DNA from: a virus
Lineage: Duplodnaviria; Caudoviricetes
DNA length: 50,968 bases
Strand: one strand, 5' to 3'
IMG/VR virus record: IMGVR_UViG_3300020711_000014
Span: 1 to 50,968 of that record
In this document: positions 1-50,968 of the stretch, in pieces
How positions within the stretch are numbered: the first letter of the stretch is position 1
Layout of the letters: each line of letters opens with the position of its first letter
Made by a program: the position numbers and the translations under genes
Notes under the pieces: generated by a model
Seen by the model: the letters and a program-made list of their open reading frames with translations, nothing else
The model's database searches: none
Told to the model about the DNA's origin: nothing

Positions 1-102
1 ATTTCCGTTAATTGGCGCTCGCTTTCGGCTTCAATTACTAAGCCGACGCGCTGCCATACTGTTATTTTTTCGTCCGTATAAATTCTAAATTTAGGCATTT
101 TC
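1..102. repeat. Near-identical copy of 50575-50676 (2 mismatches); 5' part of an alternative allele of the MPKFRIYTDEK gene
   Basis: Direct alignment; mismatches at positions 30 and 33 (IEA vs IDA). Confidence 0.95.
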
Positions 103-387
103 TAGCCCCCTTACTTTATCCATTAAAGAATTGATTTCTTCGCATAATTGCCCTAAGTTATAAATAGAGCCGAAAACAATCCCGCCGCCATATTGTTTAT
201 TATGAAAACGGCGCCCGCCCAATGGTTTAGCGCGTTTTAATGCTAGCTCATATTTTTTGCTAATTCTATCTAGCCCTGAATAATCGGCTAGATCGTCGCT
301 TGTGGTAAACGCTAAAAAGTGGCAAACATAGCGCGGATTGCCGTTAATGTCGTTATTAACGCGGGTGAAATCCTCTTGTGTAATCAT
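91..387 (-). CDS. Early hypothetical protein
   Basis: 98-aa ORF, TAACTAGAGGA RBS cassette upstream. Confidence 0.85.
   Translation of the reverse strand: MITQEDFTRVNNDINGNPRYVCHFLAFTTSDDLADYSGLDRISKKYELALKRAKPLGGRRFHNKQYGGGIVFGSIYNLGQLCEEINSLMDKVRGLENA
141..195. repeat. 55-bp overlap with contig end (50914-50968), circularisation signal
   Basis: Exact match cgcataattg...ccgccatattg; 55 is a common assembler k-mer. Confidence 0.95.
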
Positions 388-416
388 GGTTTTTTATCCT
401 CTAGTTAATTGATTGT

Positions 417-1034
417 TTAGGCGTAAGCCGTCCATTCGCTAGGCTTATAGATTGCCTTGCCTTCGATAACCGCGACGGGTTTAAACCGGCGGGCGCTTGA
501 AAATGAGTTAATCCTAAAATATGGCTCTGAATCTTCACTATATCGCTGGATTTTTTTGTTTAATATCTTGCCGATAAATTGATTGGGCGCCGGTATGCTC
601 TCGCCTTGCATAAAGCATTCGCGGCTATCCTCTGATATATCGCGAATTTGGCTAATTTTTGCCATTTGACCAGATACGCTCAAAACCTGATAAAAATCTA
701 TATTAGTTTGATCGTAACCCCATGAGCACCGGAAAACGTCCCCCGCTTTTACATCATGCGCGGCGCTTAATTGCTTGATTTTCTCGCGGCGCTCTAGCTT
801 ATCGGCGGCGGCTTTTTCTAGCTTGCTCAATTCTTCGCTAATGTAGGCGTCGCGTTTTTCGATTGTCGCAAATCTATAATGGGCGCGGGGCTTGTTAGAT
901 TTGCCACTAAAAATCAACGCGACGGGGCGCGGCTCATTAGCGCCATAAGCTGCAAATCCTAGCTCTAGGCTTTCGGCTAATAGCTTGTAGCTTTCAGGAA
1001 TAAAAAATTCTCTATCGTATGTTTTCATTTTCAA
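417..1034 (-). CDS. Early conserved hypothetical protein (GDVF..SWGYDQTNIDFYQV motif)
   Basis: 205-aa ORF with RBS cassette; motif recurrent in phage early proteins. Confidence 0.85.
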   Translation of the reverse strand: MKMKTYDREFFIPESYKLLAESLELGFAAYGANEPRPVALIFSGKSNKPRAHYRFATIEKRDAYISEELSKLEKAAADKLERREKIKQLSAAHDVKAGDVFRCSWGYDQTNIDFYQVLSVSGQMAKISQIRDISEDSRECFMQGESIPAPNQFIGKILNKKIQRYSEDSEPYFRINSFSSARRFKPVAVIEGKAIYKPSEWTAYA

Positions 1035-1058
1035 TTTTTCCTCTAGTTAATTGAATGT

Positions 1059-1205
1059 TTAACCGCAAAACCACGCGTCCGGGTTTGCCTTTAGAAATTC
1101 GCGGGCAGCCTTTACAGTGTCAAAACGCAAGTGTCTAAAATAATTGTTTTCTTCGATCGCGATCACAATCCAGCCCGCGCGATTAAATGTTAATTTTTGA
1201 GCCAT
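1059..1205 (-). CDS. Small early protein MAQKLTFNRAGW..., 48 aa
   Basis: Start reassigned to ATG at 1205, after AGGGGG RBS and the upstream stop. Confidence 0.7.
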   Translation of the reverse strand: MAQKLTFNRAGWIVIAIEENNYFRHLRFDTVKAAREFLKANPDAWFCG

Positions 1206-1207
1206 GA

Positions 1208-1312
1208 TTAAAATCCCCCTGAAATAGCATAAGCAAACATTAAACCCAAAACGGCACCCAATAGAGCCGCGCCGATCCAATCCCAAATTGTGATTTTTTT
1301 GTTTTCCATCAT
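1208..1312 (-). CDS. Small membrane peptide MMENKKITIWDWIGAALLGAVLGLMFAYAISGGF
   Basis: Hand translation; TAATG coupling to upstream ORF; one hydrophobic helix. Not in ORF track. Confidence 0.65.
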   Translation of the reverse strand: MMENKKITIWDWIGAALLGAVLGLMFAYAISGGF

Positions 1313-1428
1313 TACACCCCCAATAAAACGCGCCCAAATACAATAAATGGCACAAGCGCGATATAAATAAAAGGCGCTGCCAATGCGCCCATTAAAATTA
1401 AAAAAATCTGGCTTTCGTATTTGCTCAT
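1312..1428 (-). CDS. Small membrane peptide MSKYESQIFLILMGALAAPFIYIALVPFIVFGRVLLGV
   Basis: Hand translation; GAGGA RBS; hydrophobic. Not in ORF track. Confidence 0.65.
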   Translation of the reverse strand: MSKYESQIFLILMGALAAPFIYIALVPFIVFGRVLLGV

Positions 1429-1444
1429 TTTGTTTAATCCTCTT

Positions 1445-1690
1445 TTAATTGTTTTTAAAAAAATCTAAACATTCGTTAGAGTATTGACCGGCATCGAGCA
1501 TAGACTCAACAGTAGCCGTATAAATTGCATACCATTCGGAGGTATTAAATAGAAAACCTTGCTCCGCGCCTGTATCGTCAGCATTGTTTTCACCTGAAAA
1601 AATAACACTCTCAATTTCGTTGTATAAGTCATAGGAAATAGCACCTTTTAATGCCTCTAGCGCTTTATGCTGTTTGCCATTATTCATCAT
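1445..1690 (-). CDS. Early acidic hypothetical protein
   Basis: 81-aa ORF, AAGGGA RBS, first gene after promoter at ~1740. Confidence 0.75.
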   Translation of the reverse strand: MMNNGKQHKALEALKGAISYDLYNEIESVIFSGENNADDTGAEQGFLFNTSEWYAIYTATVESMLDAGQYSNECLDFFKNN

Positions 1691-1739
1691 TTTTTATCCC
1701 TTTATAGGTCAAATTGTCATTACTGAACTACTAGGCTCT

Positions 1740-1769
1740 AGTGTAACAGATTTTTTTGCAAAATGTCTA
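1740..1769 (-). promoter_or_regulatory. Sigma70-like early promoter (TAGACA-18-TACACT, extended -10)
   Basis: AATCTGTTACAYT core shared with sites at 39206 and 41374. Confidence 0.6.
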
Positions 1770-1804
1770 GTTTTTTTCTAGGTGTTTTCCCTAAATGTTG
1801 CTAT

Positions 1805-2122
1805 TTAGTCAAAATCGGGGCGCGGGCTAGAATTAAGCCAATTTCTATAAGCGCGATCTATACGGACAGCGCGGGCGGCGGCTTTCTCATCGTCGCGGGC
1901 TTGCGTTTGCGCGCGGCGTGTTTGCGCGGGGTCAATATATTGTCCATTCGCGATATTAAAAATTAGATCATCTAAGGCGGCGCGGGCTTGCAATTCGCTC
2001 TCATACATTCCTAGATGCTTATATTTTCCGTTAATCATCATACGGGCGCGCCATTTATTGGATTGTGCAATATAGCTTATGGCGCCCGTCCTATTCTTGC
2101 GGGTTTTTACGGTATCAGTCAT
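1805..2122 (-). CDS. AP2-domain DNA-binding protein
   Basis: WRARMMINGKYKHLGMYESELQARAA matches the AP2-type fold motif. Confidence 0.75.
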   Translation of the reverse strand: MTDTVKTRKNRTGAISYIAQSNKWRARMMINGKYKHLGMYESELQARAALDDLIFNIANGQYIDPAQTRRAQTQARDDEKAAARAVRIDRAYRNWLNSSPRPDFD

Positions 2123-2160
2123 TTTTAGCCTTTTTAGGTGTTTATCAAAGGTTAAATTTT

Positions 2161-2651
2161 ATGGCAATAATGACAATATGTCTAGTTTATAAAACGGTAA
2201 TTTATAGGGGCGATAGATGATGACTAATAGTTTTTTGCAAATTGTCATTTTTAAGGGGTTTTTAAAGTTTTTTGGGTTATGTTTTGGGTTATGTTTTTGG
2301 GGTTTTGACCTATTGGCGGGGGCTTATAGCTATTAGCTTATAGCGGGTTATTGGTCAAATTGTCATTTTTTATTTATTTATTAGAATTGGAAATATAAAA
2401 AATAGGGTTTTTACAATGTTATCGGCTAGCGGTTTAAATTGCCATGGCAATTTAGCCTATTTAGCCCATGCCATTTTGACCATGCTATCAGGCGCAAGTT
2501 TTGGGCTATTGGCTATCAGATAAGAGCTAATAGCTAGGGGCTTTTTTAATCTAGGTGAATTTTGATCGCGCCCCGCTCCGGTTTTAAATTTCAAGCCGAT
2601 AGCCCCTAGCTTATAGCTTGTAGCTAATAGCTAGCATATGACAATTTGACC
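2161..2651. repeat. Dispersed GGTCAAATTGTCAT repeats; candidate origin/iterons
   Basis: Exact at 1707-1720, 2353-2366, inverted 2638-2651; degenerate at 2170, 2237, 2444. Confidence 0.6.
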
Positions 2652-2721
2652 TATTGTTGTTTGACATAACACCGGTTATACGCAACAAGCTAGCAGCTTT
2701 TAGCTAAAGGCTTATAGCTAG
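2320..2721. repeat. Four arrays of 7-bp-phased nRGCYnn units
   Basis: 2320-2347, 2503-2544, 2593-2634, 2687-2721, e.g. tagctta tagcttg tagctaa tagctag. Confidence 0.85.
2659..2686 (-). other. dif-like XerC/XerD recombination site
   Basis: Minus strand GTTGCGTATAA-CCGGTG-TTATGTCAAAC; 11-6-11 layout, each arm 9/11 identical to E. coli dif. Confidence 0.75.
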
Positions 2722-2850
2722 GGGTTTGCAGGGCGATAACGCCCGCTAGCCCTTATTCTATATGCGCCCGCTTTTTTGCCATATAAAATCGAAAAAGGGG
2801 GTCATTAAAATAGGTGGGTACGATGATGGGGTTTTTTATTCTATAAAATA

Positions 2851-3080
2851 TGCAAAAAAGTGTTTTGCAAAGTCCAAAAAATTTTTGTAATTTTTAAAAC
2901 TAAGTTAGCAGTCACTAACATAGCTAATTTCCCGATCGGGAACTTTCTTGAAATTTCATGCACTTTTTCAACATATATTCCCGATCGGTAAATTTATGTT
3001 GAAAAACAGCCCCTAGCCCAAAACTGTCATATATAAGGTAAACCCTAGCATCTTGCATATTTAAGGGTTTATGCTAATAT
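2851..3080. promoter_or_regulatory. Cluster of operator-like palindromes and putative late promoter upstream of terS
   Basis: GTTAG-N6-CTAAC 2904-2919; TTCCCGATCGGGAA 2929 and variant 2978; TTGCAT-16-TAATAT 3053-3080. Confidence 0.55.
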
Positions 3081-3109
3081 CGAACCATCGTCAATCTTAG
3101 GAGGTAATC

Positions 3110-3523
3110 ATGGAGCGTTTTACACCAGATCCCCTATTTTATTCAATTGACCATAAGACCGATAAAATCGAAGCTACCGAAGAAGAGATTGCCAACATCT
3201 ATGATGCTGCCTATCGCGGTCTTGCCGGTGACGCACTAGCTATCGCTGCTGGCTTTTTGCCCGTAGACTTCAATCGTCTTTGCCAATTTGACCCAAAAGC
3301 TGCCGAAGCAGTGATTTATGGTCGTGCTAAAAATCATGCAGATGTAAGCGGATCCTTAATGAGAAACGCTCTCAATGGCGACACTAAAGCAGCAACGACA
3401 GTGCTCACTCACTTACATGGCTGGAAACCTGCCAAGCCAGAAGCTGATAGCTCCAATGAATTACGCATCGTCATTGAGAATACGCTGCCAGACCCCACCC
3501 CCGAACAGAAAGCTATTAGCTAA
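3110..3523 (+). CDS. terS: Terminase small subunit (putative)
   Basis: AGGAGG RBS; helical; directly upstream of and coupled to terL. Confidence 0.7.
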   Translation: MERFTPDPLFYSIDHKTDKIEATEEEIANIYDAAYRGLAGDALAIAAGFLPVDFNRLCQFDPKAAEAVIYGRAKNHADVSGSLMRNALNGDTKAATTVLTHLHGWKPAKPEADSSNELRIVIENTLPDPTPEQKAIS

Positions 3524-4809
3524 TGGCTAATACCCGACGGGTCACACTTCCAGTTTTACATTCAGGGCAACATGCCCTGTTTTTACAGCAACAACGCTTA
3601 AACGCAGTACGGTGCGGACGACGCTGGGGAAAGACACGCTTTCTGGAATGGCTTGCAGCTAGGGGCGCGGGCAACGGGCAATCCGTTGGAATCTTCGCGC
3701 CCGAGCACAAACAGCTTGCCGAACCATGGGATCACTTGCGCGACATGTTAGACCCCATCATTAAAAGTGCCAATCGCAACGACGGTACTATCAAATTGAT
3801 GAGTGGCGGCAAGATTGACTTCTGGACACTGAACGACAATGAGCTAGCAGGTCGCGGGCGCGAGTACAACTTGGTGCTCATTGATGAGGCGGGATTTACC
3901 AAGTCGCCGCAGATGAAAGACGAGATTTGGTTCAAGTCCATCAAACCAACGATGTTGACAACTCGCGGCGTATCGTGGGTGTTCTCTACCCCGAATGGCT
4001 TGGATCCGGACAACTTTTTCTACGCAGCCTGTCAAGAACCAGACCTTGGGTTTAGCTCGTTTCATGCGCCGACTAGTACAAACCCTTACGTTCCACTGGA
4101 CGAGCTTGAGCGCGAACGCGAACGCAACCACCCAATGGTATTCCAGCAAGAGTTTTTGGCGGAATTCGTGGATTGGTCAAACATCGCGCTGTTTGGTGCT
4201 GACAAGCTACTAGTTGAGGGTTTACCCGTACAATATCCAACCAATTGCGACGCGGTGTACGCCGTACTCGATACCGCGGTCAAAGGCGGCAAACAACATG
4301 ACGGCACGGCAGTGGTGTTCTTTGCGCTCAACGAGTTTGGCATTCCGCTGACCATCCTCGATTGGGATGTCGTTCAGATTGATGGCGGCTTGCTCGAGCA
4401 TTGGATCCCCAGTGTGTTCTCGCGGCTAGAAGAGTTAGCTAGGGGCTGTGGGGCAAGGTATGGTAGCGCGGGCGTGTTCGCCGAGGACACCGCAACTGGT
4501 TCAATCTTGTTACAACAAGCTGCCAACCGCGGTTGGGCGATGCGCCCGATTGATAGCAAGTTGGTGCAAGCGGGCAAGGATGAAAGAGCCGTCAGTGTGT
4601 CAGGTTACTACCATCAAGAAAAGCTCAAGATTAGCGAGTATGCGTTCAACAAAACGATAGCATTTAAAGGCTCAACGCGAAATCACTTGCTGACACAATT
4701 AGCTTCCTTTAGACTAGGGGATCCAGATGCCCACAAGAGAAGTGACGATCTGTTAGACGCAACCGTCTATGGAATTGCGCTCGGATTAGGTAACAAACTC
4801 GGATTCTAG
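3523..4809 (+). CDS. terL: Terminase large subunit
   Basis: Walker A GRRWGKT, GRGR, Walker B LVLIDEA, STP motif, C-terminal DDLLDA nuclease motif. Confidence 0.95.
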   Translation: MANTRRVTLPVLHSGQHALFLQQQRLNAVRCGRRWGKTRFLEWLAARGAGNGQSVGIFAPEHKQLAEPWDHLRDMLDPIIKSANRNDGTIKLMSGGKIDFWTLNDNELAGRGREYNLVLIDEAGFTKSPQMKDEIWFKSIKPTMLTTRGVSWVFSTPNGLDPDNFFYAACQEPDLGFSSFHAPTSTNPYVPLDELERERERNHPMVFQQEFLAEFVDWSNIALFGADKLLVEGLPVQYPTNCDAVYAVLDTAVKGGKQHDGTAVVFFALNEFGIPLTILDWDVVQIDGGLLEHWIPSVFSRLEELARGCGARYGSAGVFAEDTATGSILLQQAANRGWAMRPIDSKLVQAGKDERAVSVSGYYHQEKLKISEYAFNKTIAFKGSTRNHLLTQLASFRLGDPDAHKRSDDLLDATVYGIALGLGNKLGF

Positions 4810-4844
4810 TGGTATGATGGGCAATATATTTTTGGGAATAATCT

Positions 4845-6260
4845 ATGTCTGATATAAGCATCTCCAATACATCCCTGCCTTCCCCACTAATGTCGTTTCT
4901 TCAGACGGATTCAATTGAGCCGGGAACTCCCGCGGGCTACGAAACTTGTAAAGCTATTTTCGAGTATCACCCATTAGCCCCTAAGATTATTGAAAAACCC
5001 ATCGTTTTAGCGTTGTCCAAACCACGCATTATTACAATGGATTGCCATCCAAAAGAGATGTTGATTAAAGCATTTCAGGATGAGTGGGATAGTTTAGATG
5101 CTACCAACATTATTCGCGACGTGACGTTTCTCAAACGCGTGTACGGCGTATCCGCCGTCATCTATGGCGCCGAAGGTATTCCAACAGATAAAGAAATTGA
5201 CCCTTGGCAATTGCCGTATTTAAATTTGTACTTTAATAAACTTGACCCGTTAAACCTTGCTGGCTCAACCGTCACCAACCAAAACCCAAACGCGCCAGAC
5301 TTTCAAAAGCCGCTAGAGTACATAACGGCTGCGGGTCAGCCATACCATCCAAGTCGTAGCAAAATTGTGTATAACAATGCGCCGATTTATTTAAGTTTCC
5401 AGCCATCCGGTTTTGGTTTCACAGGTCGTTCTGTATTCCAGCGCGCCCTGTATCCTTTGAAATCATTCGTTCAGTCTATGGTCACTGACGATTTGGTCAC
5501 TTTCAAAGCGGGTCTGCTGGTCATTAAACAAAAGCAATCTGGCTCAATTGTTAATCGCTTGATGCAAACAGCCGCTGGCATTAAACGTAGCTACTTACAA
5601 CAAGGTGTTACGGGTAACGTATTGTCAATTGATATTGACGAGGACATCGAGTCTATCGACTTGAACAATACCGACACCGCGATGACTACCGCGCGTGACA
5701 ACATCATCGCCAACATTGCCGCAGCTACTGATGTACCAGCTATTCTCTTAAAAGATGAAGCCTTAGCTAACAGCTTTGCAGAAGGTAGCCAAGATGCGAT
5801 TGCAATTGCTCAATACGTCACTAGTTTGCGTAACGATATGAGAACGCTGTTTGACTTCTTTGACAAAATCGTGATGCACCGCGCATGGAACAAAGAGTTT
5901 TTTGACGCCGTTCAAGCAAAATACCCAGACATGTACGCTGGTAAAACATACGAACAAGCATTTTACGAGTGGAAAGATGCGTTTATACCAATCTGGGATT
6001 CCATGATTGAAGAAACTCCAAGCGAATTGGTCAAGACTGAAGAAGTCAAGCTCAAAGGTATGACCGAACTCTTGCGTACTATTTTGCCTGTAGTGAACCC
6101 CGAAAACCGCGCCCGCGCGATCCAATGGGCGCAAGATAATCTTTCCGAAATGAATGATATGTTCACTTCATCCATGCAACTCGATATTGAAGAGATCATG
6201 GAATATGAACCGCCTGAGCCACTAACAGCCCCAACTGAGCCGCCACACGCTAAGGACTAA
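4845..6260 (+). CDS. Portal protein (DUF1073-type)
   Basis: 471 aa after terL; HPSR, FTGRSV and IAAATDVPAILL motifs. Confidence 0.85.
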   Translation: MSDISISNTSLPSPLMSFLQTDSIEPGTPAGYETCKAIFEYHPLAPKIIEKPIVLALSKPRIITMDCHPKEMLIKAFQDEWDSLDATNIIRDVTFLKRVYGVSAVIYGAEGIPTDKEIDPWQLPYLNLYFNKLDPLNLAGSTVTNQNPNAPDFQKPLEYITAAGQPYHPSRSKIVYNNAPIYLSFQPSGFGFTGRSVFQRALYPLKSFVQSMVTDDLVTFKAGLLVIKQKQSGSIVNRLMQTAAGIKRSYLQQGVTGNVLSIDIDEDIESIDLNNTDTAMTTARDNIIANIAAATDVPAILLKDEALANSFAEGSQDAIAIAQYVTSLRNDMRTLFDFFDKIVMHRAWNKEFFDAVQAKYPDMYAGKTYEQAFYEWKDAFIPIWDSMIEETPSELVKTEEVKLKGMTELLRTILPVVNPENRARAIQWAQDNLSEMNDMFTSSMQLDIEEIMEYEPPEPLTAPTEPPHAKD

Positions 6261-6262
6261 TC

Positions 6263-7063
6263 GTGACTTTCTACGAAGTCCTTACGCAAGCGGTCAATTA
6301 CTACATCACATATGGCTTTGAAAACGAAGCTAGGCTCAAATATTGGATGGAAGAGCTTAGAAATGCGGCTGTAAAATCATTAATTACGCCTGAAAAGCTG
6401 CAAAAAGAATTAGAACGCTCTTTGAAGGGCGCTTTTGACCGATTAGTGACCAAAGGCGGGCTTGTAAACAAAGATGTTAGCCGCTTTACCGTAGCTAAAC
6501 TAACCCCCAAAATGCGCGCCGAATTAGATCGTCGCATCGTAGCAAGCGCCAACTTAATCAAGTTTAATCGTGAAGAGTCTATTAGCAATACATTGCGACG
6601 ATTTGCTGGTTGGGCTACTTCGATTCCGCCCGGCGGAAATAAAGATGTCAAACGTCAAGAAGAGAAAAAGCACATTAAAAAAGAGCTTGGGATGTTGCCG
6701 TTTAAAGAACGACGCGTCATTATTGACCAAACTCACAAGCTAATAGCCAATATCAACGAGATCGTAGCTGTTGATAGCGGTGCTATTGCAGCGCAATGGC
6801 ACAGTAATTGGCGTCAAGCAAACTACGATTATCGTGAAGATCACCGCGAATTAGATGAAAAAATATTTTTAATACGCGGTAGTTGGGCTGTAAAAGATGG
6901 TTATGTAAAATCAAAAAACGGATATACTAATGATGTAGTCGCGCCCGGCGAAGCGGTTTATTGCCGGTGCAGGTATAAGTATTTATACCGGGTGAGTCAA
7001 CTGCCCGACGAAATGATTACCCAAAAAGGTAAAGAAGCGTTACAATCCAAGAAAATTTACTAG
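6263..7063 (+). CDS. Head morphogenesis protein (SPP1 gp7/Mu F-like)
   Basis: After portal; R..H..LD and PGEAVYCRC motifs. Confidence 0.8.
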   Translation: MTFYEVLTQAVNYYITYGFENEARLKYWMEELRNAAVKSLITPEKLQKELERSLKGAFDRLVTKGGLVNKDVSRFTVAKLTPKMRAELDRRIVASANLIKFNREESISNTLRRFAGWATSIPPGGNKDVKRQEEKKHIKKELGMLPFKERRVIIDQTHKLIANINEIVAVDSGAIAAQWHSNWRQANYDYREDHRELDEKIFLIRGSWAVKDGYVKSKNGYTNDVVAPGEAVYCRCRYKYLYRVSQLPDEMITQKGKEALQSKKIY

Positions 7064-7074
7064 GGTTTTAACCT

Positions 7075-8589
7075 ATGCCATTTCAGTCGGAAAACCAACG
7101 AAAAGCGATGTACGCTGCTGCCGCGGGCAAATCTAATATTGGTATTCCAAAATCAGTAGGTGAAAAATTCATTAAACATAAAGATGACGGCGAAGCCGAA
7201 AATCTTGAATGGTTAAATGAACTTCTATTAAAAGAAATGGAAGTAAAAGCATTAAAAGAGGATTCTTTGGTATCTGCGCCCGTTCTTTTGGCGCCTACAG
7301 AGTTTGAAACTGATAGCAATATCGTGGTTCGCAAAGGCGAATTAAGCCACGAATTACGAAAATTGCAAATTAAAGATATTGGCGAAAAACTATATCAAGT
7401 TGCCCAGCACATTAAAGATCTTAAAAAAGACGATGATTGCGACGAAGAAGCTGTCCCGCGTTTTGGTGTAGAAGATAAAAACGATGCAGACCCATGCTGG
7501 GAAGGCTACAAACAATACGGCATGAAAGAAAAAGACGGTAAAAGCGTACCAAATTGCGTACCAGATGCCGAAAATGAACCAATTGAACAAAATGCTCAAT
7601 TAGTTCCAGAACCACCAAAAGAAGTAAAACCCGAAGATAACATGGGCGGCGCTCAAGGTAGAGCTGCTGGCATTATGTTTATCACCCCAAACGAAGAAGT
7701 TTTGATGATTCGTAGAGGCATGGGTGGTGGTGACTATCCCGGCACTTGGTGTATTCCGGGCGGGCATCAAAAAGGCGATGAAACCCTTGAAGAATGCGCC
7801 CGCCGTGAATGTAAAGAAGAAACTGGTATTGACTATAAAGGCAAACTAGAAGTTCTTTATGACGACGGACAATTCTGCTATTACGTTGCTCACAACTTCC
7901 CTAAAGAAGAAGTAAAACTAAATTACGAATCTTCTGGATCTGATTGGTGCAGCCCAACAGTTCCGCCAATGCCATTACATCCGGGTTTAGAAAATGCGTT
8001 CAAAATTGCAATGGCTAAAACCGAAACCGATGTAGCTAAATTGATCGCTGAGGGTTTATTAGCTAGCCCACAGATGTATGCCAATATTGCTTTGTTAGCA
8101 ATTCGCATCACCGGTACAGGTTTAGCGTTCCGTTCAAGTATCGGTGAACACGTTTGGCGTGATCCATCTTTGTATTTAAACGATGAGTTTTTACAGCGTT
8201 GTAACGGCTTGATGGTAATCATGGATCACCCCGAAACTCAAGTATTAACAACCGAAGAATTTAAAAATCGTGCAGTTGGTTCTGTTTTGCTACCTTACAT
8301 TAAAGGCGATGAAGTCTGGGGTATTGCAAAGATCTATGACCAAGATGCAATTTCCGAAATTTTGGAAGGCGAAGTATCGACTTCCCCAGCAGTTGTTTTT
8401 GACCAAACTGCTGGTAACATTACACTTACAACCGAGAATGGCGAGCCACTCTTGATTGAGGGTGTGCCATTCCTACTGGATCACATAGCAATCGTTACGA
8501 AAGCTAGGGGTTCAAAGGGAGTATGGGACAAAGGCGGCGACGCCGCTGGAGTTTTATTAACTAACAATGAGGTGTCTGAAAATGACTGA
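7075..8589 (+). CDS. Multidomain head protein: Nudix hydrolase plus DUF2213-like (putative prohead protease) domain
   Basis: Nudix box GHQKGDETLEECARRECKEETG; C-terminal IMDHP...STSP...DHIAIV; position before scaffold. Confidence 0.8.
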   Translation: MPFQSENQRKAMYAAAAGKSNIGIPKSVGEKFIKHKDDGEAENLEWLNELLLKEMEVKALKEDSLVSAPVLLAPTEFETDSNIVVRKGELSHELRKLQIKDIGEKLYQVAQHIKDLKKDDDCDEEAVPRFGVEDKNDADPCWEGYKQYGMKEKDGKSVPNCVPDAENEPIEQNAQLVPEPPKEVKPEDNMGGAQGRAAGIMFITPNEEVLMIRRGMGGGDYPGTWCIPGGHQKGDETLEECARRECKEETGIDYKGKLEVLYDDGQFCYYVAHNFPKEEVKLNYESSGSDWCSPTVPPMPLHPGLENAFKIAMAKTETDVAKLIAEGLLASPQMYANIALLAIRITGTGLAFRSSIGEHVWRDPSLYLNDEFLQRCNGLMVIMDHPETQVLTTEEFKNRAVGSVLLPYIKGDEVWGIAKIYDQDAISEILEGEVSTSPAVVFDQTAGNITLTTENGEPLLIEGVPFLLDHIAIVTKARGSKGVWDKGGDAAGVLLTNNEVSEND

Positions 8590-9421
8590 AAATAAGATTG
8601 AGCCAAAGGCAGATGCCCAAGGCGATAAATTAGATGCCATTATGTCTTTATTGGGAAAAACAATGTCCCGTTTAGATGAAATGGAAAAAAACCTTCCTGC
8701 GCCACCCCTAGTAACTGCGGCTGATAAAAAAGCTAAAGCGAAAAAAGATGACGACATGGAAGCATGTGACGATGATGAAGAAGAAGAAGCTAAGAAAGAT
8801 GACGATGAGTCTGAAGCTAAAGCTAAGAAATTCATGATGCGTAAGGCTAAGAAGGACGCAGAGGGATCTGATCCTAAAGAGCACGGCAAAGCTGGCGAGA
8901 TCAAGCCAGATGACGAAGGCGAAGTTGAACATCCGGGTCATATGGAGTTCAAAAAAGACGACGACGAAGAAGATGACCGTAAAGATGATGACGAAGAAGC
9001 AGCTAAGAAAGATGACGAAGAAGCCGCATACGCTGATTGTCAAGCTAAAGCTGATTCTGTTTACTCAGCTTTTGGTAAATCTGCATCACGTCCATTACAA
9101 GGCGAAAGCTTAATGGCTTATCGCAAACGTATGCTCCGTGGTTTGCAAGCTCATAGCGACGAAATGAAAAACGTAAACATCAACAAGATTGCTGACGAAA
9201 CAATGTTGCAAATCGTTGAAAAACGTGTTTATGCTGACGCTCTTGCTGCTTCCCGTGGAACTGGCGCAATCGCAAAAGGTCAATTGATCGCGTTGCACAA
9301 GAAAGACCAAGCTGGTCGTACCATCACTGAATACCGTGGTGATATGGAAGCATGGTTAGGTGACTTCAAGCTCCCAACTCATCGGGTCGTGAAGTTTAAT
9401 ACTGAAAATGTTAAGCGATAA
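8582..9421 (+). CDS. Capsid scaffolding protein (putative)
   Basis: Highly charged KKDDDEE repeats; GAGG RBS before ATG 8582. Confidence 0.7.
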   Translation: MTENKIEPKADAQGDKLDAIMSLLGKTMSRLDEMEKNLPAPPLVTAADKKAKAKKDDDMEACDDDEEEEAKKDDDESEAKAKKFMMRKAKKDAEGSDPKEHGKAGEIKPDDEGEVEHPGHMEFKKDDDEEDDRKDDDEEAAKKDDEEAAYADCQAKADSVYSAFGKSASRPLQGESLMAYRKRMLRGLQAHSDEMKNVNINKIADETMLQIVEKRVYADALAASRGTGAIAKGQLIALHKKDQAGRTITEYRGDMEAWLGDFKLPTHRVVKFNTENVKR

Positions 9422-9431
9422 GGAATAAGCC

Positions 9432-10091
9432 ATGACCGCACAAATTTCTCTACAACCAATGGTAACAACCAACGCTGCTGGCTTATTTAATGTCAACTCC
9501 GCTGGTTTTACACAAGGTGATGCACTCGACGATCCAGCAGTTAAATTCTGGTTGGCTGGTGGTGTTCTTTCAACTTCTGCTACTTCTCCTTTATGGGGCG
9601 GAGTTCCAATTGCTGAATTGATCCCAACTGCACAATCTGGTGTTTACTCTGGTGACACACAACCCGGTACTGACACATTAGGTTCTACCATTATCCAAGC
9701 ATCTACTGTAGCTGCTCCGACTGGTATTTCCGTGTTTAACCAAGCTTTCCAAGGTATCACAACCCCACAAAGCACAGCACCGTTGTACTCTCCCGGCATG
9801 TCTGTAAACTTCTACCGTTTCGGTTCAGGCGCTCGTATTCCATTGCCTTGCGATGCTTCTATCGTAGCTTTGGCTGGCAGCTCTATCACTGAAACTGTGT
9901 ATTGGGATACAACAAACCTCCGTTTAACAACAACAGCAACGAGCAACTTTGCAGTACCTTGCAAAATCTTGCGTATTAGCACTTCTGGTAACAAAATTGT
10001 TAACTACAATTCTGGTACTGGCAATGCTAACTGGTCTAACACCATCGTTGGTGGCTCATCTGCTGCTCCTGTAGCAGTTGTTCTAATCTAA
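9432..10091 (+). CDS. Head decoration/cement protein (putative)
   Basis: Between scaffold and MCP; strong codon bias. Confidence 0.6.
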   Translation: MTAQISLQPMVTTNAAGLFNVNSAGFTQGDALDDPAVKFWLAGGVLSTSATSPLWGGVPIAELIPTAQSGVYSGDTQPGTDTLGSTIIQASTVAAPTGISVFNQAFQGITTPQSTAPLYSPGMSVNFYRFGSGARIPLPCDASIVALAGSSITETVYWDTTNLRLTTTATSNFAVPCKILRISTSGNKIVNYNSGTGNANWSNTIVGGSSAAPVAVVLI

Positions 10092-10105
10092 GAAAGGAAT
10101 AGATC

Positions 10106-11131
10106 ATGTCAGGTTTTGCACCTTCATATGTAACAGTAAATCCACACTTCATGATGCCTGAGCTGATTATGCAGTACAGCTTGGCTTCTGGTGCGTTTAC
10201 AACTCTGGCAACAGAGAACCCAATGCCACGCTTAGGCGAGGCTGACCTTTATGTTTACGCTAAAAAGGTTCAGTTGACGACTCAAGTATCTGCTAACCAA
10301 TCGACTGCTAACCAGTTGCCAAGCGCATCTGTTATCCCTTCGATGATTAGTACTGCTACTTATCGTCTGCAAACCCGCGCTCAGTACGACAACTTCGATG
10401 AAGCTGCTACTGGTGCTTGGGGCTATGCACTCCCAGAGGCTCTCCGTCTTGCTGCTCGTCAAGGTATCGCCCAGCAGTTGCGTAACGCTCTTCTCTATGG
10501 CTACAACCCAGCCAACGGCGAAGGCTTGCTCAATACTTCTGGCGCTACTCGCATCAACTTAGGTGCAGACAGCAACGGTAACGTAGGCTACAGCACATGG
10601 GATTCTGGTCAATTAGCTCAGTTCTTGCTAAATGCAATCGGTAACTTAAAAACTACTACATTGCAAATTGGTCAACCTTTGCGCTTGGTATTCCTTGCTC
10701 CACAGCGTTTCATTCAACAGATCAGCTACGGCGGCATCGTGTCATTGACACAATTCCAACGTATCGGCGCTGGTGTTGAAACTGCTGCTGGCTTGGTTGA
10801 AACCGTAGCTCAGTGGGCAGGTGGTGACGATGTATCTTTTGCTGCTGATGACACACTCATCGGTCAAGGTTACGGCGGTACTGACGCAATCATCTTGATT
10901 GCTCCAGAACTCAAGATTCCTAAAGCAAACTCACGCATCAACACCAACGTATTTGCTGAATTGACACCAAATACAACTGCAACATCTTTGATGCTCTGCG
11001 ACGTGGCTGCACCTACAGAGATTCCTACTCCATTGCCAGACGGTGGTATTACTACCCTCTACACAATGCGTAGCACCTCTGGTTGGGGTATCCGTCCAGA
11101 AGGCATGACGATTATTTCGGCTGCCTATTAA
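10106..11131 (+). CDS. Major capsid protein
   Basis: 341 aa; YGYNPANGEGLLN motif; strong codon bias; terminator follows. Confidence 0.85.
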   Translation: MSGFAPSYVTVNPHFMMPELIMQYSLASGAFTTLATENPMPRLGEADLYVYAKKVQLTTQVSANQSTANQLPSASVIPSMISTATYRLQTRAQYDNFDEAATGAWGYALPEALRLAARQGIAQQLRNALLYGYNPANGEGLLNTSGATRINLGADSNGNVGYSTWDSGQLAQFLLNAIGNLKTTTLQIGQPLRLVFLAPQRFIQQISYGGIVSLTQFQRIGAGVETAAGLVETVAQWAGGDDVSFAADDTLIGQGYGGTDAIILIAPELKIPKANSRINTNVFAELTPNTTATSLMLCDVAAPTEIPTPLPDGGITTLYTMRSTSGWGIRPEGMTIISAAY

Positions 11132-11151
11132 TAAAATCTCGTGAGGATTTT

Positions 11152-11175
11152 AACCACCCTTCGGGGTGGTTTTTT
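11152..11175 (+). terminator. Rho-independent terminator
   Basis: AACCACCC-TTCG-GGGTGGTT followed by T tract. Confidence 0.9.
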
Positions 11176-11190
11176 GTTAATATATGAGAA

Positions 11191-11268
11191 CCCAAGTGAT
11201 GCTGGGAAACATTCTTTATGGGGAGCCGGGGGTTCAAAAGACCCCGCATCATCGGCTTCCCACCCATA
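11191..11268 (+). ncRNA. Structured leader RNA candidate with possible pseudoknot
   Basis: Hairpin CCCA(AGTGATGC)TGGG; stem GGGAGCCG/CGGCTTCC containing a hairpin and a GCATCAT bulge. Confidence 0.45.
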
Positions 11269-11281
11269 CTAGGGGAAAATA

Positions 11282-11788
11282 ATGGATTTATTTATCGCAA
11301 ATTGCAGTAAACAGGACTTTTTGTTCACATATATGTTGCCTGAGAACATTAGACCTTTTTCACACAAAATCCGTGCTGGAGCACAAATTAAGCTAGTTCA
11401 AGATCAACTTCAAGTCGATGCGATCATTAAACAGCATGAGTTGTATGGAATGATGGAAGTCACTAAAGTTAAAAAAGGCTTTGGTGGACTATGCTATCGT
11501 TTTAATAAACCAATTAATGTTGAAGCAATTGAAGCCGGTATTAGTCAATCTGACCAAGAAAATATTGACCGCGCTCAAGAAGCCCGTAGTATCACTGCCG
11601 CAGCGCAAGATCAAATCATTTCAATGAAAGCACAAGAAATGGGAATCAAACAAAAGGGCGGTATTGAGTTTGAAATTACGGAAGATAAAAAGAACGCAGC
11701 CGATCAATCCGAAAAGTTTGACCAAAAAATTGAAGTGATTCATGAAGGTGAAGCACCAAAAGGACGTGGTAGACCAAGAAAAGGATAA
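11282..11788 (+). CDS. Virion-module hypothetical protein
   Basis: 168 aa; AGGGG RBS; C-terminal GRGRPRK. Confidence 0.8.
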   Translation: MDLFIANCSKQDFLFTYMLPENIRPFSHKIRAGAQIKLVQDQLQVDAIIKQHELYGMMEVTKVKKGFGGLCYRFNKPINVEAIEAGISQSDQENIDRAQEARSITAAAQDQIISMKAQEMGIKQKGGIEFEITEDKKNAADQSEKFDQKIEVIHEGEAPKGRGRPRKG

Positions 11789-11793
11789 TAAAT

Positions 11794-11814
11794 AGCCCCC
11801 TTGCGGGGCTTTTT
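11794..11814 (+). terminator. Rho-independent terminator
   Basis: AGCCCC-loop-GGGGCT followed by TTTT. Confidence 0.75.
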
Positions 11815-11850
11815 CATTTAGAATATAGAAAATCTTTCTAGGATGGTTCT

Positions 11851-12309
11851 ATGGCTGATCCAATTGTTTCGCCACCCTCGTTAAACGGCTTTATTGCGTG
11901 GGCGCAAGCCGTTATGGGTATTCCCACTCAGGCTATGTCACCAACCGACCCCGGCTGGAATTACGCTTATGTATTGGCTTTGGATATTGTTCCAACCGAT
12001 TTTGCGGCAACTGTACCTGATATTTATACGCTGACAGTTTATAACTGGGCAGGAAGTCAGCTTTTACAGTTTCAACAAGATTACGCTGGACAAAGCTATT
12101 TCACTACATTACGCGCTCAATTTGGCATTAACAACTTTATTGCCGGTGTAGTCACATCTGCGGGCGACGTAAGCACGAATGAAGCGCTTGCCGTAGGTCA
12201 TGGCTTGCGTGATCTTAGCTTATTGGATTTGCAACGCATTAAAGACCCATACGGGCGCGTAGCGCTGTCATACATGCAACAACTTGGCACACTCTGGGGC
12301 TTAACCTAA
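11851..12309 (+). CDS. Head-tail adaptor (DUF4054-like, putative)
   Basis: Synteny; C-terminal DPYGR..L motif. Confidence 0.6.
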   Translation: MADPIVSPPSLNGFIAWAQAVMGIPTQAMSPTDPGWNYAYVLALDIVPTDFAATVPDIYTLTVYNWAGSQLLQFQQDYAGQSYFTTLRAQFGINNFIAGVVTSAGDVSTNEALAVGHGLRDLSLLDLQRIKDPYGRVALSYMQQLGTLWGLT

Positions 12310-12779
12310 TGAAGCTACATTTAGGCGTTGTAGAAGTACCTGAAATTGAAGGTACTACCTATACCGTAGGACAAGACCTTGAAAAAAGATACGGTCTATT
12401 TTCAATGTTTTATAACGCCCATCAACAAGAGATTGCCGATTTAATCGCTAAAGACGCCGCAATAGGTTTAGAAATGGCAGAAAAAAACATGCCAATTTCT
12501 GTAAAATCTGTTTTTGCAGTTAGCGGGGAAACAATTACCGATAAAATGCACAACTTTTTGACTAGTCAAGAAATCGAACGCGTGGCGGGAAAATACGGCG
12601 AAGAAGGTATTCCAACCAAAGCCGCATTAGAAGGCATTAACACTCGCACTGCAACCGGAAAAGCTCCTAAAAGAATACGAAAAGGTCAAAAATTTAAAAA
12701 GGTGGTTACAGGTGTTCGCCGCCCATCTTTTATTGATACCGGTATTTTTGAGCGATCTTTAAAAGGATGGATTGAATAA
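12309..12779 (+). CDS. Neck/tail completion protein (putative)
   Basis: RPSFIDTG motif; synteny. Confidence 0.55.
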   Translation: MKLHLGVVEVPEIEGTTYTVGQDLEKRYGLFSMFYNAHQQEIADLIAKDAAIGLEMAEKNMPISVKSVFAVSGETITDKMHNFLTSQEIERVAGKYGEEGIPTKAALEGINTRTATGKAPKRIRKGQKFKKVVTGVRRPSFIDTGIFERSLKGWIE

Positions 12780-13780
12780 TGGCATCCGCAGTCGAAGCAG
12801 CAGGAGCAAAACCGCAACTTGGCGCTGGATTAGCCCAAGGTGTTGAAACTATATCCAACTACGAAGAGGTTACATTTACGCTTTATGTAAAGCTAGTGTT
12901 GCCTTTAGACGGCTATGTTTTTTGGGTAAATGCCAGTCTTTTGACTGACTCTGCTCTTTATAACGCATCGCAATATAACAAACTGCTTTATAACAACTAC
13001 CCAACTGGAATACCCCCAAAGCAAATTACGGCTAAAGGTTCATTCCATGTGCATCAAGATATGCACCAGTTGGCGGATAGAACAACCGTTTACAACCATA
13101 TTATTTTTACTTCTTTGCAACCTATACAAGATTTCAATTTAGTAAACCCACAGTTTTTGTATATTGCAAACTATCAGGGCTATAAATACGCTTTTAGCCG
13201 TAGGGAAAACTACTACAAACAAGCTGATTTATACCACTATCGTGGCGACGCGCTCTATTCCATTATGGATACGCAGGTCATTGATTCCATGACTGGATTC
13301 GATACTACCAGCGTAATCGTATCCAATAGCCTTCCAATTTGGCTTGGTTTAAATCAGTTTTTCCCTATGTACCCATCGTATTTGGTGGAACAAAACTTGC
13401 CTCCAGTGTACGCGTCGGTAGATATTGATCCGCGACAAACCACTGCACTGCAAGATTTCCCGCTATTAGACCCAGAATCTAACCCATATCAGTTAGTAAA
13501 AGATACGGTAAAAATTGAGCTTTTTGGGGTTAGAAACCACGATGCCCTTAATTTTGTTAACTACATACTGGATTACAGTCGAAATACAGACAATATTGGC
13601 TTAATGAATATGCCTGTAATGCAAGACGAAAAAGTTACCCAACCTGAATTAACTATTTTGGCTCAAAAGAAAACGATTACTTTTGAAGTCAGCTATTTTC
13701 AGACTACAGTAAATAATGTTGCAAGACAATTAATTGAACATGCGTTTATTACCCTTACACCGGGTACTATTCCAAGTTAA
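12779..13780 (+). CDS. Neck/head-closure and tail-terminator-like protein (putative)
   Basis: 333 aa, coupled ORF just before the sheath region. Confidence 0.5.
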   Translation: MASAVEAAGAKPQLGAGLAQGVETISNYEEVTFTLYVKLVLPLDGYVFWVNASLLTDSALYNASQYNKLLYNNYPTGIPPKQITAKGSFHVHQDMHQLADRTTVYNHIIFTSLQPIQDFNLVNPQFLYIANYQGYKYAFSRRENYYKQADLYHYRGDALYSIMDTQVIDSMTGFDTTSVIVSNSLPIWLGLNQFFPMYPSYLVEQNLPPVYASVDIDPRQTTALQDFPLLDPESNPYQLVKDTVKIELFGVRNHDALNFVNYILDYSRNTDNIGLMNMPVMQDEKVTQPELTILAQKKTITFEVSYFQTTVNNVARQLIEHAFITLTPGTIPS

Positions 13781-13833
13781 AATTAAGTAGTAAGATGTTA
13801 ATATCTCAACCTAGTGTATAAAAGGAGTTACAA

Positions 13834-14148
13834 ATGGCAATCGTTACCAACCCAACCGTTCAAAATGGTGCTTTACTGACAGCCCAAGGTCAAAAAACAT
13901 TTTTCAATATCACTGCTGATACTTTAGTAAAAGCGACTGCTGGTCGTGTTGCTAAGGTTAGCGTTTTAGTTGCTGGCTCTGTTGCTGGCTCTGTAAACGA
14001 CGCTGCAACTATTGGCGGTGCTGCTACTGCAAACGAAATTGCAGTAATCCCAAACACTGTTGGCGTTTATAACATTGACTTCCCTGTTTCTAATGGCATC
14101 GTCATTAAAGCTGGTACAGGCAATACTATCGCTGTTAGCTACATCTAA
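13834..14148 (+). CDS. Small structural/decoration protein
   Basis: AAGGAG RBS; beta-rich A/T/V composition. Confidence 0.65.
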   Translation: MAIVTNPTVQNGALLTAQGQKTFFNITADTLVKATAGRVAKVSVLVAGSVAGSVNDAATIGGAATANEIAVIPNTVGVYNIDFPVSNGIVIKAGTGNTIAVSYI

Positions 14149-14161
14149 TTAGGGGGCAACT

Positions 14162-15472
14162 ATGCCAAATATTGTAAACGTAGTTGTCACCCAACAGGTG
14201 GCAAGTGCGCCAAGTCAGCTACAACAAACTGGCGCACTTGTTTCCCAAGGGGGAACAACTTTAGCTGCTGGAACAAGTCAACTATTGACCCAGCTTTCAG
14301 ATTTAACTTCTATTCTTAGAAGCTCTAGCGCTATTGCTTCAGCATCTTGGACAGGCGGAACTGTAACAGTAACTACTACCGCAGCTCACGGCGTTCCTTC
14401 TGGCGATACTATTCAAGGTATTATTGCTGGCGTTACCGTTAGCGGTAGCACTAATAACGGATATAACGGCACTTTCGCTATTACATCTACTGGTACAAAT
14501 ACTTTAACTTACGCTGTTGCAAGCAACCCCGGCACTGCCGTAACAACTTCAGCTTTCTTTACTATTGAAGATGTTTCTGAATTAGTAGCGATGGCTACTA
14601 CATTCTTTGCTCAAGGTTCTACTGTTTCAGTTTATGTATTAGAGTTGGGTGTTGATACTGTAGTTAACGGCGTAACTGCTTTAGAAGCGTATATAGCCAA
14701 TCCAACAATTAGATTTTACAGCTATTTGTTGCCTAAATCGTGGGATGTTACAGCAGCTCAAACAATGGCTAAGTTGTATACAAGTACAACTTCTCAATTG
14801 TATTTCTATGTAACTTCTACTTTAGCAACATACTCTGGTTGGGCAGGTATTAAATCAGCTTTTGTAACATTACAAAGCCCTGCTGCTCCATCAACAGAGT
14901 TTACTGCCGCTGCTATTTTCTGGGCTTCTTTGGCTTATAACCCAAGTGCAACTAATTTAGCGCATCCGTTTGAATACACTTATGTTTATTCTGTAACACC
15001 TTACGCTTTAACCAATTCTGTCCAAACAACTTTATTGGCAGCAGGTGTAAACTGGGTTGGTACAGGCGCACAAGGCGGTATTTCAAATACGCTAATTGAA
15101 GGCGGTACGTTTATGGATCTCAATCCATTTAACTACTGGTATTGCGTAGATTGGTTATCAATTAATGTGGCTCAGTCTTTATCTGCCGCAATTATTAACG
15201 GTTCTAATCTGCCTACAAATCCTTTGTACTATAATCAAGCTGGTATCAATACCTTGCAAAAGGTAGCTCAAGCAACAGTTAATAATGGTATTTCGTTTGG
15301 ATTGATCCTATCTCCAGCAAGCGTCGCTGCTGTTCCATTTACTACTTATGTAGCGCAGCACCCCGGAGATTACAGCACTGGTACTTACAACGGTTTGAGC
15401 CTAACATTTGTTCCATTGCGTGGATTTAGCTCCATTACTATTTACTTAACTGCATCTAACATTCCAGTTTAA
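14162..15472 (+). CDS. Tail sheath protein (DUF3383-like) with inserted beta domain
   Basis: YWYCVDWL and PLYYNQAGI motifs; precedes tube gene. Confidence 0.8.
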   Translation: MPNIVNVVVTQQVASAPSQLQQTGALVSQGGTTLAAGTSQLLTQLSDLTSILRSSSAIASASWTGGTVTVTTTAAHGVPSGDTIQGIIAGVTVSGSTNNGYNGTFAITSTGTNTLTYAVASNPGTAVTTSAFFTIEDVSELVAMATTFFAQGSTVSVYVLELGVDTVVNGVTALEAYIANPTIRFYSYLLPKSWDVTAAQTMAKLYTSTTSQLYFYVTSTLATYSGWAGIKSAFVTLQSPAAPSTEFTAAAIFWASLAYNPSATNLAHPFEYTYVYSVTPYALTNSVQTTLLAAGVNWVGTGAQGGISNTLIEGGTFMDLNPFNYWYCVDWLSINVAQSLSAAIINGSNLPTNPLYYNQAGINTLQKVAQATVNNGISFGLILSPASVAAVPFTTYVAQHPGDYSTGTYNGLSLTFVPLRGFSSITIYLTASNIPV

Positions 15473-15484
15473 GGAGAATAAATA

Positions 15485-15928
15485 ATGTTAAATCCACAAA
15501 TTCAACAAGGCACGTTAAATAGGCTACTAGCCAGCGTTGTTTACGCTACTTTTCCGCAACTAAACGTAACGGCTGGCTACTTATCTAAAGAAGCAATTAG
15601 CTTGGCTTTTGATGGTGATACTTCTCAACTTATTCCGACTTTAACGGGCGCTGTAACCAGCCCAGAGCCGTATATTTTTGGGACTGTCACTATGCATTTG
15701 CTAAGAACTCAAGCTCTTGGTGAAGCATATAGCAGTCAAATTCGTACTAACACTACATTAGGTTCTGTTACGGTTTACCCTGATACACAAGTATTACAGC
15801 CGTTCCAGTTAAATAACTGTGTTTTAATGAGTATTCAAGAAACAACTTTTGATGGTAATCAAGCGGGTTTAGTAGTACGCTTGCGTGGTGTATACAGTAT
15901 TAATAGCGCCTTATTTGCGGCAAGTTAA
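15485..15928 (+). CDS. Tail tube protein
   Basis: 147 aa directly after sheath; AAGGAG RBS. Confidence 0.75.
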   Translation: MLNPQIQQGTLNRLLASVVYATFPQLNVTAGYLSKEAISLAFDGDTSQLIPTLTGAVTSPEPYIFGTVTMHLLRTQALGEAYSSQIRTNTTLGSVTVYPDTQVLQPFQLNNCVLMSIQETTFDGNQAGLVVRLRGVYSINSALFAAS

Positions 15929-15996
15929 CGTAAACTAGGCTAAAGCAATCTCCCCGGATTAGTAACTTTTTCCGGGGATTTTTATAAAAGAAAACG

Positions 15997-16572
15997 ATGA
16001 AAATTAATCGCAAACTAAACATAGTTCTTCCTGTAGATATTGGCGAAGGCGAAAAAATATTTGTTCATTCAACACCTATTAGCCGAGATGTATTTGAAAA
16101 CTATTATTCGCAATTAGGCGCCGTTTTTACCAAATGTTTTGATGCCATCAATCAAGCGCATTTAGCGCTTACAGCACCTCAATTAGCTTATCCAGCGTTG
16201 AAAAAAATTTCTTTAGATAGCGGCACATGGGATAGCGTACAAAAAGGGCTAATAAATGAAATTATTAGGCTTTCCAACGTTATAATGGCGACAGAAAAAG
16301 GGTGGGAATCTGTACCTCTTGATTTAGTAATTAAACGTGAAATGTTAGACGAGGACACCGTAGCGGAGGTGCTAAGTTCGCTAGTTTTTTTTACGTCAAT
16401 TTGGCGGACAGCGCCAAAGGAATTAAGAATTTCCTTTTTGGAAATGGCAGGGTCGCTAAGGAATTGGGAGTTTATATCATTGGATTCTTCGGAGTATCTG
16501 AATGGCTTACCGACATTGACAATCAAAGAGAATATTGGAAAGAAAGCCAAAGCATCGTCCATTGCATCTTAG
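15997..16572 (+). CDS. Tail assembly chaperone
   Basis: Between tube and tape measure. Confidence 0.7.
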   Translation: MKINRKLNIVLPVDIGEGEKIFVHSTPISRDVFENYYSQLGAVFTKCFDAINQAHLALTAPQLAYPALKKISLDSGTWDSVQKGLINEIIRLSNVIMATEKGWESVPLDLVIKREMLDEDTVAEVLSSLVFFTSIWRTAPKELRISFLEMAGSLRNWEFISLDSSEYLNGLPTLTIKENIGKKAKASSIAS

Positions 16573-16694
16573 ATAAGCTATCAACCAGTGGATTTAGTGA
16601 TTTTGTTAACGAATATGGTTTAAAATGGATAGACGCAAGCGAATATAGGCAAAGGCACCTGATTCGAGCGATTAATAACAAATCTTTGTTTTAA
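16384..16694 (+). CDS. -1 frame extension of tail chaperone (G-T-like, putative frameshift product)
   Basis: Open -1 frame ending 8 nt before the tape measure; slippery T TTT TTT at 16386-16392. Confidence 0.5.
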
Positions 16695-16702
16695 GGCACA
16701 TC

Positions 16703-18280
16703 ATGGCTGTTAAATCCGTTATAGAAATTGATGTCAATGACGAAAAATTTAAAGCGTTTCAGGCTGCCTTTGATAGATATCAAAAAACATTAGATTTACA
16801 GCAAAAAAGATGGTCTGAAGTAAATAAAACTTTTGACCAACTTAACAAAAAGCAAAAAGATTTTAATAAGTTAGTTAAAGATAACGCTAAAAATTTAAAA
16901 GATGCCGTATCTACTACCAGCAATATAGCTCGTAATATGGCGTCTGCTGCGCTTTCGGCGGCTAAATGGGTAGCTTATGGTGCTTTAGGTGGTGGGTTTG
17001 GTCTTGGTGCATTAGCTTCTTCTGCTTCTGACTATCGTCGCCAAGCTTTAGGTTTAGGCGTTTCTACAGGTCAATTACGGGCAGCTAACGTAGCCTATGG
17101 ACGAGCTTTTGACGCTCAATCCGTAATGAACAGTATTGCTAATATGCAATATGACCCTATAGGACAAGCTACGTTAGCCCGTTTAGGCGTTGCTAGAGGT
17201 GCAAATCCCGCTGAAAATTTGGGAGAAACTTTTAAAAACGCTGTAGCATTATTTGAAAAATTTGGCAAAAACCCTGTATTTGCCAAAAATTTAGGTTTAA
17301 CAGATATATTTAGTTTGGAAGAGTTACGCCGCGGATCAAATATGACTGCCAAAGAATTAGATGAAATGGCAGAACAGTTTGAAAAAGATAAAAAGATTTT
17401 TGAGTTAGATGATCGCGTTAGTAAAGCATGGCAAGATTTTTGGTATACGTTAAAGAAAAACGTCAATGTTTTAGAAGTTGGTTTTTTAAAATCGCTTAAA
17501 GATTTAGTACCTCAATTAAGTGAGCTTTCAGAAACTATTGCCAATGCTATTGTCAATCTATTGGCAAGTAAAGAATTTCAACAAGCCGTTAAAGATTTTG
17601 CAGATCAAATTTCTTCAGGAGAATTTCAAGAAAAAGTAAGTAAATTTTTTACTGCATTAGGGCAATTAGCTGACGGCATGATAACTATCATGCGAAAACT
17701 AGGGATATTACCTGCTGATGAAGCGGCAGAAATGGCAAAAGCAAAAGCTTATCAAAAAAGTTTAGCTCAAAAACAATACGATGAAATGACCCCCGCGCAA
17801 CGAAAATTGTTGGGATTACATGACCCTTCACTTTCTCCAGCCGAAGTAAATTTTAATCCGGGAAATATACGTTATATTGGGCAAAGCAACGCTGCTAAAG
17901 GGTATATGGGCTTTGCAAAATATAACTCTTGGCAAGAAGGTTTTAGCGCTCTTAATAAACAGTTATCATTGTACGAAACAGGGCAGTCAGCAGCGGCAGG
18001 AAACAGAAAATTACAAACTATTGCAGATATTATTTCTACTTATGCTCCTTCAAGTGAAAATAATGTTGAAGAATATATTAAATATGTCGCAAAACAATCA
18101 GGATTTGGGGCAACAGAACAACTAAATATTAATGATCCAAATACAAACTATAAGTTAATGTCGGCAATTGCTAATTATGAAATCGGTAAAGGAACTTCAT
18201 TTACACCACAAGGTGTACAAGTTATCATTAACAATAACACCGGTAACAATGCGATTGCTACCGCCGCAGCATTAAAATAA
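16703..18280 (+). CDS. Tape measure protein with C-terminal lysozyme-like domain
   Basis: Helical Ala/Lys-rich; C-terminal NFNPGNIR...YAPSSENN motif. Confidence 0.8.
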   Translation: MAVKSVIEIDVNDEKFKAFQAAFDRYQKTLDLQQKRWSEVNKTFDQLNKKQKDFNKLVKDNAKNLKDAVSTTSNIARNMASAALSAAKWVAYGALGGGFGLGALASSASDYRRQALGLGVSTGQLRAANVAYGRAFDAQSVMNSIANMQYDPIGQATLARLGVARGANPAENLGETFKNAVALFEKFGKNPVFAKNLGLTDIFSLEELRRGSNMTAKELDEMAEQFEKDKKIFELDDRVSKAWQDFWYTLKKNVNVLEVGFLKSLKDLVPQLSELSETIANAIVNLLASKEFQQAVKDFADQISSGEFQEKVSKFFTALGQLADGMITIMRKLGILPADEAAEMAKAKAYQKSLAQKQYDEMTPAQRKLLGLHDPSLSPAEVNFNPGNIRYIGQSNAAKGYMGFAKYNSWQEGFSALNKQLSLYETGQSAAAGNRKLQTIADIISTYAPSSENNVEEYIKYVAKQSGFGATEQLNINDPNTNYKLMSAIANYEIGKGTSFTPQGVQVIINNNTGNNAIATAAALK

Positions 18281-18288
18281 AGGTTTTT

Positions 18289-18939
18289 ATGAGCGCATCT
18301 TTAGGACAAACACTTTTTGAAAATGCGTATCAAAATACGCCTATTATTTTTCAAGGTGGAATTGCTAGCAGTTTGCCGGGACAAATACTACCAATCATTG
18401 CAATCACCGAACTTTTAGATATTGCAGGTTTACCTAGCGGGCAATTATTTGCTCAATATCGTCCTTTACCGGGCGGTACTTTAACTGAATGGCAAGTCGC
18501 TGAATACCCTTTTGCTAGTTTTCAAACGGCGGCAAATGCGGTAGTTCAACAACCATTAAAAATTAGTATGCAAATGATTTGCCCCGCGCAAAATGGCGGC
18601 GGCTATGTTTTAAAAATAGCTATTTTAAGTGCTTTAAAAGCAGTCATAGATCAACACATGTTAACAGGAGGAAGTTTTACGGTTGTTACGCCCGCGTATA
18701 CTTATACAAACTGTTTATTAACCTCAATACGAGATATTTCAAGTTCTTCTGAAAAACAAGTTCAATACATGTTTCAGTGGGATTTTGTGCAACCTTTAAT
18801 AACAGCTTCTGGCGCGCAATCTGCTTTAGGAACGCTTTACAAACGCTTTCAAGATCAAGTACCTAATACTTATCCACTTACATTTCAAGCTACCCCGCCA
18901 GTTAATTACAGCTATGATTCGATAACTCCAACTGTGTAA
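18289..18939 (+). CDS. Baseplate/tail initiator protein (putative)
   Basis: Synteny after tape measure. Confidence 0.55.
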   Translation: MSASLGQTLFENAYQNTPIIFQGGIASSLPGQILPIIAITELLDIAGLPSGQLFAQYRPLPGGTLTEWQVAEYPFASFQTAANAVVQQPLKISMQMICPAQNGGGYVLKIAILSALKAVIDQHMLTGGSFTVVTPAYTYTNCLLTSIRDISSSSEKQVQYMFQWDFVQPLITASGAQSALGTLYKRFQDQVPNTYPLTFQATPPVNYSYDSITPTV

Positions 18940-18947
18940 ACGATATA

Positions 18948-19220
18948 ATGGCTACTTTAACGACATTTAACCCAGCACCTAACGTAAATTTTCAATTTAA
19001 TTGCACGTTAGACGGGAACCCTTACACAATAATTGTTAACTGGAATAACTACACTCCGCGTTATTACATCAATGTTTATGATACGGCAGGTCAGTTAATA
19101 GTTATTAACCCGTTAATAGGCTCACCTAATGATTTTAATATTAATTTAGTTTTTGGTTATTTTCAAACATCCACTCTTGTATACAAAGCTTCTAGCAATC
19201 AATTTGAGGTTACGCCTTAA
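18948..19220 (+). CDS. Small baseplate protein
   Basis: TLDG..Y...WN...RYYI motif; synteny. Confidence 0.55.
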   Translation: MATLTTFNPAPNVNFQFNCTLDGNPYTIIVNWNNYTPRYYINVYDTAGQLIVINPLIGSPNDFNINLVFGYFQTSTLVYKASSNQFEVTP

Positions 19221-20212
19221 TGCGGTACTACGAAATTGTTATCTCTCCGCCAGAAGGTGTTAAAGTAAACTCTAATACAACATTAAAATATTCGTCCCTT
19301 GCAAGCAATGGTCAAGCAAACGGCGCTGCCTTACAAATTGATTTAGACATATTTCAAACTTGGTATAACCAACCTGCACAAAACGGATACATAAAAATAC
19401 ATGGGGTTGATTTTAATGCGCTTACGCAAAATTCTAACTTTAACCCTATTGGCGATAAATATTTTTCTATTAAAGTTTATGTAGGAATGTCTAAGGGTTT
19501 ACCCTATGCTAACCCTCAACAAGCGGGGTTAATTTTAGATGGATCTATTTTGCAAGCTTTTGGAAATTGGCAAGGCAATCAAACAAGTTTAGATTTAATT
19601 GTCATTCCAACTGCATACATACAAACCAAAAATATTAATTTAGATTGGTATTGGACTACTGATAGAACGCTACAACAAGCTGTCGAACGTACGTTAAACA
19701 TTGCCTATAACAACCCTATTATTGAGGGTGGGTTTAGCCCAGATTTAAAATATCCACAAATGCAATGGGGACAATATTTAAGTTTGACTAGTTTTGCAAA
19801 GCAAATCTATAAATATAGTAAAGAGATAAACCCTGACCCCAAATATAAAGGCGCTTCTATCACCGCAACGCCAAAAGGATTTTTTTTATGGGATGGCACT
19901 CAAACAACAAAAACAGAAGTGATTAATGTTGATTTTCAAGATTTAATAGGTAATATAACTTGGATTAATACTTATACTATTCAAGCTAAATTAGTTATGC
20001 GAGCTAACCTACAAATAGGCAATTTAATTAAGTTTCCTAAAGGAGTACCTTATATTAATACTACTGGAAGCTATGCTCAATTGCGCGACGATGTAAATTT
20101 TAATGGTGAATACACAATTAGCCAAATTCGTCATTTAGGCTCTAGTCGTCAACCTAACGGTGATTCTTGGTGCACTATTGTTGAGTGTGTTATTTTGAAT
20201 GCTGTGCCATGA
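19220..20212 (+). CDS. Baseplate hub protein
   Basis: 330 aa before spike; G.Y.I..IRH.G.SR...W motif. Confidence 0.65.
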   Translation: MRYYEIVISPPEGVKVNSNTTLKYSSLASNGQANGAALQIDLDIFQTWYNQPAQNGYIKIHGVDFNALTQNSNFNPIGDKYFSIKVYVGMSKGLPYANPQQAGLILDGSILQAFGNWQGNQTSLDLIVIPTAYIQTKNINLDWYWTTDRTLQQAVERTLNIAYNNPIIEGGFSPDLKYPQMQWGQYLSLTSFAKQIYKYSKEINPDPKYKGASITATPKGFFLWDGTQTTKTEVINVDFQDLIGNITWINTYTIQAKLVMRANLQIGNLIKFPKGVPYINTTGSYAQLRDDVNFNGEYTISQIRHLGSSRQPNGDSWCTIVECVILNAVP

Positions 20213-20859
20213 GTATTGGACAAAAACGCCCTTTTGCACGAACAATTAATGAGTTCGTCGATAACAGCATTGATGAAGCTAATCAATCTTATGGATTAGT
20301 TTTGCCTTGCCGCGTCATTGCCGTAAATGGCGCAATTGTTACCGTCAACTTTGAGATTACTAACGGAAAACAAACTTTTCCCCCTATAACTTGCCCAATT
20401 GCAGAATCAACTTATATACGTTTACCCGTACAAATTAATGATTTTGGTATAGTAATATCCGCAAATACTCGCCTTGGCGGTATTACAGGAATGGGGGATG
20501 GTAAACCTCGTTTATCAAACCCCAGTAATTTAGGCGGAATGGTATTTGTTCCGATAGGAAATGTTAATTGGTCATCAGTAGATCCTAATGCAGTTAATAT
20601 CAATGCTCCTAATGGAGTAGTTTTGAGGGATACTAATAATAATTGCACAGTTACTTTAACTCCTTCTGGAGTGACTGTGGCAATCGGAAGCACTAGTCTT
20701 ATAGTAAATAGTACAGGCGTAACAGTTAATGGTAAATTTACGGTTAATGGCGACGTTGCTACAACAGGCGCTTTAACAAATAATGGCAAAAATGTCGGTA
20801 GCACTCATAAACATTCGGGTGTTACATCAGGCTCAAGTAATACAGGGAATCCAGTATGA
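20209..20859 (+). CDS. Baseplate central spike (gpV/gp45-like)
   Basis: C-terminal beta repeats and HKHSGV metal-binding tip. Confidence 0.85.
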   Translation: MSIGQKRPFARTINEFVDNSIDEANQSYGLVLPCRVIAVNGAIVTVNFEITNGKQTFPPITCPIAESTYIRLPVQINDFGIVISANTRLGGITGMGDGKPRLSNPSNLGGMVFVPIGNVNWSSVDPNAVNINAPNGVVLRDTNNNCTVTLTPSGVTVAIGSTSLIVNSTGVTVNGKFTVNGDVATTGALTNNGKNVGSTHKHSGVTSGSSNTGNPV

Positions 20860-21179
20860 GAACTTATGGCGTAGATCCAGTTTCAAAACAATGGATAAAA
20901 ATAACCGAAACCGGATATGTTTGGCTGGCTACTTTGGCGCAAACTTTACGTTTAGAACAAGGCGAAAGCCCTGTCTATGGAAACTACGGTATTCCGGGAC
21001 ATCAATCCATAATGAGTCAAATTGCGCCTGACGCTGCAGTAAATAGAACACAAAATCAATATTCACCTTATTTTGCAAATTTGACAGTTTTAAAACAACA
21101 AAATACAGCCAACCCCACTTATAATATCAATGCTGTATTCCAGAATGGAACAATTATTTCTACAACGGTGGCAAGCTAA
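20856..21179 (+). CDS. Baseplate wedge/sheath initiator (gp25/W-like)
   Basis: L.L..GESP.YGNYGIP motif; synteny. Confidence 0.65.
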   Translation: MRTYGVDPVSKQWIKITETGYVWLATLAQTLRLEQGESPVYGNYGIPGHQSIMSQIAPDAAVNRTQNQYSPYFANLTVLKQQNTANPTYNINAVFQNGTIISTTVAS

Positions 21180-22576
21180 TGGCACAAATTACTTCTGCTG
21201 GAGCAATACCAGCTTCACCAACAGATCTGCTTAATGCTGAAATAGCGGCAGCAACAGCCCTTGCTCCCGGTCTAACAGCCAATTTACCCGGCAGTCTTGT
21301 AGAAGATATGGCATCCACAGCCGCTGGTGCTGTGGTAATTCAAGATCAAGCTTTTGTAGACCTAGTTAACTCTATTAGCCCTGCAACCGCTAACCCTTCA
21401 ATTCTTTACCAATTGGGGCAAGTCTATGGCGTACAACAAGGTCAAGGTTCAAATACTTCTGTATATGTTGTGTTTACAGGGCTTGCTGGTTTTGTTATTC
21501 CTATTGGATTCACAGTTTCTGACGGAACTTACCAATATACCGTGCAAGATGGCGGCATTATTGCTTCCTCTGGGCAAAGCGCACCTTTGTATTGTTTAGC
21601 AACAGTTCAAGGCTCTTGGGCTATTCCAGCAGGAACTGTTACTCAAATCATCACATCTGTTCCAGCAGGGTTTACCCTTACTTGCACAAACCCTTCTGCT
21701 GGTTTAGCGGGTTTAACAGCACAGACTATTGCTTCTTATCAAGCTCAAGTCATGCAAGCTGGAATGGTAACTGCTCAAGGTGTTCCAGCTTTTATTAAAG
21801 CTCAACTACAGCAAGTATCAGGTGTGCAACCAAGGCTTATATCTGTCCGTTTGGTAGCCACAAATCAATGGGAAATTATCTGCGGTGGTGGAGATCCTTA
21901 TCAAGTAGCTAATGCTATTTTTAACTCTGTTCCAGATATTTCTAATTTAGTAGGGTCTACCCTAACTGTTACAGGAATTACTTCTGCAAACCCAGCAGTA
22001 GTGACTACTTCTTTAAATCATGGCTATGCTTCAGGTCAAACAGTTACCATTGCTGGAGTAAGCCCAAGTGGATTTAATGGCACTTTTACAGCTACAGTTT
22101 TAACTGAGAATACTTTTAGTGTTCCATTAAATGCAACTGCATTAACTTATGTAAGTGGCGGTGTAGTAACCCCTGATTTAAGAAATGTAACCGTAGCTAT
22201 TGATGATTATCCTGATACTTACAACATTACTTTTGTAAACCCACCAGCACAAACAGTAGCAGTTACTATTACTTGGAATACTATTTCAACCAATTTAATT
22301 AATCCAACTGCTGTGGCTACTTTAACTGCCCCAGCAATTGCTGATTACATTAACAGTATTCCTGTAGGCGTTCCAATTAATACTTATGAATTGCAAGATG
22401 CTTTTCAAAATGCTGTAGAACCAATTATTCCGCCAAGTCAAATTTCTAAAATTAACTATGTAGTGGCTATTAATGGTATTGATACATCACCAGTTTCTGG
22501 AACTTTATTGATCTATGGTGATCCTGAAAGTTACTTTACAACCAATACCAGCTTGATTACTGTAGTTCAAGGCTAA
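21179..22576 (+). CDS. Baseplate J-like protein
   Basis: VFTG..GFVIP.G..VSDG motif; synteny. Confidence 0.8.
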   Translation: MAQITSAGAIPASPTDLLNAEIAAATALAPGLTANLPGSLVEDMASTAAGAVVIQDQAFVDLVNSISPATANPSILYQLGQVYGVQQGQGSNTSVYVVFTGLAGFVIPIGFTVSDGTYQYTVQDGGIIASSGQSAPLYCLATVQGSWAIPAGTVTQIITSVPAGFTLTCTNPSAGLAGLTAQTIASYQAQVMQAGMVTAQGVPAFIKAQLQQVSGVQPRLISVRLVATNQWEIICGGGDPYQVANAIFNSVPDISNLVGSTLTVTGITSANPAVVTTSLNHGYASGQTVTIAGVSPSGFNGTFTATVLTENTFSVPLNATALTYVSGGVVTPDLRNVTVAIDDYPDTYNITFVNPPAQTVAVTITWNTISTNLINPTAVATLTAPAIADYINSIPVGVPINTYELQDAFQNAVEPIIPPSQISKINYVVAINGIDTSPVSGTLLIYGDPESYFTTNTSLITVVQG

Positions 22577-22577
22577 T

Positions 22578-23276
22578 ATGCAAACCCAAGTGCTACCAGC
22601 TTATCTTTATCAGCAATATACGCAAGATCCGTATAGTGAAGATTTGCAAGCATTTTTTACTGCATACAATACTGAATCTCAAACTAGGCTAGATGCTACC
22701 AATAATCTAGATTTACCTATCTATACAGGTCAATATGCACCTTTGTTAGATTGGACTGTTTATGGCATTTATGGTTACACAAGACCAACTCTAGGCACTC
22801 CAACGCAATTTTCACCTTCTAATGTCTACAATACTGTTCCTTATAACACTATTGCCTATTCCCAAGATACTGAAATTGCCCCATCAAATTACTATGCAGT
22901 AAATGATGATATTTTTAAAAGAATTGTGACTTGGAATTTTTACAAAGGCGATGGATTTCAATTTAATTGCCAATGGCTAAAAAGAAGAATTAAACGGTTT
23001 CTTTTTGGCTACAATGGAATAGATTTCCCAATAGATAATACTTATGAAATTAGCATCAGTTATGGGGCTAATAATGTGATTAACATTTTGATACCCCACA
23101 CTTCTGTTAGTGGAGTTTTTGAATCTGCATTACTTTCTGGTGTATTAAATGTGCCTTTCCAATACACCTACACTATTGCACTTTCAGGAACAATTTCATG
23201 GTTAAATAATTCTAGTGCAACAATTGGATGGAAAAATAATTCCAGCACACCTATTACTTGGTTTGCTGTGGAATAA
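22578..23276 (+). CDS. Baseplate wedge protein (DUF2612-like)
   Basis: LLDW...IYG..R motif; follows J. Confidence 0.6.
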   Translation: MQTQVLPAYLYQQYTQDPYSEDLQAFFTAYNTESQTRLDATNNLDLPIYTGQYAPLLDWTVYGIYGYTRPTLGTPTQFSPSNVYNTVPYNTIAYSQDTEIAPSNYYAVNDDIFKRIVTWNFYKGDGFQFNCQWLKRRIKRFLFGYNGIDFPIDNTYEISISYGANNVINILIPHTSVSGVFESALLSGVLNVPFQYTYTIALSGTISWLNNSSATIGWKNNSSTPITWFAVE

Positions 23277-23286
23277 AGGATAATTT

Positions 23287-23799
23287 ATGACAGTTCCGTA
23301 TACTTTTGCTAGTGCTGTAGCTCCCCTTCCTTTATCGGAATTGGATGCTAACTTTGCTACTCCAATAACTTTGGGTAGTACCGTAATGATTTTGGGTGGA
23401 ACTTATACCACCATATCAGGGTTAACCCTTAATTCACCAGTATTTACAGGTACTATTGCTTTAGGAACTCCAGTATCTGGAGATCTTTCAAATTGCACAG
23501 GAAGTTTGGCAAATTGCACGGGATACACTTATGCAAATTTAGCAGGAACAGTTCCCACTTGGAATCAAAATACTACTGGTAATGCCGCAACAGCTACTAC
23601 TGCTAATAGTGCCATTAATGCTACTAATGCTACTAGAATTACCAATTCAGGTGGATGGTCTGTAACGCCTAGCGGAACAAAATTGTATTTTAATTACAAC
23701 GGGTCTAATGTAGCTTCATTAGATTCTTCTGGTAATTTTACAACCTTGGGCAACATTACTGGTTTGTCTGCAATAGGTTCTGATTCACCTACACCTTAA
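23287..23799 (+). CDS. Tail fibre-related protein
   Basis: ELDANF N-terminus; T/G/N-rich. Confidence 0.55.
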   Translation: MTVPYTFASAVAPLPLSELDANFATPITLGSTVMILGGTYTTISGLTLNSPVFTGTIALGTPVSGDLSNCTGSLANCTGYTYANLAGTVPTWNQNTTGNAATATTANSAINATNATRITNSGGWSVTPSGTKLYFNYNGSNVASLDSSGNFTTLGNITGLSAIGSDSPTP

Positions 23800-23812
23800 T
23801 TTAGGAGTTTAA

Positions 23813-24478
23813 ATGGCAAATACAACAATTAACAGTTCTGGAGTAACTTTTCCAGACGGAACAACTCAAGGCACTTCTGGCGCACCTTTTATTAAAGGTC
23901 AAGCATTTACATCTAACGGCACATTTACTATTCCTACTGGAGTTACTGCACTTAAAGTTACAGTAGTAGGCGGTGGCGGTGGTGGTGGTGCTTCAGGTGG
24001 TGCTCTTGGAGGAAGCGGTGGTGGTGGCGGTACTGCTATTTCTTATTTAACAGGATTAACTTCTGGTGGAACTTTAGCAGTAACTATTGGCGGTGCTGGT
24101 TCTGCTGGCTCAGGGAATGGTGGCAGTGGCGGTACATCTTCTGTTGCTTCAGGAACACAATCTATTACTACTATTTCTGCTACTGGTGGGAGTGGTGGAA
24201 TAAATCAAGGTGCAGGAGGTGCTGGTGGTGTTGGTTCTAATGGAACAATAAATATTGGCGGTGGCGGCGGTGGTGGTGGTGGAGTTCAAAGTGCTGGCGG
24301 AAATGCAGGAGGTGCAAATGGCGGATGTTCTACATTAGGTGGAGGAGGTCAAGGCACTACTGGTACTGGAGGTGCAGGTAGAAGTTATGGTGGAGGTGGT
24401 GCAAGCGGTCAGACAAGTGGATGTGGTACAAACAATGGCGGTGCTGGTGCTGCTGGTGTAGTTGTATTTGAATGGTAA
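23813..24478 (+). CDS. Glycine-rich tail fibre/adhesin protein
   Basis: FTSNGTFTIPTGVT..VVGGGGGGG...GVVVFEW polyglycine domain. Confidence 0.7.
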   Translation: MANTTINSSGVTFPDGTTQGTSGAPFIKGQAFTSNGTFTIPTGVTALKVTVVGGGGGGGASGGALGGSGGGGGTAISYLTGLTSGGTLAVTIGGAGSAGSGNGGSGGTSSVASGTQSITTISATGGSGGINQGAGGAGGVGSNGTINIGGGGGGGGGVQSAGGNAGGANGGCSTLGGGGQGTTGTGGAGRSYGGGGASGQTSGCGTNNGGAGAAGVVVFEW

Positions 24479-24490
24479 TAGGAAAATAAA

Positions 24491-24784
24491 ATGACAACTC
24501 AAAACTATTTAGTAGTTGAAAGCAATGTTGTAACCAATATTTGTGTTTGGGATGGCGATACAAATACATGGACACCCCCAGCAAATTCAACAATGCTAAT
24601 TCAAGCCGATACACCAACTAAAGTATGGACTTACGATAAAGCATCAAATTCTTATGTTCTTACAGAACAATTAGGTGGTGGGGATATTGGATTTACTTGG
24701 GATGGTTCTGTATTAACAACTAATGAGCCACAGCCTGCACCTCCAAAAGCACAACCAATAGCTAGTGGAACTACAACTGCATAA
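24491..24784 (+). CDS. Tail fibre assembly-like protein
   Basis: NVVTN..VWDG and IG.TWDG motifs after the Gly-rich gene. Confidence 0.55.
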   Translation: MTTQNYLVVESNVVTNICVWDGDTNTWTPPANSTMLIQADTPTKVWTYDKASNSYVLTEQLGGGDIGFTWDGSVLTTNEPQPAPPKAQPIASGTTTA

Positions 24785-25065
24785 TGGTTACTCATATAGG
24801 AACTGCCCATAGCTTTACTTATGATGGAGCACAATTAAATATTTACCATGCAAATAAAGGTGAGGGTTTGCCAAAGCATGAACATATTTATAGTCATGCA
24901 ACTATGTGTAATGCTGGTTCTTGTTTGGTTAGTCTTGAAGGTCGTAGCTACACAATCAACAAAAATAGCCAACCTTTAAATCTTCCTGCTGGACAATGGC
25001 ATGAAATTGAAGCATTAGAAGATGGCACAGTATTTGTAAATGTATTTGCTGAAGGTAAGTACTAA
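24784..25065 (+). CDS. Cupin-fold protein
   Basis: LPKHEH..SH...G and PAGQWHEIEALEDGT. Confidence 0.8.
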   Translation: MVTHIGTAHSFTYDGAQLNIYHANKGEGLPKHEHIYSHATMCNAGSCLVSLEGRSYTINKNSQPLNLPAGQWHEIEALEDGTVFVNVFAEGKY

Positions 25066-25133
25066 ATTTAGGAATTTTTAGCTACAATATGTAAAATTGC
25101 TTGGTGATGCGGGCATAAAATTAAGGAAAAGTT

Positions 25134-26303
25134 ATGACTGTTCAGCTTTTTGCCAATAATGCGAAAACAACGCTGGCATCACCGATTAACGCTACCCAGA
25201 CTACCATTACAGTAGCTCCGGGGACAGGAGTGCTTTTTCCTTCTCCAAGCTCTGGTCAAGGTTTTAAAGTTACTTTAGTTAGCGCAACTTCCGCTTCTGT
25301 ATACGAAATTTGCCTTTGTACTGCTAGATCAGGCGACACTTTAACAGTAGTTAGAGCCCAAGAAGGCACTTCTGGAACACCTTTTCTTTTAAACGATATT
25401 GTTGGCAACTATGACACAGCAGATGTCATGGCTAATTTGGTTCAAGTTTTACAGCTACAAAACCAATATTATTTATATGCTGTAGCTAGCGGATCAGCCA
25501 ATGCTTTAGCGGCGACAATCCCTTCACCTTTGACATCTATTCCAGATGGAATGTCTATTGTTGTCAAAGCTACTGCTGCGAATACTGGCGCAACCACTTT
25601 AAATTTAACCCTTGGAAGCACTTCAACAGGTGCTCAAGCTATTGTTACAGGAAATAATACTGCTTTAGTTGGTGGTGAAATTCCCGGTTCTGGCTATCCT
25701 ATAACTCTTTCTTATAGCTCTACTTTTGGTGCTTGGGTTATTACTGACGGTAATATTAATTTAAGCCTTTATGCTTATATTAACAGCCCAACATTTACAG
25801 GTACTCCAAGAGTTCCAACAGCGGCATTTAACGATAACAGCACTATTATTGCCAGTACCTCTTGGGTTCAAAATCAATTGGCTAACTATGCGCCAATTTA
25901 TAACCCCACATTTACTGGTACTCCTGCCGCTCCGACTGCTCCATCTGGAACTAGCACAACTCAAATAGCTACTACTGCTTTTGTGCAAAATCAAATTGCT
26001 ACTCAAGTTAAAGGTTTAGGATTTGGTGGCACTACTTGGCATGATGTTACTGGAAGTAGAGCGGCAAATACCACTTATACAAATTCATACTCTTACCCAA
26101 TTATGGTAAATGTGAATTTAATTACTGGTTCTTCTGGAATTACAAATCCTTCTTATTTTTATGTTAACGGAATTGCGGTTGCAGATGCTAATAGCGGCGG
26201 TTGGACAGGAGCAACAAGTTTTACCGTTTCAGTAATAGTTCCACCGGGTAGTACATATTCAACAAATTCAAATGGTATTGCTATTTGGGCAGAACTTTAT
26301 TAA
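25134..26303 (+). CDS. Tail fibre protein 1
   Basis: Two PTFTGTP..PT..IA(S/T)T repeats; C-terminal TYTN...PIMV...VIVPPG domain. Confidence 0.8.
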   Translation: MTVQLFANNAKTTLASPINATQTTITVAPGTGVLFPSPSSGQGFKVTLVSATSASVYEICLCTARSGDTLTVVRAQEGTSGTPFLLNDIVGNYDTADVMANLVQVLQLQNQYYLYAVASGSANALAATIPSPLTSIPDGMSIVVKATAANTGATTLNLTLGSTSTGAQAIVTGNNTALVGGEIPGSGYPITLSYSSTFGAWVITDGNINLSLYAYINSPTFTGTPRVPTAAFNDNSTIIASTSWVQNQLANYAPIYNPTFTGTPAAPTAPSGTSTTQIATTAFVQNQIATQVKGLGFGGTTWHDVTGSRAANTTYTNSYSYPIMVNVNLITGSSGITNPSYFYVNGIAVADANSGGWTGATSFTVSVIVPPGSTYSTNSNGIAIWAELY

Positions 26304-26312
26304 GGAAAAATT

Positions 26313-26585
26313 ATGACTTATAACTATGGTAGCCCCATTACAGGCACTCTTACTGGAACAACAGCTACTGTAGGCGTTCCAGCTTTAGTTTACCCAGCAA
26401 CTATTGTGTTGAACTCCACAGCAGGTGGCAGAGCAATTCAATTTTCTTTGGATAACGGTACAACTTTTTATACCGCAGTAACTCCTACAGGAACAGAAAC
26501 AAGTCAAATTTATTATGTTCTGACTTTCCCTGTGACTACACTTAAATTTACTGGCGCAGCAAACGACACTTATTCAATTCTTTAA
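26313..26585 (+). CDS. Small structural protein
   Basis: 90 aa, Thr-rich, AAGGA RBS. Confidence 0.65.
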   Translation: MTYNYGSPITGTLTGTTATVGVPALVYPATIVLNSTAGGRAIQFSLDNGTTFYTAVTPTGTETSQIYYVLTFPVTTLKFTGAANDTYSIL

Positions 26586-26607
26586 TAGTGTTGTATAAGG
26601 GTTTACC

Positions 26608-29600
26608 ATGACAATACTATTATTTGCAAACCAAGCGCAGACCACTCTTGCGTTACCAGTAGCCCCTTCTGATACTACTATCTATGTAGCTAGTGGTACT
26701 GGTAATTATTTTCCCAACCCACAGGCTGGGCAAGGTTTTAAATTAACATTAGTTAATTCAACAAATTCATTAATAGATGAAATTGTTTTGGTAACAGCCC
26801 GTTCTGGCGATGTCATGACTGTTGTTCGTGGTCAAGAAGGAACAATTCCTCAAGCTTGGAAGTTTGGAGATTTTGCAGTTAACTTAGATACTGCTGGTTC
26901 TTCTGATGCTTTTGTTCAGTTCGATCAAATTGAAAATGGTTCTATTAATGCGTACTTTAATAGTATGCGAACCACTACAGGACAAGTGGATTCTGTTCCT
27001 GTAAACCCAACAGATTTAGTAAATAAAGCATATGCCGATTATTTAATTCAAGGCATGACACCAAAAAAAGAATCTCAATGTGCCACAACGACAATTGCAC
27101 AAGGTGGTGGAAATATTGCTTTATCTGGTTTGCCCATTATTGATGGTTATCAAACTGTTGCAGGAGATCGGGTTTTAGTTAAAAACCAAGACAGCCCTGC
27201 TCAAAATGGTATTTATGTAGCTAGTGCTGGAGCATGGCTCAGAGCTACAGATATGGATGTTTGGTCAGAAGTTCCAAGTGCTTTTACTTTTGTTCAAAAC
27301 GGTACATACAATGTCAATACAGGTTGGGTAGCTATTGCTCCAGTAAACGGAACAATTAATGTAACTCCAATTAATTGGACACAGTTTTCTGGGTATGGAA
27401 TTTCAGGTTACTCTGGTTATTCAGGTTATTCTGGCTATTCTGGCTTTAGTGGTAGCTCTGGCTATTCTGGATCAGGTACATCAGGCTATTCAGGCATAAG
27501 CGGATTTAGCGGTTACTCTGGCTGGTCAGGAATCTCAGGATACAGCGGTCAATCAGGTTTTAGCGGCACTTCTGGTTATTCTGGATCAGGTGTATCAGGA
27601 TTCTCTGGCTATAGTGGCTACAGCGGATTTAGTGGCATTTCTGGCTATTCTGGAATTAGTGGCTATTCTGGCATTAGTGGATATAGCGGCATATCAGGCT
27701 ATTCTGGTATTTCGGGATACAGCGGATCTGGCATTAGCGGATATAGCGGTTCTGGTATTTCAGGATATTCAGGAACATCAGGCTGGTCTGGCATCTCTGG
27801 CTGGTCAGGCTATTCAGGCATTAGCGGTGCATCAGGCACTTCAGGTTGGTCTGGTTATAGTGGTTATTCAGGCACATCAGGTTGGTCAGGTATTTCTGGT
27901 TGGTCAGGCTACTCTGGCACATCGGGTTGGTCAGGAATTTCTGGCTATTCTGGATATTCTGGAACTTCTGGTTTTAGCGGTTATTCAGGAATTTCTGGGT
28001 ATAGCGGAATTTCTGGTTACTCAGGCATTTCTGGCTATTCAGGAGTATCAGGTTTATCAGGATATTCAGGATCAGGTATTAGTGGGTATAGCGGATTTTC
28101 TGGTTTTAGTGGCGCACAAGGTACATCCATTAATATCAAAGGAACTGTTGCAACTCCAGCAGATTTACCAGCAACAGGCAATCAAGTTAATGATGCCTAT
28201 ATTGTTACTTCCAATGGCGATCTCTATGTATGGAATGGCACAGCTTGGTTTAACGCTGGTCAAATTGTAGGTACATCGGGCTATTCAGGTTACTCTGGAA
28301 CATCAGGATTTTCTGGTATTTCTGGCTACTCTGGCACAAGTGGATTTAGCGGTATCTCTGGTTATAGTGGCACAAGTGGCTATAGCGGATTCTCAGGTAT
28401 TTCTGGTTATTCAGGCTCTGGTGTAAGTGGATATAGCGGTTGGTCTGGTATATCAGGCTGGTCTGGCTATTCGGGCTATAGTGGCACTTCTGGCTACTCT
28501 GGTACATCAGGCTGGTCTGGTTACTCAGGAACTTCAGGATGGTCTGGTATTAGCGGATATAGCGGTTATTCTGGCACTTCAGGATGGTCTGGTATTAGCG
28601 GTTTTTCTGGTTACTCTGGCATCAGCGGAACTAATGGCGCTTCTGGATTTTCAGGAATTAGTGGTTACAGCGGTTACTCTGGAAGCGGTGTATCGGGGTA
28701 TTCTGGATTTTCTGGTTATTCTGGAAGCGGTGTATCTGGTTATAGTGGATATAGCGGAAGCGGTGTAAGTGGCTATAGCGGATATTCAGGATATTCTGGT
28801 TCTGGTGTAAGCGGTTATAGCGGATATTCTGGTTTGGGATATTATGGATTAACCGCAACAGGATCAAATTCATTAAGCCTTGGTAGCAAATCTTTTACTA
28901 CCAATTTAGATGCTTCTACTACAGCTTTTTCTGTTGGGCAATATGTCAGAGTATTTTCTACATCTGTGCCATCTCAATTTATGGAAGGCTTAATAACCGC
29001 ATTTACAGGAACTTCACTAACAGTCAATATGACTTATGTAAATGGGGTAGCATCTTTTAGCAATTGGACAATTACTGATTCTGGTGCTGTTGGAACTTCT
29101 GGCTATTCTGGCTATTCTGGTATTAGCGGGGCAAATGGCGCTTCTGGATTAAGTGGCTATTCAGGATTCAGCGGCATATCTGGGTACTCTGGATTCTCAG
29201 GAATTAGCGGATATTCTGGATCAGGTGTAAGCGGCTATTCTGGATACAGCGGAACAAATGGAACTAATGGCGCATCTGGATTAAGTGGTTACTCAGGATT
29301 TAGTGGCATATCCGGATATTCTGGTACAAACGGTTCTACCGGTATAAGCGGTTATAGCGGTTACAGCGGGGTTAACGGATCAACTGGAACTTCTGGTTAT
29401 TCAGGCTATTCAGGTTTAAATGGTGCAACAGGAACATCTGGTTATAGCGGTTATTCAGGAGCTACTGGAGCAACTGGCACTTCTGGTTACTCTGGTCAAA
29501 ACGGTGCAACAGGTACTTCTGGCTATTCTGGTTATTCAGGACAAAATGGCGCAACTGGAACATCGGGATACAGCGGATATTCTGGACAAAATGGATCTAC

Positions 29601-30126
29601 AGGAACATCAGGCTACAGCGGATATTCTGGAGCTACAGGTTCTGCTGGAACTTCTGGATACTCAGGTTATAGTGGTGTAGCCCCATCAACAGTTACTACT
29701 ACCAGCACTTCTTCTGGTTCAACATTCTATTTAGATTTTGTAGCTGCCAATGGCGGTTCAGGACAAACTTTATATAACAACGGATCTTTAACTTATGTTC
29801 CTTCAACAGGAACATTAACAGCTACATCTGTTGCTGGCTCATCAGATGAAAGATTAAAGAAAGATTGGGAAGATCTACCTGAAAACTTTATTGAGTTGCT
29901 TGCACAAGTGAAACATGGGGTATTTACCCGTATCTCTAGCGGCAATAAAGAACCCGGTGTATCTGCTCAATCTATGCTAAATGCTTTAGCTCAAGCAGTT
30001 ATTGAAGGCGAAGATGGTATGCTGGCAGTTAATTATGGCGGAGCAGCATTAGTTTCTGTTATAGAATTAGCAAACTTGGTTCTCAAACTTAAACAAGATA
30101 TTGAGGAATTGAAAAACAAACCATAA
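26608..30126 (+). CDS. Long fibre with Gly-X-Ser collagen-like repeats and C-terminal S74 intramolecular chaperone
   Basis: N-terminus paralogous to 25134 gene; GDRVLVKNQ...NGIY domain; SG(Y/I/F/W/T) runs; SDERLK autocleavage motif. Confidence 0.85.
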   Translation: MTILLFANQAQTTLALPVAPSDTTIYVASGTGNYFPNPQAGQGFKLTLVNSTNSLIDEIVLVTARSGDVMTVVRGQEGTIPQAWKFGDFAVNLDTAGSSDAFVQFDQIENGSINAYFNSMRTTTGQVDSVPVNPTDLVNKAYADYLIQGMTPKKESQCATTTIAQGGGNIALSGLPIIDGYQTVAGDRVLVKNQDSPAQNGIYVASAGAWLRATDMDVWSEVPSAFTFVQNGTYNVNTGWVAIAPVNGTINVTPINWTQFSGYGISGYSGYSGYSGYSGFSGSSGYSGSGTSGYSGISGFSGYSGWSGISGYSGQSGFSGTSGYSGSGVSGFSGYSGYSGFSGISGYSGISGYSGISGYSGISGYSGISGYSGSGISGYSGSGISGYSGTSGWSGISGWSGYSGISGASGTSGWSGYSGYSGTSGWSGISGWSGYSGTSGWSGISGYSGYSGTSGFSGYSGISGYSGISGYSGISGYSGVSGLSGYSGSGISGYSGFSGFSGAQGTSINIKGTVATPADLPATGNQVNDAYIVTSNGDLYVWNGTAWFNAGQIVGTSGYSGYSGTSGFSGISGYSGTSGFSGISGYSGTSGYSGFSGISGYSGSGVSGYSGWSGISGWSGYSGYSGTSGYSGTSGWSGYSGTSGWSGISGYSGYSGTSGWSGISGFSGYSGISGTNGASGFSGISGYSGYSGSGVSGYSGFSGYSGSGVSGYSGYSGSGVSGYSGYSGYSGSGVSGYSGYSGLGYYGLTATGSNSLSLGSKSFTTNLDASTTAFSVGQYVRVFSTSVPSQFMEGLITAFTGTSLTVNMTYVNGVASFSNWTITDSGAVGTSGYSGYSGISGANGASGLSGYSGFSGISGYSGFSGISGYSGSGVSGYSGYSGTNGTNGASGLSGYSGFSGISGYSGTNGSTGISGYSGYSGVNGSTGTSGYSGYSGLNGATGTSGYSGYSGATGATGTSGYSGQNGATGTSGYSGYSGQNGATGTSGYSGYSGQNGSTGTSGYSGYSGATGSAGTSGYSGYSGVAPSTVTTTSTSSGSTFYLDFVAANGGSGQTLYNNGSLTYVPSTGTLTATSVAGSSDERLKKDWEDLPENFIELLAQVKHGVFTRISSGNKEPGVSAQSMLNALAQAVIEGEDGMLAVNYGGAALVSVIELANLVLKLKQDIEELKNKP
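27388..29676 (+). repeat. 9-bp-period degenerate coding repeat (Ser-Gly-X), three blocks
   Basis: Approx. 27388-28113, 28270-28833 and 29091-29676, with varied synonymous codons. Confidence 0.95.
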
Positions 30127-30132
30127 GGATTA

Positions 30133-31377
30133 GTGATGCAATCCCCAAAGTATTCGGTAGTGATACCGACTTACAATAATTGTGAGAAATATCTAAAACC
30201 GTGTATTGATTCCATAATTAAATACACCGAAATGACCGACATAGAGTTGGTCATTTCTGCTAATGGCTGTACCGATAACACTGCAAAATATCTAGAATAT
30301 TTAGCAACAGCGATTCCTAACTTATATGTCGTTTGGAATGACGAACCTTTAGGTTTTGCCAAAGCTATTAATCAAGGCATAGTAAATACTATTGGGCATA
30401 AAATAGTGTTTTTAAATAACGACACTTTGCTGTTAGAACAACCAAAAAATGATTGGTTAAAACGACTAGATATTGGCGACATTGCGTCGGTTCTAACGCT
30501 AAACTCTCCTATTACAAATCAATCGTTTGCGGTTTTCTTTTGTACCATGATTGATCGCCAAGTATTTGATGATATTGGCGTACTAGATGAATCATTTAAA
30601 ACAGGTGGCTGTGAAGATATAGACTTTTGCAAACGAGCTACAGATGCGGGCTTTAGGCTAATAGATGTGGGCTATCGGGGTGATTTTCCAATATATCACG
30701 CTGCTGAAGGCACTGTTCACGATACTAGTCTTGTACAAGATTGGAGCCAAAAATTCCATGCCAACGAGCTGCGTTTAGCCAAAAAATGGAATACGGATCA
30801 TTACCGCTATTTGCTATCCAATAATTACGAACGAGCTGTATTTCTAAAGGGCGATCCTGTATTTCCCCGAGAAACTACACGCTATGAATGGGCGGCAAAA
30901 AATCTTGATGACAGAACAAACGTCGTAGAAATTGGCTGTTCTACCGGTTACGGAAGTCAATTTTTCCCGAACTACTATGACTATGTTGGTATTGATTACG
31001 ACCCCATTATTGTGCAAGTAGCTAAAGAACAAGATTGGGGTTTTACAAGGGCTTTTACCCACGCTGACATTAATAATTGTGACTTAGGAACGGCAGCCAC
31101 TATTGTTGCTTTTGAAGTCATTGAGCATTTAGATAATGGTTTAGAGATTGTTGAAATGCTAAAAACAAAATGCCATCGGTTATTAATTTCGGTGCCGTGG
31201 AATGAGCCTAAAGGCTTTTGGGGTGAACATCACAAATTGCATGGCTTAAACGAAAGCCACTTCCCCGGCTTTATGTTTTGGTACATTAACCACGCCGGAG
31301 TTTTATCTGCGGAGCCGCAAGCAATTACCCCTGAAAATCCTAGTAATTTAATGCTTTGCAGGTGGGATCATGAGTAA
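30133..31377 (+). CDS. GT2 glycosyltransferase fused to class I SAM methyltransferase
   Basis: SVVIPTYN, FLNND, EDIDFC; then VEIGCSTGYG and FEVIEHL. Confidence 0.85.
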   Translation: MMQSPKYSVVIPTYNNCEKYLKPCIDSIIKYTEMTDIELVISANGCTDNTAKYLEYLATAIPNLYVVWNDEPLGFAKAINQGIVNTIGHKIVFLNNDTLLLEQPKNDWLKRLDIGDIASVLTLNSPITNQSFAVFFCTMIDRQVFDDIGVLDESFKTGGCEDIDFCKRATDAGFRLIDVGYRGDFPIYHAAEGTVHDTSLVQDWSQKFHANELRLAKKWNTDHYRYLLSNNYERAVFLKGDPVFPRETTRYEWAAKNLDDRTNVVEIGCSTGYGSQFFPNYYDYVGIDYDPIIVQVAKEQDWGFTRAFTHADINNCDLGTAATIVAFEVIEHLDNGLEIVEMLKTKCHRLLISVPWNEPKGFWGEHHKLHGLNESHFPGFMFWYINHAGVLSAEPQAITPENPSNLMLCRWDHE

Positions 31378-32341
31378 AGTTCTTTGCTCAATAGCTACCA
31401 GAGGTAGATACCAGTCCACCCTGCCGCTTGTTTTACAGGCGGTTATTAATCAAACTTGGCTACCTAATAAGGTAGTTATTTTTGATGACAACGATGAACC
31501 TCAAGACATGCGGCAAGAGTTCATCTATCAGCATTTATTTAAACAGATGCAAATCAAAGGTATTGAATGGGAGTGGCTGTTTGCCGAAAAGAAAGGGCAG
31601 CACCATATCCATCAAAAAGCCAACTTGATGGGCTATGAGTGGGTATGGCGCGTCGATGACGATTGCGTTCCAGAACCAACTGTTCTTCAAAGCCTGTATA
31701 GCCATGCATCCCAAATAGACAATGTGGGGGCAGTAGGTGGTGCCATCATTACAGGACAGCCTATTAACGCAGTTAATTCCACCGGATTAATTAAAAATAT
31801 TAATTTAGAACCTAATATTCAATGGGACTTTATTAAAGGTATCCGCGAGGTAGAGCATCTGCATTGCTCTTTCTTGTACCGCGCTGGAGTGCATGATTTT
31901 AATACCGGGTTATCCCGTGTAGCGCACCGTGAAGAAACGCTGTTTACTTATGGGTTATATCAAAAAGGTTATAAAATTTTAGCTGTTCCCTATGCTACAT
32001 CTTGGCATATGAAGAACCCCCAAGGCGGCATTCGGGCTGAAACTAACGGAGAAATGTATCACCATGACGAACAAATTTTCAGAAACCACCTTAGCTATAG
32101 TGGGCGTACTATTGTGGTACTTAATGGTGGTCTTGGGGATCACATTGTGTTCAGTCGTATATTGCCTGAAATTCATAACCCAATTGTTTTTGGCTGCTAT
32201 CCTGAAATTATTGAAAGCGATTCCATAGCTAAAGCGCAACAGCTTTTTGGCAGCTTAGATCAATGGAATATCTACGCCAAGATGGATCAGTGGAAGTGGA
32301 CTGATAGCTTAGAAAATGCTTATAGAAAGCTCTATCTATGA
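31370..32341 (+). CDS. GT2-like glycosyltransferase with C-terminal GT9-like N-half
   Basis: IFDDND, WRVDDD (DxD), REET; C-terminal GGLGDHIVF. Confidence 0.75.
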   Translation: MSKVLCSIATRGRYQSTLPLVLQAVINQTWLPNKVVIFDDNDEPQDMRQEFIYQHLFKQMQIKGIEWEWLFAEKKGQHHIHQKANLMGYEWVWRVDDDCVPEPTVLQSLYSHASQIDNVGAVGGAIITGQPINAVNSTGLIKNINLEPNIQWDFIKGIREVEHLHCSFLYRAGVHDFNTGLSRVAHREETLFTYGLYQKGYKILAVPYATSWHMKNPQGGIRAETNGEMYHHDEQIFRNHLSYSGRTIVVLNGGLGDHIVFSRILPEIHNPIVFGCYPEIIESDSIAKAQQLFGSLDQWNIYAKMDQWKWTDSLENAYRKLYL

Positions 32342-32772
32342 TTTTAATACACCCTTTTGCCAAACCTTTAGTAAAAGGTAGGGAAAACCCTAAAAACTAT
32401 CCATATTGGGAAGAACTTGTATACGAATTGCAAAAAACTATGCACGTCGTTCAAATTGGGCTAGAGGGCGAACGTCAATTAGTTCCTGATTTTCGCAAAG
32501 GGTTATCCATGCCCCAATTGCGTCAGCTCATTAAAGAGTGCAAAACGTGGATTGGTATTGACAGTTTTTTTCAGCACTTGGCTTGGAGTGAGGGCAAACC
32601 GGGCATTGTGCTTTGGTCAGTTTCTGACCCAAACATTTTTGGGCATCCGGAAAACATTAATTTACTAAAAGACCGTAAATATTTGGCGTCAAATCAATTC
32701 CTTTGGTGGGACTTTACAGAGCATAATCCAGACGCTTTTGTAAAACCGCAAGAAGTGTTAAACTTTCTGTAA
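32338..32772 (+). CDS. GT9 (heptosyltransferase-like) C-terminal domain
   Basis: ILIHP..KNYPYW..VVQIG..IGIDSFFQHLA...KPGIVLW. Confidence 0.75.
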   Translation: MILIHPFAKPLVKGRENPKNYPYWEELVYELQKTMHVVQIGLEGERQLVPDFRKGLSMPQLRQLIKECKTWIGIDSFFQHLAWSEGKPGIVLWSVSDPNIFGHPENINLLKDRKYLASNQFLWWDFTEHNPDAFVKPQEVLNFL

Positions 32773-32800
32773 CTTTTAGTGTTTAAATGAGGGGTAGGCT

Positions 32801-33064
32801 ATGTCTTGGGAGTCCATAATCGCAGCGATAACGCTAGCCTACATGTTTATTAGTGGACTCATCGGTTGGTGGACAAATAGCATTTCCCGTAGTCAAAAAG
32901 AAGTTAGTGATGCCCAAGCGCAGCTTGCTAGGGATATGAAAAAACTAGAAGTAATGCTTCCAAATGAGTATGTTAAAAAGGCTGACTTAGACCAACGATT
33001 ATCAAGAATGGAACATACATTAGACTTGATAATGGCAAAATTAGATACTAAACAGGATAAATAA
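32801..33064 (+). CDS. Membrane protein, 1 TM plus coiled coil (holin/antiholin-like)
   Basis: Hydrophobic N-terminus; first gene of lysis cluster. Confidence 0.55.
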   Translation: MSWESIIAAITLAYMFISGLIGWWTNSISRSQKEVSDAQAQLARDMKKLEVMLPNEYVKKADLDQRLSRMEHTLDLIMAKLDTKQDK

Positions 33065-33246
33065 TGTTCTCTAAAATCTGCACCCTCCTCCGTAAAAAGC
33101 CTGTAGAAACCAAACTTCCTGAGTTTCCCGTAGAAATACCGGTAAAAGCTAAAAAAGAATTAGTTAAAAAAGCTACTACTCGTAAGCCTGTAGCTAAAAA
33201 AGCAACTATTGTTGCCAAAAAGACAACTATCAAAAAGAAAAAATAG
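33064..33246 (+). CDS. Lys-rich basic peptide
   Basis: Repeated (V/A)KKAT; TAATG-coupled. Confidence 0.6.
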   Translation: MFSKICTLLRKKPVETKLPEFPVEIPVKAKKELVKKATTRKPVAKKATIVAKKTTIKKKK

Positions 33247-33247
33247 T

Positions 33248-33616
33248 ATGGAAAATAAACCTGATATTTCTTTTGATTCAGCAAAAGAAGTTGCTGGACG
33301 TTCCATTGGTAAGCATGGTCTTGCTTATATTACAGCCATTATTGTTATTTCTGTAGCTGCCAGTATATTTTTAGATACTGCCAAAATAGCCGCCGTAATC
33401 GGTATGGCGGGCGGTGCAATTATGGCAATTATCAATATGATGAATGCAGTATCTGGCACAACCGAAAAAGAAGAAAAGCCAGAATTTGCGGTTATTCAAA
33501 ATTTGATTGATAAGTTAGACCATCTTGCAGATAAAGAGCCTCCAATGTCAGTTACAGTTGATGGCGATAAAGTCACTGTCACTAAAGGTGAAGATACGAT
33601 TACGACCAAAAAATGA
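33248..33616 (+). CDS. Two-TM membrane protein (holin-like)
   Basis: Two hydrophobic segments; start reassigned to ATG 33248. Confidence 0.55.
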   Translation: MENKPDISFDSAKEVAGRSIGKHGLAYITAIIVISVAASIFLDTAKIAAVIGMAGGAIMAIINMMNAVSGTTEKEEKPEFAVIQNLIDKLDHLADKEPPMSVTVDGDKVTVTKGEDTITTKK

Positions 33617-33858
33617 ACAAAATATTAACCCACCTTCTTACAGGTAAAGATAATGAAACTCATGATATTGCTCGTTGGGCTTGGGCTTTGGGCTTTATTG
33701 TGGTTGCTATTGCTGCCATTTATTTAATTTATAGCGGCAAAGAAATTAGCCTTACAGAGCTTGCTGGCGCGCTGGGTATTGTTTCTGGGTCTGGCGCCGC
33801 GTCTGTAGCTGCTAAACAAATGTCAGGATCAGAGCCAAATGTTCCCTCTTCCAATTAG
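33613..33858 (+). CDS. Holin-like membrane protein
   Basis: Two hydrophobic segments; ATGA overlap. Confidence 0.55.
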   Translation: MNKILTHLLTGKDNETHDIARWAWALGFIVVAIAAIYLIYSGKEISLTELAGALGIVSGSGAASVAAKQMSGSEPNVPSSN

Positions 33859-34252
33859 CGCATATATCTATGCCGGTTTAGTTTTAATAGCTTTAGCTGG
33901 TGTAGGCTATGGCAGACATGAACATACTGTGTTTGAAGAGTACAAAGCTGAAGAAATTGCTAATGCACGGCTAAAAGAACATCAACTTCAAGATGCCACC
34001 GATCAAATAAGGAAAGACAAAGATGCTCAAATCAACGCTATTAATGACCAGCTTGCTACTGTTCTTGTGCAGTTGCGCTCCCGAACCAGTAGGAACGATA
34101 AAGTATCCAACAATGGACAAGGTGGAACTGGGATGTCCCTTTTTGCCGAGGATGCAGCTTTTCTTGACGGGGAATCTGCCCGTGCCGACAAATTGCGGTC
34201 AGCCCTTGACGCCTGTTATAAACAGTACGACGAAGTAACTGGGAATAAATAA
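33839..34252 (+). CDS. Inner-membrane spanin (Rz-like)
   Basis: N-terminal TM, coiled coil, C-terminal ADKLRSALDAC. Confidence 0.75.
   Translation: MFPLPISAYIYAGLVLIALAGVGYGRHEHTVFEEYKAEEIANARLKEHQLQDATDQIRKDKDAQINAINDQLATVLVQLRSRTSRNDKVSNNGQGGTGMSLFAEDAAFLDGESARADKLRSALDACYKQYDEVTGNK
34023..34238 (+). CDS. Outer-membrane spanin (Rz1-like lipoprotein) nested in Rz
   Basis: Signal peptide with lipobox LCSC, Pro-rich mature part, +1 frame inside Rz. Confidence 0.75.
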   Translation: MLKSTLLMTSLLLFLCSCAPEPVGTIKYPTMDKVELGCPFLPRMQLFLTGNLPVPTNCGQPLTPVINSTTK

Positions 34253-34698
34253 TGGAGTACTCTAAAGATGGTTTACACCTTACTGAGCAGTTTGAAGGAG
34301 TACGGCTTACTGCTTATCCAGACCCCGGGACTGGTGGAGATCCTTGGACTATTGGTTACGGTCATACTGGGGCTGATATACACGCGGGATTGACCATCAC
34401 TCAGGCGCAAGCCGAAGAGTATTTGCGTCAAGACGTGCAAAAAGCAGCCGCCAATGTAAACACCCATGTCAAAGTTGAAATCACTCAAGACGAGTTTGAT
34501 GCACTTGTGGACTTTGCATTTAACTGCGGATGCGGCAACTTGGACACTTCTACGCTATTAAAGAAACTTAATGCTGGCGATCACGAAGGTGCCGCGCAAG
34601 AGTTTCTTAAATGGGATATGGCTGGCGGACACCATATGGCGGGTTTGCTGCGCCGCCGTCAAGCAGAAGCAGCATTATTTTTGACTAAACTAGCATGA
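34252..34698 (+). CDS. Endolysin, GH24 lysozyme
   Basis: FEG.RL.AY.D...WTIGYGHT; FN.G; GLLRRRQAE. Confidence 0.95.
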   Translation: MEYSKDGLHLTEQFEGVRLTAYPDPGTGGDPWTIGYGHTGADIHAGLTITQAQAEEYLRQDVQKAAANVNTHVKVEITQDEFDALVDFAFNCGCGNLDTSTLLKKLNAGDHEGAAQEFLKWDMAGGHHMAGLLRRRQAEAALFLTKLA

Positions 34699-34910
34699 GC
34701 GCCGACTTTTTTGATGAGGCTTCAGACATGGAAGCCTTGCATCGTGACTTAGCTATTAAGGCTATTCGTAACGAAAAGAAAACGCCCTATACCGGGCATT
34801 GTTTGTGCTGTAATGAATTGATACCCCAAGGCAGATTCTGTTCCGCAGAATGTCGTAAAGATTGGGAAATGGAACAAAAAATTAGAAAAATAGCTGGAAA
34901 ATCTCTATAA
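34695..34910 (+). CDS. C4 zinc-finger protein (DUF2116/TraR-like)
   Basis: D..DEA N-terminal helix; CLCC...FCSAEC. Confidence 0.7.
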   Translation: MSADFFDEASDMEALHRDLAIKAIRNEKKTPYTGHCLCCNELIPQGRFCSAECRKDWEMEQKIRKIAGKSL

Positions 34911-34967
34911 GTCATTGAATTTCCATATAGTTCGTTTAATATGCGAACTATTGTCATAAGGATTACT

Positions 34968-35951
34968 ATGCCGTTTAAGCCTGTGTGTTCCGATGAAGAG
35001 TTTATTGCGTTATGGAAAAAACTAGGTTCTCCTACGCTTGTGGGTAAAGAACTAGGTATAAACCCTAGGAGCGTCAGTAACAGAAAAAGCGCTATTAAAA
35101 TTCGACACAATATTGAGCTACCTACGCATGGATCATTAAGAGATCCCAAAAAAGAAAAACCCAAAAAAATAGAGCTTGCCCCTCATAACGTCCGAAGAGG
35201 CATAGACGTTGACAAAGTTAAACGCGTTATTGTGTTCTCAGACGCGCATTTTACTGATACCACTACCACGGCGTTTAAAGCGCTGCTGGCAATGATTAAG
35301 AAGTTTAAGCCACAGGTTATCATCTGCAACGGCGACGCCTTCGATGGGCAGGTTTTGAGCCGCTTTCCGTCGATTAATTACGATGCCAAGCCTAGCGTAT
35401 TGCAAGAGTTAGAATCGTGCCGTTATCACCTAGATCAAATCGTTAAGCATAAACCTGCGGGCTGTCGGCTAATATGGACACTGGGAAACCATGATATGCG
35501 CTACGAGTCATGGTTGGTTAACAAAGTACCCGAATATAGCGGCGTAGATGGTTTTAGTTTGAAATACCATTTCCCCGAGTGGGAAACCTGTTGGAGCTTT
35601 TGGATTGGTGAAGAAACCGTGGTCAAGCACCGTTTTAAGGGAGGACGCACTGCGGGTTATAGTAACTTGCTGGCGGCGGGTAACACAAACATCATTACGG
35701 GGCATACGCACGTTCTCGCTTGCCAACCGATTTCAAATTATCAAGGCAACTTTTATGGGGTTCAGACCGGCTGTTTAGCTGATCCTATGAGCCCTACCTT
35801 TGAATATTGCGAAGATAGCCCCAAAGATTGGCGTTCTGGCTTTGTTATGCTTTCGTTTGACCAAGGCAGAATGCTCATGCCCGAGCTAATTATGGTTAGC
35901 GACGAGCAAAACGGCGAATACGAGTTCCGCGGGGAAATTCACGCGGTATGA
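34968..35951 (+). CDS. Calcineurin-like metallophosphoesterase with N-terminal HTH-like region
   Basis: SDAH, NGDAFD, GNHD, GHTH motifs. Confidence 0.85.
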   Translation: MPFKPVCSDEEFIALWKKLGSPTLVGKELGINPRSVSNRKSAIKIRHNIELPTHGSLRDPKKEKPKKIELAPHNVRRGIDVDKVKRVIVFSDAHFTDTTTTAFKALLAMIKKFKPQVIICNGDAFDGQVLSRFPSINYDAKPSVLQELESCRYHLDQIVKHKPAGCRLIWTLGNHDMRYESWLVNKVPEYSGVDGFSLKYHFPEWETCWSFWIGEETVVKHRFKGGRTAGYSNLLAAGNTNIITGHTHVLACQPISNYQGNFYGVQTGCLADPMSPTFEYCEDSPKDWRSGFVMLSFDQGRMLMPELIMVSDEQNGEYEFRGEIHAV

Positions 35952-36295
35952 AAATCACACCTAAAATTCTTGAGTCTATCTATTTGACTTTGGCAAAGTG
36001 TGAACCTTTTATAAAATGGGATTTGCCGCCAAGTGAATTGTGCCGTTACGATATTGTTGACGATCATCAAGTAATGGCTACTTATGAATACGATGAATCA
36101 ATGTCTAAACCGCATATTTTTAGTATCTCTAAAGCTCGCTGCGGTCATTACGATACGGTGGTGCGATCTATGGCTCACGAAATGATCCATTGTTCTAGGC
36201 ACAAATCTGGTAAATGGACGCTTCATGACGCCACTTTTAAACGTAGAAAAATGGCTGTGGGCTTGGAGCTAGGGTTTGACGGTCATGAACTCTAA
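35948..36295 (+). CDS. SprT-like zinc metalloprotease domain protein
   Basis: HEMIH...H..F motif. Confidence 0.7.
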   Translation: MKITPKILESIYLTLAKCEPFIKWDLPPSELCRYDIVDDHQVMATYEYDESMSKPHIFSISKARCGHYDTVVRSMAHEMIHCSRHKSGKWTLHDATFKRRKMAVGLELGFDGHEL

Positions 36296-36743
36296 ATATA
36301 TAAAATTTGCAGTTTTGTAGACATATTGTCGATATATGTACGTTTTTGTCGACATTTTGTACATGAAATGTGTAATTAATTACACATTTGTTGACTTATT
36401 AAACAGTCCTTAAATAACTTAAAGCCTTATTAATGAATCATTTAACATACTGTTGTTATTATTAACATACAGTGCGTTAACACTTTTTCTTACAAAATAC
36501 CCCGTTCGGGAATATTTTCCTATTTTTGCACACTTTTTTATCAATTCTTCCCGTTCGGGAAACTTTTTCTTATGAAGCTGACCTATTTTAAAAACGCTTG
36601 TAAGTGCATGAAATTTCAATAAAAAGTCATGCAAAAATAGGACATTGTTGTCCGATATTTGTATATTTTTTTCATACTTATAGGTATGAAAAAAGGTTCC
36701 GAATTGGAACCTTTAGGTATTAAAACTAATTTTATTTAGTTTT
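36296..36743. promoter_or_regulatory. Non-coding array of diverse palindromic operator-like sites
   Basis: Perfect 24-bp palindrome 36366-36389 plus at least seven other inverted-repeat sites. Confidence 0.65.
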
Positions 36744-36863
36744 TACTATTTTAAAAAACTCTTTAATAGTAGACAAAGTTGACTGTAACCAAAACTCGTT
36801 TACTTCTTTAACGCGCTCTACCAACTCTTCATATTGTTTAAATGGTTTTTCAAAATCAAACAT
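36732..36863 (-). CDS. 43-aa amphipathic microprotein (phasin-like?)
   Basis: MFDFEKPFKQYEELVERVKEVNEFWLQSTLSTIKEFFKIVKTK; AGGAG RBS; own promoter. Not in ORF track. Confidence 0.75.
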   Translation of the reverse strand: MFDFEKPFKQYEELVERVKEVNEFWLQSTLSTIKEFFKIVKTK

Positions 36864-36881
36864 AGCAATCTCCTATTTATG

Positions 36882-36923
36882 TTGCAATGCAATAATTATA
36901 AAACATTATTTTGTAGCTAGCAA
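36882..36923 (-). promoter_or_regulatory. Promoter TTGCTA-17-TATAAT with TTGC-N3-GCAA operator over the start site
   Basis: -35 at 36918-36923, -10 at 36895-36900, palindrome at 36882-36892. Confidence 0.65.
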
Positions 36924-37052
36924 GTACGCTCCATAATTGGCAAAAGCATAGCCCGCGTACATAAAAGCCAAACCGTAGTCGCCTTTAAATAAGTTTTCTA
37001 CAAAAATATAAGCGTAAATTAGCCCTGTAACGACAATTAACCAAGGCGTCAT
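36906..37052 (-). CDS. Small membrane protein MTPWLIVVTGLIY..., 48 aa
   Basis: Hand translation; ATGA overlap with upstream gene. Confidence 0.7.
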   Translation of the reverse strand: MTPWLIVVTGLIYAYIFVENLFKGDYGLAFMYAGYAFANYGAYLLATK

Positions 37053-37279
37053 ATGTTAGCTAATAGCTTATGGATACGAGCATTGAACCAACGGCGAATG
37101 CAATAGCTGCGAATTACTGAGATGACAGTGTATAGCAGACCCATATAGAAGTTAGCTAACAGACTAATGTGAAAGCCAAACAGCGGAAATATCAACAAAT
37201 TGGCGATGTAATTAATGGTAAACCCTATTAGTACATTTACCCATGCCTCAATAAAAGAGCCTAGTTTAGTTTGACTCAT
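37049..37279 (-). CDS. Two-TM membrane protein
   Basis: SFIEA..N..IG...SVIRSY..RRWFN motif. Confidence 0.8.
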   Translation of the reverse strand: MSQTKLGSFIEAWVNVLIGFTINYIANLLIFPLFGFHISLLANFYMGLLYTVISVIRSYCIRRWFNARIHKLLANI

Positions 37280-37434
37280 ATCAAAGCATCCTCAAACTTA
37301 TAATCTTCTGCTTTCTTTGCCCGCATGAATTTAAACCACCAGCCTTTACGCAGTGAGCAAATAGCAATGGCTTCTTCACGCCTTGCAGCGATTCGCATAG
37401 GCTGATCGTTTTCGTCAAACACAATGTAGCTCAT
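37276..37434 (-). CDS. Hypothetical protein MSYIVFDEND..., 52 aa
   Basis: Hand translation; AAGGAG RBS; ATGA overlaps at both ends. Confidence 0.7.
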   Translation of the reverse strand: MSYIVFDENDQPMRIAARREEAIAICSLRKGWWFKFMRAKKAEDYKFEDALI

Positions 37435-37943
37435 GGCATTAGCTCCTTAGGTGGTCTATCGTCGCCTTCGGAATAGGTTTTGGCATACAAAGTCAACATC
37501 CGCAAGTTGCACATGGCGTGAGCAAGATGAGGCAATCCAGACTCGGCGTCGTTTTCTTCCCCACGCTGCCATGCTGCTAAATGGCGCATAGCACAAGCAA
37601 ACGGAACTGACCAATCCATGCCTTTAGCCCAGTTCCATGCAGCATACTTTTGTTTGCCATACGCCCAGACCTTAGCTTCATCTTCAAGAGTGCATAAGGG
37701 AATCAAGCTAAAGTCTGGTTTGCCGGTGTTGTATCGAGCTCCAGACCCTTTGGCAGTGCTATTAACGTCGCCAATTCCACCAACCCCAGCGCCACTTGGT
37801 TGCGAATTACCGGCGCCTGTACTAGATAAAGCTTCTGCAATTGCCAAAATAGATTTTTGCGCGTCAACAGGGTCGTATTCCATCACGGCTACGTTGCCCG
37901 GATTATTCGGTTCAAAATGACTCAAAATGTTTTTCCTCCCCAC
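37431..37943 (-). CDS. dATP/dGTP diphosphohydrolase-domain protein (DUF5664-like); start uncertain
   Basis: YNTGKPDFSLIP..YG..KY..WNWAKG..RHL..ESGLPHLAHA. Confidence 0.8.
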   Translation of the reverse strand: MGRKNILSHFEPNNPGNVAVMEYDPVDAQKSILAIAEALSSTGAGNSQPSGAGVGGIGDVNSTAKGSGARYNTGKPDFSLIPLCTLEDEAKVWAYGKQKYAAWNWAKGMDWSVPFACAMRHLAAWQRGEENDAESGLPHLAHAMCNLRMLTLYAKTYSEGDDRPPKELMP

Positions 37944-38086
37944 ACTTGTTGTTCTAAATGGCGTACATAACTGTTTTGATGGTCAATGTGCTTGATTAGC
38001 TTGTCATACATTAGACGCCAATAGTCTGCATCGGCTAAAGCTTTAGCCAATCGTTCTTGCAATTTAGCAATCTCGATCTCGTCCAT
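37922..38086 (-). CDS. Coiled-coil hypothetical protein MDEIEIAKLQ..., 54 aa
   Basis: Hand translation; GGGAG RBS; TAATG coupling. Confidence 0.7.
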   Translation of the reverse strand: MDEIEIAKLQERLAKALADADYWRLMYDKLIKHIDHQNSYVRHLEQQVWGGKTF

Positions 38087-38259
38087 TAGAACTCCCACGT
38101 CTTTTTAATTTCAATCTTGGTTTCGCCATTTTCGGCACTTAAAGAAAAGTGCCAAACCTCTTGATCGGGCTTACTTAGATCAGCATGCCCCGCAAACGGG
38201 ATGGGTTCTTTTTCAAGCTCTTGCGCTGCTTTTCTGTCGTCAGTAGTAAAAGTTGTCAT
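38086..38259 (-). CDS. Hypothetical protein MTTFTTDDRK..., 57 aa
   Basis: Hand translation; GGAGG RBS. Confidence 0.7.
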   Translation of the reverse strand: MTTFTTDDRKAAQELEKEPIPFAGHADLSKPDQEVWHFSLSAENGETKIEIKKTWEF

Positions 38260-38363
38260 GCCCATCCTCCCAATCGTATGCCAAGACGAATAGCAGAAAT
38301 AAGAATGACGGTGGCTATTACCATAAGGGCAATAACCACCTTATCAGCCCAACTAGTCTGCAT
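38256..38363 (-). CDS. Small membrane peptide MQTSWADKVVIALM..., 35 aa
   Basis: Hand translation; single TM. Confidence 0.6.
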   Translation of the reverse strand: MQTSWADKVVIALMVIATVILISAIRLGIRLGGWA

Positions 38364-38523
38364 AGTTCGCCACCTGAATTTCTAGTCGGATAACTGCTAC
38401 TTTAATCTCTTCTACAGCGTCTGTAATTAATTTTTTTCCGACCAATCCGGGATTGGCATTCAATACTTCTAATTGGTTTAAAAGCTTTTTGAGCTTAATT
38501 AAATCGTGTGATAGATCATTCAT
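38353..38523 (-). CDS. Hypothetical protein MNDLSHDLIK..., 56 aa
   Basis: Hand translation; GAGGA RBS; ATGA overlap. Confidence 0.65.
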   Translation of the reverse strand: MNDLSHDLIKLKKLLNQLEVLNANPGLVGKKLITDAVEEIKVAVIRLEIQVANYAD

Positions 38524-38729
38524 TTGATCCTCGCCACTTTAGCTTTTTGTAATGCCATCTCATAGACTTCACGCATGTCGGCATCTAAATCGCGCAACGG
38601 AAGGTTTTGATAGTACTTCCACTTGTCTTTGTACTCTTGCAACTCGGATGGTGGTACCCAGCCGTATTGAGTGCGCCAACGCTTGGTAATGTCGGTTCCA
38701 GCTTTAGTCCAGATATAAGGTGTTCTCAT
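38520..38729 (-). CDS. Hypothetical protein (TDI..RW...GWVPPSE motif)
   Basis: 69-aa ORF with TAACTAGAGGA cassette. Confidence 0.75.
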   Translation of the reverse strand: MRTPYIWTKAGTDITKRWRTQYGWVPPSELQEYKDKWKYYQNLPLRDLDADMREVYEMALQKAKVARIK

Positions 38730-38753
38730 GATTTTTCCTCTAGTTAAATCAGT

Positions 38754-38972
38754 TTAAGCAGCTATTTGTTTGCGAAGCTCTTCCCGTTCTCTTGCTGCAC
38801 GGAGAATGGTGTACCGTTGATGTAAGCGTTGTACGATAGACCAACGCTTGGCACCTTCCAGTTCTTGTTCCAATAGATTGCCAACTTCCTCTTCATCCAA
38901 AGTGGACAAAATATCGGTTAATGATCTCCAGCTATAAGTCTTTGCTGGTTCTTTCTTTTTAAGCCATTTCAT
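38754..38972 (-). CDS. Hypothetical protein
   Basis: 72-aa ORF in the helicase operon. Confidence 0.75.
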   Translation of the reverse strand: MKWLKKKEPAKTYSWRSLTDILSTLDEEEVGNLLEQELEGAKRWSIVQRLHQRYTILRAAREREELRKQIAA

Positions 38973-39180
38973 TTAATGCCTTTCTTAACGTAATTAATTC
39001 AGCTTGCATTTCGGCTAATTTATTTGATGGCACAAGCACAGAGTTACCACGAATAGTTTTAAGTTCCTCTATTTCAGCTTGTTGCTGGCGTAGCATGGTG
39101 GCTGCTTGCGTTAAAGTTAAATCATCAAACCATCCAGTAGTCATATTTTCTAAAGCATCAGCTAGTTCATTTGCGTTCAT
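38959..39180 (-). CDS. Hypothetical protein (MNANELAD...AATMLRQQQAEIE)
   Basis: AAGGA RBS; coiled coil. Confidence 0.75.
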   Translation of the reverse strand: MNANELADALENMTTGWFDDLTLTQAATMLRQQQAEIEELKTIRGNSVLVPSNKLAEMQAELITLRKALNEMA

Positions 39181-39205
39181 TGCTATTTCCTTTCAGCTTT
39201 TAGCT

Positions 39206-39233
39206 AATGTAACAGATTTATTTGTATTGTAAA
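39206..39233 (-). promoter_or_regulatory. Promoter-like TTTACA-16-TACATT
   Basis: Shares AAATCTGTTACA core with the 1740 site. Confidence 0.5.
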
Positions 39234-39252
39234 GCATTGTGTTGCTTTTTAG

Positions 39253-40590
39253 TCACTTTAGCTCTTCAATTGCTATATCGCTAATTGCGCGTTTGTCCGC
39301 CAACGCCGCCCAGATGCGCTCATCAATGGTTTTGTTGGTCAGCAGGATGTAGCACCATACATCTTGTGTTTGTCCGCTGCGATGGAGGCGCCCAATGGTC
39401 TGCTCATACAGCTCCAAACTCCAAGGTAAACTGATAAATACCAGCTTATTGCCGCCATGCTGAAGATTCAAGCCATGACCTGCGGACTTGGGGTGAATTA
39501 GTAGCAACTCGATCTTGCCCGCGTTCCAACGCTCGATAGCGTCTGTATCGTCTAGCGTTACAGCATGTGGATAGCGGCGTTTGAGTTCGGCTAGCTCTTC
39601 CTTGTAGTTATAGACAATCAGCGTATTGGCTCGTTGGTTCTCGGCTAACAGATCATCTAGCAGTTCAAATCTGTGGTCTGAAAACCACACTGGCGTTTGT
39701 TTGATGTCAAATTGACCGGGAATACTAGACGCCGATTTCTCCGTGTAGTAACAAAAGCCAGAAGCCATCTGTTGTAATTTCTGCGTAACTACGGCAGAAT
39801 TGGCAGCTACTACTTTTGCTTCAGGAAATTGATGCACAAAGTCTTTTTTCATTTTCTCGTAGGGTTCGCGATCTGGCAAATCGCAACGTATCTCTACGGT
39901 TCGCAATGGTGGCAACTTATCTTTATATTCACTGGATTCAAGTAAAAATGTCGCAGGGCGAATACGTTGCATTACTGATTCTAACGATCCTAATCTGGGT
40001 TGCCATTCACCAAAATCGCGATTGATACATACAAAGTATTGCTGTAGGAACGCACCCTTGCTTCTGCCTAACAGCTTTTGGTCAACAATTTTGCACTGAC
40101 CAAAGACATCCTCCAAGCCATTGCTGGTAAAGCTGCCCGTCAAACCCCAACGTATTGGTACAAGGTCTAGCACTTTTAACAATGCCTTAAAGCGTGTTCC
40201 CGATGGGTTCTTGAGCTTGGTTAACTCATCAAACACAATACCGTCAAAATCAAGGTATTGTTCAGTGAGCCATTGAATGTTGTCGTAATTAATGACTACA
40301 ACTTGGGACTTACTTCTCAAGGCTTCTAGCCGTTGCTTAGGAGTGCCAATACAAACTGATAAGGATAAACCCTTAGCCCACTTGTCACGCTCTTGTCGCC
40401 ATACATCGGTGCATACGCGCTTGGGGGCTAATACTAACCAACGCTTAACTATTTTGGTGTCAAGCATTTCCTTCATGGCAGTTAAAGCAATCGCGGTTTT
40501 ACCCGCGCCTACTGATGCTAAAATCATCGCCCTATCGTTCTCGTACAAGAAGTCAACGGCTTTTTCTTGATAATCCCTAAGTTTAAGCAT
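39253..40590 (-). CDS. SNF2-family helicase
   Basis: LRDYQ, GAGKT, VFDE, GLTGS, SAGHGLNLQ, QTIGRLHRSGQ. Confidence 0.92.
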   Translation of the reverse strand: MLKLRDYQEKAVDFLYENDRAMILASVGAGKTAIALTAMKEMLDTKIVKRWLVLAPKRVCTDVWRQERDKWAKGLSLSVCIGTPKQRLEALRSKSQVVVINYDNIQWLTEQYLDFDGIVFDELTKLKNPSGTRFKALLKVLDLVPIRWGLTGSFTSNGLEDVFGQCKIVDQKLLGRSKGAFLQQYFVCINRDFGEWQPRLGSLESVMQRIRPATFLLESSEYKDKLPPLRTVEIRCDLPDREPYEKMKKDFVHQFPEAKVVAANSAVVTQKLQQMASGFCYYTEKSASSIPGQFDIKQTPVWFSDHRFELLDDLLAENQRANTLIVYNYKEELAELKRRYPHAVTLDDTDAIERWNAGKIELLLIHPKSAGHGLNLQHGGNKLVFISLPWSLELYEQTIGRLHRSGQTQDVWCYILLTNKTIDERIWAALADKRAISDIAIEELK

Positions 40591-41089
40591 GGCGGGCGTA
40601 TTCTCCATGATATTTATGCCGCGCTTCTTGAGCTACTAAATCTGCTAACTCTAAATCATCAAAATAACCTAAACATCTTTTTCCTGCATCTGTAGATACT
40701 TGAACAATCCATTTTTTATCTCTTGAACACCAATGAACGCCTTTTACGCCAGACTTATTATTGCGATTTATGCCTCGATTCCATAGATTTTGTAGCTTTG
40801 TGGCTGGGCGTAAATTGTCAATATTGTTATTAAGCCTATTTCCATCTATGTGATCTAAAAATTCCGGAACCCATTTATGGTGCATAAAAAATATTAACCG
40901 ATGGCTTAAATAACCTATACCATCAAATTTTATTTTCATATACCCTTGATCGTTTACATGCCCCGCTATATCACCAACTTTAATACAATTACTTCTTGCA
41001 ATTTTCCAGTAAAGCGCTCCATCTTTATATTCAAATAGCTTATGTAAATACTCTAATGGGGGCATGGGTTTGTTACTTTTGCTAGCCAT
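40583..41089 (-). CDS. HNH endonuclease with AP2-like domain (homing-type)
   Basis: HRL..DHIDGNRLNNNIDNLR; SGVKGVHW; LGYFD. Confidence 0.9.
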   Translation of the reverse strand: MASKSNKPMPPLEYLHKLFEYKDGALYWKIARSNCIKVGDIAGHVNDQGYMKIKFDGIGYLSHRLIFFMHHKWVPEFLDHIDGNRLNNNIDNLRPATKLQNLWNRGINRNNKSGVKGVHWCSRDKKWIVQVSTDAGKRCLGYFDDLELADLVAQEARHKYHGEYARHA

Positions 41090-41352
41090 TCGTTAATCTC
41101 CAATTTTGTACTTAAACAGGCGTACCGTTGTTTTAAAGCTACAACATCATCTTTAAATATTTCTTGCATCGGCGACAGGTATCCACCCTTTGGTCGCTTT
41201 AATTCTACAAACCATGTATTGCCATTCGGCATACAAGCAATACGGTCTGAAACGCCGCGTTGTGTTGGTGATTTAAACTTATAGGTCTTTCCACCAATAG
41301 ACTCAACTGACCAAACAAAATACTTTTCTATTTCACGTTCGCGTTCGTTCAT
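41053..41352 (-). CDS. VRR-NUC domain nuclease
   Basis: ERE.E...GVSDRI...FVELK..G.LS..Q. Confidence 0.88.
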   Translation of the reverse strand: MNEREREIEKYFVWSVESIGGKTYKFKSPTQRGVSDRIACMPNGNTWFVELKRPKGGYLSPMQEIFKDDVVALKQRYACLSTKLEINEWLAKVTNPCPH

Positions 41353-41374
41353 AAGAAATATATCATAAAAAGTG

Positions 41375-41402
41375 TTGCACTCAAAAAATAATCTGTTACA
41401 CT
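41375..41402 (+). promoter_or_regulatory. Promoter-like TTGCAC-16-TACACT for replication operon
   Basis: In divergent intergenic gap; shared AATCTGTTACACT core. Confidence 0.55.
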
Positions 41403-41433
41403 GACAGTTCTAAAGAAAAAAGGATAAAGAAAA

Positions 41434-42558
41434 ATGGCAAAGCATTCAGCAATTGTAGGCGGTTCCACCGCTTCTCGGGTAATCAAATGCCCTGCATCTG
41501 TAGCGCTCTGCGCCAAGATGCCGCCAAAGCCTTCAAGCAAATACGCCGACGAAGGAACATTACTTCACAACGCAATCGCAGAAATTTTAGAAAAAGATTT
41601 AGAGCCAAGCGAAATCATTGGTTTTAAGTACAAAGAACTTGAAGTAACTCACGAATTATTTGCTGACAAAATTATTCCCGCTTTGCGTAGTTTGGATGAA
41701 GTTGATCCTGATTGCGAAATGAAAATAGCAGTCGAGTCAGAAGTAGATTTCGGTGAATATCTTCCCGGTGTATTTGGTTCTGCTGACGTTATTGGGCGCC
41801 TTGGAGATAAAGCAATTGTTCTGGATTGGAAGTTTGGTTCTGGCGTAATCGTTAATGCCGAAGAGAACAATCAAGGTATGTTCTATGCCGCGGCAGCCAT
41901 GCGTACAGAGAAAACCAAGTGGGCATTTGAGAGCGCTAAAGAGATTGAGATCATTATTGTTCAACCTCCAGAGATGCGTCGTTGGGTTACAACTCCCGAG
42001 CGCATCAAAGAGTTTGAACAGCAACTATCTATTGCCGTTAAAGAAGCTGGACGCAAAGACGCACCGATGCAATCAGGTAGCCATTGTCGTTGGTGCGCTG
42101 CGAAGCCTGTTTGCCCCATCATGACCGATTCTGTAGCTCGATCAACACAGATTGCATTGAAAGATCTAAAACCCGATTTGATTGCAACTTATTTGCAACA
42201 AGCCGATGTGCTTGAGGATTGGATTAAAGAGCTGCGTGACTTAGCTCATCAGATGTTGGAAGCGGACGTTAGGGTTCCGGGCTATAAGCTAGTAGCTAAA
42301 AGAGCCATACGCCAATGGGCTGACGAACATGAAGCAGCCATAGCGTTATCGACTAAAGGTATTTCACCTCATAAGCCATTAGAAGTCATTTCTCCTGCAC
42401 AAGCAGAAAAGCTTCTTGGTAAAAGCGGCAAAGACGCAATTAAAGATTTAGTAGTAGCAGTAAGCAGTGGCAGTACGTTGGTACCGGAGAGTGATCCCCG
42501 CCCAGCGGTTTTACAAATCGGCAAGCAACTCACCGCTGCCTTAAACAAACTTAACTAG
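41434..42558 (+). CDS. Cas4-like exonuclease (DUF2800 family)
   Basis: CP.S, A.EGT..H, FGSAD, DWKFG.G, HCRWC....C. Confidence 0.88.
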   Translation: MAKHSAIVGGSTASRVIKCPASVALCAKMPPKPSSKYADEGTLLHNAIAEILEKDLEPSEIIGFKYKELEVTHELFADKIIPALRSLDEVDPDCEMKIAVESEVDFGEYLPGVFGSADVIGRLGDKAIVLDWKFGSGVIVNAEENNQGMFYAAAAMRTEKTKWAFESAKEIEIIIVQPPEMRRWVTTPERIKEFEQQLSIAVKEAGRKDAPMQSGSHCRWCAAKPVCPIMTDSVARSTQIALKDLKPDLIATYLQQADVLEDWIKELRDLAHQMLEADVRVPGYKLVAKRAIRQWADEHEAAIALSTKGISPHKPLEVISPAQAEKLLGKSGKDAIKDLVVAVSSGSTLVPESDPRPAVLQIGKQLTAALNKLN

Positions 42559-42570
42559 GAGCAAAGAGCA

Positions 42571-43245
42571 ATGAGCAATTTAACAACATTTAAAAACGCA
42601 GGTTTACCAGCAGTAGCAGATTTATCCAAGGCTTTGAAGTCTAACTTAGCAACCGTTACCGATGTTGGTACTGTGATTATTAAGATGGACAAGACAGGTC
42701 ATTGGGTATTTGGTTCAGATCAAACTGAAACGCAAGATGGTTCCGAATGGGCTATCAATCCTTTTAGCTTTGTACATGGTTACATCGCTTGGGGCGCGTC
42801 TGAAGTATTGGGTGAGAAGATGGTTCCCATTAATCAACCACTACCTGAACTCGAGCCAGCACCAGCCAATGCTAAAAAAGGTTGGGAAGTACAAGTCGGT
42901 TTAGAAATGAAGTGCATCAATGGTGACGACAAGGGGCTAACAGCTCGTTGGGCAACCACAGCAACCGGCGGCAAACGCGCCATCCAAGCATTGGGTGTTG
43001 AGATTGCCGAGCAGATCGAGAAAGACTCTAGCAAGCCAGTTGCCATCGTTGCATTAGAAACTGAGCATTACACTCACAAGTCTTATGGTAAGGTATACAC
43101 CCCAAAGATTCGTGTAATTCGTTTTGAGTCTATGGAAGTGGAATCAGCTACCGATGCGCCTGAACTTGAGGCACCAGAAGCAGATGAACCAGAAGTAGCA
43201 GCAGCTCCAGCAGCGCCAGTGCGTCGTCGCAGAGCAGCCGTATAA
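42571..43245 (+). CDS. Single-stranded DNA-binding/annealing protein (putative)
   Basis: Position between exonuclease and PolA; HKSYGKVYTP; acidic tail. Confidence 0.6.
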   Translation: MSNLTTFKNAGLPAVADLSKALKSNLATVTDVGTVIIKMDKTGHWVFGSDQTETQDGSEWAINPFSFVHGYIAWGASEVLGEKMVPINQPLPELEPAPANAKKGWEVQVGLEMKCINGDDKGLTARWATTATGGKRAIQALGVEIAEQIEKDSSKPVAIVALETEHYTHKSYGKVYTPKIRVIRFESMEVESATDAPELEAPEADEPEVAAAPAAPVRRRRAAV

Positions 43246-43259
43246 ACTTGTATAAACAC

Positions 43260-43332
43260 GGGGTGAAAGTACTGACACTATTCAGCTCAAGTACTCGAGG
43301 ACGAACGACTAAAAAGACTTGCGAGTAGCCCC
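43260..43332 (+). ncRNA. Structured RNA candidate A (GC clamp plus GAAA/GAGUA loop)
   Basis: GGGGT-GAAA...GAGTA-GCCCC. Confidence 0.5.
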
Positions 43333-43357
43333 ACCTAATTTAACTAGAGGACAAATC

Positions 43358-43561
43358 ATGGTAGACAGATCAAATTTAAACCCGACAGAGCGTCGGCAAA
43401 TCAGCGAAGTAAAGATGGCGATGGTTCGCGCCGCGCAAGTCAATATTAAGAATATTTTCCCAAGTCTTGGCGCCAAGAGCGAAAAAGTGCACCACACTAA
43501 GAGCTTGTCGCATACGCGTAAGGGTTCAGGACGTAAGCACCAGCAAGGTAAAGTAGTATAA
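43358..43561 (+). CDS. Small basic protein MVDRSNL...
   Basis: TAACTAGAGGA cassette before ATG 43358. Confidence 0.7.
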   Translation: MVDRSNLNPTERRQISEVKMAMVRAAQVNIKNIFPSLGAKSEKVHHTKSLSHTRKGSGRKHQQGKVV

Positions 43562-43568
43562 CGATTAC

Positions 43569-43689
43569 GGGGGAAATAATCGGCTCGCGAAAGTGGATAC
43601 ACAAGTAAGCCTTGTCCAAAGCGGGAAGCCTAACATCCTAGGAAAAATGGTTAGGTAGCAAGAGGATAGTAAACCGATTAAAGTACCCC
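43569..43689 (+). ncRNA. Structured RNA candidate B (multibranch)
   Basis: GGGG-GAAA-TAATCGG...CCGATTA-AAGTA-CCCC with internal hairpins. Confidence 0.55.
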
Positions 43690-43712
43690 ACCTAAATTAG
43701 AGGATTAGGATA

Positions 43713-43880
43713 ATGAGATTCATTATTGGATTTATTGCTAGTGCAATTTTATTAACTTTTACATGGTGGCTGGCTGGATATAACTTTGACCAACGAAATA
43801 TTGATGTTGCTTTTGGATTTGGTATGAGTGTAATTCTCAGCTTTATTGCTGGTATGGGTGCGGAAACCACTAAATACTAA
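43713..43880 (+). CDS. Two-TM membrane protein MRFIIGFIAS..., 55 aa
   Basis: Hand translation; AGGA RBS. Not in ORF track. Confidence 0.7.
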   Translation: MRFIIGFIASAILLTFTWWLAGYNFDQRNIDVAFGFGMSVILSFIAGMGAETTKY

Positions 43881-43894
43881 AAAGGATTAGGACA

Positions 43895-44230
43895 ATGATT
43901 GTAGATAACAAAGACGGTACATTTAGTATTAAACGCCTTACTGTATGGGAAATGTCCGCTGACGAAGTAAAGATTTTGCAAGAGCAAAATAAACAGCTTA
44001 AAGAGTTTGTTAAAGCAATATTAGTTCATGGCGGTGACGGCGTTGGTGATTGGGATGGCTATGAATTACAAGAGTTGGCAGTTAAATCAGGGCTGTTTAT
44101 AGAAAAGACAATGACCGAGCCATGTAATTTAGGTAAAGAAGAAACCGAAAGCTGTTTATGCCGCGAGTATTGCTATGGCGAAGAATCGTGGGAATGCTAC
44201 AGAATTAATAGATTCTTGTTGGAGGATTGA
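43895..44230 (+). CDS. Hypothetical protein with Cys cluster
   Basis: DGYELQELAVKSGL...PC...CLC...CYR. Confidence 0.75.
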   Translation: MIVDNKDGTFSIKRLTVWEMSADEVKILQEQNKQLKEFVKAILVHGGDGVGDWDGYELQELAVKSGLFIEKTMTEPCNLGKEETESCLCREYCYGEESWECYRINRFLLED

Positions 44231-46176
44231 TGTCAATTCTTTGGATTGACTTTGAAACCAAGTCCCGTTGTAACTTGTTAACGCGAGGCGTATACAACTA
44301 CGCGCAAGACATCTCTACGGAAGTCTTGTGTATGTCGTATGCGTTTGATGATAACGAAGTTATAACGTGGACGCCTGACATGCCGTTCCCAGAAGAAGTC
44401 ATGCGGCATGAAGGCATGATTTACGCTCACAATGCCGCGTTCGAGCGTCTTATCTTTTGGTATGTCTTGCAGGTCAATTTCAAGCTCGAGCAATTCTATT
44501 GCACCGCTACGCAAGCGCGAGCCAATTGCGCTCCCGGATCATTGGAAGATGTTGGTCGTTTTGCTGGCGCCTCGATGCGGAAGGATTTCAGAGGATCTCA
44601 ACTGGTTCGCGCTCTATCTATTCCGCAATCGGATGGAACATTTAATAATGATCCTGAATTGATGAAAGAAATGATTGAGTACTGCGAGCAGGACGTTCGA
44701 GTGATGCGAAACATTAGCAAACTGATGCGTCCATTATCAAAGGAAGAATTAGATGATTACCATATCAACGAGCGCATTAATGATAAGGGCGTATTGGTCG
44801 ACGTATCACTTGCCCAAGCTGCTATGTTGTACTCGGAAGAAGAGATCGCGGAAGTACAAAAGCTTGTCGTTGAAATTACCGAAGGCGAAATCACCTCTGT
44901 ACGTTCTCCCAAGATGCGGGAGTGGGTTCAGTCGCGGGTTGGTAGCGAAGCGCTCAAGCTCATGGAGAGCTATAAAGAGGGTCGAAAAAAGTATTCAATC
45001 GACAAGAATGTACGAAATACTCTCCTCGCTTTTGCAGACGAAAACCCAGACGAAGTTCCGCCGCATGTAGCCGATGTTATTCAATGTGCCGATGATTTGT
45101 GGGCATCTTCAGTAGCGAAGTTTCAGCGTATGGTGAACTTGGCTGACATCGAGGATCACCGCGTTCGTGGTGCCTTTATGTTTAACGGCGGTTCAGCTAC
45201 GGGAAGGGCTTCTAGCTTTGGGCTACAGGTGCATAACTTTACTCGTAAATGTGCTAAGAACCCTGAAGCTGTTCGCGCTGCGATGGTTAAAGGCGACGAT
45301 ATTGTGCCGCAATATGGTAAAAGAGTGACCGATGTGCTAAAAGGAATGTTGCGTCCAGCGATTGTTCCATCTAAGGGTAAATACTTAGTAGTGGCAGACT
45401 GGGCAGGTATTGAGGCACGATGCAATCCGTGGTTATCTAACAAACCTCAAGCCGAAGAAGTCCTCGATATTTTTAGGACTGGAAAGGATATTTATGTTCG
45501 AGAAGCTGCGGGAATTTTCCATTGTGATGAAGCAGACATTACGCCTGATCGCAGACAGATTGGCAAGGTCGCTATTCTTTCATGTGGTTATGGTGGTGGT
45601 ATTGGTGCTTTTGCTGCGATGGGTCGTAACTATGGTGTGGTTCTACCCGAATCTGACGCCAAGCGAACGGTGGATGCGTGGCGTAGGGCAAACCAGTGGG
45701 CGGTGCATTACTGGCAGGAACTTGAGTCAGCCTATACCCGTGCAATGCGTAATCCGGGTTACGAATTTTCTGCGGGTCGAGTAACTTATCTATATGACAC
45801 ACAACATCTTTGGTACGCACTTCCAAGTGGGCGCGTGTTATGCTATCCATATGCGCGCTTAGATGACGAGGGGATCTCCTACGCCAAAGCAGCGTGGAAA
45901 CCGGCTGCAATGGCTACAGAATGGGCGAGAGCTAGACTCTGGAAAGGGCTTGCTTGCGAGAATATTACGCAAGCTGTTGCCAATGATATTCTCCGCAATT
46001 CGCTACGACGATTAGATAACGTGGTTTTGCACGTTCATGACGAAATAGTTATCGAAACTGATAGTCCAGAAGAAGTAAAATTACAGATGGAAAAAATTAT
46101 GTGCGAGCCACCCGTTTGGGGTCAGGGCTTACCCTTAGACGTAGAAGTAAACATTATGACAAGGTACGGAAAGTAG
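44230..46176 (+). CDS. DNA polymerase family A (APSE/Bcep-type)
   Basis: Exo DFET, HNAAFE, YCEQD; TGR; motif A DWAGIEAR; motif B RQIGKVAILSCGYG; motif C HVHDE. Confidence 0.95.
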   Translation: MSILWIDFETKSRCNLLTRGVYNYAQDISTEVLCMSYAFDDNEVITWTPDMPFPEEVMRHEGMIYAHNAAFERLIFWYVLQVNFKLEQFYCTATQARANCAPGSLEDVGRFAGASMRKDFRGSQLVRALSIPQSDGTFNNDPELMKEMIEYCEQDVRVMRNISKLMRPLSKEELDDYHINERINDKGVLVDVSLAQAAMLYSEEEIAEVQKLVVEITEGEITSVRSPKMREWVQSRVGSEALKLMESYKEGRKKYSIDKNVRNTLLAFADENPDEVPPHVADVIQCADDLWASSVAKFQRMVNLADIEDHRVRGAFMFNGGSATGRASSFGLQVHNFTRKCAKNPEAVRAAMVKGDDIVPQYGKRVTDVLKGMLRPAIVPSKGKYLVVADWAGIEARCNPWLSNKPQAEEVLDIFRTGKDIYVREAAGIFHCDEADITPDRRQIGKVAILSCGYGGGIGAFAAMGRNYGVVLPESDAKRTVDAWRRANQWAVHYWQELESAYTRAMRNPGYEFSAGRVTYLYDTQHLWYALPSGRVLCYPYARLDDEGISYAKAAWKPAAMATEWARARLWKGLACENITQAVANDILRNSLRRLDNVVLHVHDEIVIETDSPEEVKLQMEKIMCEPPVWGQGLPLDVEVNIMTRYGK

Positions 46177-46202
46177 TAAACTGTCCGTCCAATAAAGCGA
46201 AA

Positions 46203-46230
46203 AAGTCTGAACCCTTATGAGATTCAGACT
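46203..46230 (+). promoter_or_regulatory. Hairpin upstream of primase gene
   Basis: AGTCTGAA...TTCAGACT inverted repeat. Confidence 0.45.
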
Positions 46231-46257
46231 ATTTCTAACCAATAACTAGAGGATTAA

Positions 46258-48597
46258 ATGGCTGCCAAAATAATATCACAAATTGACTTTATTGAATATT
46301 TAGCAAAACTCCCAGCAGAAGGTGAAACACTACTTTTAGTTCAGCAAAAGCCTGTTAAGAAAGAAGGTAAACCTGTTCTGCATAACGATGGGACACCGAA
46401 GTACACTTGGTTGCCTTCATTGCCAACTAAGGTAAAACCCGATACCGCGTTGTATGTCAACACGGGTAGTTTTATTATTGATCGCTTCGAAGGCGGCAAG
46501 TTATCGGCGTCATCTGCCAACTGCGAGCATGTGCTGTTTTTGATGTTAGACGACATCGGAACCAAGTCTAAGACACCGCCGTTAGAACCTACATGGAAGA
46601 TCGAAACGTCCCCCGGCAATCAGCAGTGGGGCTACATATTTGACTTTGATAACCAGCCATCCAAGGGTGAGTTCACCGCTGCAATCACCGCTATTGCTGC
46701 CGCTGGATACACCGATGGCGGAGCCACCAATGCAGTGCGTAACGTGCGTGTCCCCGGCTCAATTAACTTGAAGGCTGGTAAAGATAACTTTGCTGCCAAA
46801 TTATTAGAATTTCATGCCGAGCGTGAGTTTACGCTTGAGCAAATCTGCGACGCGCTGGGGGTTGTGCCGAATGATGCAGACACAGCCTCCATGCAGCGTA
46901 TCGCGCTCACCGACGACGGTGACGATGACATCTTGCAGTGGATTTCCGATAACGGCATGTTGCTCGAGAAAGCCAACGGTGCTGGTTGGTACGGTATTGT
47001 TTGCCCTAACAGCGGCGAGCATAGTGATAACAATCCAATGGCTCGCTATCATCCTGTCAATCGCGCGTTCTGCTGCTATCACGAACATTGCCAGACGTTT
47101 GACTCGGCGGCTTACCTCGAGTGGGCAGCAGAGAACGGCGCACCCAAACACCAGCCCGGAGTTCGCTCCGAGCTATTAACAGAAAAGATGGCAAAAGCTT
47201 TAGAGCTCATTACGCCAACGGCTATGTTCTCCGATACTTCCAAAATCATTGCTGAAGTAGAGCGGAAAGAACTAGCAAGAATAGAAAAGGAAGAGTGGTA
47301 TGAGCGATTCGCGTATGTCCAAGATGACGACGCATACTTTGATCTTGTTGAAAGACGGGAGATCTCTCGAGGCACGTTTAACGCAATATTTCGACACATT
47401 AATTGCCGATCAGTTCATACAGGACGCAAGATCGAAGCCTCAGTCTGCTACGATGAGAACAGACAAGCTCACAATGCCAAAGCTGTAGTCGGCATTACCT
47501 ACGCTGCTGGTGAGTCCGTGCTGGTTGGGCGCGAAGGCGACATTTACGGCAATCGTTGGGTTGATGCTAGACCTAACGTCGAGGACGTAGAAGTACAAGA
47601 TATTTCCCTATGGGAAGAGTTGATCGAGCGCCTTGTGCCAGACGAGCATGACCGCAACCACCTGCTTGACATCATGGCGTTCAAGTTGCAGAACCCACAG
47701 ATCAAGATCAACCACGCAGTGTTGCATGTTGGCGATGAAGGTTGCGGTAAGGACACCATGTGGGCGCCGTTTATCTGGTCAGTGTGTGGCGCGCGTTTAA
47801 AGAACCGCGGTTACATGGATAGCGACTCTTTGCACTCGCAGTGGGGTTATGACCTTGAGTCAGAGATCCTGATTATTAATGAGTTGAAAGAACCGGACGC
47901 AGCAGCTCGCCGTGCATTAGCAAACAAACTCAAGCCAATTATTGCGGCGCCACCTGAAATGCTGAACATCAACCGTAAGGGTTTACACCCATACCAAATG
48001 GCTAACAGGCTATTTGTACTGGCATTCTCGAACGAGCAAATTCCCATCAGTTTGGCGTCGCAAGATCGTCGTTGGTTTGCTATCTCATCAAACGCCCCTC
48101 GTATGGAAAACCACGAAGGTAAAGCTATCTGGGATTGGTATTTAGCTGGGGGCTTTGGGCAAATAGCTGCGTTCTTGTGGGATCGCGATGTATCGAAGTT
48201 CAATCCGGGCGCTGTACCGGGCATGACTGAGTTCAAGATGAACTTGATCGAGCATGGTAGGTCAATGGCTGAGTCATTCATTGTGGAAATGCTTCACAAA
48301 CGTACTGGCGAGTTTGCCCGTGGAGTCATTGGCTCACCCTTCCATGTTGTCTGTGACAAGCTAGCGAGCGTAGCGCCATCAGGAACCAAAGTACCCCAAA
48401 GCGCTTTGCTTCACGCACTCAAAGAGGCGGGCTGGATTGACATGGGGCGGATTGCTTCAGCCGACTACCCCAACAAGAAGCATATCTTTGTAGCCCCTGA
48501 TGTGCGGGATCAATACAATAAATCGGAACTTCGGCGTATGATTGAAGTACCACCAGAGCCAAAAGCGGTGGTATTGGATATGAAACGGAGCGCATAA
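46258..48597 (+). CDS. Primase-helicase (RepB-type primase, Zn-binding region, DUF5906/SF3-like helicase)
   Basis: LDD, IETSPGNQQWGY, R.PGS.N; CP...H...C.H.HC; GDEGCGKD; INE; DRRW. Confidence 0.9.
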   Translation: MAAKIISQIDFIEYLAKLPAEGETLLLVQQKPVKKEGKPVLHNDGTPKYTWLPSLPTKVKPDTALYVNTGSFIIDRFEGGKLSASSANCEHVLFLMLDDIGTKSKTPPLEPTWKIETSPGNQQWGYIFDFDNQPSKGEFTAAITAIAAAGYTDGGATNAVRNVRVPGSINLKAGKDNFAAKLLEFHAEREFTLEQICDALGVVPNDADTASMQRIALTDDGDDDILQWISDNGMLLEKANGAGWYGIVCPNSGEHSDNNPMARYHPVNRAFCCYHEHCQTFDSAAYLEWAAENGAPKHQPGVRSELLTEKMAKALELITPTAMFSDTSKIIAEVERKELARIEKEEWYERFAYVQDDDAYFDLVERREISRGTFNAIFRHINCRSVHTGRKIEASVCYDENRQAHNAKAVVGITYAAGESVLVGREGDIYGNRWVDARPNVEDVEVQDISLWEELIERLVPDEHDRNHLLDIMAFKLQNPQIKINHAVLHVGDEGCGKDTMWAPFIWSVCGARLKNRGYMDSDSLHSQWGYDLESEILIINELKEPDAAARRALANKLKPIIAAPPEMLNINRKGLHPYQMANRLFVLAFSNEQIPISLASQDRRWFAISSNAPRMENHEGKAIWDWYLAGGFGQIAAFLWDRDVSKFNPGAVPGMTEFKMNLIEHGRSMAESFIVEMLHKRTGEFARGVIGSPFHVVCDKLASVAPSGTKVPQSALLHALKEAGWIDMGRIASADYPNKKHIFVAPDVRDQYNKSELRRMIEVPPEPKAVVLDMKRSA

Positions 48598-48773
48598 TGA
48601 CTCAAGAAGAACTGTTTGATTTGAGCGAAGAGGCAGGGTTTAATGCACTAGAGATTATCTCTGCCGAACCAGAGCTGATGAAGTTAGCCGAGCTCATTGA
48701 GGGCAGAGCCATTACGCGTTTGCTGTCAGCGCCTGAAGGTTATGTTATGTATACCCCATGTAGGTTACACTAG
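48597..48773 (+). CDS. Hypothetical protein MTQEELFDLS..., 58 aa
   Basis: Hand translation; GGAG RBS; TAATG coupling. Confidence 0.65.
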   Translation: MTQEELFDLSEEAGFNALEIISAEPELMKLAELIEGRAITRLLSAPEGYVMYTPCRLH

Positions 48774-48817
48774 GGTACCTTAAGCGCTTAGGTTTAGCAT
48801 TTTTCGCGGACAATAAT

Positions 48818-48979
48818 ATGAACAAACCAACTCGTAACGATTCTGGAGCCGTGAAGTTTACGCTGTCAAAAGCAGCTAAAGCTTTAGGCACAAAGGGCGG
48901 GCATGTATCCTCCCCTGCCAAAACTCAAGCTGTACAAAAGAATGGTGCCTTGGGCGGACGCCCTACCAAAGCAAAATAG
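48818..48979 (+). CDS. Small basic protein (AAKALGTKGG..S.AK....NG..GGRP), 53 aa
   Basis: Hand translation; KGG/GGRP motif typical of small phage DNA-binding peptides. Confidence 0.7.
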   Translation: MNKPTRNDSGAVKFTLSKAAKALGTKGGHVSSPAKTQAVQKNGALGGRPTKAK

Positions 48980-48987
48980 TCCTCTTA

Positions 48988-49054
48988 GGGGCAAAAGCGG
49001 ATGCTATCAGCCGATTTAGTTCGCGCTTTAATGATAGACGCAGCGAGTAGCCCC
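48988..49054 (+). ncRNA. Structured RNA candidate C, followed by U tract
   Basis: GGGGC-AAAA-GC..TGCTATCA...TGATA..GCAGC-GAGTA-GCCCC. Confidence 0.55.
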
Positions 49055-49061
49055 ACTTTTT

Positions 49062-49186
49062 TGTGTAATTTGTTACACATTGTCAGATTGCAGCGTGGTT
49101 TTTATACCACATGTCGTATAAATACCACACTTTGACCTAAAATCAATGACTTAGCGCGCATTCTTCAAGTTTTACATTAACTTTAC
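49062..49186. promoter_or_regulatory. Cluster of operator-like sites including an IHF consensus
   Basis: TGTGTAA-N4-TTACACA 49062; two GT(G/C)GT...ATACCAC sites; AATCAATGACTTA 49141-49153. Confidence 0.55.
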
Positions 49187-49456
49187 GCAAGCGCGCAAGC
49201 CGCCGCGCCCCGTTTTATAAGGGTTTATAGGGCGCGCCCCTGATACCATAAGGCGCGGGCGCGTATATCGCGCCGGTATATATCCGAATTTTTAAAGGGC
49301 GCAAGGGATCGCGCAAGGCGCGCGGCTTGCGAATAGAGCACGGGGCGCCATTCTCGCCAATAACCCGCGCGCCTGATAACGCGCCCGATATTCGCGACAA
49401 TAGCCCGCCGGATAGCCGCTAGCGTATAGCTAGGGGCTAGGGGCTAATAATAGATA

Positions 49457-49479
49457 GCCGCCTTATGGCGGCGCTTTTT
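49457..49479. terminator. Hairpin terminator at end of early operon (possibly bidirectional)
   Basis: GCCGCC-TTAT-GGCGGC with flanking T tract. Confidence 0.6.
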
Positions 49480-49481
49480 AA

Positions 49482-49646
49482 TCAGTATCTTTCAAAGGTG
49501 CATAGATCATATTGCCCAAAATAAAACCACCGGGCGGGGTTTTCGGCTAGCGCTGCCGTCCTATTTGATCGCTTAATATAGCGGGTGCCGTTACAGTAAA
49601 ACGCGCCGCCCTTGCATAGGTTTTTAAAAATGTAGTATTTGCTCAT
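49482..49646 (-). CDS. Early hypothetical protein MSKYYIFKNL...
   Basis: GAGGATTAAACAAAATG cassette. Confidence 0.7.
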   Translation of the reverse strand: MSKYYIFKNLCKGGAFYCNGTRYIKRSNRTAALAENPARWFYFGQYDLCTFERY

Positions 49647-49684
49647 TTTGTTTAATCCTCTATTGCCGGTCAAAATTAACCGCC

Positions 49685-49709
49685 AAAAAACCCCGCGCAA
49701 GGCGGGGCG
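49685..49709 (-). terminator. Rho-independent terminator
   Basis: Minus strand CCCCGC-CTT-GCGCGGGG then T6. Confidence 0.65.
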
Positions 49710-49726
49710 TTTTAACTGGTAATTTA

Positions 49727-49912
49727 TTATGGGGTTAAATGGTTTTGGCTTAAAAATTGGCTTACATATTCGGCGGTAGATTGCCCCCTATAACTAGGAA
49801 AACCGCGCCCGCTAATATTGTTCCAGCGCCTTTTATAACTACTCATTAACTTTTTAATTTCCTTGCTTTCTACCATTCCTTGATCCGCTACTAATTCGCT
49901 TAATGTTTTCAT
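49727..49912 (-). CDS. Early hypothetical protein MKTLSELVAD...
   Basis: Same RBS cassette. Confidence 0.7.
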   Translation of the reverse strand: MKTLSELVADQGMVESKEIKKLMSSYKRRWNNISGRGFPSYRGQSTAEYVSQFLSQNHLTP

Positions 49913-49917
49913 TTTGT

Positions 49918-50205
49918 TTAATCCTCTATAAAAGTAAAATCCACAATATCCCCGCAAGCGATCCACAATAGGCGCTCTAGGTTATCGGCATGGTTTGATA
50001 ATTCGGCATAGCTCCAGCCGCCATACTCTTGCAAGGCGTCGGCTACTAGCTTAGGGCTAAAAGCTAATAGCTGGCGGCTAATAGCCGGATCGCGGCTCAA
50101 TTCGAAAATGTCATTATCACAAGCGCCCGAATGATAGCCGCGCCGCGCTTGCTCCAGTGTTAATTGCAGCTCTAGCCGCCCGCTTGAATCTGTCCAAAAT
50201 TCCAT
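49918..50205 (-). CDS. Early hypothetical protein
   Basis: 95 aa; AAGGGG RBS. Confidence 0.8.
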   Translation of the reverse strand: MEFWTDSSGRLELQLTLEQARRGYHSGACDNDIFELSRDPAISRQLLAFSPKLVADALQEYGGWSYAELSNHADNLERLLWIACGDIVDFTFIED

Positions 50206-50217
50206 TTTTAACCCCTT

Positions 50218-50436
50218 TTAAATTTTTGCCTCTTGTTTTAATAATTCGCTTAATTGCTGCCTTAAAAATATAACAGTGTCCCATTCGGCGTTATCGCGCC
50301 CCCGTGCTCTTTCTTGATTTGTTAATTTATCCTGATACCAATAGAGCGCCCGCGTGATTGCTAAAAATTCCTCTGAATCTAGGCTAATAGAAAATCTATT
50401 AGTGTCTATATCGTTTTTTAAGTTAATCATTTTCAC
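50218..50436 (-). CDS. Early hypothetical protein
   Basis: 72 aa; GGAGG RBS. Confidence 0.75.
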   Translation of the reverse strand: MKMINLKNDIDTNRFSISLDSEEFLAITRALYWYQDKLTNQERARGRDNAEWDTVIFLRQQLSELLKQEAKI

Positions 50437-50672
50437 CTCCCAATTAAAGTTACATCGGCGCTATCGTGATCCCATTCGGCGTGATCCTCTGATTCCCAAT
50501 AGGGCTGGACGTCCCCGTTATATTCAATTTTTCCGGCTCGCATAGCTAATTCGAATAATGGCGGCTCGTTTAATATTTCCGTTAATTGGCGCTCGCTTTC
50601 GGCGTCTATTACTAAGCCGACGCGCTGCCATACTGTTATTTTTTCGTCCGTATAAATTCTAAATTTAGGCAT
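50433..50672 (-). CDS. Early hypothetical protein MPKFRIYTDEK...
   Basis: Start reassigned; second allele at 1-98. Confidence 0.8.
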   Translation of the reverse strand: MPKFRIYTDEKITVWQRVGLVIDAESERQLTEILNEPPLFELAMRAGKIEYNGDVQPYWESEDHAEWDHDSADVTLIGR

Positions 50673-50676
50673 TTTC

Positions 50677-50880
50677 CTAAAGCCCCCTTGCATTGTCTAA
50701 AATGTCATACTCATGTTTTAATTCTGATTCGCTCATATTTGCTAAACCCTTAAACCCAAATAAAATAAGATCATGTAAAGTGTTATCGTTATAGGCGCTA
50801 TCGTTATAACAATTATCCAGTGTCATGTTTAATACATCTTTTATAAGATTTTCCCGCGTTAATTTTTCTAAATTAGGCAT
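50677..50880 (-). CDS. Accessory early protein MPNLEKL..., absent from the allele at 1-140
   Basis: 67 aa; flanked by AAGGGGG...GAAAATGCCTAA repeats. Confidence 0.8.
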   Translation of the reverse strand: MPNLEKLTRENLIKDVLNMTLDNCYNDSAYNDNTLHDLILFGFKGLANMSESELKHEYDILDNARGL

Positions 50881-50968
50881 TTTCCAAAACCCCCCTTATT
50901 GAATTGATATCGGCGCATAATTGCCCTAAGTTATAAATAGAGCCGAAAACAATCCCGCCGCCATATTG

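What the first reader, a model, noticed from the sequence alone, without database searches (positions are those of the whole stretch)
960..3530. 7-bp-phased RGCY arrays around the early/packaging junction, overprinted on coding sequence
Seen: tandem heptamers nRGCYnn, mostly TAGCTnn, at 960-994 (5 units, inside a CDS), 2320-2347, 2503-2544, 2593-2634, 2687-2721, 3510-3530 (terS/terL junction), 49413-49447 and 50040-50088 (7 units, inside a CDS). On the circle all lie within about 5 kb. A period of 7 cannot come from codon structure, and the flanking bases vary, which argues for selection on spacing rather than recent slippage. Inference: sites for a protein that polymerises along DNA (TerS/pac wrapping, an initiator or segregation protein), or clustered methylase/restriction targets (AGCT/RGCY) in first-entering DNA.
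Basis: partly seen in the sequence, partly recalled or inferred. Interest (0 to 1): 0.78.

Follow-up and report, generated by a model that had tools for sequence, protein, structure and literature searches.

The report
Seven-base repeat arrays in phage control hub
An uncultured freshwater phage carries real, conserved rows of 7-base repeats around the junction of its early and packaging genes, most likely docking sites where its own replication helicase starts DNA copying, a known kind of element in a new form.

Summary
RGCY at a 7-bp lag occurs 55 times, against 11.9±3.4 in shuffles. Six chains have 5 or more units (none in 200 shuffles), and 31 of 55 lag-7 pairs lie in 10% of the genome.

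The arrays sit in two non-coding hubs that bracket the leftward early operon. They flank blocks conserved across an uncultured phage family (73 related loci). Between close relatives the GC anchor is kept (19/21 columns invariant) while spacers drift (11/31). More distant lineages keep the layout but use other 7-bp units (TGCTGGG, TGTCTGC, TACCGGC). Arrays on either side of block 1 are usually inverted. The two arrays inside genes exceed what the proteins require (2/5000 and 0/5000 synonymous recodings).

Candidate readers:
- The AP2-like gene is absent from relatives that keep the arrays.
- The TerS-like protein does not track the unit.
- Family searches found no DNA methyltransferase, ParA/ParB or ribbon-helix-helix protein.
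- The primase-helicase has a winged-helix-like C-terminal domain.

Best reading (about 0.4): SaPI/P4-style origin iterons. Rivals: an omega-like regulator or host factor, a pac site, or a hairpin or slippage-prone repeat. It is a new variant of a known kind, of moderate interest.

The parts
960..994 (.). 5-unit heptad array inside the 5' part of the leftward gene 417-1034
   Evidence: It is partly conserved in L006, L007 and L010. Only 2 of 5000 synonymous recodings reach 5 units.
2269..2301 (+). 12-bp repeats (TTTTGGGTTATG x2.6) at the left edge of the hub. The GGGTYATG motif recurs in relatives.
2320..2347 (.). Heptad array 0 (3-4 units)
   Evidence: It holds the same position in 10 aligned relatives.
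2353..2365 (+). 13-bp motif GGTCAAATTGTCA. Further copies lie at 1707-1719 (+) and 2639-2651 (reverse complement).
   Evidence: 4 of 6 genome matches to the 8-mer core lie in 1712-2646; I13, 17 nt, 100% complementary.
2366..2404 (.). AT-rich patch of about 39 bp between array 0 and array A, a candidate unwinding element
   Evidence: sequence read directly. An AT-rich stretch sits at the same place in relatives.
2503..2544 (+). Heptad array A
   Evidence: It is 81% complementary to array B over 31 nt (I2).
2543..2594 (.). Conserved block 1 (GC-rich core CGCGCCCCGCT followed by TTTTAAATTT)
   Evidence: Alignment of the window with 10 relatives. Also seen in L019, L022, L026, L028 and L074.
2593..2634 (-). 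Heptad array B, inverted relative to A and C (TAGC in 5 of 5 units on the + strand)
   Evidence: I2, I3.
2635..2686 (.). Conserved block 2: TGACAATTTGACC, then an imperfect palindrome ACATAAC-N4-GTTATAC
   Evidence: The palindrome arms are kept while its centre varies between lineages.
2687..2721 (+). Heptad array C
   Evidence: It is 80% complementary to array B over 30 nt (I3).
2722..2835 (.). Conserved block 3 (hairpin GGGCGATAACGCCC; TTTTTTGCCATATAAAA; AAAAAGGGGGTCATTAA)
   Evidence: The 11-mer GGGGGTCATTA marks the family in other contigs.
3434..3452 (.). 3-unit array in the 3' part of the TerS-like gene
3510..3530 (.). 3-unit array across the stop of the TerS-like gene and the start of terL
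   Evidence: It is conserved in L006 and L010.
49413..49447 (.). Heptad array at the end of the second non-coding hub (about 48980-49480), 0.8 kb past the primase-helicase stop
   Evidence: Arrays sit at the same place in L007, L010 and L049 and L033.
49457..49479 (.). GC hairpin GCCGCC-TTAT-GGCGGC with T-runs on both sides, a likely two-way terminator abutting the array
   Evidence: sequence read directly. This is an inference.
50040..50088 (.). 7-unit array inside the leftward gene 49918-50205
   Evidence: 0 of 5000 synonymous recodings reach 7 units.
46258..48597 (+). Primase-helicase (779 aa) with a winged-helix-like C-terminal domain, the candidate reader of the arrays
   Evidence: - Pfam DUF5906, E 2.2e-10.
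- PHROG DNA primase.
- PDB NrS-1 primase chain 6k9e_A, E 6.9e-5.
- Model of the last 190 aa and fold searches.
3110..3523 (+). TerS-like protein (137 aa), the rival candidate reader
   Evidence: - Its stop overlaps the terL start.
- No Pfam, PHROG or PDB sequence match.
- Best fold match is the Sf6 small terminase 3hef_A, Z 5.9, rmsd 4.0, 68 aligned, which is weak.

Best explanation
The heptad arrays are short iterons of the phage's replication-origin and early-control hub. Each unit offers a 3-4 bp anchor (GCT, often the palindrome AGCT) every 7 bp. Rows of 3-7 units, usually in opposite orientation on either side of a conserved block, would recruit several copies of a DNA-binding domain side by side.

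The most likely reader is the winged-helix-like C-terminal domain of the phage's own primase-helicase. It would assemble on the arrays and open the neighbouring AT-rich or core DNA, as SaPI Rep and P4 alpha do at their origins.

The long perfect runs seen in some relatives are slippage expansions of one unit variant, laid on top of this constrained core.

What is shown:
- The arrays are real and non-random.
- Their positions are conserved.
- There is selection on the anchor.
- They are inverted around block 1.
- They go beyond what the coding sequence needs.
- A winged-helix-like domain is present on the helicase.

What is inferred:
- That this domain binds the heptads.
- That the hub is an origin.
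For: 1. Arrays are far beyond chance and clustered.

2. The layout is conserved. The order array 0 / AT-rich patch / array A / block 1 / array B / block 2 / array C / block 3 is shared by the window and 10 aligned relatives. It is also recognisable in L026, L028 and L074, which use other units.

3. Selection acts on the anchor. In four lineages with TerL 89-98% identical, GC columns are invariant in 19/21 cases against 11/31 for the three middle spacer columns (Fisher p = 1.3e-4).

4. Each lineage uses its own unit at both hubs, which lie 3-4 kb apart. The window group uses GCTAGGG/GCTAATA, L049 uses TAGCTnn and L033 uses CTGGGT/GCTGGG. Slippage within a single array cannot produce this.

5. 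Arrays A and B are inverted around block 1. The window shows 81% complementarity. A stem enclosing block 1 is predicted in 6 of 9 lineages folded: window, L026, L074, L049 (short), L056 and L013, but not L055, L019 or L022. SaPI origins have penta- or hexanucleotide iterons on both sides of an AT-rich region, pointing in opposite directions and read by the winged-helix C-terminal domain of a self-loading helicase (PMC9371898, passages read).

6. The primase-helicase matches that type of initiator. It carries a D5-type helicase domain (Pfam DUF5906 E 2.2e-10; PDB NrS-1 primase E 6.9e-5). Its last 190 aa model as helices plus a beta-hairpin (pLDDT 80-87 over most of residues 80-170). The fold matches are almost all winged-helix domains (best Z 7.0), including the C-terminal region of NrS-1 (Z 4.4).

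7. The one lineage whose anchor is GCG rather than GCT (L072/L061) also has a strongly divergent helicase C-terminal domain, while its TerS-like protein stays 67% identical to the window's.

8. Iterons overprinted on genes have precedent. P1 oriL is annotated inside repL.
Against: - The main cluster lies about 4.7 kb from the primase-helicase gene and next to the TerS-like gene. SaPI origins lie immediately downstream of rep. Only the 49413 array is near the helicase (0.8 kb).
- The L019/G003 lineage keeps blocks 1-3 and the helicase but has only 1-3 units per array, so long arrays are dispensable.
- The helicase C-terminal domain is nearly the same in lineages with GCTAATA, TCTTAAT/GCTAAAT and TGCTGGK units. 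Any specificity must therefore rest on the GCT anchor alone.
- The covariation in point 7 is a single event.
- Two other conserved repeat motifs in the hub (GGTCAAATTGTCA and GGGTYATG) are equally good candidates for the helicase's sites.
- All fold matches are weak (Z <= 7, Foldseek E >= 0.05).
- In L055 arrays A and B have the same orientation.
- AGCT-phased heptads also occur in 11 viral contigs with no protein similar to this phage's at E <= 1e-5. At least one lies between genes of what looks like a structural operon (L210).
- There is no functional data of any kind.
Confidence: 0.4

Rival explanations
1. The arrays are operators for a small cooperative DNA-binding protein, as with the omega repressor of pSM19035 or MetJ. 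That protein may be encoded by the phage, possibly a different one in each lineage, or it may be a host factor. It coats the arrays that bracket and pepper the early operon, and so times early against late transcription.
For: - Contiguous 7-bp repeats in direct or inverted orientation, with four or more needed for full activity, are exactly the omega/parS design (PMC9499535, passages read).
- The arrays lie at both ends of the early operon and inside two early genes.
- Units differ between lineages whose hosts probably differ. GGCC counts are 0 in some loci and 13-54 in others.
- A 53-aa basic protein (48818-48979) is conserved in every lineage that reaches that region. It is 90-98% identical among the GCTA-type lineages and sits beside the second hub.
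- Earlier notes from this scan report host MetJ-box arrays in other phages. These are leads only.
Against: - No ribbon-helix-helix, helix-turn-helix repressor or ParA was found among 82 ORFs by Pfam or PHROGs.
- No early gene of the window is shared with the array-bearing genomes G001 and G002, apart from a TreK-like gene that the array-poor G003 also carries.
- The small basic protein has no family match. Its sequence types do not map cleanly onto the units: L056 has type II protein but keeps GCTAACG units.
Confidence: 0.2
2. The arrays are the recognition part of a pac or cos site. The TerS-like protein binds the arrays on both sides of a cleavage core (block 1 or the block 2 palindrome), as PacA does at the repeated hexamers of P1 pac.
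For: - The hub lies 0.4-0.8 kb upstream of the TerS-like gene, and small arrays sit in that gene's 3' end and at the terL start.
- P1 pac has 4 and 3 hexamers (spacings 7, 12, 15 and 12, 11) on either side of about 95 bp.
- The TerS-like model weakly resembles the Sf6 small terminase (Z 5.9, rmsd 4.0, 68 aligned) and PaP3 small terminase (Foldseek E 1.3).
Against: - The TerS-like protein is identical in L049 (GCTAACA) and L050 (GCTAGTT). It is nearly identical in L055, L056 and L058, whose array-A units differ.
- L072 has GCGCGGT units but a TerS-like protein 67% identical to the window's.
- Contig ends of relatives do not fall at one homologous nucleotide.
- Arrays also lie 3-4 kb away, beside the primase operon.
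Confidence: 0.1
3. There is no dedicated reader. The arrays matter as self-complementary, register-tolerant repeats that form hairpins or cruciforms around the blocks, in DNA or in the early or late leader RNA. Alternatively they are simply slippage-prone heptanucleotide microsatellites, like the cyanobacterial STRR repeats (recalled from memory, not read here).
For: - The 296-nt hub folds better than all 200 shuffles on both strands (z -4.5 and -3.7).
- A stem enclosing block 1 is kept with quite different sequences in 6 of 9 lineages.
- Array A turns over fast. L048 has AGCTAAC x11.7 and L050 has GCTAGTT x12.4, with the same arrays B and C. L056 has TCTTAAT, and L041 has 39 copies of TACCGGC.
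- GCTAACA x3 occurs in at least 120 stretches of bacterial genomes from many phyla and in 14 viral stretches without the family's block 3 motif.
- In L202, L206 and L213 such arrays flank a GC hairpin.
Against: - Degenerate arrays with a conserved anchor and free spacers are not what recent slippage leaves behind.
- The arrays inside genes are kept against synonymous drift.
- Hairpin pairing would conserve complementarity rather than a fixed GC phase.
- L055 lacks the inversion.
Confidence: 0.2
4. The arrays are clustered methylation or restriction targets (AGCT/RGCY) that mark or protect this region.
For: - AGCT is a 4-bp palindrome present in many units.
- The genome avoids GGCC completely (0 against 127 expected), which shows strong restriction pressure.
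- P1 uses GATC-bearing repeats at pac and oriR.
Against: - No DNA methyltransferase was found among the 82 ORFs.
- AGCT is not among the clearly over- or under-represented palindromes.
- Other lineages use units with no common palindrome, such as TGCTGGG and TGTCTGC.
Confidence: 0.03

Closest known systems
SaPI/PICI (and satellite phage P4) replication origins read by a self-loading primase-helicase
   Same: - Short iterons lie in sets on both sides of a core or AT-rich region, in opposite orientation.
- The initiator is a D5/SF3-type helicase with a winged-helix C-terminal domain.
- The iteron sequence differs between relatives.
(PMC9371898, passages read; window data. The P4 details are recalled.)
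   Different: - Units are 7 bp in strict tandem phase, not 5-6 bp.
- Only a 3-4 bp anchor is constrained.
- There are at least four arrays plus satellites inside genes.
- The main cluster is 4.7 kb from the helicase gene, beside the TerS-like gene.
- One array is a hypervariable minisatellite.
omega (ParB) heptad operators / parS of plasmid pSM19035
   Same: Contiguous 7-bp repeats occur in direct and inverted orientation, and four or more contiguous units are needed for function. This is the only well-studied strictly 7-bp-phased protein-binding array I know of (PMC9499535, passages read).
   Different: No omega-like ribbon-helix-helix protein or ParA partner was found here. The unit sequence is different. 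This looks like a lytic phage with no need for segregation.
Phage P1 pac site and P1 oriR heptamers
   Same: - At pac, two clusters of short repeats flank a core of about 95 bp.
- At oriR there are GATC-bearing repeats.
- Each repeat carries a 4-bp palindrome.
   Different: P1 spacings are irregular: 7, 12, 15 and 12, 11 at pac, and 7, 10, 11, 23 at oriR. P1 encodes the methylase Dmt, while no DNA methylase was found here.
Cyanobacterial STRR heptanucleotide repeats and the T7 SRL/SRR heptamer arrays next to the terminal repeat
   Same: They share heptanucleotide periodicity, intergenic location, and an unknown or disputed function. The T7 arrays lie near genome ends and packaging signals.
   Different: STRRs are host-chromosome repeats with no known link to an origin. 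As I recall, the T7 heptamers are interspersed rather than in strict tandem phase.

Membership tests
SaPI/P4-type iteron origin | The initiator is a self-loading D5/SF3-type helicase, alone or fused to a primase. | tested here: met
   Pfam DUF5906 E 2.2e-10. PHROG DNA primase E 2.6e-18. PDB NrS-1 primase 6k9e_A E 6.9e-5 over residues 486-617.
SaPI/P4-type iteron origin | A C-terminal winged-helix domain reads the iterons. | tested here: inconclusive
   The model of the last 190 aa has pLDDT 80-87 over most of residues 80-170 and a helix-helix-beta-hairpin layout. Matches are almost all winged-helix domains but weak: best Z 7.0 (rmsd 3.6, 92 aligned), NrS-1 C-terminal region Z 4.4, Foldseek E >= 0.05. 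Binding was not tested.
SaPI/P4-type iteron origin | Short iterons, at least two on each side of an AT-rich or core region, point in opposite directions. | tested here: met
   Arrays of 3-6 units. A/B are 81% and B/C 80% complementary. Orientation is A+ B- in L026, L074 and L013. The AT-rich patch is at 2366-2404.
SaPI/P4-type iteron origin | The origin lies immediately downstream of the rep gene. | tested here: not met
   The main cluster (2320-2721) is about 4.7 kb from the helicase stop (48597) on the circle. Only the 49413 array is near it, at 0.8 kb.
SaPI/P4-type iteron origin | The region supports initiator-dependent replication. | not testable with these tools
   This needs a replication assay or marker-frequency data.
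omega/parS heptad system (pSM19035) | Four or more contiguous 7-bp repeats in direct or inverted orientation. | tested here: met
omega/parS heptad system (pSM19035) | A ribbon-helix-helix omega-like binder and a ParA (delta) partner are encoded nearby. | tested here: inconclusive
   No such Pfam or PHROG match among 82 ORFs. Small fast-evolving proteins can escape these profiles.
P1-type pac site | Two clusters of short repeats flank a cleavage core, in or next to the small-terminase gene. | tested here: met
   Arrays A/B and B/C flank blocks 1 and 2, 0.4-0.6 kb upstream of the TerS-like gene. The P1 layout was measured.
P1-type pac site | The small terminase recognises the repeats, so protein and repeat should change together. 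| tested here: not met
   The TerS-like protein is identical in L049 and L050 although their units differ. L072's is 67% identical to the window's although its units are GCGCGGT.
P1-type pac site | Genome ends map to the site. | tested here: inconclusive
   23 of the 46 loci cut off upstream by a contig end stop 500-1620 nt upstream of terL, but not at one homologous base, and five start inside or at an array. No virion read data are available.

The most novel reading that the evidence does not exclude
The AGCT-anchored heptads may be a general, undescribed 7-bp DNA (or RNA) code, not just this helicase's iterons. In this reading a filament-forming reader coats arrays that bracket and run through a phage's early region, including inside genes, to silence, mark or insulate it. 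The hypervariable array A would act as a contingency tract that retunes the early/late switch by slippage. The same AGCT-phased arrays, flanking GC hairpins in viral contigs that share no protein with this phage (L202, L206, L213, L210), would then belong to one wider class, comparable to the still unexplained STRR heptamers of cyanobacteria.
Probability: 0.12. Interest if true: 0.75.

Novelty: new variant of a known kind. Interest (0 to 1): 0.5.

Why it matters
If the reading is right, this family of abundant uncultured freshwater phages shows a compact origin grammar: a 3-4 bp anchor in strict 7-bp phase, in inverted rows around conserved cores. That grammar could be searched for to locate origins in metagenomic phage genomes, where origins are almost never annotated.

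It also shows binding-site arrays being written into coding sequence and kept there by selection. And it shows one array evolving as a minisatellite beside constrained ones.

The family offers many natural variants (different units, copy numbers and orientations, and a near-arrayless lineage). Together these make the function directly testable in vitro, even though the host is unknown.

Tried and rejected
- **AP2-like protein (1805-2122) as reader: rejected.** Its AP2 match is weak (Pfam E 0.057; PHROG HNH-endonuclease family E 1e-8). It has no homologue in L006/L070, L007, L010 or L012, which keep the arrays, nor in the five complete relatives G001-G005. Only weak hits exist, in L022 (43%) and L043 (27%).
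- **Physical genome ends from contig ends: no support.** There is no common end. The excess of contig ends near the hub fits assembly breaks at repeats.
- **GC skew for an origin: uninformative.** It follows the direction of transcription.
- **Rfam: nothing.** No family reached its gathering score in the whole window.
- **Promoter and terminator scan of 1650-3150: not significant.** 8 promoter-like sites against 5.2±2.2 in shuffles. My attempts to read blocks 1 and 2 as sigma-70 promoters by eye failed.
- **Host identification from GCTAACA x3 in bacterial genomes: failed.** At least 120 stretches turned up across many phyla.
- **Cultured relatives: none close.** The nearest TerL and capsid matches are 50-55% identical, in Yersinia, Klebsiella and Pantoea phages, and the one whose terminase region I scanned (Yersinia phage vB_YenM_29.18, L232) has no such arrays. 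The metagenomic record MW202483.1 shares the primase (53%) and the TerS-like protein (49%). It has 9-11-bp repeats rather than heptads.
- **TerS-like protein against PDB sequences by profile: no match at E <= 10**.
- **Small basic protein 48818-48979: no match** in Pfam, PHROGs or named Atlas clusters.
- **Search for one early gene present in all array-bearing genomes and absent from the array-poor G003: none found**.
- **Six-frame stop-codon idea for TAGCTAA-type units: dropped.** I considered it, but G-rich units in other lineages carry no stops. This rests on my reading of the units.
- **Chi-site idea: dropped.** The window's units are too degenerate for it.
- **Literature search for heptanucleotide repeats in phages:** one unrelated paper.
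- **Earlier notes of this scan:** nothing for this genome or this sequence.

Full report
**1. What the window is**

It is a complete or near-complete 50,968-bp virus record (CheckV 100%, no end repeats), 42% G+C.

Gene families:
- A rightward late block runs from 3110 to about 36.3 kb. It holds a TerS-like gene, terL, portal, capsid, a baseplate-bearing tail, a 1172-aa collagen-repeat fibre, glycosyltransferases and a lysozyme.
- The replication module lies at 39-48.6 kb. It holds an SNF2 helicase, a VRR-NUC-type endonuclease, a DUF2800/PD-(D/E)XK exonuclease, a family A polymerase and a 779-aa primase-helicase.
- A leftward operon of small, mostly unknown early genes runs from 2122 across the record ends to about 49482.

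I found no integrase, repressor, ParA/ParB or DNA methyltransferase. No cultured phage is close. TerL and capsid are 50-55% identical to temperate phages of Yersinia, Klebsiella and Pantoea.

**2.

- RGCY pairs at lag 7 number 55, against 11.9±3.4 (max 21) in 200 dinucleotide shuffles. Lags 14 and 21 give 36 and 37.
- Chains of >=3 / >=5 units: 15 / 6 observed, against 0.67 / 0 in shuffles.
- 31 of the 55 pairs lie in 49400..3540, which is 10% of the genome.
- The signal is mostly GCT on the + strand: RGCT gives 44 lag-7 pairs and AGCY gives 23.
- TAGCT makes up 16 of the 39 units in the eight arrays (my count), so 'mostly TAGCT' is too strong.
- The arrays inside genes are not explained by the encoded peptides. 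Only 2 of 5000 (gene 417-1034) and 0 of 5000 (gene 49918-50205) synonymous recodings reach the observed chain length. For the TerS-like gene the figure is 97 of 5000.

**3. Anatomy**

The arrays sit in two non-coding hubs at the two ends of the early operon, plus two sites inside early genes and two small ones at the 3' end of the TerS-like gene.

Hub 1 (2123-3109) reads, left to right:
- 12-bp GGGTTATG repeats (2269-2301)
- array 0 (2320-2347)
- the 13-mer GGTCAAATTGTCA (2353-2365, with further copies at 1707-1719 and, inverted, at 2639-2651)
- an AT-rich patch of about 39 bp (2366-2404)
- array A (2503-2544)
- block 1 (2543-2594)
- array B (2593-2634)
- block 2 (2635-2686), which holds an imperfect palindrome ACATAAC-N4-GTTATAC
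- array C (2687-2721)
- block 3 (2722-2835)
- a TGCAAAA...TTTTGCA palindrome
- a sigma-70-like promoter that I read by eye just upstream of the TerS-like gene

Arrays A/B and B/C are inverted repeats: 81% complementary over 31 nt and 80% over 30 nt.

Hub 2 (about 48980-49480) follows the primase operon. It ends with the 49413 array, which abuts a GC hairpin with T-runs on both sides.

**4. Relatives**

A TerL search of IMG/VR gave 73 distinct related loci.
- 30 of the 73 carry RGCY chains of 4 or more units.
- Others carry period-7 arrays with different units at the same place: TGGGTGC x16, TGCTGGT x9.4, TGTCTGC x6.4, CGGTGCG x6.3, CTTAATT x13.9 and TACCGGC x39.
- Among tandem arrays of 5 or more copies in these loci, period 7 (23 arrays) outnumbers the other non-triplet periods 4, 5, 8 and 10 (8, 2, 6 and 4 arrays).

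An alignment of the hub from the window and 10 relatives shows blocks 1-3 conserved and the arrays variable in length and sequence. The same blocks and array positions can be recognised in L026, L028 and L074, which use other units.

Five findings matter most:
- **(a) The anchor is constrained.** Among four lineages with TerL 89-98% identical, the GC anchor is invariant in 19 of 21 columns. The three middle spacer columns are invariant in 11 of 31 (Fisher p = 1.3e-4).
- **(b) Both hubs share the lineage's unit.** Each lineage uses its own unit at both hubs, 3-4 kb apart. Slippage within one array cannot explain this.
- **(c) Array B is inverted relative to A.** In lineages with asymmetric units this holds for L026, L074 and L013. 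A stem enclosing block 1 is predicted in 6 of 9 lineages folded. It is not predicted in L055, nor in L019 and L022, whose arrays are vestigial.
- **(d) Long arrays are dispensable.** The L019/G003 lineage keeps all three blocks but only 1-3 units per array.
- **(e) Array A is a hypervariable minisatellite.** L048 and L050 have the same arrays B and C and an identical TerS-like protein, but array A is AGCTAAC x11.7 in one and GCTAGTT x12.4 in the other. L056 has amplified TCTTAAT, a one-base variant of GCTTAAT that has lost the anchor.

There are therefore two layers: short, degenerate, constrained arrays, and recent slippage expansions.

**5. Who reads them?**

- **AP2-like gene: excluded as a conserved reader.** It is absent from L006/L070, L007, L010 and L012 and from the five complete relatives, all of which keep arrays or blocks. 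It looks like the DNA-binding module of an HNH-AP2 homing endonuclease. A full copy of such an endonuclease sits at 40583-41089.
- **TerS-like protein: unlikely.**
  - It has no family or PDB sequence match.
  - Its model (mean pLDDT 78; five helices between residues 24 and 102) has the Sf6 small terminase as best but weak fold match (Z 5.9).
  - It does not change with the unit.
- **Early genes: no candidate.** No early gene is shared by all array-bearing genomes.
- **Primase-helicase: best candidate.**
  - It is conserved throughout the family.
  - Its last 190 aa model as a winged-helix-like domain, and the fold matches are nearly all winged-helix proteins, though all are weak (best Z 7.0).
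  - This domain is similar in all lineages with a GCT anchor and strongly divergent in L072/L061, whose anchor is GCG. That is one event only.
- **53-aa basic protein (48818-48979): open candidate.** My first ORF pick missed it. It is present in every lineage that reaches that region and is 90-98% identical among the GCTA-type lineages. It matches no family, so it remains open.

**6. Reading**

The best-supported mechanism is an iteron-type origin or early-control hub. Rows of 7-bp units recruit several winged-helix domains of the self-loading primase-helicase on both sides of a core that is then opened. This is the SaPI design (PMC9371898, passages read). I put it at about 0.4.

Weighing against it: the distance from the helicase gene, the near-arrayless lineage, the other repeat motifs in the hub, and the weak fold evidence.

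Rivals:
- An omega- or MetJ-like cooperative regulator or a host factor, 0.2 (PMC9499535, passages read).
- A structure-forming or slippage-prone repeat with no dedicated reader, 0.2. Both strands fold better than all 200 shuffles. AGCT-phased heptads also flank GC hairpins in viral contigs that share no protein with this phage.
- A pac site, 0.1.
- Methylation targets, 0.03.

Earlier notes from this scan read similar heptamer arrays lying between a primase-helicase and terS in other phages as SaPI-like origins. I treat these as leads, not as support.

**7. Limits**

- The host is unknown.
- There are no reads, transcripts or methylation data.
- All fold matches are weak.
- The covariation evidence is confounded by relatedness.
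- Supplementary files of the two papers were not consulted. For both papers I read only the passages returned by term search.
- Statements about P4, STRR and T7 are recalled from memory.

Noticed in passing
whole window: GGCC is absent (0 against 127 expected from a Markov model) and so is GGWCC. TGATCA, CAGCTG, ATCGAT and TGCGCA are also at 0, and several other 6-bp palindromes are at 1-2. This suggests a host rich in restriction systems. Related loci split into GGCC-free ones and ones with 13-54 sites.
   Followed up: partly
window 48818-48979 (+): A 53-aa basic protein (MNKPTRNDSG...GGRPTK) is conserved in every lineage of the family that reaches this region. It is 90-98% identical across lineages whose primase is only 65-89% identical. 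A similar KGG...GGRP tail ends a homing-endonuclease-like ORF in L056. It has no family match.
   Followed up: partly
window 36300-36400: At the convergent junction after the late block there are 11-bp repeats of the type TTGTMGACAT and a palindrome ATGTGTAATTAATTACACAT. This may be a second iteron-like or operator cluster.
   Followed up: no
window 2921-3010: About 90 bp present only in the window among the 11 aligned hubs. It carries nested inverted repeats (TTCCCGATCGGGAA / TTCCCGATCGG; TTTTTCAACATATATT / AATTTATGTTGAAAAA). It looks like a small inserted element.
   Followed up: no
window 37431-37943 (-): A gene matching the dATP/dGTP diphosphohydrolase N-terminal domain (Pfam PF18909, E 9.7e-30). 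Enzymes of this kind accompany base-modified phage DNA. It is present in G005 and G003 but not in G001, G002 or G004.
   Followed up: no
window 40583-41089 (-) and 1805-2122 (-): A full HNH-AP2 homing endonuclease sits between the SNF2 helicase and the VRR-NUC-type gene. It is absent from all five complete relatives. The 105-aa AP2-like ORF next to the hub matches only the DNA-binding part of the same PHROG family.
   Followed up: partly
L202, L206, L213, L210, L200 (IMG/VR contigs): These contigs have no protein similar to this phage's at E <= 1e-5, yet they carry degenerate AGCT-phased heptad arrays. In L202, L206 and L213 inverted arrays flank the same GC hairpin (GCGCGC-TGCG-GCGCGC). In L210 they lie between two genes of an operon.
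   Followed up: partly
L041 1-278, L040 1-92: 39 and 13 perfect copies of TACCGGC at the very ends of two contigs of a related lineage. Assemblies of this family often break in the hub: 23 of the 46 loci cut off upstream by a contig end stop 500-1620 nt upstream of terL.
   Followed up: partly
window 26608-30126 (+): A 1172-aa fibre protein with 11 collagen-repeat stretches and a C-terminal endosialidase-chaperone domain. It accounts for most of the period-9/18/27/45 tandem repeats in the window.
   Followed up: no
L233 (MW202483.1) 9815-10019: A podovirus-like record shares the primase (53%) and the TerS-like protein (49%). It has inverted 9-11-bp repeats with a GGTAGTG core about 135 bp apart in its early region. 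This may be the counterpart of the heptad arrays.
   Followed up: no

Follow-up and report, generated by a model that had tools for sequence, protein, structure and literature searches.

The non-coding region and the phage that carries it

The window, i.e. the whole stretch of DNA that was analysed, spans 50,968 bp and makes up a complete viral contig (CheckV estimate 100%). In it, a non-coding region of 1 kb (2123–3109) separates early-type genes that read leftward from the terminase and structural genes that read rightward, and contains a 28-bp site on the minus strand (2659–2686), GTTGCGTATAA-CCGGTG-TTATGTCAAAC, 424 bp before the presumed small terminase gene (3110–3523, plus strand; assigned by position alone, without a family match); the large terminase gene terL, of T4 type by PHROG and Pfam, follows at 3523–4809 (plus strand). 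The XerC-type arm GTTGCGTATAA (2676–2686, minus strand) and the XerD-type arm TTATGTCAAAC (2659–2669, minus strand) each agree in their inner 10 nt with the respective arm of the Polynucleobacter dif described below. Between them lies the central region CCGGTG (2670–2675, minus strand), the predicted place of cleavage and exchange, which is GC-rich, differs from the host sequence TCATTA and is hypervariable among related phages. Past the XerD arm, profiles of 20 phage and 50 host contexts revealed an extension (2653–2658, minus strand) that reads AACAAT in the window and AAGAAT in most relatives. With two arms of about 11 bp, partial dyad symmetry and a 6-bp centre, the architecture is that of a Xer core.

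The site had been described in an earlier note as dif-like on the basis of 9 of 11 identical positions in each arm relative to E. coli dif. This count was reproduced on the minus strand at 2659–2686 (2 + 2 mismatches), and no other place in the window, on either strand, has 4 or fewer mismatches to the E. coli arms (the next best two have 6). When the window was simulated 400 times with a first-order Markov model, 5 runs (1.25%) contained at least one hit as good, and 0.008 per window are expected analytically; at a chance of about 1% per window, hits of this kind are expected when many windows are scanned, and the match to E. coli dif alone is therefore weak. At three of the four mismatches the phage has precisely the base specific to Polynucleobacter. 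The comparison with E. coli served to recognize a XerC/XerD-type core, but the proper yardstick is the dif of the probable host, Polynucleobacter, with agreement at 20/20 arm positions. A reading of the site as a sigma-70 promoter (TTGACA lies within the XerD arm) was rejected; there is no −10 element at the proper distance, and a promoter scan was silent there.

Arrays of a TAGCTTA-like heptamer with a period of 7 flank the site on the left (2594–2634) and, on its XerC side, on the right (2688–2724), and further heptamer arrays are found at 2321–2347 and 2511–2537. A conserved iteron, TGACAATTTGACC (2639–2651, plus strand), adjoins the XerD side and has related copies at 2302–2317, 2350–2366 (inverted) and 2468–2482, so that the bracketing by heptamer arrays and an iteron given in the earlier note, where they are possible accessory sequences, is confirmed as to the features themselves; the iteron also occurs in some relatives without a dif-like site. 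Alignment of 19 relatives showed a conserved non-coding block, AGGTGAATTTTGATCGCGCCCCGCTC...TTTAAATTTCAAGCC (2553–2597, plus strand), and alignment of relatives also showed, on the XerC side, a conserved stem-loop GCAGGGCGATAACGCCCGC with a block TTTTTTGCCATATAAAATCGAAAAAGGGGGTCATTA (2728–2807, plus strand). The latter are candidate accessory, promoter or pac sequences; they occur also in relatives without the site and are hence not specific to it. Heptamer arrays flank the site in all aligned relatives at the same places (L006–L070), and the heptamer itself differs between close relatives (TAGCTTA, GCTAACA, GCTAGTT, CTTAATT, GCTGAAT, GCTGGTT), as does the copy number, a turnover that suggests concerted evolution or a co-evolving binding protein. 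Iterons and heptamer arrays probably bind phage proteins. Contig ends located 500–1000 bp upstream of terL were considered as physical termini and rejected, as they start in heptamer arrays or in unrelated sequence and look like assembly breaks. Cultured phages contained no blastn match to the non-coding region, and the 5 kb upstream in relatives, where the early genes are mosaic, contained no ORF that co-occurs with the site as a cofactor gene would.

According to PHROG and Pfam scans the phage is contractile-tailed, with genes for portal, major capsid protein, sheath, baseplate, fibre and endolysin in the window, and it encodes a replication module of SNF2-type helicase, PD-(D/E)XK exonuclease, family A DNA polymerase (PolA) and primase. 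The gene content is apparently of the virulent type (own PolA, primase, helicase and exonuclease; no repressor recognized). Among 66 ORFs of at least 70 aa in the window, none matched a PHROG family of the integration/excision class; Pfam gave no recombinase, partition or XafT/DUF3653 match for 29 small or unknown ORFs, and a six-frame search of the window for tyrosine recombinase (PF00589) and resolvase (PF00239) domains returned nothing at E ≤ 1. The absence of a recognizable integrase, as stated in the earlier note, therefore holds as far as these searches extend. A scan of the window for tRNA genes, sought as a clue to the host, found none.

The two ends of the contig repeat each other imperfectly (1–112 and 50575–50689; 128–195 and 50901–50968; both about 95.6%), the 3' end carrying an extra stretch of about 211 nt relative to the 5' end; the overlap seems to derive from a strain variant. 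In a relative with 98% TerL identity the sequence is continuous across the junction of the window's ends. The overlap and this read-through indicate a circular genetic map of about 50.6 kb, which together with the T4-type terminase makes a terminally redundant, permuted genome plausible and fits headful packaging. Two further features were recorded. An ORF on the minus strand (91–387), located in the leftward early-type gene block that adjoins the non-coding region, matches Pfam Phage_TreK, the terminal-repeat-encoded protein of Staphylococcus phage K (E 5.6e-18). After the capsid gene there is an intrinsic terminator (11148–11183; CCACCC-TTCG-GGGTGG and then a T run) with matches of 25–35 nt (89–100%) to about ten Polynucleobacter genomes at scattered places, and it is probably generic. 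By capsid and TerL, the cultured relatives (50–55% identity) are the Yersinia vB_YenM phages, Pantoea PdC23, Klebsiella Chronis/Roth, Rac-SA53 and Actinobacillus pPE4; they were discarded as a guide to the site, being lambdoid, with the lysis cassette upstream of terS and only the structural module in common, and are thus uninformative.

The dif of Polynucleobacter and the probable host

The arms were searched as TTGCGTATAA-N6-TTATGTCAAA in one genome per species of 185,579 species (596-Gb collection). Exact arms were found at 72 loci, one match each, and 50 of these have the spacer TCATTA. The titles of the 50 genomes name mostly Polynucleobacter isolates or MAGs, unclassified Burkholderiales, Burkholderiaceae, and beta-proteobacterial or Pseudomonadota MAGs, with one Rhizobium MAG; most of the remaining loci have typical dif spacers, e.g. 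TGTATA, TTTATA and TGTGTA. The arms of the phage site are those of the Polynucleobacter site at every one of the 20 positions.

In 5/5 Polynucleobacter isolate genomes the site is unique. On the complete chromosome G001 (1,893,413 bp) it is located at 588,154 and dnaA at 1,552,855, a separation of 50.95% of the circle; to the left of the site 10/10 20-kb bins have a positive GC skew and to the right 10/10 have a negative one, and the KOPS motif GGGNAGGG is distributed 8:0 (plus:minus) on the left and 0:9 on the right. In the phage, KOPS polarity is uninformative (one GGGNAGGG against 2.7 expected). When 151 Polynucleobacter genomes were searched with the 26-mer, 124 matched within 3 mismatches, 123 of them once and one twice (on different contigs). 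The spacer in the genus is almost always TCATTA, with TAATTA in a few genomes, those with TTATGTTAAA; the genus sequence can be written as (T/C/A)TGCGTATAA-TCATTA-TTATGTCAAA(T/C)AAGA (genomes G001–G152), and it lies near the midpoint of many single-contig assemblies. Its position opposite dnaA, the switch of GC skew and KOPS, and its uniqueness per genome identify TTGCGTATAA-TCATTA-TTATGTCAAA as the chromosomal dif of Polynucleobacter. XerD scored above the curated cut-off (TIGR02225) in 3/3 Polynucleobacter genomes, and each of the three has a XerC-like paralogue at 266–319 bits, below the TIGR02224 cut-off of 335. This definition of the Polynucleobacter dif is a by-product of the analysis; the supplement of PMC3025954 may list a predicted version.

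Polynucleobacter is the probable host of the window phage, an assignment reached partly through the dif arms themselves; for the related phages, only the dif arms point to a host. A second connection was obtained when window positions 1–20000 were compared at the DNA level with 201 Polynucleobacter genomes. Matches were obtained in 27 genomes, and the majority of the hits fell on 2925–3006 (75–86% identity over 65–80 nt, best E 9e-12), which belongs to an insertion of about 110 bp (2920–3031) present in this genome only and containing the palindromes TTCCCGATCGGGAA (2929–2942) and TTCCCGATCGGTAA (2978–2991). The host element, the operator region of a hipB-hipA toxin–antitoxin module, consists of palindromes (ATTTCC(C/T)GATCGGGAAAT), two or three in number and spaced by about 48 bp, and an HTH_3 gene and then a HipA gene lie immediately downstream of it; the phage insertion resembles it and has two palindromes, TTCCCGATCGG(G/T)AA, 49 bp apart and about 120–180 bp upstream of the small terminase gene. 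None of 65 relatives examined has this hipBA-like insertion, not even those at 98%. The pattern fits a recent pick-up of Polynucleobacter DNA, and gives the host assignment independent support. The insertion might place the late genes under control of the host's HipB, or soak up HipB/HipA.

Conserved arms and a hypervariable centre in related phages

Relatives were taken from a terL-based scan of viral contigs, which yielded 73 loci, 59 with at least 900 nt upstream and 14 shorter; a site was called at a maximum of 4 mismatches over the 20 inner arm positions and a spacer of 5–9 bp. It was present in 41/59 of the longer loci, always on the same strand and 686–793 bp before terL, and in 2/14 of the shorter ones, i.e. 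in 43 loci in total. Both arms are exact in 26 of the 43, and the others are off by one to four positions (e.g. TTATGTAAAA, TTGCGGATAA, TTGCAGATAA); L050 is a doubtful hit (4 mismatches, 9-bp spacer). Conserved arms around a variable spacer are what the earlier note had proposed to look for in relatives, and the 43 loci gave this result. By the same criteria 18/59 loci have no site (one of them, L045, has variant arms), so some lineages can do without it; in L041 and L042 nothing separates the iteron from the conserved block downstream, and the site is simply absent. On a TerL tree of 63 rows the site recurs in several clades that lie well apart, with identity to the window as low as 65%, a distribution that demands at least 4 gains or losses.

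Across 20 distinct phage contexts the ten inner positions of the XerC arm are invariant or nearly so, and the XerC/XerD difference between the two arms is maintained, with no drift to symmetry. Past the XerD arm the phages read (C/T)AAGAAT (AACAAT in the window) and the hosts (T/C)AAGA(A/T)A. The arms were kept while the heptamers, the neighbouring non-coding DNA and the mosaic early genes upstream turned over. Exact-arm sites are also nearly exclusive to these phages, since a search of 2.9 million viral contigs returned 29, of which 27 come from this phage family (26 already found via terL and one more, L222).

Several sites outside this pattern were noted. Two viral contigs without kinship to this phage, L226 and L247 (5.7 and 5.9 kb), also carry these arms without mismatch; the centre of L226 is that of the host, TCATTA, and a serine recombinase gene adjoins it, and L247 has the centre TAGCTA and no PHROG hits. 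Both may be dif-associated islands or Xer-exploiting elements of Polynucleobacter. In L056 there is a second, degenerate XerD-arm-like stretch, CTTGTTTGACATAA, nearer terS (about positions 25–60 of that locus). L045 has other arms at the equivalent place, about 809 bp upstream of terL (GATTCACATAA-CGCGCG-TTATGTTAAAG); these variant arms (ATTCACATAA/TTATGTTAAA) match in 26 genomes of mixed taxa, including six Mucilaginibacter with the common spacer TTAACA, and look like real dif arms, though they point to no one host. A related phage contig binned in a Mucilaginibacter MAG (L150) is without a site of the L045 type.

The centres of the 43 loci are CGTACG (11), CCGGTA (9), CCGCTA (7), CCGGTG (4, plus the window), CTGGTG (3), GGTAGA (2), GCGGTA (1), CTGGCG (1) and the 7-bp TTAGCGA (4). 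Thirty-eight loci have a centre of 6 bp, four have one of 7 bp, and the doubtful locus has one of 9 bp; the 7-bp centre occurs in four relatives among L053–L057, where the site is 790–793 bp upstream of terL. The host centre TCATTA occurs in 0/43 loci. The first centre base is C in 90% of distinct phage contexts vs T in the host, and 17 loci have only the final two centre bases, TA, in common with TCATTA. Distinct centres average 66% GC in a surrounding region of 36% GC.

The rate of change was determined in three independent close pairs (L022–L024, L035–L038, L028–L032). The centre differs at 9/18 positions, compared with 30/360 in the 60-nt flanks (Fisher p = 1.3e-5) and 32/553 four-fold degenerate terL sites (p = 6e-7), and changes about 16 times faster than synonymous sites. 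Different centres were seen on the TerL tree even among phages with identical TerL proteins. Such faster-than-neutral change points to catalysis or partner specificity at that spot.

Possible uses of the site and known Xer systems

The identity of the arms with host dif, their kept asymmetry, their long-term conservation and their near-exclusivity to one phage family make it very likely that this is a functional XerC/XerD site that mimics the host dif. What it serves is less certain, and recombination of phage with phage is proposed here at slightly below an even chance. Host XerC and XerD would bind the phage site as they do dif, and XerCD would then recombine two copies of the phage's own site. 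These copies might lie in the terminal redundancy of a headful-packaged genome and be used for cyclization after injection, as with Cre/lox in P1, or they might lie in replicating dimers or catenanes and be used for monomerization or unlinking, as with psi and cer for plasmids. Strand exchange requires matching central regions; with a foreign, GC-rich centre the phage would therefore be protected against crossing over with the dif of the chromosome, and this proposed insulation would explain the lack of these phages as prophages. The psi-like architecture, with good arms and a 6-bp centre unlike dif, would favour recombination between phage copies, and rapid turnover of the centre could sort co-infecting relatives into private compatibility groups or arise as a side effect of cleavage at that place. 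Among the uses listed in the earlier note, multimer resolution (or cyclization) fits best; integration at dif is disfavoured, and titration of Xer keeps the standing of a rival.

This proposal has weak points. To act on a dif core alone, XerCD normally depends on septal FtsK, unless accessory proteins (as for psi and cer) or an activator of the XafT kind take its place; PHROG and Pfam gave no DUF3653/XafT-like protein in the phage, and there is no co-occurring ORF upstream. A phage that packages concatemers is without obvious need of multimer resolution, 18/59 relatives manage without the site, and the GC-rich centre might hinder exchange beyond altering its specificity. A more far-reaching reading, possible but unlikely, is that a virulent tailed family turned host dimer resolution into a lox-like system without a recombinase of its own, with the centre as a private bar code under diversifying selection; the phage's recombination partners, among co-infecting genomes or parasitic Xer-exploiting satellites, would then be decided by the centre. 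Carried further, this reading would make the whole 1-kb non-coding region a set of host cis-element mimics (dif, hipBA operators) that capture host DNA-binding proteins in the course of infection.

Also unlikely is a use of the site without recombination, in which XerC and XerD are bound tightly and the GC-rich centre blocks exchange. Topoisomerase IV is linked to XerCD-dif, and the bound complex might recruit, for instance, this enzyme for decatenation. It might also stop FtsK, which halts at XerCD-dif according to the available part of PMC2800217, or the many phage copies could titrate XerCD and so leave chromosome dimers unresolved and division stalled. Perfect arms around a GC-rich centre unlike any natural dif centre among the exact-arm genome hits would suit such a site, as would the lack of a recognized Xer activator or accessory system, and the hipBA operator mimic in the same non-coding region of the window may mean that this region collects binding sites for host proteins. 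However, a pure binding site gives no reason for a centre that changes about 16 times faster than synonymous sites or for the kept centre length of 6 bp (7 bp in 4 loci), titration of Xer would hit only cells with chromosome dimers, and the hipBA-like insertion is absent from 65/65 relatives, which argues against a conserved 'sponge'.

Integration at dif, in the manner of CTXphi, VGJphi, TLCphi and the dif-type DJR phages, would make this a temperate phage without integrase that enters the host dif by Xer, and is very improbable. The lack of an integrase or serine recombinase, a dif-like site with both arms intact, and the 17 loci with centres ending in TA as in host TCATTA would be compatible with an attP of this type, and known IMEXs tolerate partial non-homology of the centre (available text of PMC5357621). 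Against this, a terL scan of the 185,579 species genomes, which reaches close relatives only, found no prophage relatives and nothing in an isolate, so that the search for related prophages at dif suggested in the earlier note had a negative outcome; its hits were three MAG contigs (26, 2 and 1.5 kb), inconsistently titled Mucilaginibacter, Methylococcaceae and Nitrospiraceae. The 72 exact-arm genomes contain a single site each and no hybrid dif/attP sites, and the sole phage-like centre among them is on a 1.7-kb MAG contig (L142). The centre has no consistent likeness to that of the host; it equals the host's in 0/43 loci, whereas homology of the centre to dif, at least on the side of the catalysing recombinase, is what characterizes IMEXs. 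In known IMEX attP sites one side of the centre stays homologous and the XerD arm is usually degenerate (PMC3025954 and PMC5357621, in the parts available), a pattern that is reversed in the phage, and the virulent-type gene content, with no repressor recognized, likewise speaks against integration.

That the element is not a Xer site at all but a palindrome-like operator, origin or pac element of a phage protein, with a dif likeness due to chance or to a neutral host relic, is hardly credible: its place in a repeat-rich control region between divergent gene blocks, adjoining iterons and heptamer arrays, and the roughly 1%-per-window frequency of the E. coli dif match taken alone would allow it, but a 20/20 arm match is expected by estimate about once by chance in 596 Gb and 72 were found, concentrated in one genus, the arms stay different in the XerC/XerD manner, and their retention across clades of 65% TerL identity amid turnover rules out a neutral relic.

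Taken as a functional site, the element suggests that a freshwater phage family borrows XerC and XerD of its host for its own DNA and not for integration. It would then be a novel manner in which lytic phages exploit a recombinase universal among hosts and would offer a natural series of compatible and incompatible XerCD central regions. As the phage arms copy the host dif, they would also provide a sequence-only handle for host prediction, which here leads to Polynucleobacter, an abundant freshwater genus for which the open-access literature yielded no paper describing an isolated phage. Exploitation of Xer by plasmids, filamentous or tailless phages and genomic islands is already known; a dif-mimicking family of tailed virulent phages would be new. 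A tailed, integrase-less, apparently virulent phage with a host dif mimic was not found in the main texts of open-access papers and preprints, and the Xer-exploiting viruses in the available portions of that literature are filamentous or double-jelly-roll phages, all of them integrating.

The chromosomal dif of Polynucleobacter and the phage site have in common the 20/20 arm positions and the AAGA past the XerD arm, and differ in the centre. Among plasmid systems, the XerC side of psi and cer is extended by accessory sequences of about 180 bp, which bind PepA with ArgR or ArcA; the phage has conserved blocks and a heptamer array on that side, the blocks being found in site-less relatives as well. 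Like the phage, psi (pSC101) and cer (ColE1) belong to replicons without a recombinase and combine XerC and XerD arms with a centre of 6–8 bp unlike dif (architecture as in the available text of PMC5357621), and they recombine among copies of the element, not with the chromosome, as is proposed for the phage. Unlike them, the bearer here is a tailed phage of about 50.6 kb whose gene set is of the virulent type, the arms reproduce those of host dif exactly, and the centre is GC-rich and hypervariable among close relatives. The IMEXs (CTXphi, VGJphi, TLCphi, the gonococcal island and dif-type DJR phages) resemble the phage in having no integrase and a dif-like site for host XerCD (PMC5357621 and PMC12715192, in the parts available). 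These elements insert themselves at dif, with homology retained on one side of the centre at least and a XerD arm that is often degenerate (accessible portions of PMC3025954, PMC5357621 and PMC12715192), and the bearers described there so far are filamentous or tailless phages and genomic islands. In contrast, the present phage has perfect arms and a foreign centre, and no integrated copies were found. The proposed use also resembles that of Cre/loxP in P1, a tailed headful phage that recombines two short asymmetric sites to cyclize its terminally redundant DNA and to resolve dimers, and in which identity of the loxP spacer sets compatibility; P1, however, encodes its own recombinase, whereas here XerCD of the host would serve.

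Follow-up and report, generated by a model that had tools for sequence, protein, structure and literature searches.

In Escherichia coli the antitoxin-repressor HipB binds four hipBA operators (TATCCN8GGATA) cooperatively, and a 21-bp operator oligonucleotide protects HipB from Lon, with a half-life of more than 200 min (parts of PMC3376134). The abiE operon is repressed by AbiEi through inverted repeats that flank the promoter (parts of PMC3985639 and PMC7319586). Phages also carry non-coding elements that invite comparison. Pseudo-ToxI of phage PhiTE is a non-coding phage copy of part of a toxin-antitoxin system and counters abortive infection (parts of PMC3475682), while the PeSLs of T4-type phages, as described in parts of PMC2839356 and PMC4122927, are short conserved cassettes of composite promoter/terminator motifs that lie in hyperplastic regions, have shuffling breakpoints at their edges and mediate the shuffling.

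The locus that we compare with these systems is a non-coding block at positions 36296–36743 of the window (the whole stretch of DNA analysed, 50,968 nucleotides), which derives from a 51-kb lytic myovirus-like phage. The block sits at the junction of two convergent operons, flanked by a plus-strand ORF ending at 36295 and a minus-strand ORF ending at 36732:

35948–36295, plus strand: last gene of the rightward (structural and lysis) operon, encoding 115 amino acids with a HEMIH motif (ORF list and translation)
36732–37052, minus strand: last two genes of the leftward operon, encoding 43 amino acids (36732–36863) and a hydrophobic protein of 48 amino acids (36906–37052) (ORF list)

Homologues of the 115-amino-acid protein, which has a weak PHROG match and no Pfam match, occupy the same position in most relatives. 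Repressor, helix-turn-helix and antitoxin families are absent from the window ORFs as searched with PHROGs (78 ORFs) and Pfam (48 ORFs). A capsid query retrieved three contigs from metagenome bins assigned to Verrucomicrobia, Oxalobacteraceae and Mucilaginibacter (three phyla); the block is missing from all three of these genomes, and blastn of the region against the phage collection returned zero matches.

A preliminary description of this DNA had named nine classes of motif in the block, and all nine are found in the sequence:

36316–36323, 36327–36334 and 36347–36354, unstranded: TGTMGAYA sites (motif scan)
36366–36389, unstranded: perfect 24-bp palindrome (motif scan)
36442–36450 and 36462–36470, plus strand: two copies of the direct repeat TTAACATAC, in a variable spacer between modules B and H (motif scan)
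within 36499–36512 and 36548–36561, unstranded: pair of CCCGTTCGGGAA (motif scan)
36605–36633, plus strand: TGCATGA-N15-TCATGCA (motif scan)
36640–36653, plus strand: GGACA-N4-TGTCC (motif scan)
36667–36694, unstranded: palindrome TTTTTTCATAC-N6-GTATGAAAAAA (inverted-repeat scan)
36692–36714, minus strand: AAAGGTTCC-N5-GGAACCTTT, the terminator hairpin (motif scan)
36722–36743, unstranded: AT-only inverted repeat AAAACTAA-N6-TTAGTTTT, overlapping the stop codon of the minus-strand ORF 36732–36863

The density of operator-like palindromes was likewise borne out. Perfect inverted repeats (arms of at least 7, loops of at most 16) cover 91 bases of the block, compared with a shuffle mean of 18.8 ± 16.1; this coverage was reached by 0 of 300 dinucleotide shuffles, and the maximum among 497 other 448-nt segments of the genome is 67. 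Other particulars needed amendment. The three TGTMGAYA sites are real, but the range first given for them, 36326–36355, leaves out the first, and four further matches fall within genes. Several motifs had been said to recur in the two other non-coding blocks; only the TTCCCGNNCGGGAA pair and GTGCATGAAATTTCAA do so, both at 2929–2991, and none recurs in 41353–41433. The block is indeed non-coding: its 71-, 39- and 26-amino-acid ORFs are not conserved in relatives (a one-base deletion in L011 disrupts the 26-amino-acid frame), Rfam gave 0 matches at gathering thresholds across the whole window (best score within 36100–36950, 25 bits against a threshold of 80), and a tRNA scan found nothing; scans of this kind in the relatives were equally empty.

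The motifs fall into modules, one of which has a second copy elsewhere in the window:

36296–36390, unstranded: module A, with the three TGTMGAYA sites, ACATAT-N7-ATATGT (36321–36339) and the 24-bp palindrome (motif scans)
36391–36448, unstranded: module B, a repeat of about 20 nt (CTTATTAAnnAnTC...) present twice at a distance of 31 bp (repeat family and motif scan)
36491–36572, unstranded: module H, with the 14-bp palindromes ACCCCGTTCGGGAA (36499–36512) and TTCCCGTTCGGGAA (36548–36561), a putative orphan hipBA-type operator pair (motif and genome search)
36582–36646, plus strand: module P core, with AACGCTTGTAAG, TGCATGA (36605–36611)-N15-TCATGCA (36627–36633) and ATG CAA AAA TAG (36629–36640) (genome comparison)
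36639–36672, plus strand: module P tail, with GGACA-N4-TGTCC (36640–36653), TTGTCCGATATTTGTATAT (36648–36666) and AGGACA-17-TATATT (36639–36667) (promoter scan and genome comparison)
36686–36714, minus strand: module T, intrinsic terminator of the leftward operon, with the hairpin at 36692–36714 and U6 at 36691–36686 (folding)
2926–2995, plus strand: second copy of module H, with palindromes at 2929–2942 and 2978–2991 and TTGAAATTTCATGCAC between them (2948–2963) (motif scan)

Relatives keep the motifs and shuffle their order, which the preliminary description had named as a test; across the 85 distinct blocks compared, modules are also inverted or missing. The block is best read, from its sequence, as a mosaic of portable non-coding cassettes at a convergent junction. 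The most widespread of these cassettes are H and P. Module P is present, once in each genome, in more than 100 phage contigs, including some that have no protein in common with this phage; it is single copy per contig in 92 viral stretches and is also found in contigs with 0–3 protein homologues of this phage. In five whole-genome relatives the motifs lie at one junction only.

Module H is best read as a gene-less hipBA-type operator pair that keeps its native spacing of about 50 bp. The centres of its two sites (TTCCCGNNCGGGAA) lie 49 bp apart in both phage copies, roughly five turns of the helix, and 71 distinct H sequences keep both sites and the spacing; a looser H pattern is present in at least 120 viral stretches. 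The window palindrome, TTCCCG(A/T)(A/T)CGGGAA, is also that of bacterial arrays. The pattern TCCCNNNNGGGAA-N20-45-TCCCNNNNGGGAA was found in 20 of 391 genomes and its reversed control in 0 of 391; these genomes represent the order of G012, Burkholderiales, which is the order of the Oxalobacteraceae bin in the NCBI taxonomy and serves as a sampling frame only. Nearly all bacterial matches read TTTCCCG(A/T)(A/T)CGGGAAA and recur with a 50-bp period in two or three copies (site starts at 1502, 1552 and 1602 in one example). Seven of the 10 arrays inspected lie directly upstream of a gene for an XRE/HTH_3 protein of 86–89 amino acids, assigned to HTH_3 by Pfam in L364–L367 and recognized by the same N-terminal coding sequence in L370–L372. 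The HTH gene is in turn followed by HipA, full length in L367 and as the N-domain in L364. In genomes of this order the exact phage palindrome stands directly before hipB-hipA.

With the E. coli operators, module H shares the TCCC...GGGA flavour and the fixed spacing. Unlike hipBA, the phage sites, which we regard as candidate operators, have no adjoining hipB or hipA: neither an HTH_3 nor a HipA gene is present in the window, and what comes next is module P. What the phage and bacterial arrays have in common is limited to the 14-bp palindrome and the spacing; their spacer sequences are unrelated. The second H copy is an insertion of about 75–90 nt relative to the whole-genome relatives G001 and G002, and the TTGAAATTTCATGCAC between its palindromes is the left arm of the P-core repeat. 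Against the reading of H, the one bacterial contig with both a P-type abiE and a hipBA operon (L268) has different hipB operators and no TCCCnnnnGGGA site.

The P core, in turn, is best read as the operator or leader of an abiEi-abiEii operon, kept as far as the third codon. Positions 36605–36640 are identical to L217 at 34 of 36 positions, start codon included, and in L217 the matched region precedes an intact 214-amino-acid DUF6088 ORF and then AbiEii. An intact ORF of 214–218 amino acids begins at the ATG inside TCATGCA in nine bacterial loci; DUF6088 and AbiEii were both confirmed in L217, L268 and L272, and in L265 the ORF matches DUF6088 with no AbiEii ORF after it. These exact counterparts of the P core come from metagenome contigs. 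The intact loci are chromosomal (genes for AspRS, UbiE/UbiB, FliD, TctC and TauD are present, and a tRNA 3′ end lies upstream in L246 and L272), have a GC content of 0.39–0.44 compared with 0.42 in the phage, and contain no phage modules and no homologue of any window protein. In the window, the frame from the P-core ATG stops at codon 4, after three codons; 75 of 130 distinct P sites read MQK-stop, and the frame is intact only in the nine bacterial ones.

Bacterial abiE loci place the inverted repeat between the promoter (TTGTTA-17-TAATAT, by eye) and the DUF6088 ATG. Of 11 abiEi homologues in genomes, 9 have TGCATGAAA after a −10-like hexamer and before the ATG. TTGTAA is retained in the phage core, from which the −10 segment is missing. 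From its position and conservation, TGCATGA-N15-TCATGCA would be the operator. The abiE repeats of Streptococcus (11 bp, N27) are unlike those of the phage in sequence and spacing. The P tail is best read as the operator and promoter of a second DUF6088 type, as it matches sequences upstream of DUF6088 genes in L349 (19 of 19), L351 (24 of 26) and L322 (29 of 32). Three of four genome matches to 36648–36679 have a DUF6088 gene at most about 80 nt downstream (G173, G299 and G224); in G224 the distance is about 30 nt.

Could H and P simply be evolutionary debris, functionless scars of toxin-antitoxin cassettes whose genes were deleted and which were spread by recombination? The P core stops after three codons, and since it lacks the −10 segment of the bacterial promoter, a decayed remnant also fits. 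The junction is highly prone to gain and loss: its gaps range from −15 to about 680 nt among relatives, and the exact end of the P core is a breakpoint, in 51 junction types. Of 76 relatives, 26 have no gap at all and can evidently dispense with the block at this position. Scars would nonetheless have to account for a P that is 98% identical in three diverged relatives while neighbouring spacers fall to 13–71%, for the same truncated form in those 75 of 130 sites, for the location of all nine intact loci outside a phage context, for several orphan operator types kept side by side and for the retention of both H sites and their spacing in 71 distinct sequences. We think debris rather unlikely.

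The preliminary description had called the palindromes unlike terminators, which does not hold for 36692–36714, a good intrinsic terminator on the minus strand. Positions 36686–36714 are the terminator of the leftward operon and have the features of an intrinsic one: the hairpin (−11.8 kcal/mol, z −4.44) is matched in stability by 0 of 200 shuffles, it lies 18 nt beyond the stop of the last leftward ORF, and both halves of its stem differ in relatives, where GGTTGC/GCAACC replaces GGTTCC/GGAACC. In L015 and L016 the gaps (50–58 nt) contain T and nothing else. The A-run of TTTTTTCATAC-N6-GTATGAAAAAA doubles as the U-run of this terminator, and the central 6 nt of that palindrome are reverse-complemented in relatives (CTTATAGG versus CCTATAAG). 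By eye only, the same palindrome resembles GTATATTTTCATAC-ATG upstream of four DUF6088 genes (L353, L354, L358 and L361).

A real terminator in the block is one of several observations consistent with a role in transcription control, in which the cassettes would be PeSL-like terminators and promoters that insulate operons, would resemble toxin-antitoxin loci because good promoters were borrowed from them, and would also drive short transcripts or the neighbouring genes of relatives. AGGACA-17-TATATT, the only sequence that passed the promoter scan, is promoter-like, and its L349 homologue precedes a gene start. P is upstream of genes in L043, L024 and L135/L137, and H precedes P in the same orientation in 37 of 55 H–P neighbour pairs, which would be a terminator-then-promoter order. 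The H hairpins, however, are no stabler than shuffles (−4.6 and −6.3 kcal/mol, z −0.1 and −1.6), and changes in their stems are wobble or disrupting only, with no compensated pairs by eye. Nor does P have a preferred gene orientation: the next ORF is co-oriented at 35 of 80 loci and convergent at 42 of 80. (A homologue of the 48-amino-acid protein lies near 48 of 93 distinct P sites, convergent with and downstream of P in 40 of the 48.) The P core has no convincing −10; TAnnnT follows the core at a spacer of 16–18 in 14 of 51 junction types (background, 7%), mostly in one homologous family, and the modules gave no clean fit to the consensus sequences of the sigma-70, -28, -32, -54, -E and Bacteroidota promoter types. 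In the window, moreover, P faces the terminator with no gene behind it, and the cassettes form one locus per genome rather than many dispersed copies. On balance, we judge this explanation improbable.

PeSLs themselves are present in many copies per genome and flank ORFans, whereas here there is one locus with weak stem-loops, and the cassettes are common to bacterial toxin-antitoxin promoters and unrelated phages. We accordingly do not classify the cassettes as PeSLs: they lie at a single junction, the H hairpins are at shuffle level and, except in the P tail, promoters are weak or absent.

For modules A and B, together about 40% of the block, the bacterial genomes searched yielded no counterpart. 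Module A is present in 7 of 85 distinct blocks, with identities of 0.89 (L007), 0.92 (L011) and 0.81 (L014); only the right arm of its 24-bp palindrome is constant in relatives, and its sole bacterial match is 23 nt inside a 769-amino-acid ORF. Module B is present in 36 of 85 distinct blocks, and its second repeat contains the near-palindrome TTAATGAATCATTTA (36430–36444). The B palindrome TTAATGAnTCATTAA occurs in 6 of 386 bacterial genomes compared with 4 for the reversed control, which is chance level, and two inspected genome matches are both in coding sequence. The spacer between B and H (the TTAACATAC region) is 0.90, 0.71 and 0.26 identical to relatives. When the whole block was compared by BLAST with 401 bacterial genomes, it matched 17 places in 15 genomes; of 10 inspected, 5 are inside ORFs and chance-like, and 2 are intergenic beside genes without known function (L326 and L332). 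Modules A and B and the remaining palindromes may be further operators with counterparts outside the genomes searched.

It is also conceivable that the block is a replication origin, with AT-rich iterons or inverted repeats for replication proteins or a priming transcript. Its GC content is the lowest in the genome (0.348 and 0.308 in two 500-nt bins, compared with 0.421 overall), its direct and inverted repeats are dense, its modules work in either orientation and occur once per genome, and relatives carry iteron-like arrays with three or four copies of TGTAAAGTT and two or three of TTTACTTTGTTATTGT. On the other side, 26 of 76 relatives lack the block at this junction, and an origin could be sought with no less reason in the 987-nt non-coding region at 2123–3109, which has TAGCTTATAGC-type repeats. 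Furthermore, H and P have specific counterparts in toxin-antitoxin promoters and accompany unrelated replication modules (PolA/primase here, Erf/SSB/exonuclease in L140), and we consider an origin very unlikely. As P and H are not co-inherited with one replication module, we do not assign the block to replication origins.

Less probable still is that the block encodes one or more small regulatory RNAs, such as a 45–90-nt transcript that starts in P or B and ends at T or H. P does fold (−18.4 kcal/mol on the plus strand and −16.9 on the minus strand, z −2.2 each), and the blocks of relatives contain module R, often right after the P core, a genuine structured-RNA candidate in the same type of block. 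But R is missing from the window, all Rfam matches score far below the gathering thresholds, conservation is lacking between B and H, and the changes in the P arms are uncompensated and favour opposite strands in different relatives (alignment, by eye).

What do the bacterial counterparts say about the proposal, made in the preliminary description, that the locus is a decoy for host repressors? Three of the nine palindromes have such counterparts, against the possibility that the motifs have none in hosts: the CCCGTTCGGGAA pair corresponds to hipBA, TGCATGA-N15-TCATGCA to abiEi and GGACA-N4-TGTCC to other DUF6088 genes. The part of the proposal that stands is that the sites match operators of bacterial regulators; these regulators look like parts of defence modules rather than metabolic ones, the bacterial counterparts being autoregulatory sites of toxin-antitoxin operons. 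A sponge for many host metabolic repressors that reprogrammes metabolism would suit the dense packing of unlike palindromes in a place where there is no gene for them to regulate. Since all three matched motif groups map to toxin-antitoxin promoters, and TTAATGAnTCATTAA has only chance-level matches, we regard this version as extremely unlikely.

The sequence matches, their positions in bacteria, the strong conservation and the spread across unrelated phages without toxin-antitoxin genes lead us to propose, tentatively, that the block consists of orphan operators to which antitoxin-repressors of the host bind, either as a decoy or as a co-opted switch; we consider this a realistic possibility, somewhat short of probable. 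In the infected cell, host antitoxin-repressors (HipB-like and AbiEi-like) would occupy the phage sites, which replication of phage DNA would multiply. The sites might hold or stabilize labile antitoxins; alternatively or in addition, they might draw antitoxins off chromosomal promoters and thereby keep the operons switched on. In both cases the abortive infection that toxin-antitoxin systems set off would be weakened. In a weaker form, short phage transcripts would be placed under host antitoxin control.

A more specific and more doubtful version is an operator sponge against toxin-antitoxin defence, in which a hipBA and two abiE operators have been gathered without their genes and unrelated phages that infect one host population exchange the cassettes as a common set of counter-defence tools. 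Antitoxin-repressors would be stabilized together with their toxins, host shut-off would no longer trigger abortive infection, and the palindromes of modules A and B would belong to additional defence loci as their operators. Antitoxin titration could as easily release toxin as restrain it and, because toxin-antitoxin loci are mobile, transfer may have gone in either direction. The nearest precedent, pseudo-ToxI of PhiTE, differs in that an antitoxin RNA acts on a toxin, whereas here DNA operators and promoters would act on an antitoxin-repressor.

We found no published description of phage decoy or operator-titration loci in a literature search whose coverage excluded most subscription journals. 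To our knowledge, the phage counters to toxin-antitoxin systems and abortive infection are proteins, such as Lon inhibitors, or antitoxin-mimicking RNA. If the orphan operators do bind host antitoxin-repressors, they would represent a third kind of counter-defence or defence sensing, encoded purely as protein-binding DNA, and a natural case of regulator titration by decoy sites. Some of the conserved non-coding phage DNA that annotation ignores would gain a function, and intergenic sequence could then predict the defence modules that a phage meets, and hence its host. Even as inert remnants, the sites would record frequent exchange between host toxin-antitoxin islands and lytic phages.

The window spans a complete virus record of IMG/VR (50,968 bp) and has its ORFs in four transcription blocks:

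3110-36295, + strand: rightward structural and lysis operon (terminase, portal, capsid, sheath, baseplate, fibres, glycosyltransferases, endolysin, DksA-like protein, metallophosphoesterase and a 115-aa protein)
41352-36732, - strand: leftward small-gene operon, including SNF2 helicase, HNH endonuclease and a MazZ-like dATP/dGTP diphosphohydrolase
from 41434, + strand: rightward replication operon (DUF2800 exonuclease, DNA polymerase A, primase)
across the record ends, - strand: fourth transcription block, which wraps round

The palindrome-rich block (36296-36743) lies at the convergent junction of the structural/lysis operon (+) and the small-gene operon (-). Among the window ORFs, no member of an integrase, repressor, HTH or sigma factor family was found. 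The 115-aa protein (35948-36295, +), which adjoins the block, has no Pfam match and contains a HEMIH motif that suggests a small zinc metallopeptidase; it may resemble SprT. The 170-aa protein at 37431-37943 (-) carries a dATP/dGTP diphosphohydrolase N-terminal domain (PF18909, E 1e-29; PHROG 801), a domain linked to phages in which diaminopurine replaces adenine; we noticed no PurZ-like gene in the window's annotated ORFs. The 98-aa protein at 91-387 (-) matches Phage_TreK (PF24229, E 5.6e-18), named for Staphylococcus phage proteins whose genes lie in the terminal repeats; the phage itself is of proteobacterial type. The motif AATCTGTTACA(C/T)T recurs at 1691-1804, 39181-39252 and 41353-41433 with, by eye, TTGCAC, TAGACA or TTTACA 16-18 nt upstream, and these sites are probably early sigma-70-type phage promoters with an extended -10 element. 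Upstream of the gene in the small-terminase position, 987 nt of non-coding sequence (2123-3109) hold many TAGCTTATAGC-like repeats, two copies of AATTGTCATTTTT and GGGTTATGTTTT repeats, making this region a candidate origin or packaging region. Capsid relatives (80-89% identity) lie on short contigs (L193, L194, L195) of three metagenome-assembled genomes assigned to three phyla, most likely phage contigs binned by mistake.

The palindromes and repeats in the preliminary description, which had read the block as a DNA sponge for many host repressors, are all in the sequence, with coordinates slightly corrected. Of the 448 bases, 91 fall in perfect inverted repeats (arms ≥7 nt, loops ≤16 nt); coverage in dinucleotide-preserving shuffles of the block averaged 18.8 ± 16.1, with 0 of 300 reaching 91, and the highest value elsewhere in the genome (497 other windows) was 67. 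The genome's GC minimum is in the same region. Motifs were also said to recur elsewhere in the window; this holds for the TTCCCGNNCGGGAA pair and GTGCATGAAATTTCAA, both at 2929-2991, and for none of the others.

Relatives were found through the neighbouring metallophosphoesterase (238 in IMG/VR, 80 fetched). The convergent junction is kept in all those fetched and its content differs: of the 76 loci that could be evaluated, 26 lack a gap or show overlapping stop codons, and in others the gap runs from 32 to about 680 nt. In some gapless relatives the modules lie about 3 kb off, within the small-gene operon's control region, and in five whole-genome relatives the motifs are confined to one locus. 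BLAST and profile searches divide the window's block into separately conserved modules.

Modules of the block and their occurrence in 85 distinct blocks
36296-36390: module A, in 7
36391-36448: module B, in 36
36491-36572: module H, in 57
36582-36672: module P (core 36582-36646, TGCATGA-N15-TCATGCA; tail 36639-36672), in 81, a count inflated because the P pattern was used to fetch most loci
36669-36721: module T, in 11

A further module, R, is found in 29 of the 85 blocks and not in the window. At least 19 arrangements occur among these blocks; H then P in the same orientation makes 37 neighbour pairs, and P then inverted H makes 14. Compared with two of the five whole-genome relatives, the window has its second H copy, within 2123-3109, as an insertion of about 75-90 nt. 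Compared with three relatives, P is 98% identical in each, the B-H spacer 90, 71 and 26%, and the H-P spacer 89, 14 and 13%. Module R (about 88 nt, GGGCGTTAAGCCG...CAGCCC; 43 matches, 30 distinct, such as L140:3430-3520, L021:5323-5409 and L074:5312-5400) often directly follows the P core or the stop of the 115-aa gene homologue. It has no Rfam match; two or three of its helices show changes on both sides (e.g., UGUA/UACA to AACA/UGUU, UUGGG/CCCAU to GUUAGG/CCUAAC), and a third helix, AAGCCGCC/GCGGCUU, would make a pseudoknot. Blocks of relatives also hold iteron-like arrays (e.g., L044:5500-5640, L058, L158, L005, L011), among them ATTGTAAAGTT in three to five copies spaced about 21-22 bp, TTTACTTTGTTATTGT and TACCTATA(A/T)GTA in two or three copies each, and a hairpin TGAGCCGTAT...ATACGGCTCA.

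The P core is not restricted to this phage group. Of the 92 viral stretches that carry its pattern, one copy in each, some have no or hardly any proteins in common with it: L147 (12.8 kb) and L134 (11.5 kb) have 0 protein matches to the window, and L140 (14.7 kb), a different kind of phage with repressor, Erf, SSB and exonuclease, has 3. P has no preferred orientation (next ORF co-oriented at 35 of 80 loci, convergent at 42). Of 93 distinct P sites, 48 are accompanied by a homologue of the 48-aa hydrophobic membrane protein (36906-37052, -), which is convergent and just downstream of P in 40 of the 48; several otherwise unrelated contigs have no other gene in common with the phage.

The P core has bacterial counterparts. 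Among 112 stretches of metagenome contigs with the pattern, nine have an ATG within the right arm TCATGCA that starts an intact ORF of 214-218 aa, a DUF6088 (AbiEi-type antitoxin) protein, followed by AbiEii (PF08843) in three of four loci examined (L217, L268 and L272; not L265). These loci belong to bacterial chromosomes: among their genes are those for aspartyl-tRNA synthetase, UbiE, UbiB, FliD, TctC, TauD, sulfatase and TauE, two have a tRNA 3′ end upstream, and no phage modules or window-protein homologues were found in them. Their GC is 0.39-0.44, versus 0.42 for the phage, and L217 matches window 36605-36640 at 34 of 36 positions. In L268:208-5196, hipBA, a Fic-domain gene and P-type abiEi-abiEii stand side by side, a small toxin-antitoxin island adjoining fliD. 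In the order containing the Oxalobacteraceae bin, 12 of 401 sampled genomes have an antitoxin homologue (51-62% identity), and TGCATGAAA lies between a -10-like hexamer and the ATG in 9 of 11 inspected (L318, cut by a contig end, was excluded).

The bacterial P-core loci have, by eye, a putative promoter, TTGTTA-17-TAATAT, directly before the repeat. The phage P core keeps TTGTAA and the repeat and lacks the -10 segment, and the frame at its ATG stops after Met-Gln-Lys. This three-codon frame occurs at 75 of 130 distinct P sites; another 46 have different frames shorter than 70 aa, and the 9 intact ones are all bacterial. H and P might be inert scars, or might merely make short phage transcripts respond to host antitoxins.

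The P tail also leads to DUF6088 genes, which are present in 60 of the 401 genomes and whose upstream regions have family-wide palindromes adjoining the start codon. A BLAST search with the whole block found 17 matching places, in 15 of the 401 genomes. One match (G060, to window 36603-36637) is just upstream of that genome's own DUF6088-AbiEii pair. Four others match window 36641-36679. In G173, G299 and G224 the match is no more than about 80 nt upstream of another DUF6088 gene and sits among TGTCCGAWATTTG sites, repeated and inverted; in G292 it falls between two small ORFs without annotation. Identity to the window's P tail is 19/19 in L349, 24/26 in L351 and 29/32 in L322. Other inspected matches (A, H and the left part of P) are inside ORFs and look like chance.

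For H, two TCCCnnnnGGGAA sites 20-45 nt apart occur in 20 of 391 genomes and, read backwards, in 0 of 391. Nearly all matches are TTTCCCG(A/T)(A/T)CGGGAAA in two or three copies that recur every 50 bp, against a spacing of 49 bp in the window. At seven of ten inspected loci, the array stops a few bases before a gene of 86-89 aa, HTH_3 by Pfam in four (L364-L367) and, by reading, with the same N-terminal coding sequence in L370-L372; this gene is followed by HipA, complete in L367 and represented by an N-domain ORF in L364. The other three loci (L368, L369, L373) are different or coding. Because the bacterial arrays abut HTH_3 genes and then HipA, we read H, on its sequence, as a hipBA-type operator array that has no toxin-antitoxin operon attached. 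A bacterium with P-type abiE can carry hipBA with other operators, as in L268; that hipB operator type is an inverted pair of GTATCATATTATATAC, with faint likeness to module A of phage relatives. Although a T-rich run follows each of the two H hairpins, we rejected them as terminators because they are no more stable than shuffled sequence.

The palindrome at 36692-36714, in contrast, is the terminator of the leftward operon. On the - strand it folds at -11.8 kcal/mol (z -4.44), followed by six U; its stem changes from GGTTCC/GGAACC to GGTTGC/GCAACC in relatives, and in L015 and L016 it is the sole content between the convergent genes. Modules A and B, the TTAACATAC repeats, the 24-bp palindrome (36366-36389) and the palindrome at 36667-36694 had no bacterial counterparts in the sequences searched; the B palindrome gave only chance-level matches in bacterial genomes, and in relatives the right arm alone of the 24-bp palindrome is constant.

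Thus, three of the nine palindromes first listed match toxin-antitoxin operators and one is a terminator, and the decoy reading gains partial support, in a narrower form than the one first put forward, with toxin-antitoxin operators as the putative decoys. Our literature search turned up no description of such an element; among known systems, pseudo-ToxI mimicry and PeSL cassettes come closest. In published work, AbiEi represses abiE through inverted repeats around the promoter (PMC3985639; PMC7319586) and binds AbiEii, leading to its inactivating auto-phosphorylation (bioRxiv 10.64898/2026.01.19.700257), and HipB, which is degraded by Lon, binds four hipBA operators cooperatively, a 21-bp operator oligonucleotide raising its half-life to >200 min (PMC3376134). 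From this behaviour, we propose that the corresponding host antitoxins would bind H and P. It is also possible that titration by H and P might trigger the toxin instead. Under the proposed antitoxin binding, H and P on replicating phage DNA would act as a sink that stabilizes or redistributes the antitoxins, and toxin release during infection would thereby be delayed or prevented.

Follow-up and report, generated by a model that had tools for sequence, protein, structure and literature searches.

Three loop-E-like hairpins between the genes of a phage replication operon, and the large phage RNA family of their kind

What purpose is served by three short hairpins that share a base, differ in their interiors, and sit between the genes of one phage? 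The question is raised by IMG/VR record IMGVR_UViG_3300020711_000014 (Duplodnaviria; Caudoviricetes), which we analysed over its whole length of 50,968 nucleotides (hereafter, the window). A preliminary description, made from the DNA letters, had pointed out the hairpins (A, B, and C) and suggested that they form one family of phage small RNAs or processing/stability elements, with a common scaffold and variable interiors, possibly acting as protein decoys or antitoxin-like RNAs.

Three hairpins with a common base

The hairpins read as first described. All are on the + strand, have the base GGGG / RAAA...RAGUA / CCCC-AC, and end in CCCCAC. A regular expression for this base, applied to both strands of the window, matched three times (A, B, and C), compared with none of 300 simulated windows (first-order Markov); a narrower version of the pattern was found in 0 of 100 shuffles. 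The AGUA/GAA signature of loop E is present as GAAA/GAGTA (A), GAAA/AAGTA (B), and AAAA/GAGTA (C), and it is kept across relatives. Placement is intergenic, as claimed, with starts 14, 7, and 8 nt past the stops of the genes at 42571-43245, 43358-43561, and 48818-48979, respectively. A and B are indeed followed by CTAA and a ribosome-binding site (a GAGGA Shine-Dalgarno sequence, with ATG at 43358 for A and at 43713 for B), and C by a U tract (TTTTTT, 49057-49062). Compared with shuffles, folding of the + strand gave z scores of -2.69 for B and -2.65 for C; A alone shows no such advantage over shuffles (z -1.01).

Element C (48988-49056; GGGGC-AAAA-GC...GC-GAGTA-GCCCC-AC) is a canonical member, scoring 74.8 bits (E 8e-16) on the covariance model R1, of whose seed it is part. 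P1 pairs 48988-48992 with 49050-49054. Above it, loop 1 places AAAA (48993-48996) opposite GAGTA (49045-49049), P2 pairs GC (48997-48998) with GC (49043-49044), and loop 2 places GGAT (48999-49002) opposite GCA (49040-49042). A single pair (G49003-C49039), with A49038 bulged, leads into P3 (49004-49009 with 49032-49037) and the apex (49010-49031); the tail is AC, and the next base is T. Because the U tract begins 2 nt 3' of the hairpin, C likely doubles as an intrinsic terminator that closes the + strand replication operon. The 5-bp G-C clamp of C leads into AC and six U at a convergent gene junction (the ORFs downstream are on the - strand), and T tracts also follow the same-site elements in five relatives (L003, L004, L005, L007, and L011). 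The simple consensus terminator scan did not list C because its loop limit is 8 nt. A and B have no U tract. The gene upstream (48818-48979, + strand) encodes a 53-aa basic protein with no family match and ends in a TAG codon, 8 nt 5' of C.

Element A (43260-43335; GGGGT-GAAA-GTA...TGC-GAGTA-GCCCC-ACC) combines a GGGGT/GCCCC clamp, the loop, and an ACC tail with a "type-A" interior (ACACTATTCAGCTC...GACTAAAAAGACT). It scored 26.2 bits on R1 (E 2.7e-4), with the alignment confined to the base. At the same site in relatives (L003-L005, L007, L009-L011, L020, and L062), a homologous interior stands on a plain GGGGYTAG/CTARCCCC stem; in L075, a type-A homologue has a GAA/AGTA loop, and in L030, L037, L038, L054, and L067 the site is occupied by canonical members. 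The type-A elements have an RCC tail in 10 of 10 cases. A is a variant that shares only the base, stands where members of the family usually do, and joins an L010-like interior to a loop-E base. The gene upstream of A (42571-43245, + strand) encodes a homologue of Enc34/DUF2815-type ssDNA-binding proteins. The protein itself has no Pfam match; it matches phrog_9528, 594 relatives were found, and the syntenic gene of L445 matches PF10991 (Enc34_ssDNA-bd) at 4e-43 as well as phrog_112 (Gp2.5-like SSB). Between A and B lies a gene for a 67-aa basic protein (43358-43561, + strand), which is conserved in L003-L005 and has no family match.

Element B (43569-43692, + strand; GGGG(G)-GAAA-TAATCGG...CCGATTA-AAGTA-CCCC-ACC) has a GGGG/CCCC clamp, a 7-bp stem (TAATCGG/CCGATTA) above the loop, an interior of ~90 nt, and an ACC tail. 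It was not found by the R1 search at E<=10. No relatives of B were found with a 16-nt anchor (eight chance matches) or next to homologues of its 111-aa neighbour. Compared with close relatives, 43562-44226 on the + strand is an insertion that brings in B and two ORFs, a hydrophobic one of 55 aa (43713-43880) and one of 111 aa (43895-44230); in L003-L005, the polymerase start MSILW comes directly after the 67-aa gene, without the B cassette. We class B as an orphan variant, bordering an inserted cassette of two genes. The three hairpins are not equivalent members of the family: C is canonical, A has the base module in common with it, and B has no covariance-model match.

A large family with a conserved scaffold

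Hairpins of the A/B/C type belong to a large phage RNA family, with the canonical scaffold GGGGG-GAAA-GC-GGAU-G(stem + variable apex)C-GCA-GC-GAGUA-CCCCC-ACC. Among the matches listed, viral contigs caught by the 5' half alone have the matching 3' half in 110 of 120 cases, and bacterial matches to the 5' half have it in 0 of 120. Of the first 100 of these viral loci, 91 score E<=0.001 with the covariance model R1; for C, the idea of a common scaffold with a variable interior is borne out by hundreds of relatives plus covariation. Cells are paired in 91.9% of cases versus 84.6% in shuffles, and the covariation score is 0.224 versus 0.111 shuffled (0 of 500 reach 0.224) and 0.013-0.040 with the partners slid; the family counts are drawn from related contigs, and the events are not independent. 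All 82 sequences counted have GC as the first P1 pair, and the fifth is GC in 65, UG in 10, CG in 7, and UA in 1. G-U occurs at one pair in 42 of 84 sequences and at two others in 10 and 11. Because G-U pairs are so frequent, the fold is strand-specific, and hence the element acts as RNA.

Of 94 relatives, 87 have GAAA/GAGUA as loop 1 and the other 7 have AAAA/GAGUA (the AGTA was required by the search expression). The likeness to the sarcin-ricin/loop E (bulged-G) motif, known here from sequence alone, consists of AGUA opposite GAA between two helices. Unlike that motif, the loop sits 5 bp inside the terminus of an mRNA hairpin and adjoins a second conserved loop (GGAU/GCA), and a plain stem can take its place in hairpins at the same site. 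Apices range from 5 to 93 nt and are sometimes tRNA-like; minimal members are only 44 nt long. There is exactly one copy per genome in four of five records and none in the fifth. Among 80 related loci that share the SSB gene, 9 carry a canonical element and about 70 do not. Neither terminal inverted repeats nor target duplications were apparent at the elements.

Comparison with Rfam 15, which could have removed the novelty, matched no family: the whole window gave 0 matches at gathering thresholds, and the A/B and C regions gave 0 at E<=5. Across the loci of 18 relatives, RF00005 matched on the element in L338 (27.7 bits) and L369 (25.9 bits; threshold 29), in the apex only, and the remaining matches all lie outside elements, apart from a chance match of H19_2 partly over the element of L187 (16.8 bits vs. 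a threshold of 50, E 0.88). No element matched 4.5S/SRP RNA, and Plant_SRP in L335 (23 bits vs. 105) was outside the element. In the GenBank record examined (MW202462.1), the element is without annotation. The motif is abundant (at least 110 true members among the matches listed), clearly delimited, and not in Rfam 15. With a minimal form of 44 nt, an apex that tolerates insertions, and an end like that of tRNA and 4.5S RNA, it is directly testable, and it may serve as a stabilising RNA scaffold.

Position, flanks, and upstream genes

Of 95 elements, 78 have G1 at 5-8 nt past the stop codon, and only three have it at 0-3 nt. The stop is TAA in 73 cases, TGA in 21, and TAG in 1 (background 347, 367, and 133, respectively). 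After P1, 94 elements have A (91), C (92), and C (91); the base after these three is T (61), C (27), or A (6), never G, and position -1 is C in 72, A in 12, T in 10, and never G (n=94 for both). The G1-C pair and the unpaired purine-C-C tail (ACC in A and B, AC-T in C) are features of a tRNA-type acceptor. A U tract comes after 14 of 96 elements, a co-directional ORF is missing from the next 120 nt in 11 of 96, and a separate terminator hairpin follows ~9. The 3' flank is G-depleted and A/U/C-rich as far as the next start, the distance to which varies from 6 to >60 nt, whereas the upstream stop lies at a fixed distance. The hairpin splits the ribosome-binding site in 10 of 85 relatives, with AAGGAG 4 nt 5' and an SD-less ATG 7-13 nt 3' of the helix, an arrangement that matches the split sites of T4 genes 38 and 25 (PMC3014915); in 26 of 85, a start without SD lies 6-14 nt past the helix. 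No split site occurs at A, B, or C, where the SD is 3' of the hairpin (A and B) or there is no downstream gene (C).

SSB families, of four kinds, account for 24 of the 99 different proteins encoded upstream, and 17 match phrog_27714, the members of which here mostly have an acidic C-terminal tail (DWDDE or similar). Gam, exonuclease, or RecT account for five, other families for 11, and 42 are without a match; no structural or lysis-annotated family is among the 99. In all annotated contexts the element lies in the replication module. An RNA structure 3' of SSB genes from several unrelated families points to a general solution to SSB dosage in phage replication modules. For comparison, PMC3014915 describes the mRNA of T4 gene 32 (SSB) as the most stable T4 message.

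Proposed protection of 3' ends and competing readings

Our preferred reading, which we hold tentatively and at somewhat less than even confidence, is a hairpin that protects 3' ends in cis and has a tRNA/4.5S-like terminus. It would act in the replication operon's 3' untranslated or intercistronic stretches, starting as close to the upstream stop as it can while escaping melting by the terminating ribosome. The 5-bp G-C clamp and unpaired ACC have the terminal design of tRNA and E. coli 4.5S RNA. A new 3' end would arise by termination at C (the U tract) and by an endonuclease cut in the G-poor stretch 3' of the hairpin at A, B, and most relatives; 3' exonucleases would then trim to ...CCCC-ACC and halt, and the upstream message, mostly for an ssDNA-binding protein needed in bulk, would outlast the downstream enzyme cistrons. 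The non-Watson-Crick loops (sarcin-ricin-type GAAA/GAGUA; GGAU/GCA) would make a rigid irregular rod, and may spare a helix of >20 bp from RNase III or bind a host factor; the apex accepts any insertion. The exonuclease rules used are those of E. coli and may differ from those of these phages' hosts.

The earlier suggestion of a processing/stability element agrees with the context (directly after stops, an ACC tail, often at predicted transcript ends). T7 early RNase III sites are intercistronic hairpins of this stabilising or processing kind. In plant mitochondria, tRNA-like t-elements form mRNA ends, according to PMC1920247. The element resembles these as a structure between cistrons that would define mRNA ends and is in part tRNA-like; it is not known to be related to them in sequence, and its scaffold sequence is conserved across many phage groups. 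PMC3439924 states that the 5' and 3' ends of stable RNAs are paired with each other, that RNase T halts at CC in a short 3' overhang, and that 4.5S RNA ends in a 4-nt ACCC overhang. The element shares with 4.5S RNA and the tRNA acceptor the paired G-C-rich ends from G1 and a short unpaired A-C-C; unlike them, it is embedded in mRNA without SRP domain IV or a cloverleaf, and the terminal A of CCA is not encoded. Several observations count against 3'-end protection. A and B lead into ordinary ribosome-binding sites and genes rather than transcript ends, the same-SSB loci mostly do without a canonical element, and A's fold is no better than that of shuffles. Moreover, near-invariant loops, kept beside unrelated SSB families, point to a specific partner or tertiary fold; a generic exonuclease barrier would not need such loops.

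Rather unlikely, in our estimation, is a processed, stable sRNA on a tRNA/4.5S-like platform, cut by host RNase P 5' of G1 and trimmed by exonucleases to ACC, with an A perhaps added. Once released, the rod would work in trans, for instance by decoying a host factor specific for sarcin-ricin-type loops or tRNA, with the apex as exchangeable cargo. The ends match the determinants of RNase P and stable RNAs (invariant G1-C, never G at -1, unpaired A/G-C-C), and RNase P cleavage depends on the 3' RCCA motif and residue N-1, as set out in PMC12710915. The tRNA-like apices of L338 and L369 also fit, as do T-arm hairpins in 6 of 115 apices (0.33 in shuffles; most apices are not tRNA-like), and the 44-nt members suggest that the scaffold alone is the functional unit. 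YrlA, a bacterial and phage Y RNA-like RNA, is likewise modular, with an end-formed stem bearing conserved irregularities and, in some members, a tRNA-like domain; unlike YrlA, the element has no Rfam match, has mostly non-tRNA-like apices, and is embedded in an operon. However, a cut at G1 would ruin the split ribosome-binding sites and leave the 3' end of the SSB message unprotected, and ARAGORN found 0 tRNA/tmRNA genes in the window and 0 in the loci of 13 relatives. No promoter was seen for a discrete sRNA; the elements run in the same direction as the flanking genes and directly adjoin them. The protein-decoy and antitoxin-like roles suggested earlier neither gain nor lose support from the data. 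The broader notion of an "RNA expression platform" we regard as unlikely: host tRNA-maturation enzymes would excise from the replication operon a nuclease-proof rod with a tRNA-like end, which would carry the sarcin-ricin-type loop and exchangeable apical cargo, sometimes a tRNA-like domain, and whose target in trans would be a host factor of translation, RNA decay, or defence.

Translational control or coupling also seems to us an unlikely explanation. Here the hairpin and its G-poor flank would be an operator on which excess SSB (or another factor) nucleates and spreads over the next ribosome-binding site, as at T4 gene 32, or the hairpin would bridge SD and start and so couple the two cistrons. 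Placement after SSB genes of several families, the G-depleted flank, the split sites, and the SD-less starts past the helix would all suit this. So would the operator of T4 gene 32, in which, according to PMC3014915, a structured element precedes an A+U-rich stretch that covers the ribosome-binding site. The T4 gene 32 structure, likewise attached to an SSB message, is a 5' pseudoknot, whereas the element is a 3' hairpin, and a hairpin between SD and AUG, as reported there for genes 38/25, is found in the 10 relatives but not at A, B, or C. The same loop sequences beside unrelated SSB families make a specific SSB-RNA fit improbable, at least a quarter of the elements (C included) have no downstream gene to control, and it is the distance to the upstream stop, not to the next start, that is fixed.

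We consider it very unlikely that the element is a selfish or mobile hairpin, REP- or MITE-like, tolerated between genes without a phage function. A near-identical scaffold in many gene contexts, module exchange (as in A, with its L010-like interior), the arrival of B with a cassette, and the patchy distribution (9/80) speak for mobility. Nevertheless, the stems are kept by compensatory changes, the site is strict (5-8 nt past the stop, mostly of SSB genes), the element is usually single copy, and the ends show no signs of transposition of the kinds sought. Finally, a DNA-level signal, such as a single-strand replication hairpin for priming or initiation, would suit the replication-module setting, among SSB, primase, and polymerase genes, and is highly improbable, given that the frequent G-U pairs become A-C mismatches on the other strand and are weak in DNA, that the loop motif is typical of RNA and some apices are tRNA-like, and that the fixed stop-codon register and split ribosome-binding sites argue for action at the level of mRNA.

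Three hairpins of the replication module

The window, a complete IMG/VR virus record (50,968 bases), carries three hairpins, A, B and C, and on re-reading we found their sequences as the preliminary description had given them. All three lie on the + strand between ORFs of the replication module and start 14, 7 and 8 nt, respectively, past stop codons. A (43260-43335) reads GGGGT-GAAA-GTA...TGC-GAGTA-GCCCC-ACC, B (43569-43692) reads GGGG(G)-GAAA-TAATCGG...CCGATTA-AAGTA-CCCC-ACC, and C (48988-49056) reads GGGGC-AAAA-GC...GC-GAGTA-GCCCC-AC, with six T next. The common base pattern is present at three sites in the window, compared with none in 300 simulated windows. Compared with shuffles, B and C have a folding advantage on the + strand (on the - strand it is smaller for B and absent for C). 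A has none on either strand.

Upstream of A, the + strand encodes a DUF2800 PD-(D/E)XK exonuclease (41434-42558) and a homologue of the Enc34/DUF2815-type ssDNA-binding protein (SSB; 42571-43245). Past A come a 67-aa basic protein (43358-43561), B, two small ORFs (43713-43880 and 43895-44230), a family A DNA polymerase (44227-46176), a primase-like DUF5906 protein (46258-48597), two further small ORFs (48597-48773 and 48818-48979), and C. The genes beyond C are on the - strand, so C closes the + strand operon; it was not called by a simple terminator scan. A complete 56.8-kb phage has exactly the window's order at A: DUF2800 exonuclease, Enc34-type SSB (PF10991, 4e-43), element, small gene, polymerase.

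Two other regions of the window deserve mention. Just past C, at the convergent junction (49170-49300), there are boxes of G+C only (GCGCGC, GGGCGCGCCCC, GGCGCGGGCGCG) with A+T-rich spacers between them, an arrangement suggestive of several binding sites or of an origin-like region. On the - strand, two endonuclease ORFs (40583-41352), an HNH/AP2-type protein (phrog_99) and a 99-aa fragment-like ORF (phrog_93), are flanked on one side by a SNF2-type helicase gene and on the other by the replication operon, which starts divergently; the pair may be a homing-endonuclease insertion.

A folded RNA family with variable apices

C belongs to a family with a conserved base. All of the scan counts that follow are lower bounds, and the family is larger than counted: the 3' 14-mer of C occurs at no fewer than 119 loci in viral contigs, with GGGG-N-RAAR upstream in 40 of those listed (nearly all 40 read GGGGYRAAAGCGGATGC); a scan with the 5' half alone (GGGGNNAAAGCGGATGC), which removes the bias of the 3' anchor, found the 3' half, ...G(A)CGCAGCGAGTA(N)CCCC(C), at 110 of the 120 viral loci listed (98 distinct sequences); and the same 5' pattern, searched with each bacterial and archaeal species represented by a single genome, was followed by the 3' half in none of the 120 matches listed, though prophages may carry copies. 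The consensus consists of a 5-bp G-C clamp (P1), loop 1 (GAAA vs GAGUA), a 2-bp GC/GC helix (P2), loop 2 (GGAU vs GCA or GUA), a G that pairs with C or U next to an optional bulged A, and a variable stem (P3). The apex is 5-93 nt long, and the shortest members measure 44 nt.

We built a covariance model of this canonical family, R1, from 23 sequences with the structure set by hand. It recovers, at E<=0.001, 91 of the first 100 loci among the 120 listed for the 5' anchor. In the R1 alignment, 91.9% of paired cells hold pairs (84.6% in shuffles) and the covariation score is 0.224 (0.111 in shuffles, reached by 0 of 500), although both figures lean toward the structure because the alignment is fitted to R1 and the sequences are akin. 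The stronger structural evidence comes from the slid controls, with partners scoring 0.013-0.040, and from the types of compensatory pairs: the last P1 pair is GC in 65 sequences, UG in 10, CG in 7 and UA in 1, and each P3 pair has changes on both sides in 7-22 sequences. Covariation, which the preliminary description had named as a test of its three intergenic RNAs, is thus supported for the canonical family. At one pair G-U is found in 42 of 84 sequences, at a second in 10 and at a third in 11. Such frequent G-U pairs would be mismatched on the opposite strand, so the element folds as RNA, in the sense of the genes; a rival in which it is a signal at the level of DNA has these pairs to contend with.

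At the site past the SSB gene, which we compared across 80 related loci, canonical elements are present in five (L030, L037, L038, L054 and L067). Ten loci carry instead a second type, GGGGYUAG...ACACUAUUCAGCUC...GACUAAAAAGACU...CUARCCCC-RCC, past an Enc34-type SSB gene (e.g., L003:896-973, L007:7672-7749, L010:6072-6147, L062:7669-7744 and L075:3884-3965). Its closing stem covaries (UG 3, UA 3, CG 3), and its interior is conserved, with no clear pairing. Other long structured inserts occupy the site in L016, L033, L049 and L070, and in about 29 of the 80 loci there is no gap (14 nt or less between genes).

The interior of the window's A is that of L010, almost unchanged. Its base (GGGGU-GAAAG / CGAGUA-GCCCC) replaces the plain stem of the second type, and L075 has a similar base (GAA/AGUA). 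Comparison with the plain-stem members therefore indicates that the loop-E base and the plain stem are interchangeable under one interior. R1 finds A (26.2 bits, E 2.7e-4) through the base alone, and it does not detect B. Kept in all variants are GGGG/CCCC and then purine-C-C. In two other loci (L040 and L046), a GAAAG...CGAGUAG module sits just past the SSB gene on a different, weaker G+C-rich hairpin, one with a UGCAA apical loop; these hairpins are without the GGGG/CCCC-ACC clamp and lead straight into a start codon.

B is part of an insertion (43562-44226) with two ORFs, a hydrophobic one of 55 aa and another of 111 aa. The insertion is missing from the closest relatives (L003-L005), in which the polymerase start directly adjoins the 67-aa gene. 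Three other viral contigs encode homologues of the 111-aa protein, none of them with a B-like element, and no relatives of B were found with a 16-nt anchor or near those homologues. The polymerase ORF has an apparent TTG start here (LMSILW..., at 44227-44230), which overlaps the stop codon of the 111-aa ORF in the insertion; its counterparts in relatives begin with ATG (MSILW).

Neighbouring genes and placement

Upstream of 95 of the 96 distinct elements in the 5'-anchored set lies the end of a same-strand ORF of 40 aa or more. The gap from its stop codon to G1, the first base of P1, is 5-8 nt in 78 of the 95, 4 or 9 nt in seven, and 0-3 nt in three. The stop is TAA in 73 cases, TGA in 21 and TAG in one, against a background of 347, 367 and 133 for long ORFs of related loci. 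The four bases 5' of G1 are A/T-rich and then C (72), never G; 3' of P1 come A (91), C (92) and C (91), then T, C or A, again never G, with a G-poor stretch beyond (n = 94 on both sides). The mRNA helicase of the ribosome lies ~11 nt from the P site, and 5 nt would then be the smallest gap at which a ribosome could occupy the stop codon with the clamp unopened. On this reading the hairpin would lie as near to the stop as folding permits.

Several other roles were considered and set aside. A stimulator of stop-codon readthrough or frameshifting is disfavored because the gaps of 5, 6, 7 and 8 nt, each of them common, preserve no reading frame, and a small ORF from the ATG within GCGGATGC because apex lengths cover every value modulo 3. 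A promoter of the element's own, built from the stop codon, would sit only ~2 nt from G1, and the loops are merely 2 bp apart for a docking pair like that of the hairpin ribozyme.

Among 99 distinct upstream proteins, 24 belong to SSB families of four kinds: phrog_6015/2300 (7), phrog_18154/7364 (6), the Gp2.5-like phrog_112 (7) and the window's Enc34-like type, phrog_9528 (4). Gam, exonuclease or RecT account for five, other families for 11 (one helicase, one kinase, one phosphofructokinase-like protein and eight families of unknown function), and families annotated as structural or lytic for none; 42 had no match. The remaining 17 are phrog_27714/23155, without annotated function. phrog_27714 is the commonest upstream neighbor (e.g., L442:1824-2798, - strand, 320 aa) and has at least 4,981 relatives, all "hypothetical." Its layout (a Cys-rich N-terminal part, a linker rich in Ala, Pro and Lys, and an acidic tip, DWDDE; four Cys are conserved) appears SSB-like. 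It has no Pfam match, no PDB sequence match and no informative family in the Atlas, and its AlphaFold model has a pLDDT of 38.

Possible roles and novelty

The most constant features are the G1-C clamp, the unpaired ACC, the G-free single-stranded flanks, the fixed register to the upstream stop and the frequent location at transcript ends. A U tract follows 14 of 96 elements and a separate terminator hairpin about nine; for 11, the 120 nt downstream contain no co-directional ORF. Stable RNAs of Escherichia coli have their two ends paired with a 3' overhang of 1-4 nt, CC in the overhang halts RNase T, and 4.5S RNA ends in ACCC (PMC3439924). Taking the constant features together with these rules, we tentatively propose that the element caps the 3' end of the upstream message, at somewhat under an even chance because a cap does not explain the loops. 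An end would first be made by termination (as at C) or by endonuclease cleavage within the G-poor flank; trimming back would then stop at ...CCCC-ACC, and the SSB cistron would be favored over downstream enzyme cistrons. The exceptionally stable SSB message of T4 (PMC3014915) is a likeness to the capped message proposed here. The conserved loops may keep RNase III out, add stiffness to the rod or provide a binding site for a factor.

The main rival is a processed tRNA-like small RNA. Six of 115 apices contain a T-arm-like hairpin (0.33 in shuffles, maximum 2), and two (L338:597-696 and L369:522-621) align end to end to the tRNA model RF00005 with 27.7 and 25.9 bits (threshold 29), a conserved GAUGCUG...CAGUG-CA standing in for the acceptor stem. 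D-arm and T-arm sequences are also present in L352:487-621, L426, L404 and L429. These alignments suggest that the scaffold behaves like an extended acceptor arm, acting in such members as a 13-bp extension of the acceptor stem. However, tRNA-like cargo is the exception (~8%), and most apices are unrelated hairpins. ARAGORN called no tRNA among the tRNA-like apices and found nothing in the window or the relatives' loci.

A second rival is a translational operator or coupler. An ordinary Shine-Dalgarno sequence (SD) and start lie 15-60 nt downstream in 43 of 85 cases, and in 26 a start lies 6-14 nt past the helix with no intervening SD. Ten of those 26 have AAGGAG 4 nt 5' of G1, so that the hairpin base unites SD and AUG (Fisher p = 4.7e-4 for the association, all 10 being non-independent members of one gene cassette). 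SD and AUG are likewise joined across a hairpin in T4 genes 38 and 25 (PMC3014915). The split shows that the hairpin is folded within the intact message. Less likely rivals are a selfish hairpin and the DNA-level signal mentioned above.

As to novelty, Rfam 15 lacks the element: neither gathering thresholds nor E-value mode gave a family for A (bearer of the second type's interior), B, C or 18 relatives, so the strong match that the preliminary description said would remove novelty did not appear. Full-text literature searches with the motif strings returned unrelated work (e.g., fly, fungal and human) and none on phage RNA; those for DUF2815 with an RNA motif returned nothing, and those for sarcin-ricin with phage, or tRNA-like with phage and SSB, nothing similar. 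The element may be among the 8,495 unnamed IMG/VR RNA candidates of PMC10690425, whose spreadsheets are without sequences or contig names. We rate it as of a known kind, mRNA 3' hairpins with stable-RNA ends; the chance that its conserved loops conceal something novel is a real one.

A BLAST search of 50,697 GenBank phage records with two minimal elements identified only MW202462.1 and MW202544.1, both metagenome-assembled (the annotation of MW202462.1, the one examined, omits the element); the other 16 matches were chance ones inside genes. Four of five other full records carry one canonical copy and the fifth carries none, and the trio in the window is therefore unusual.
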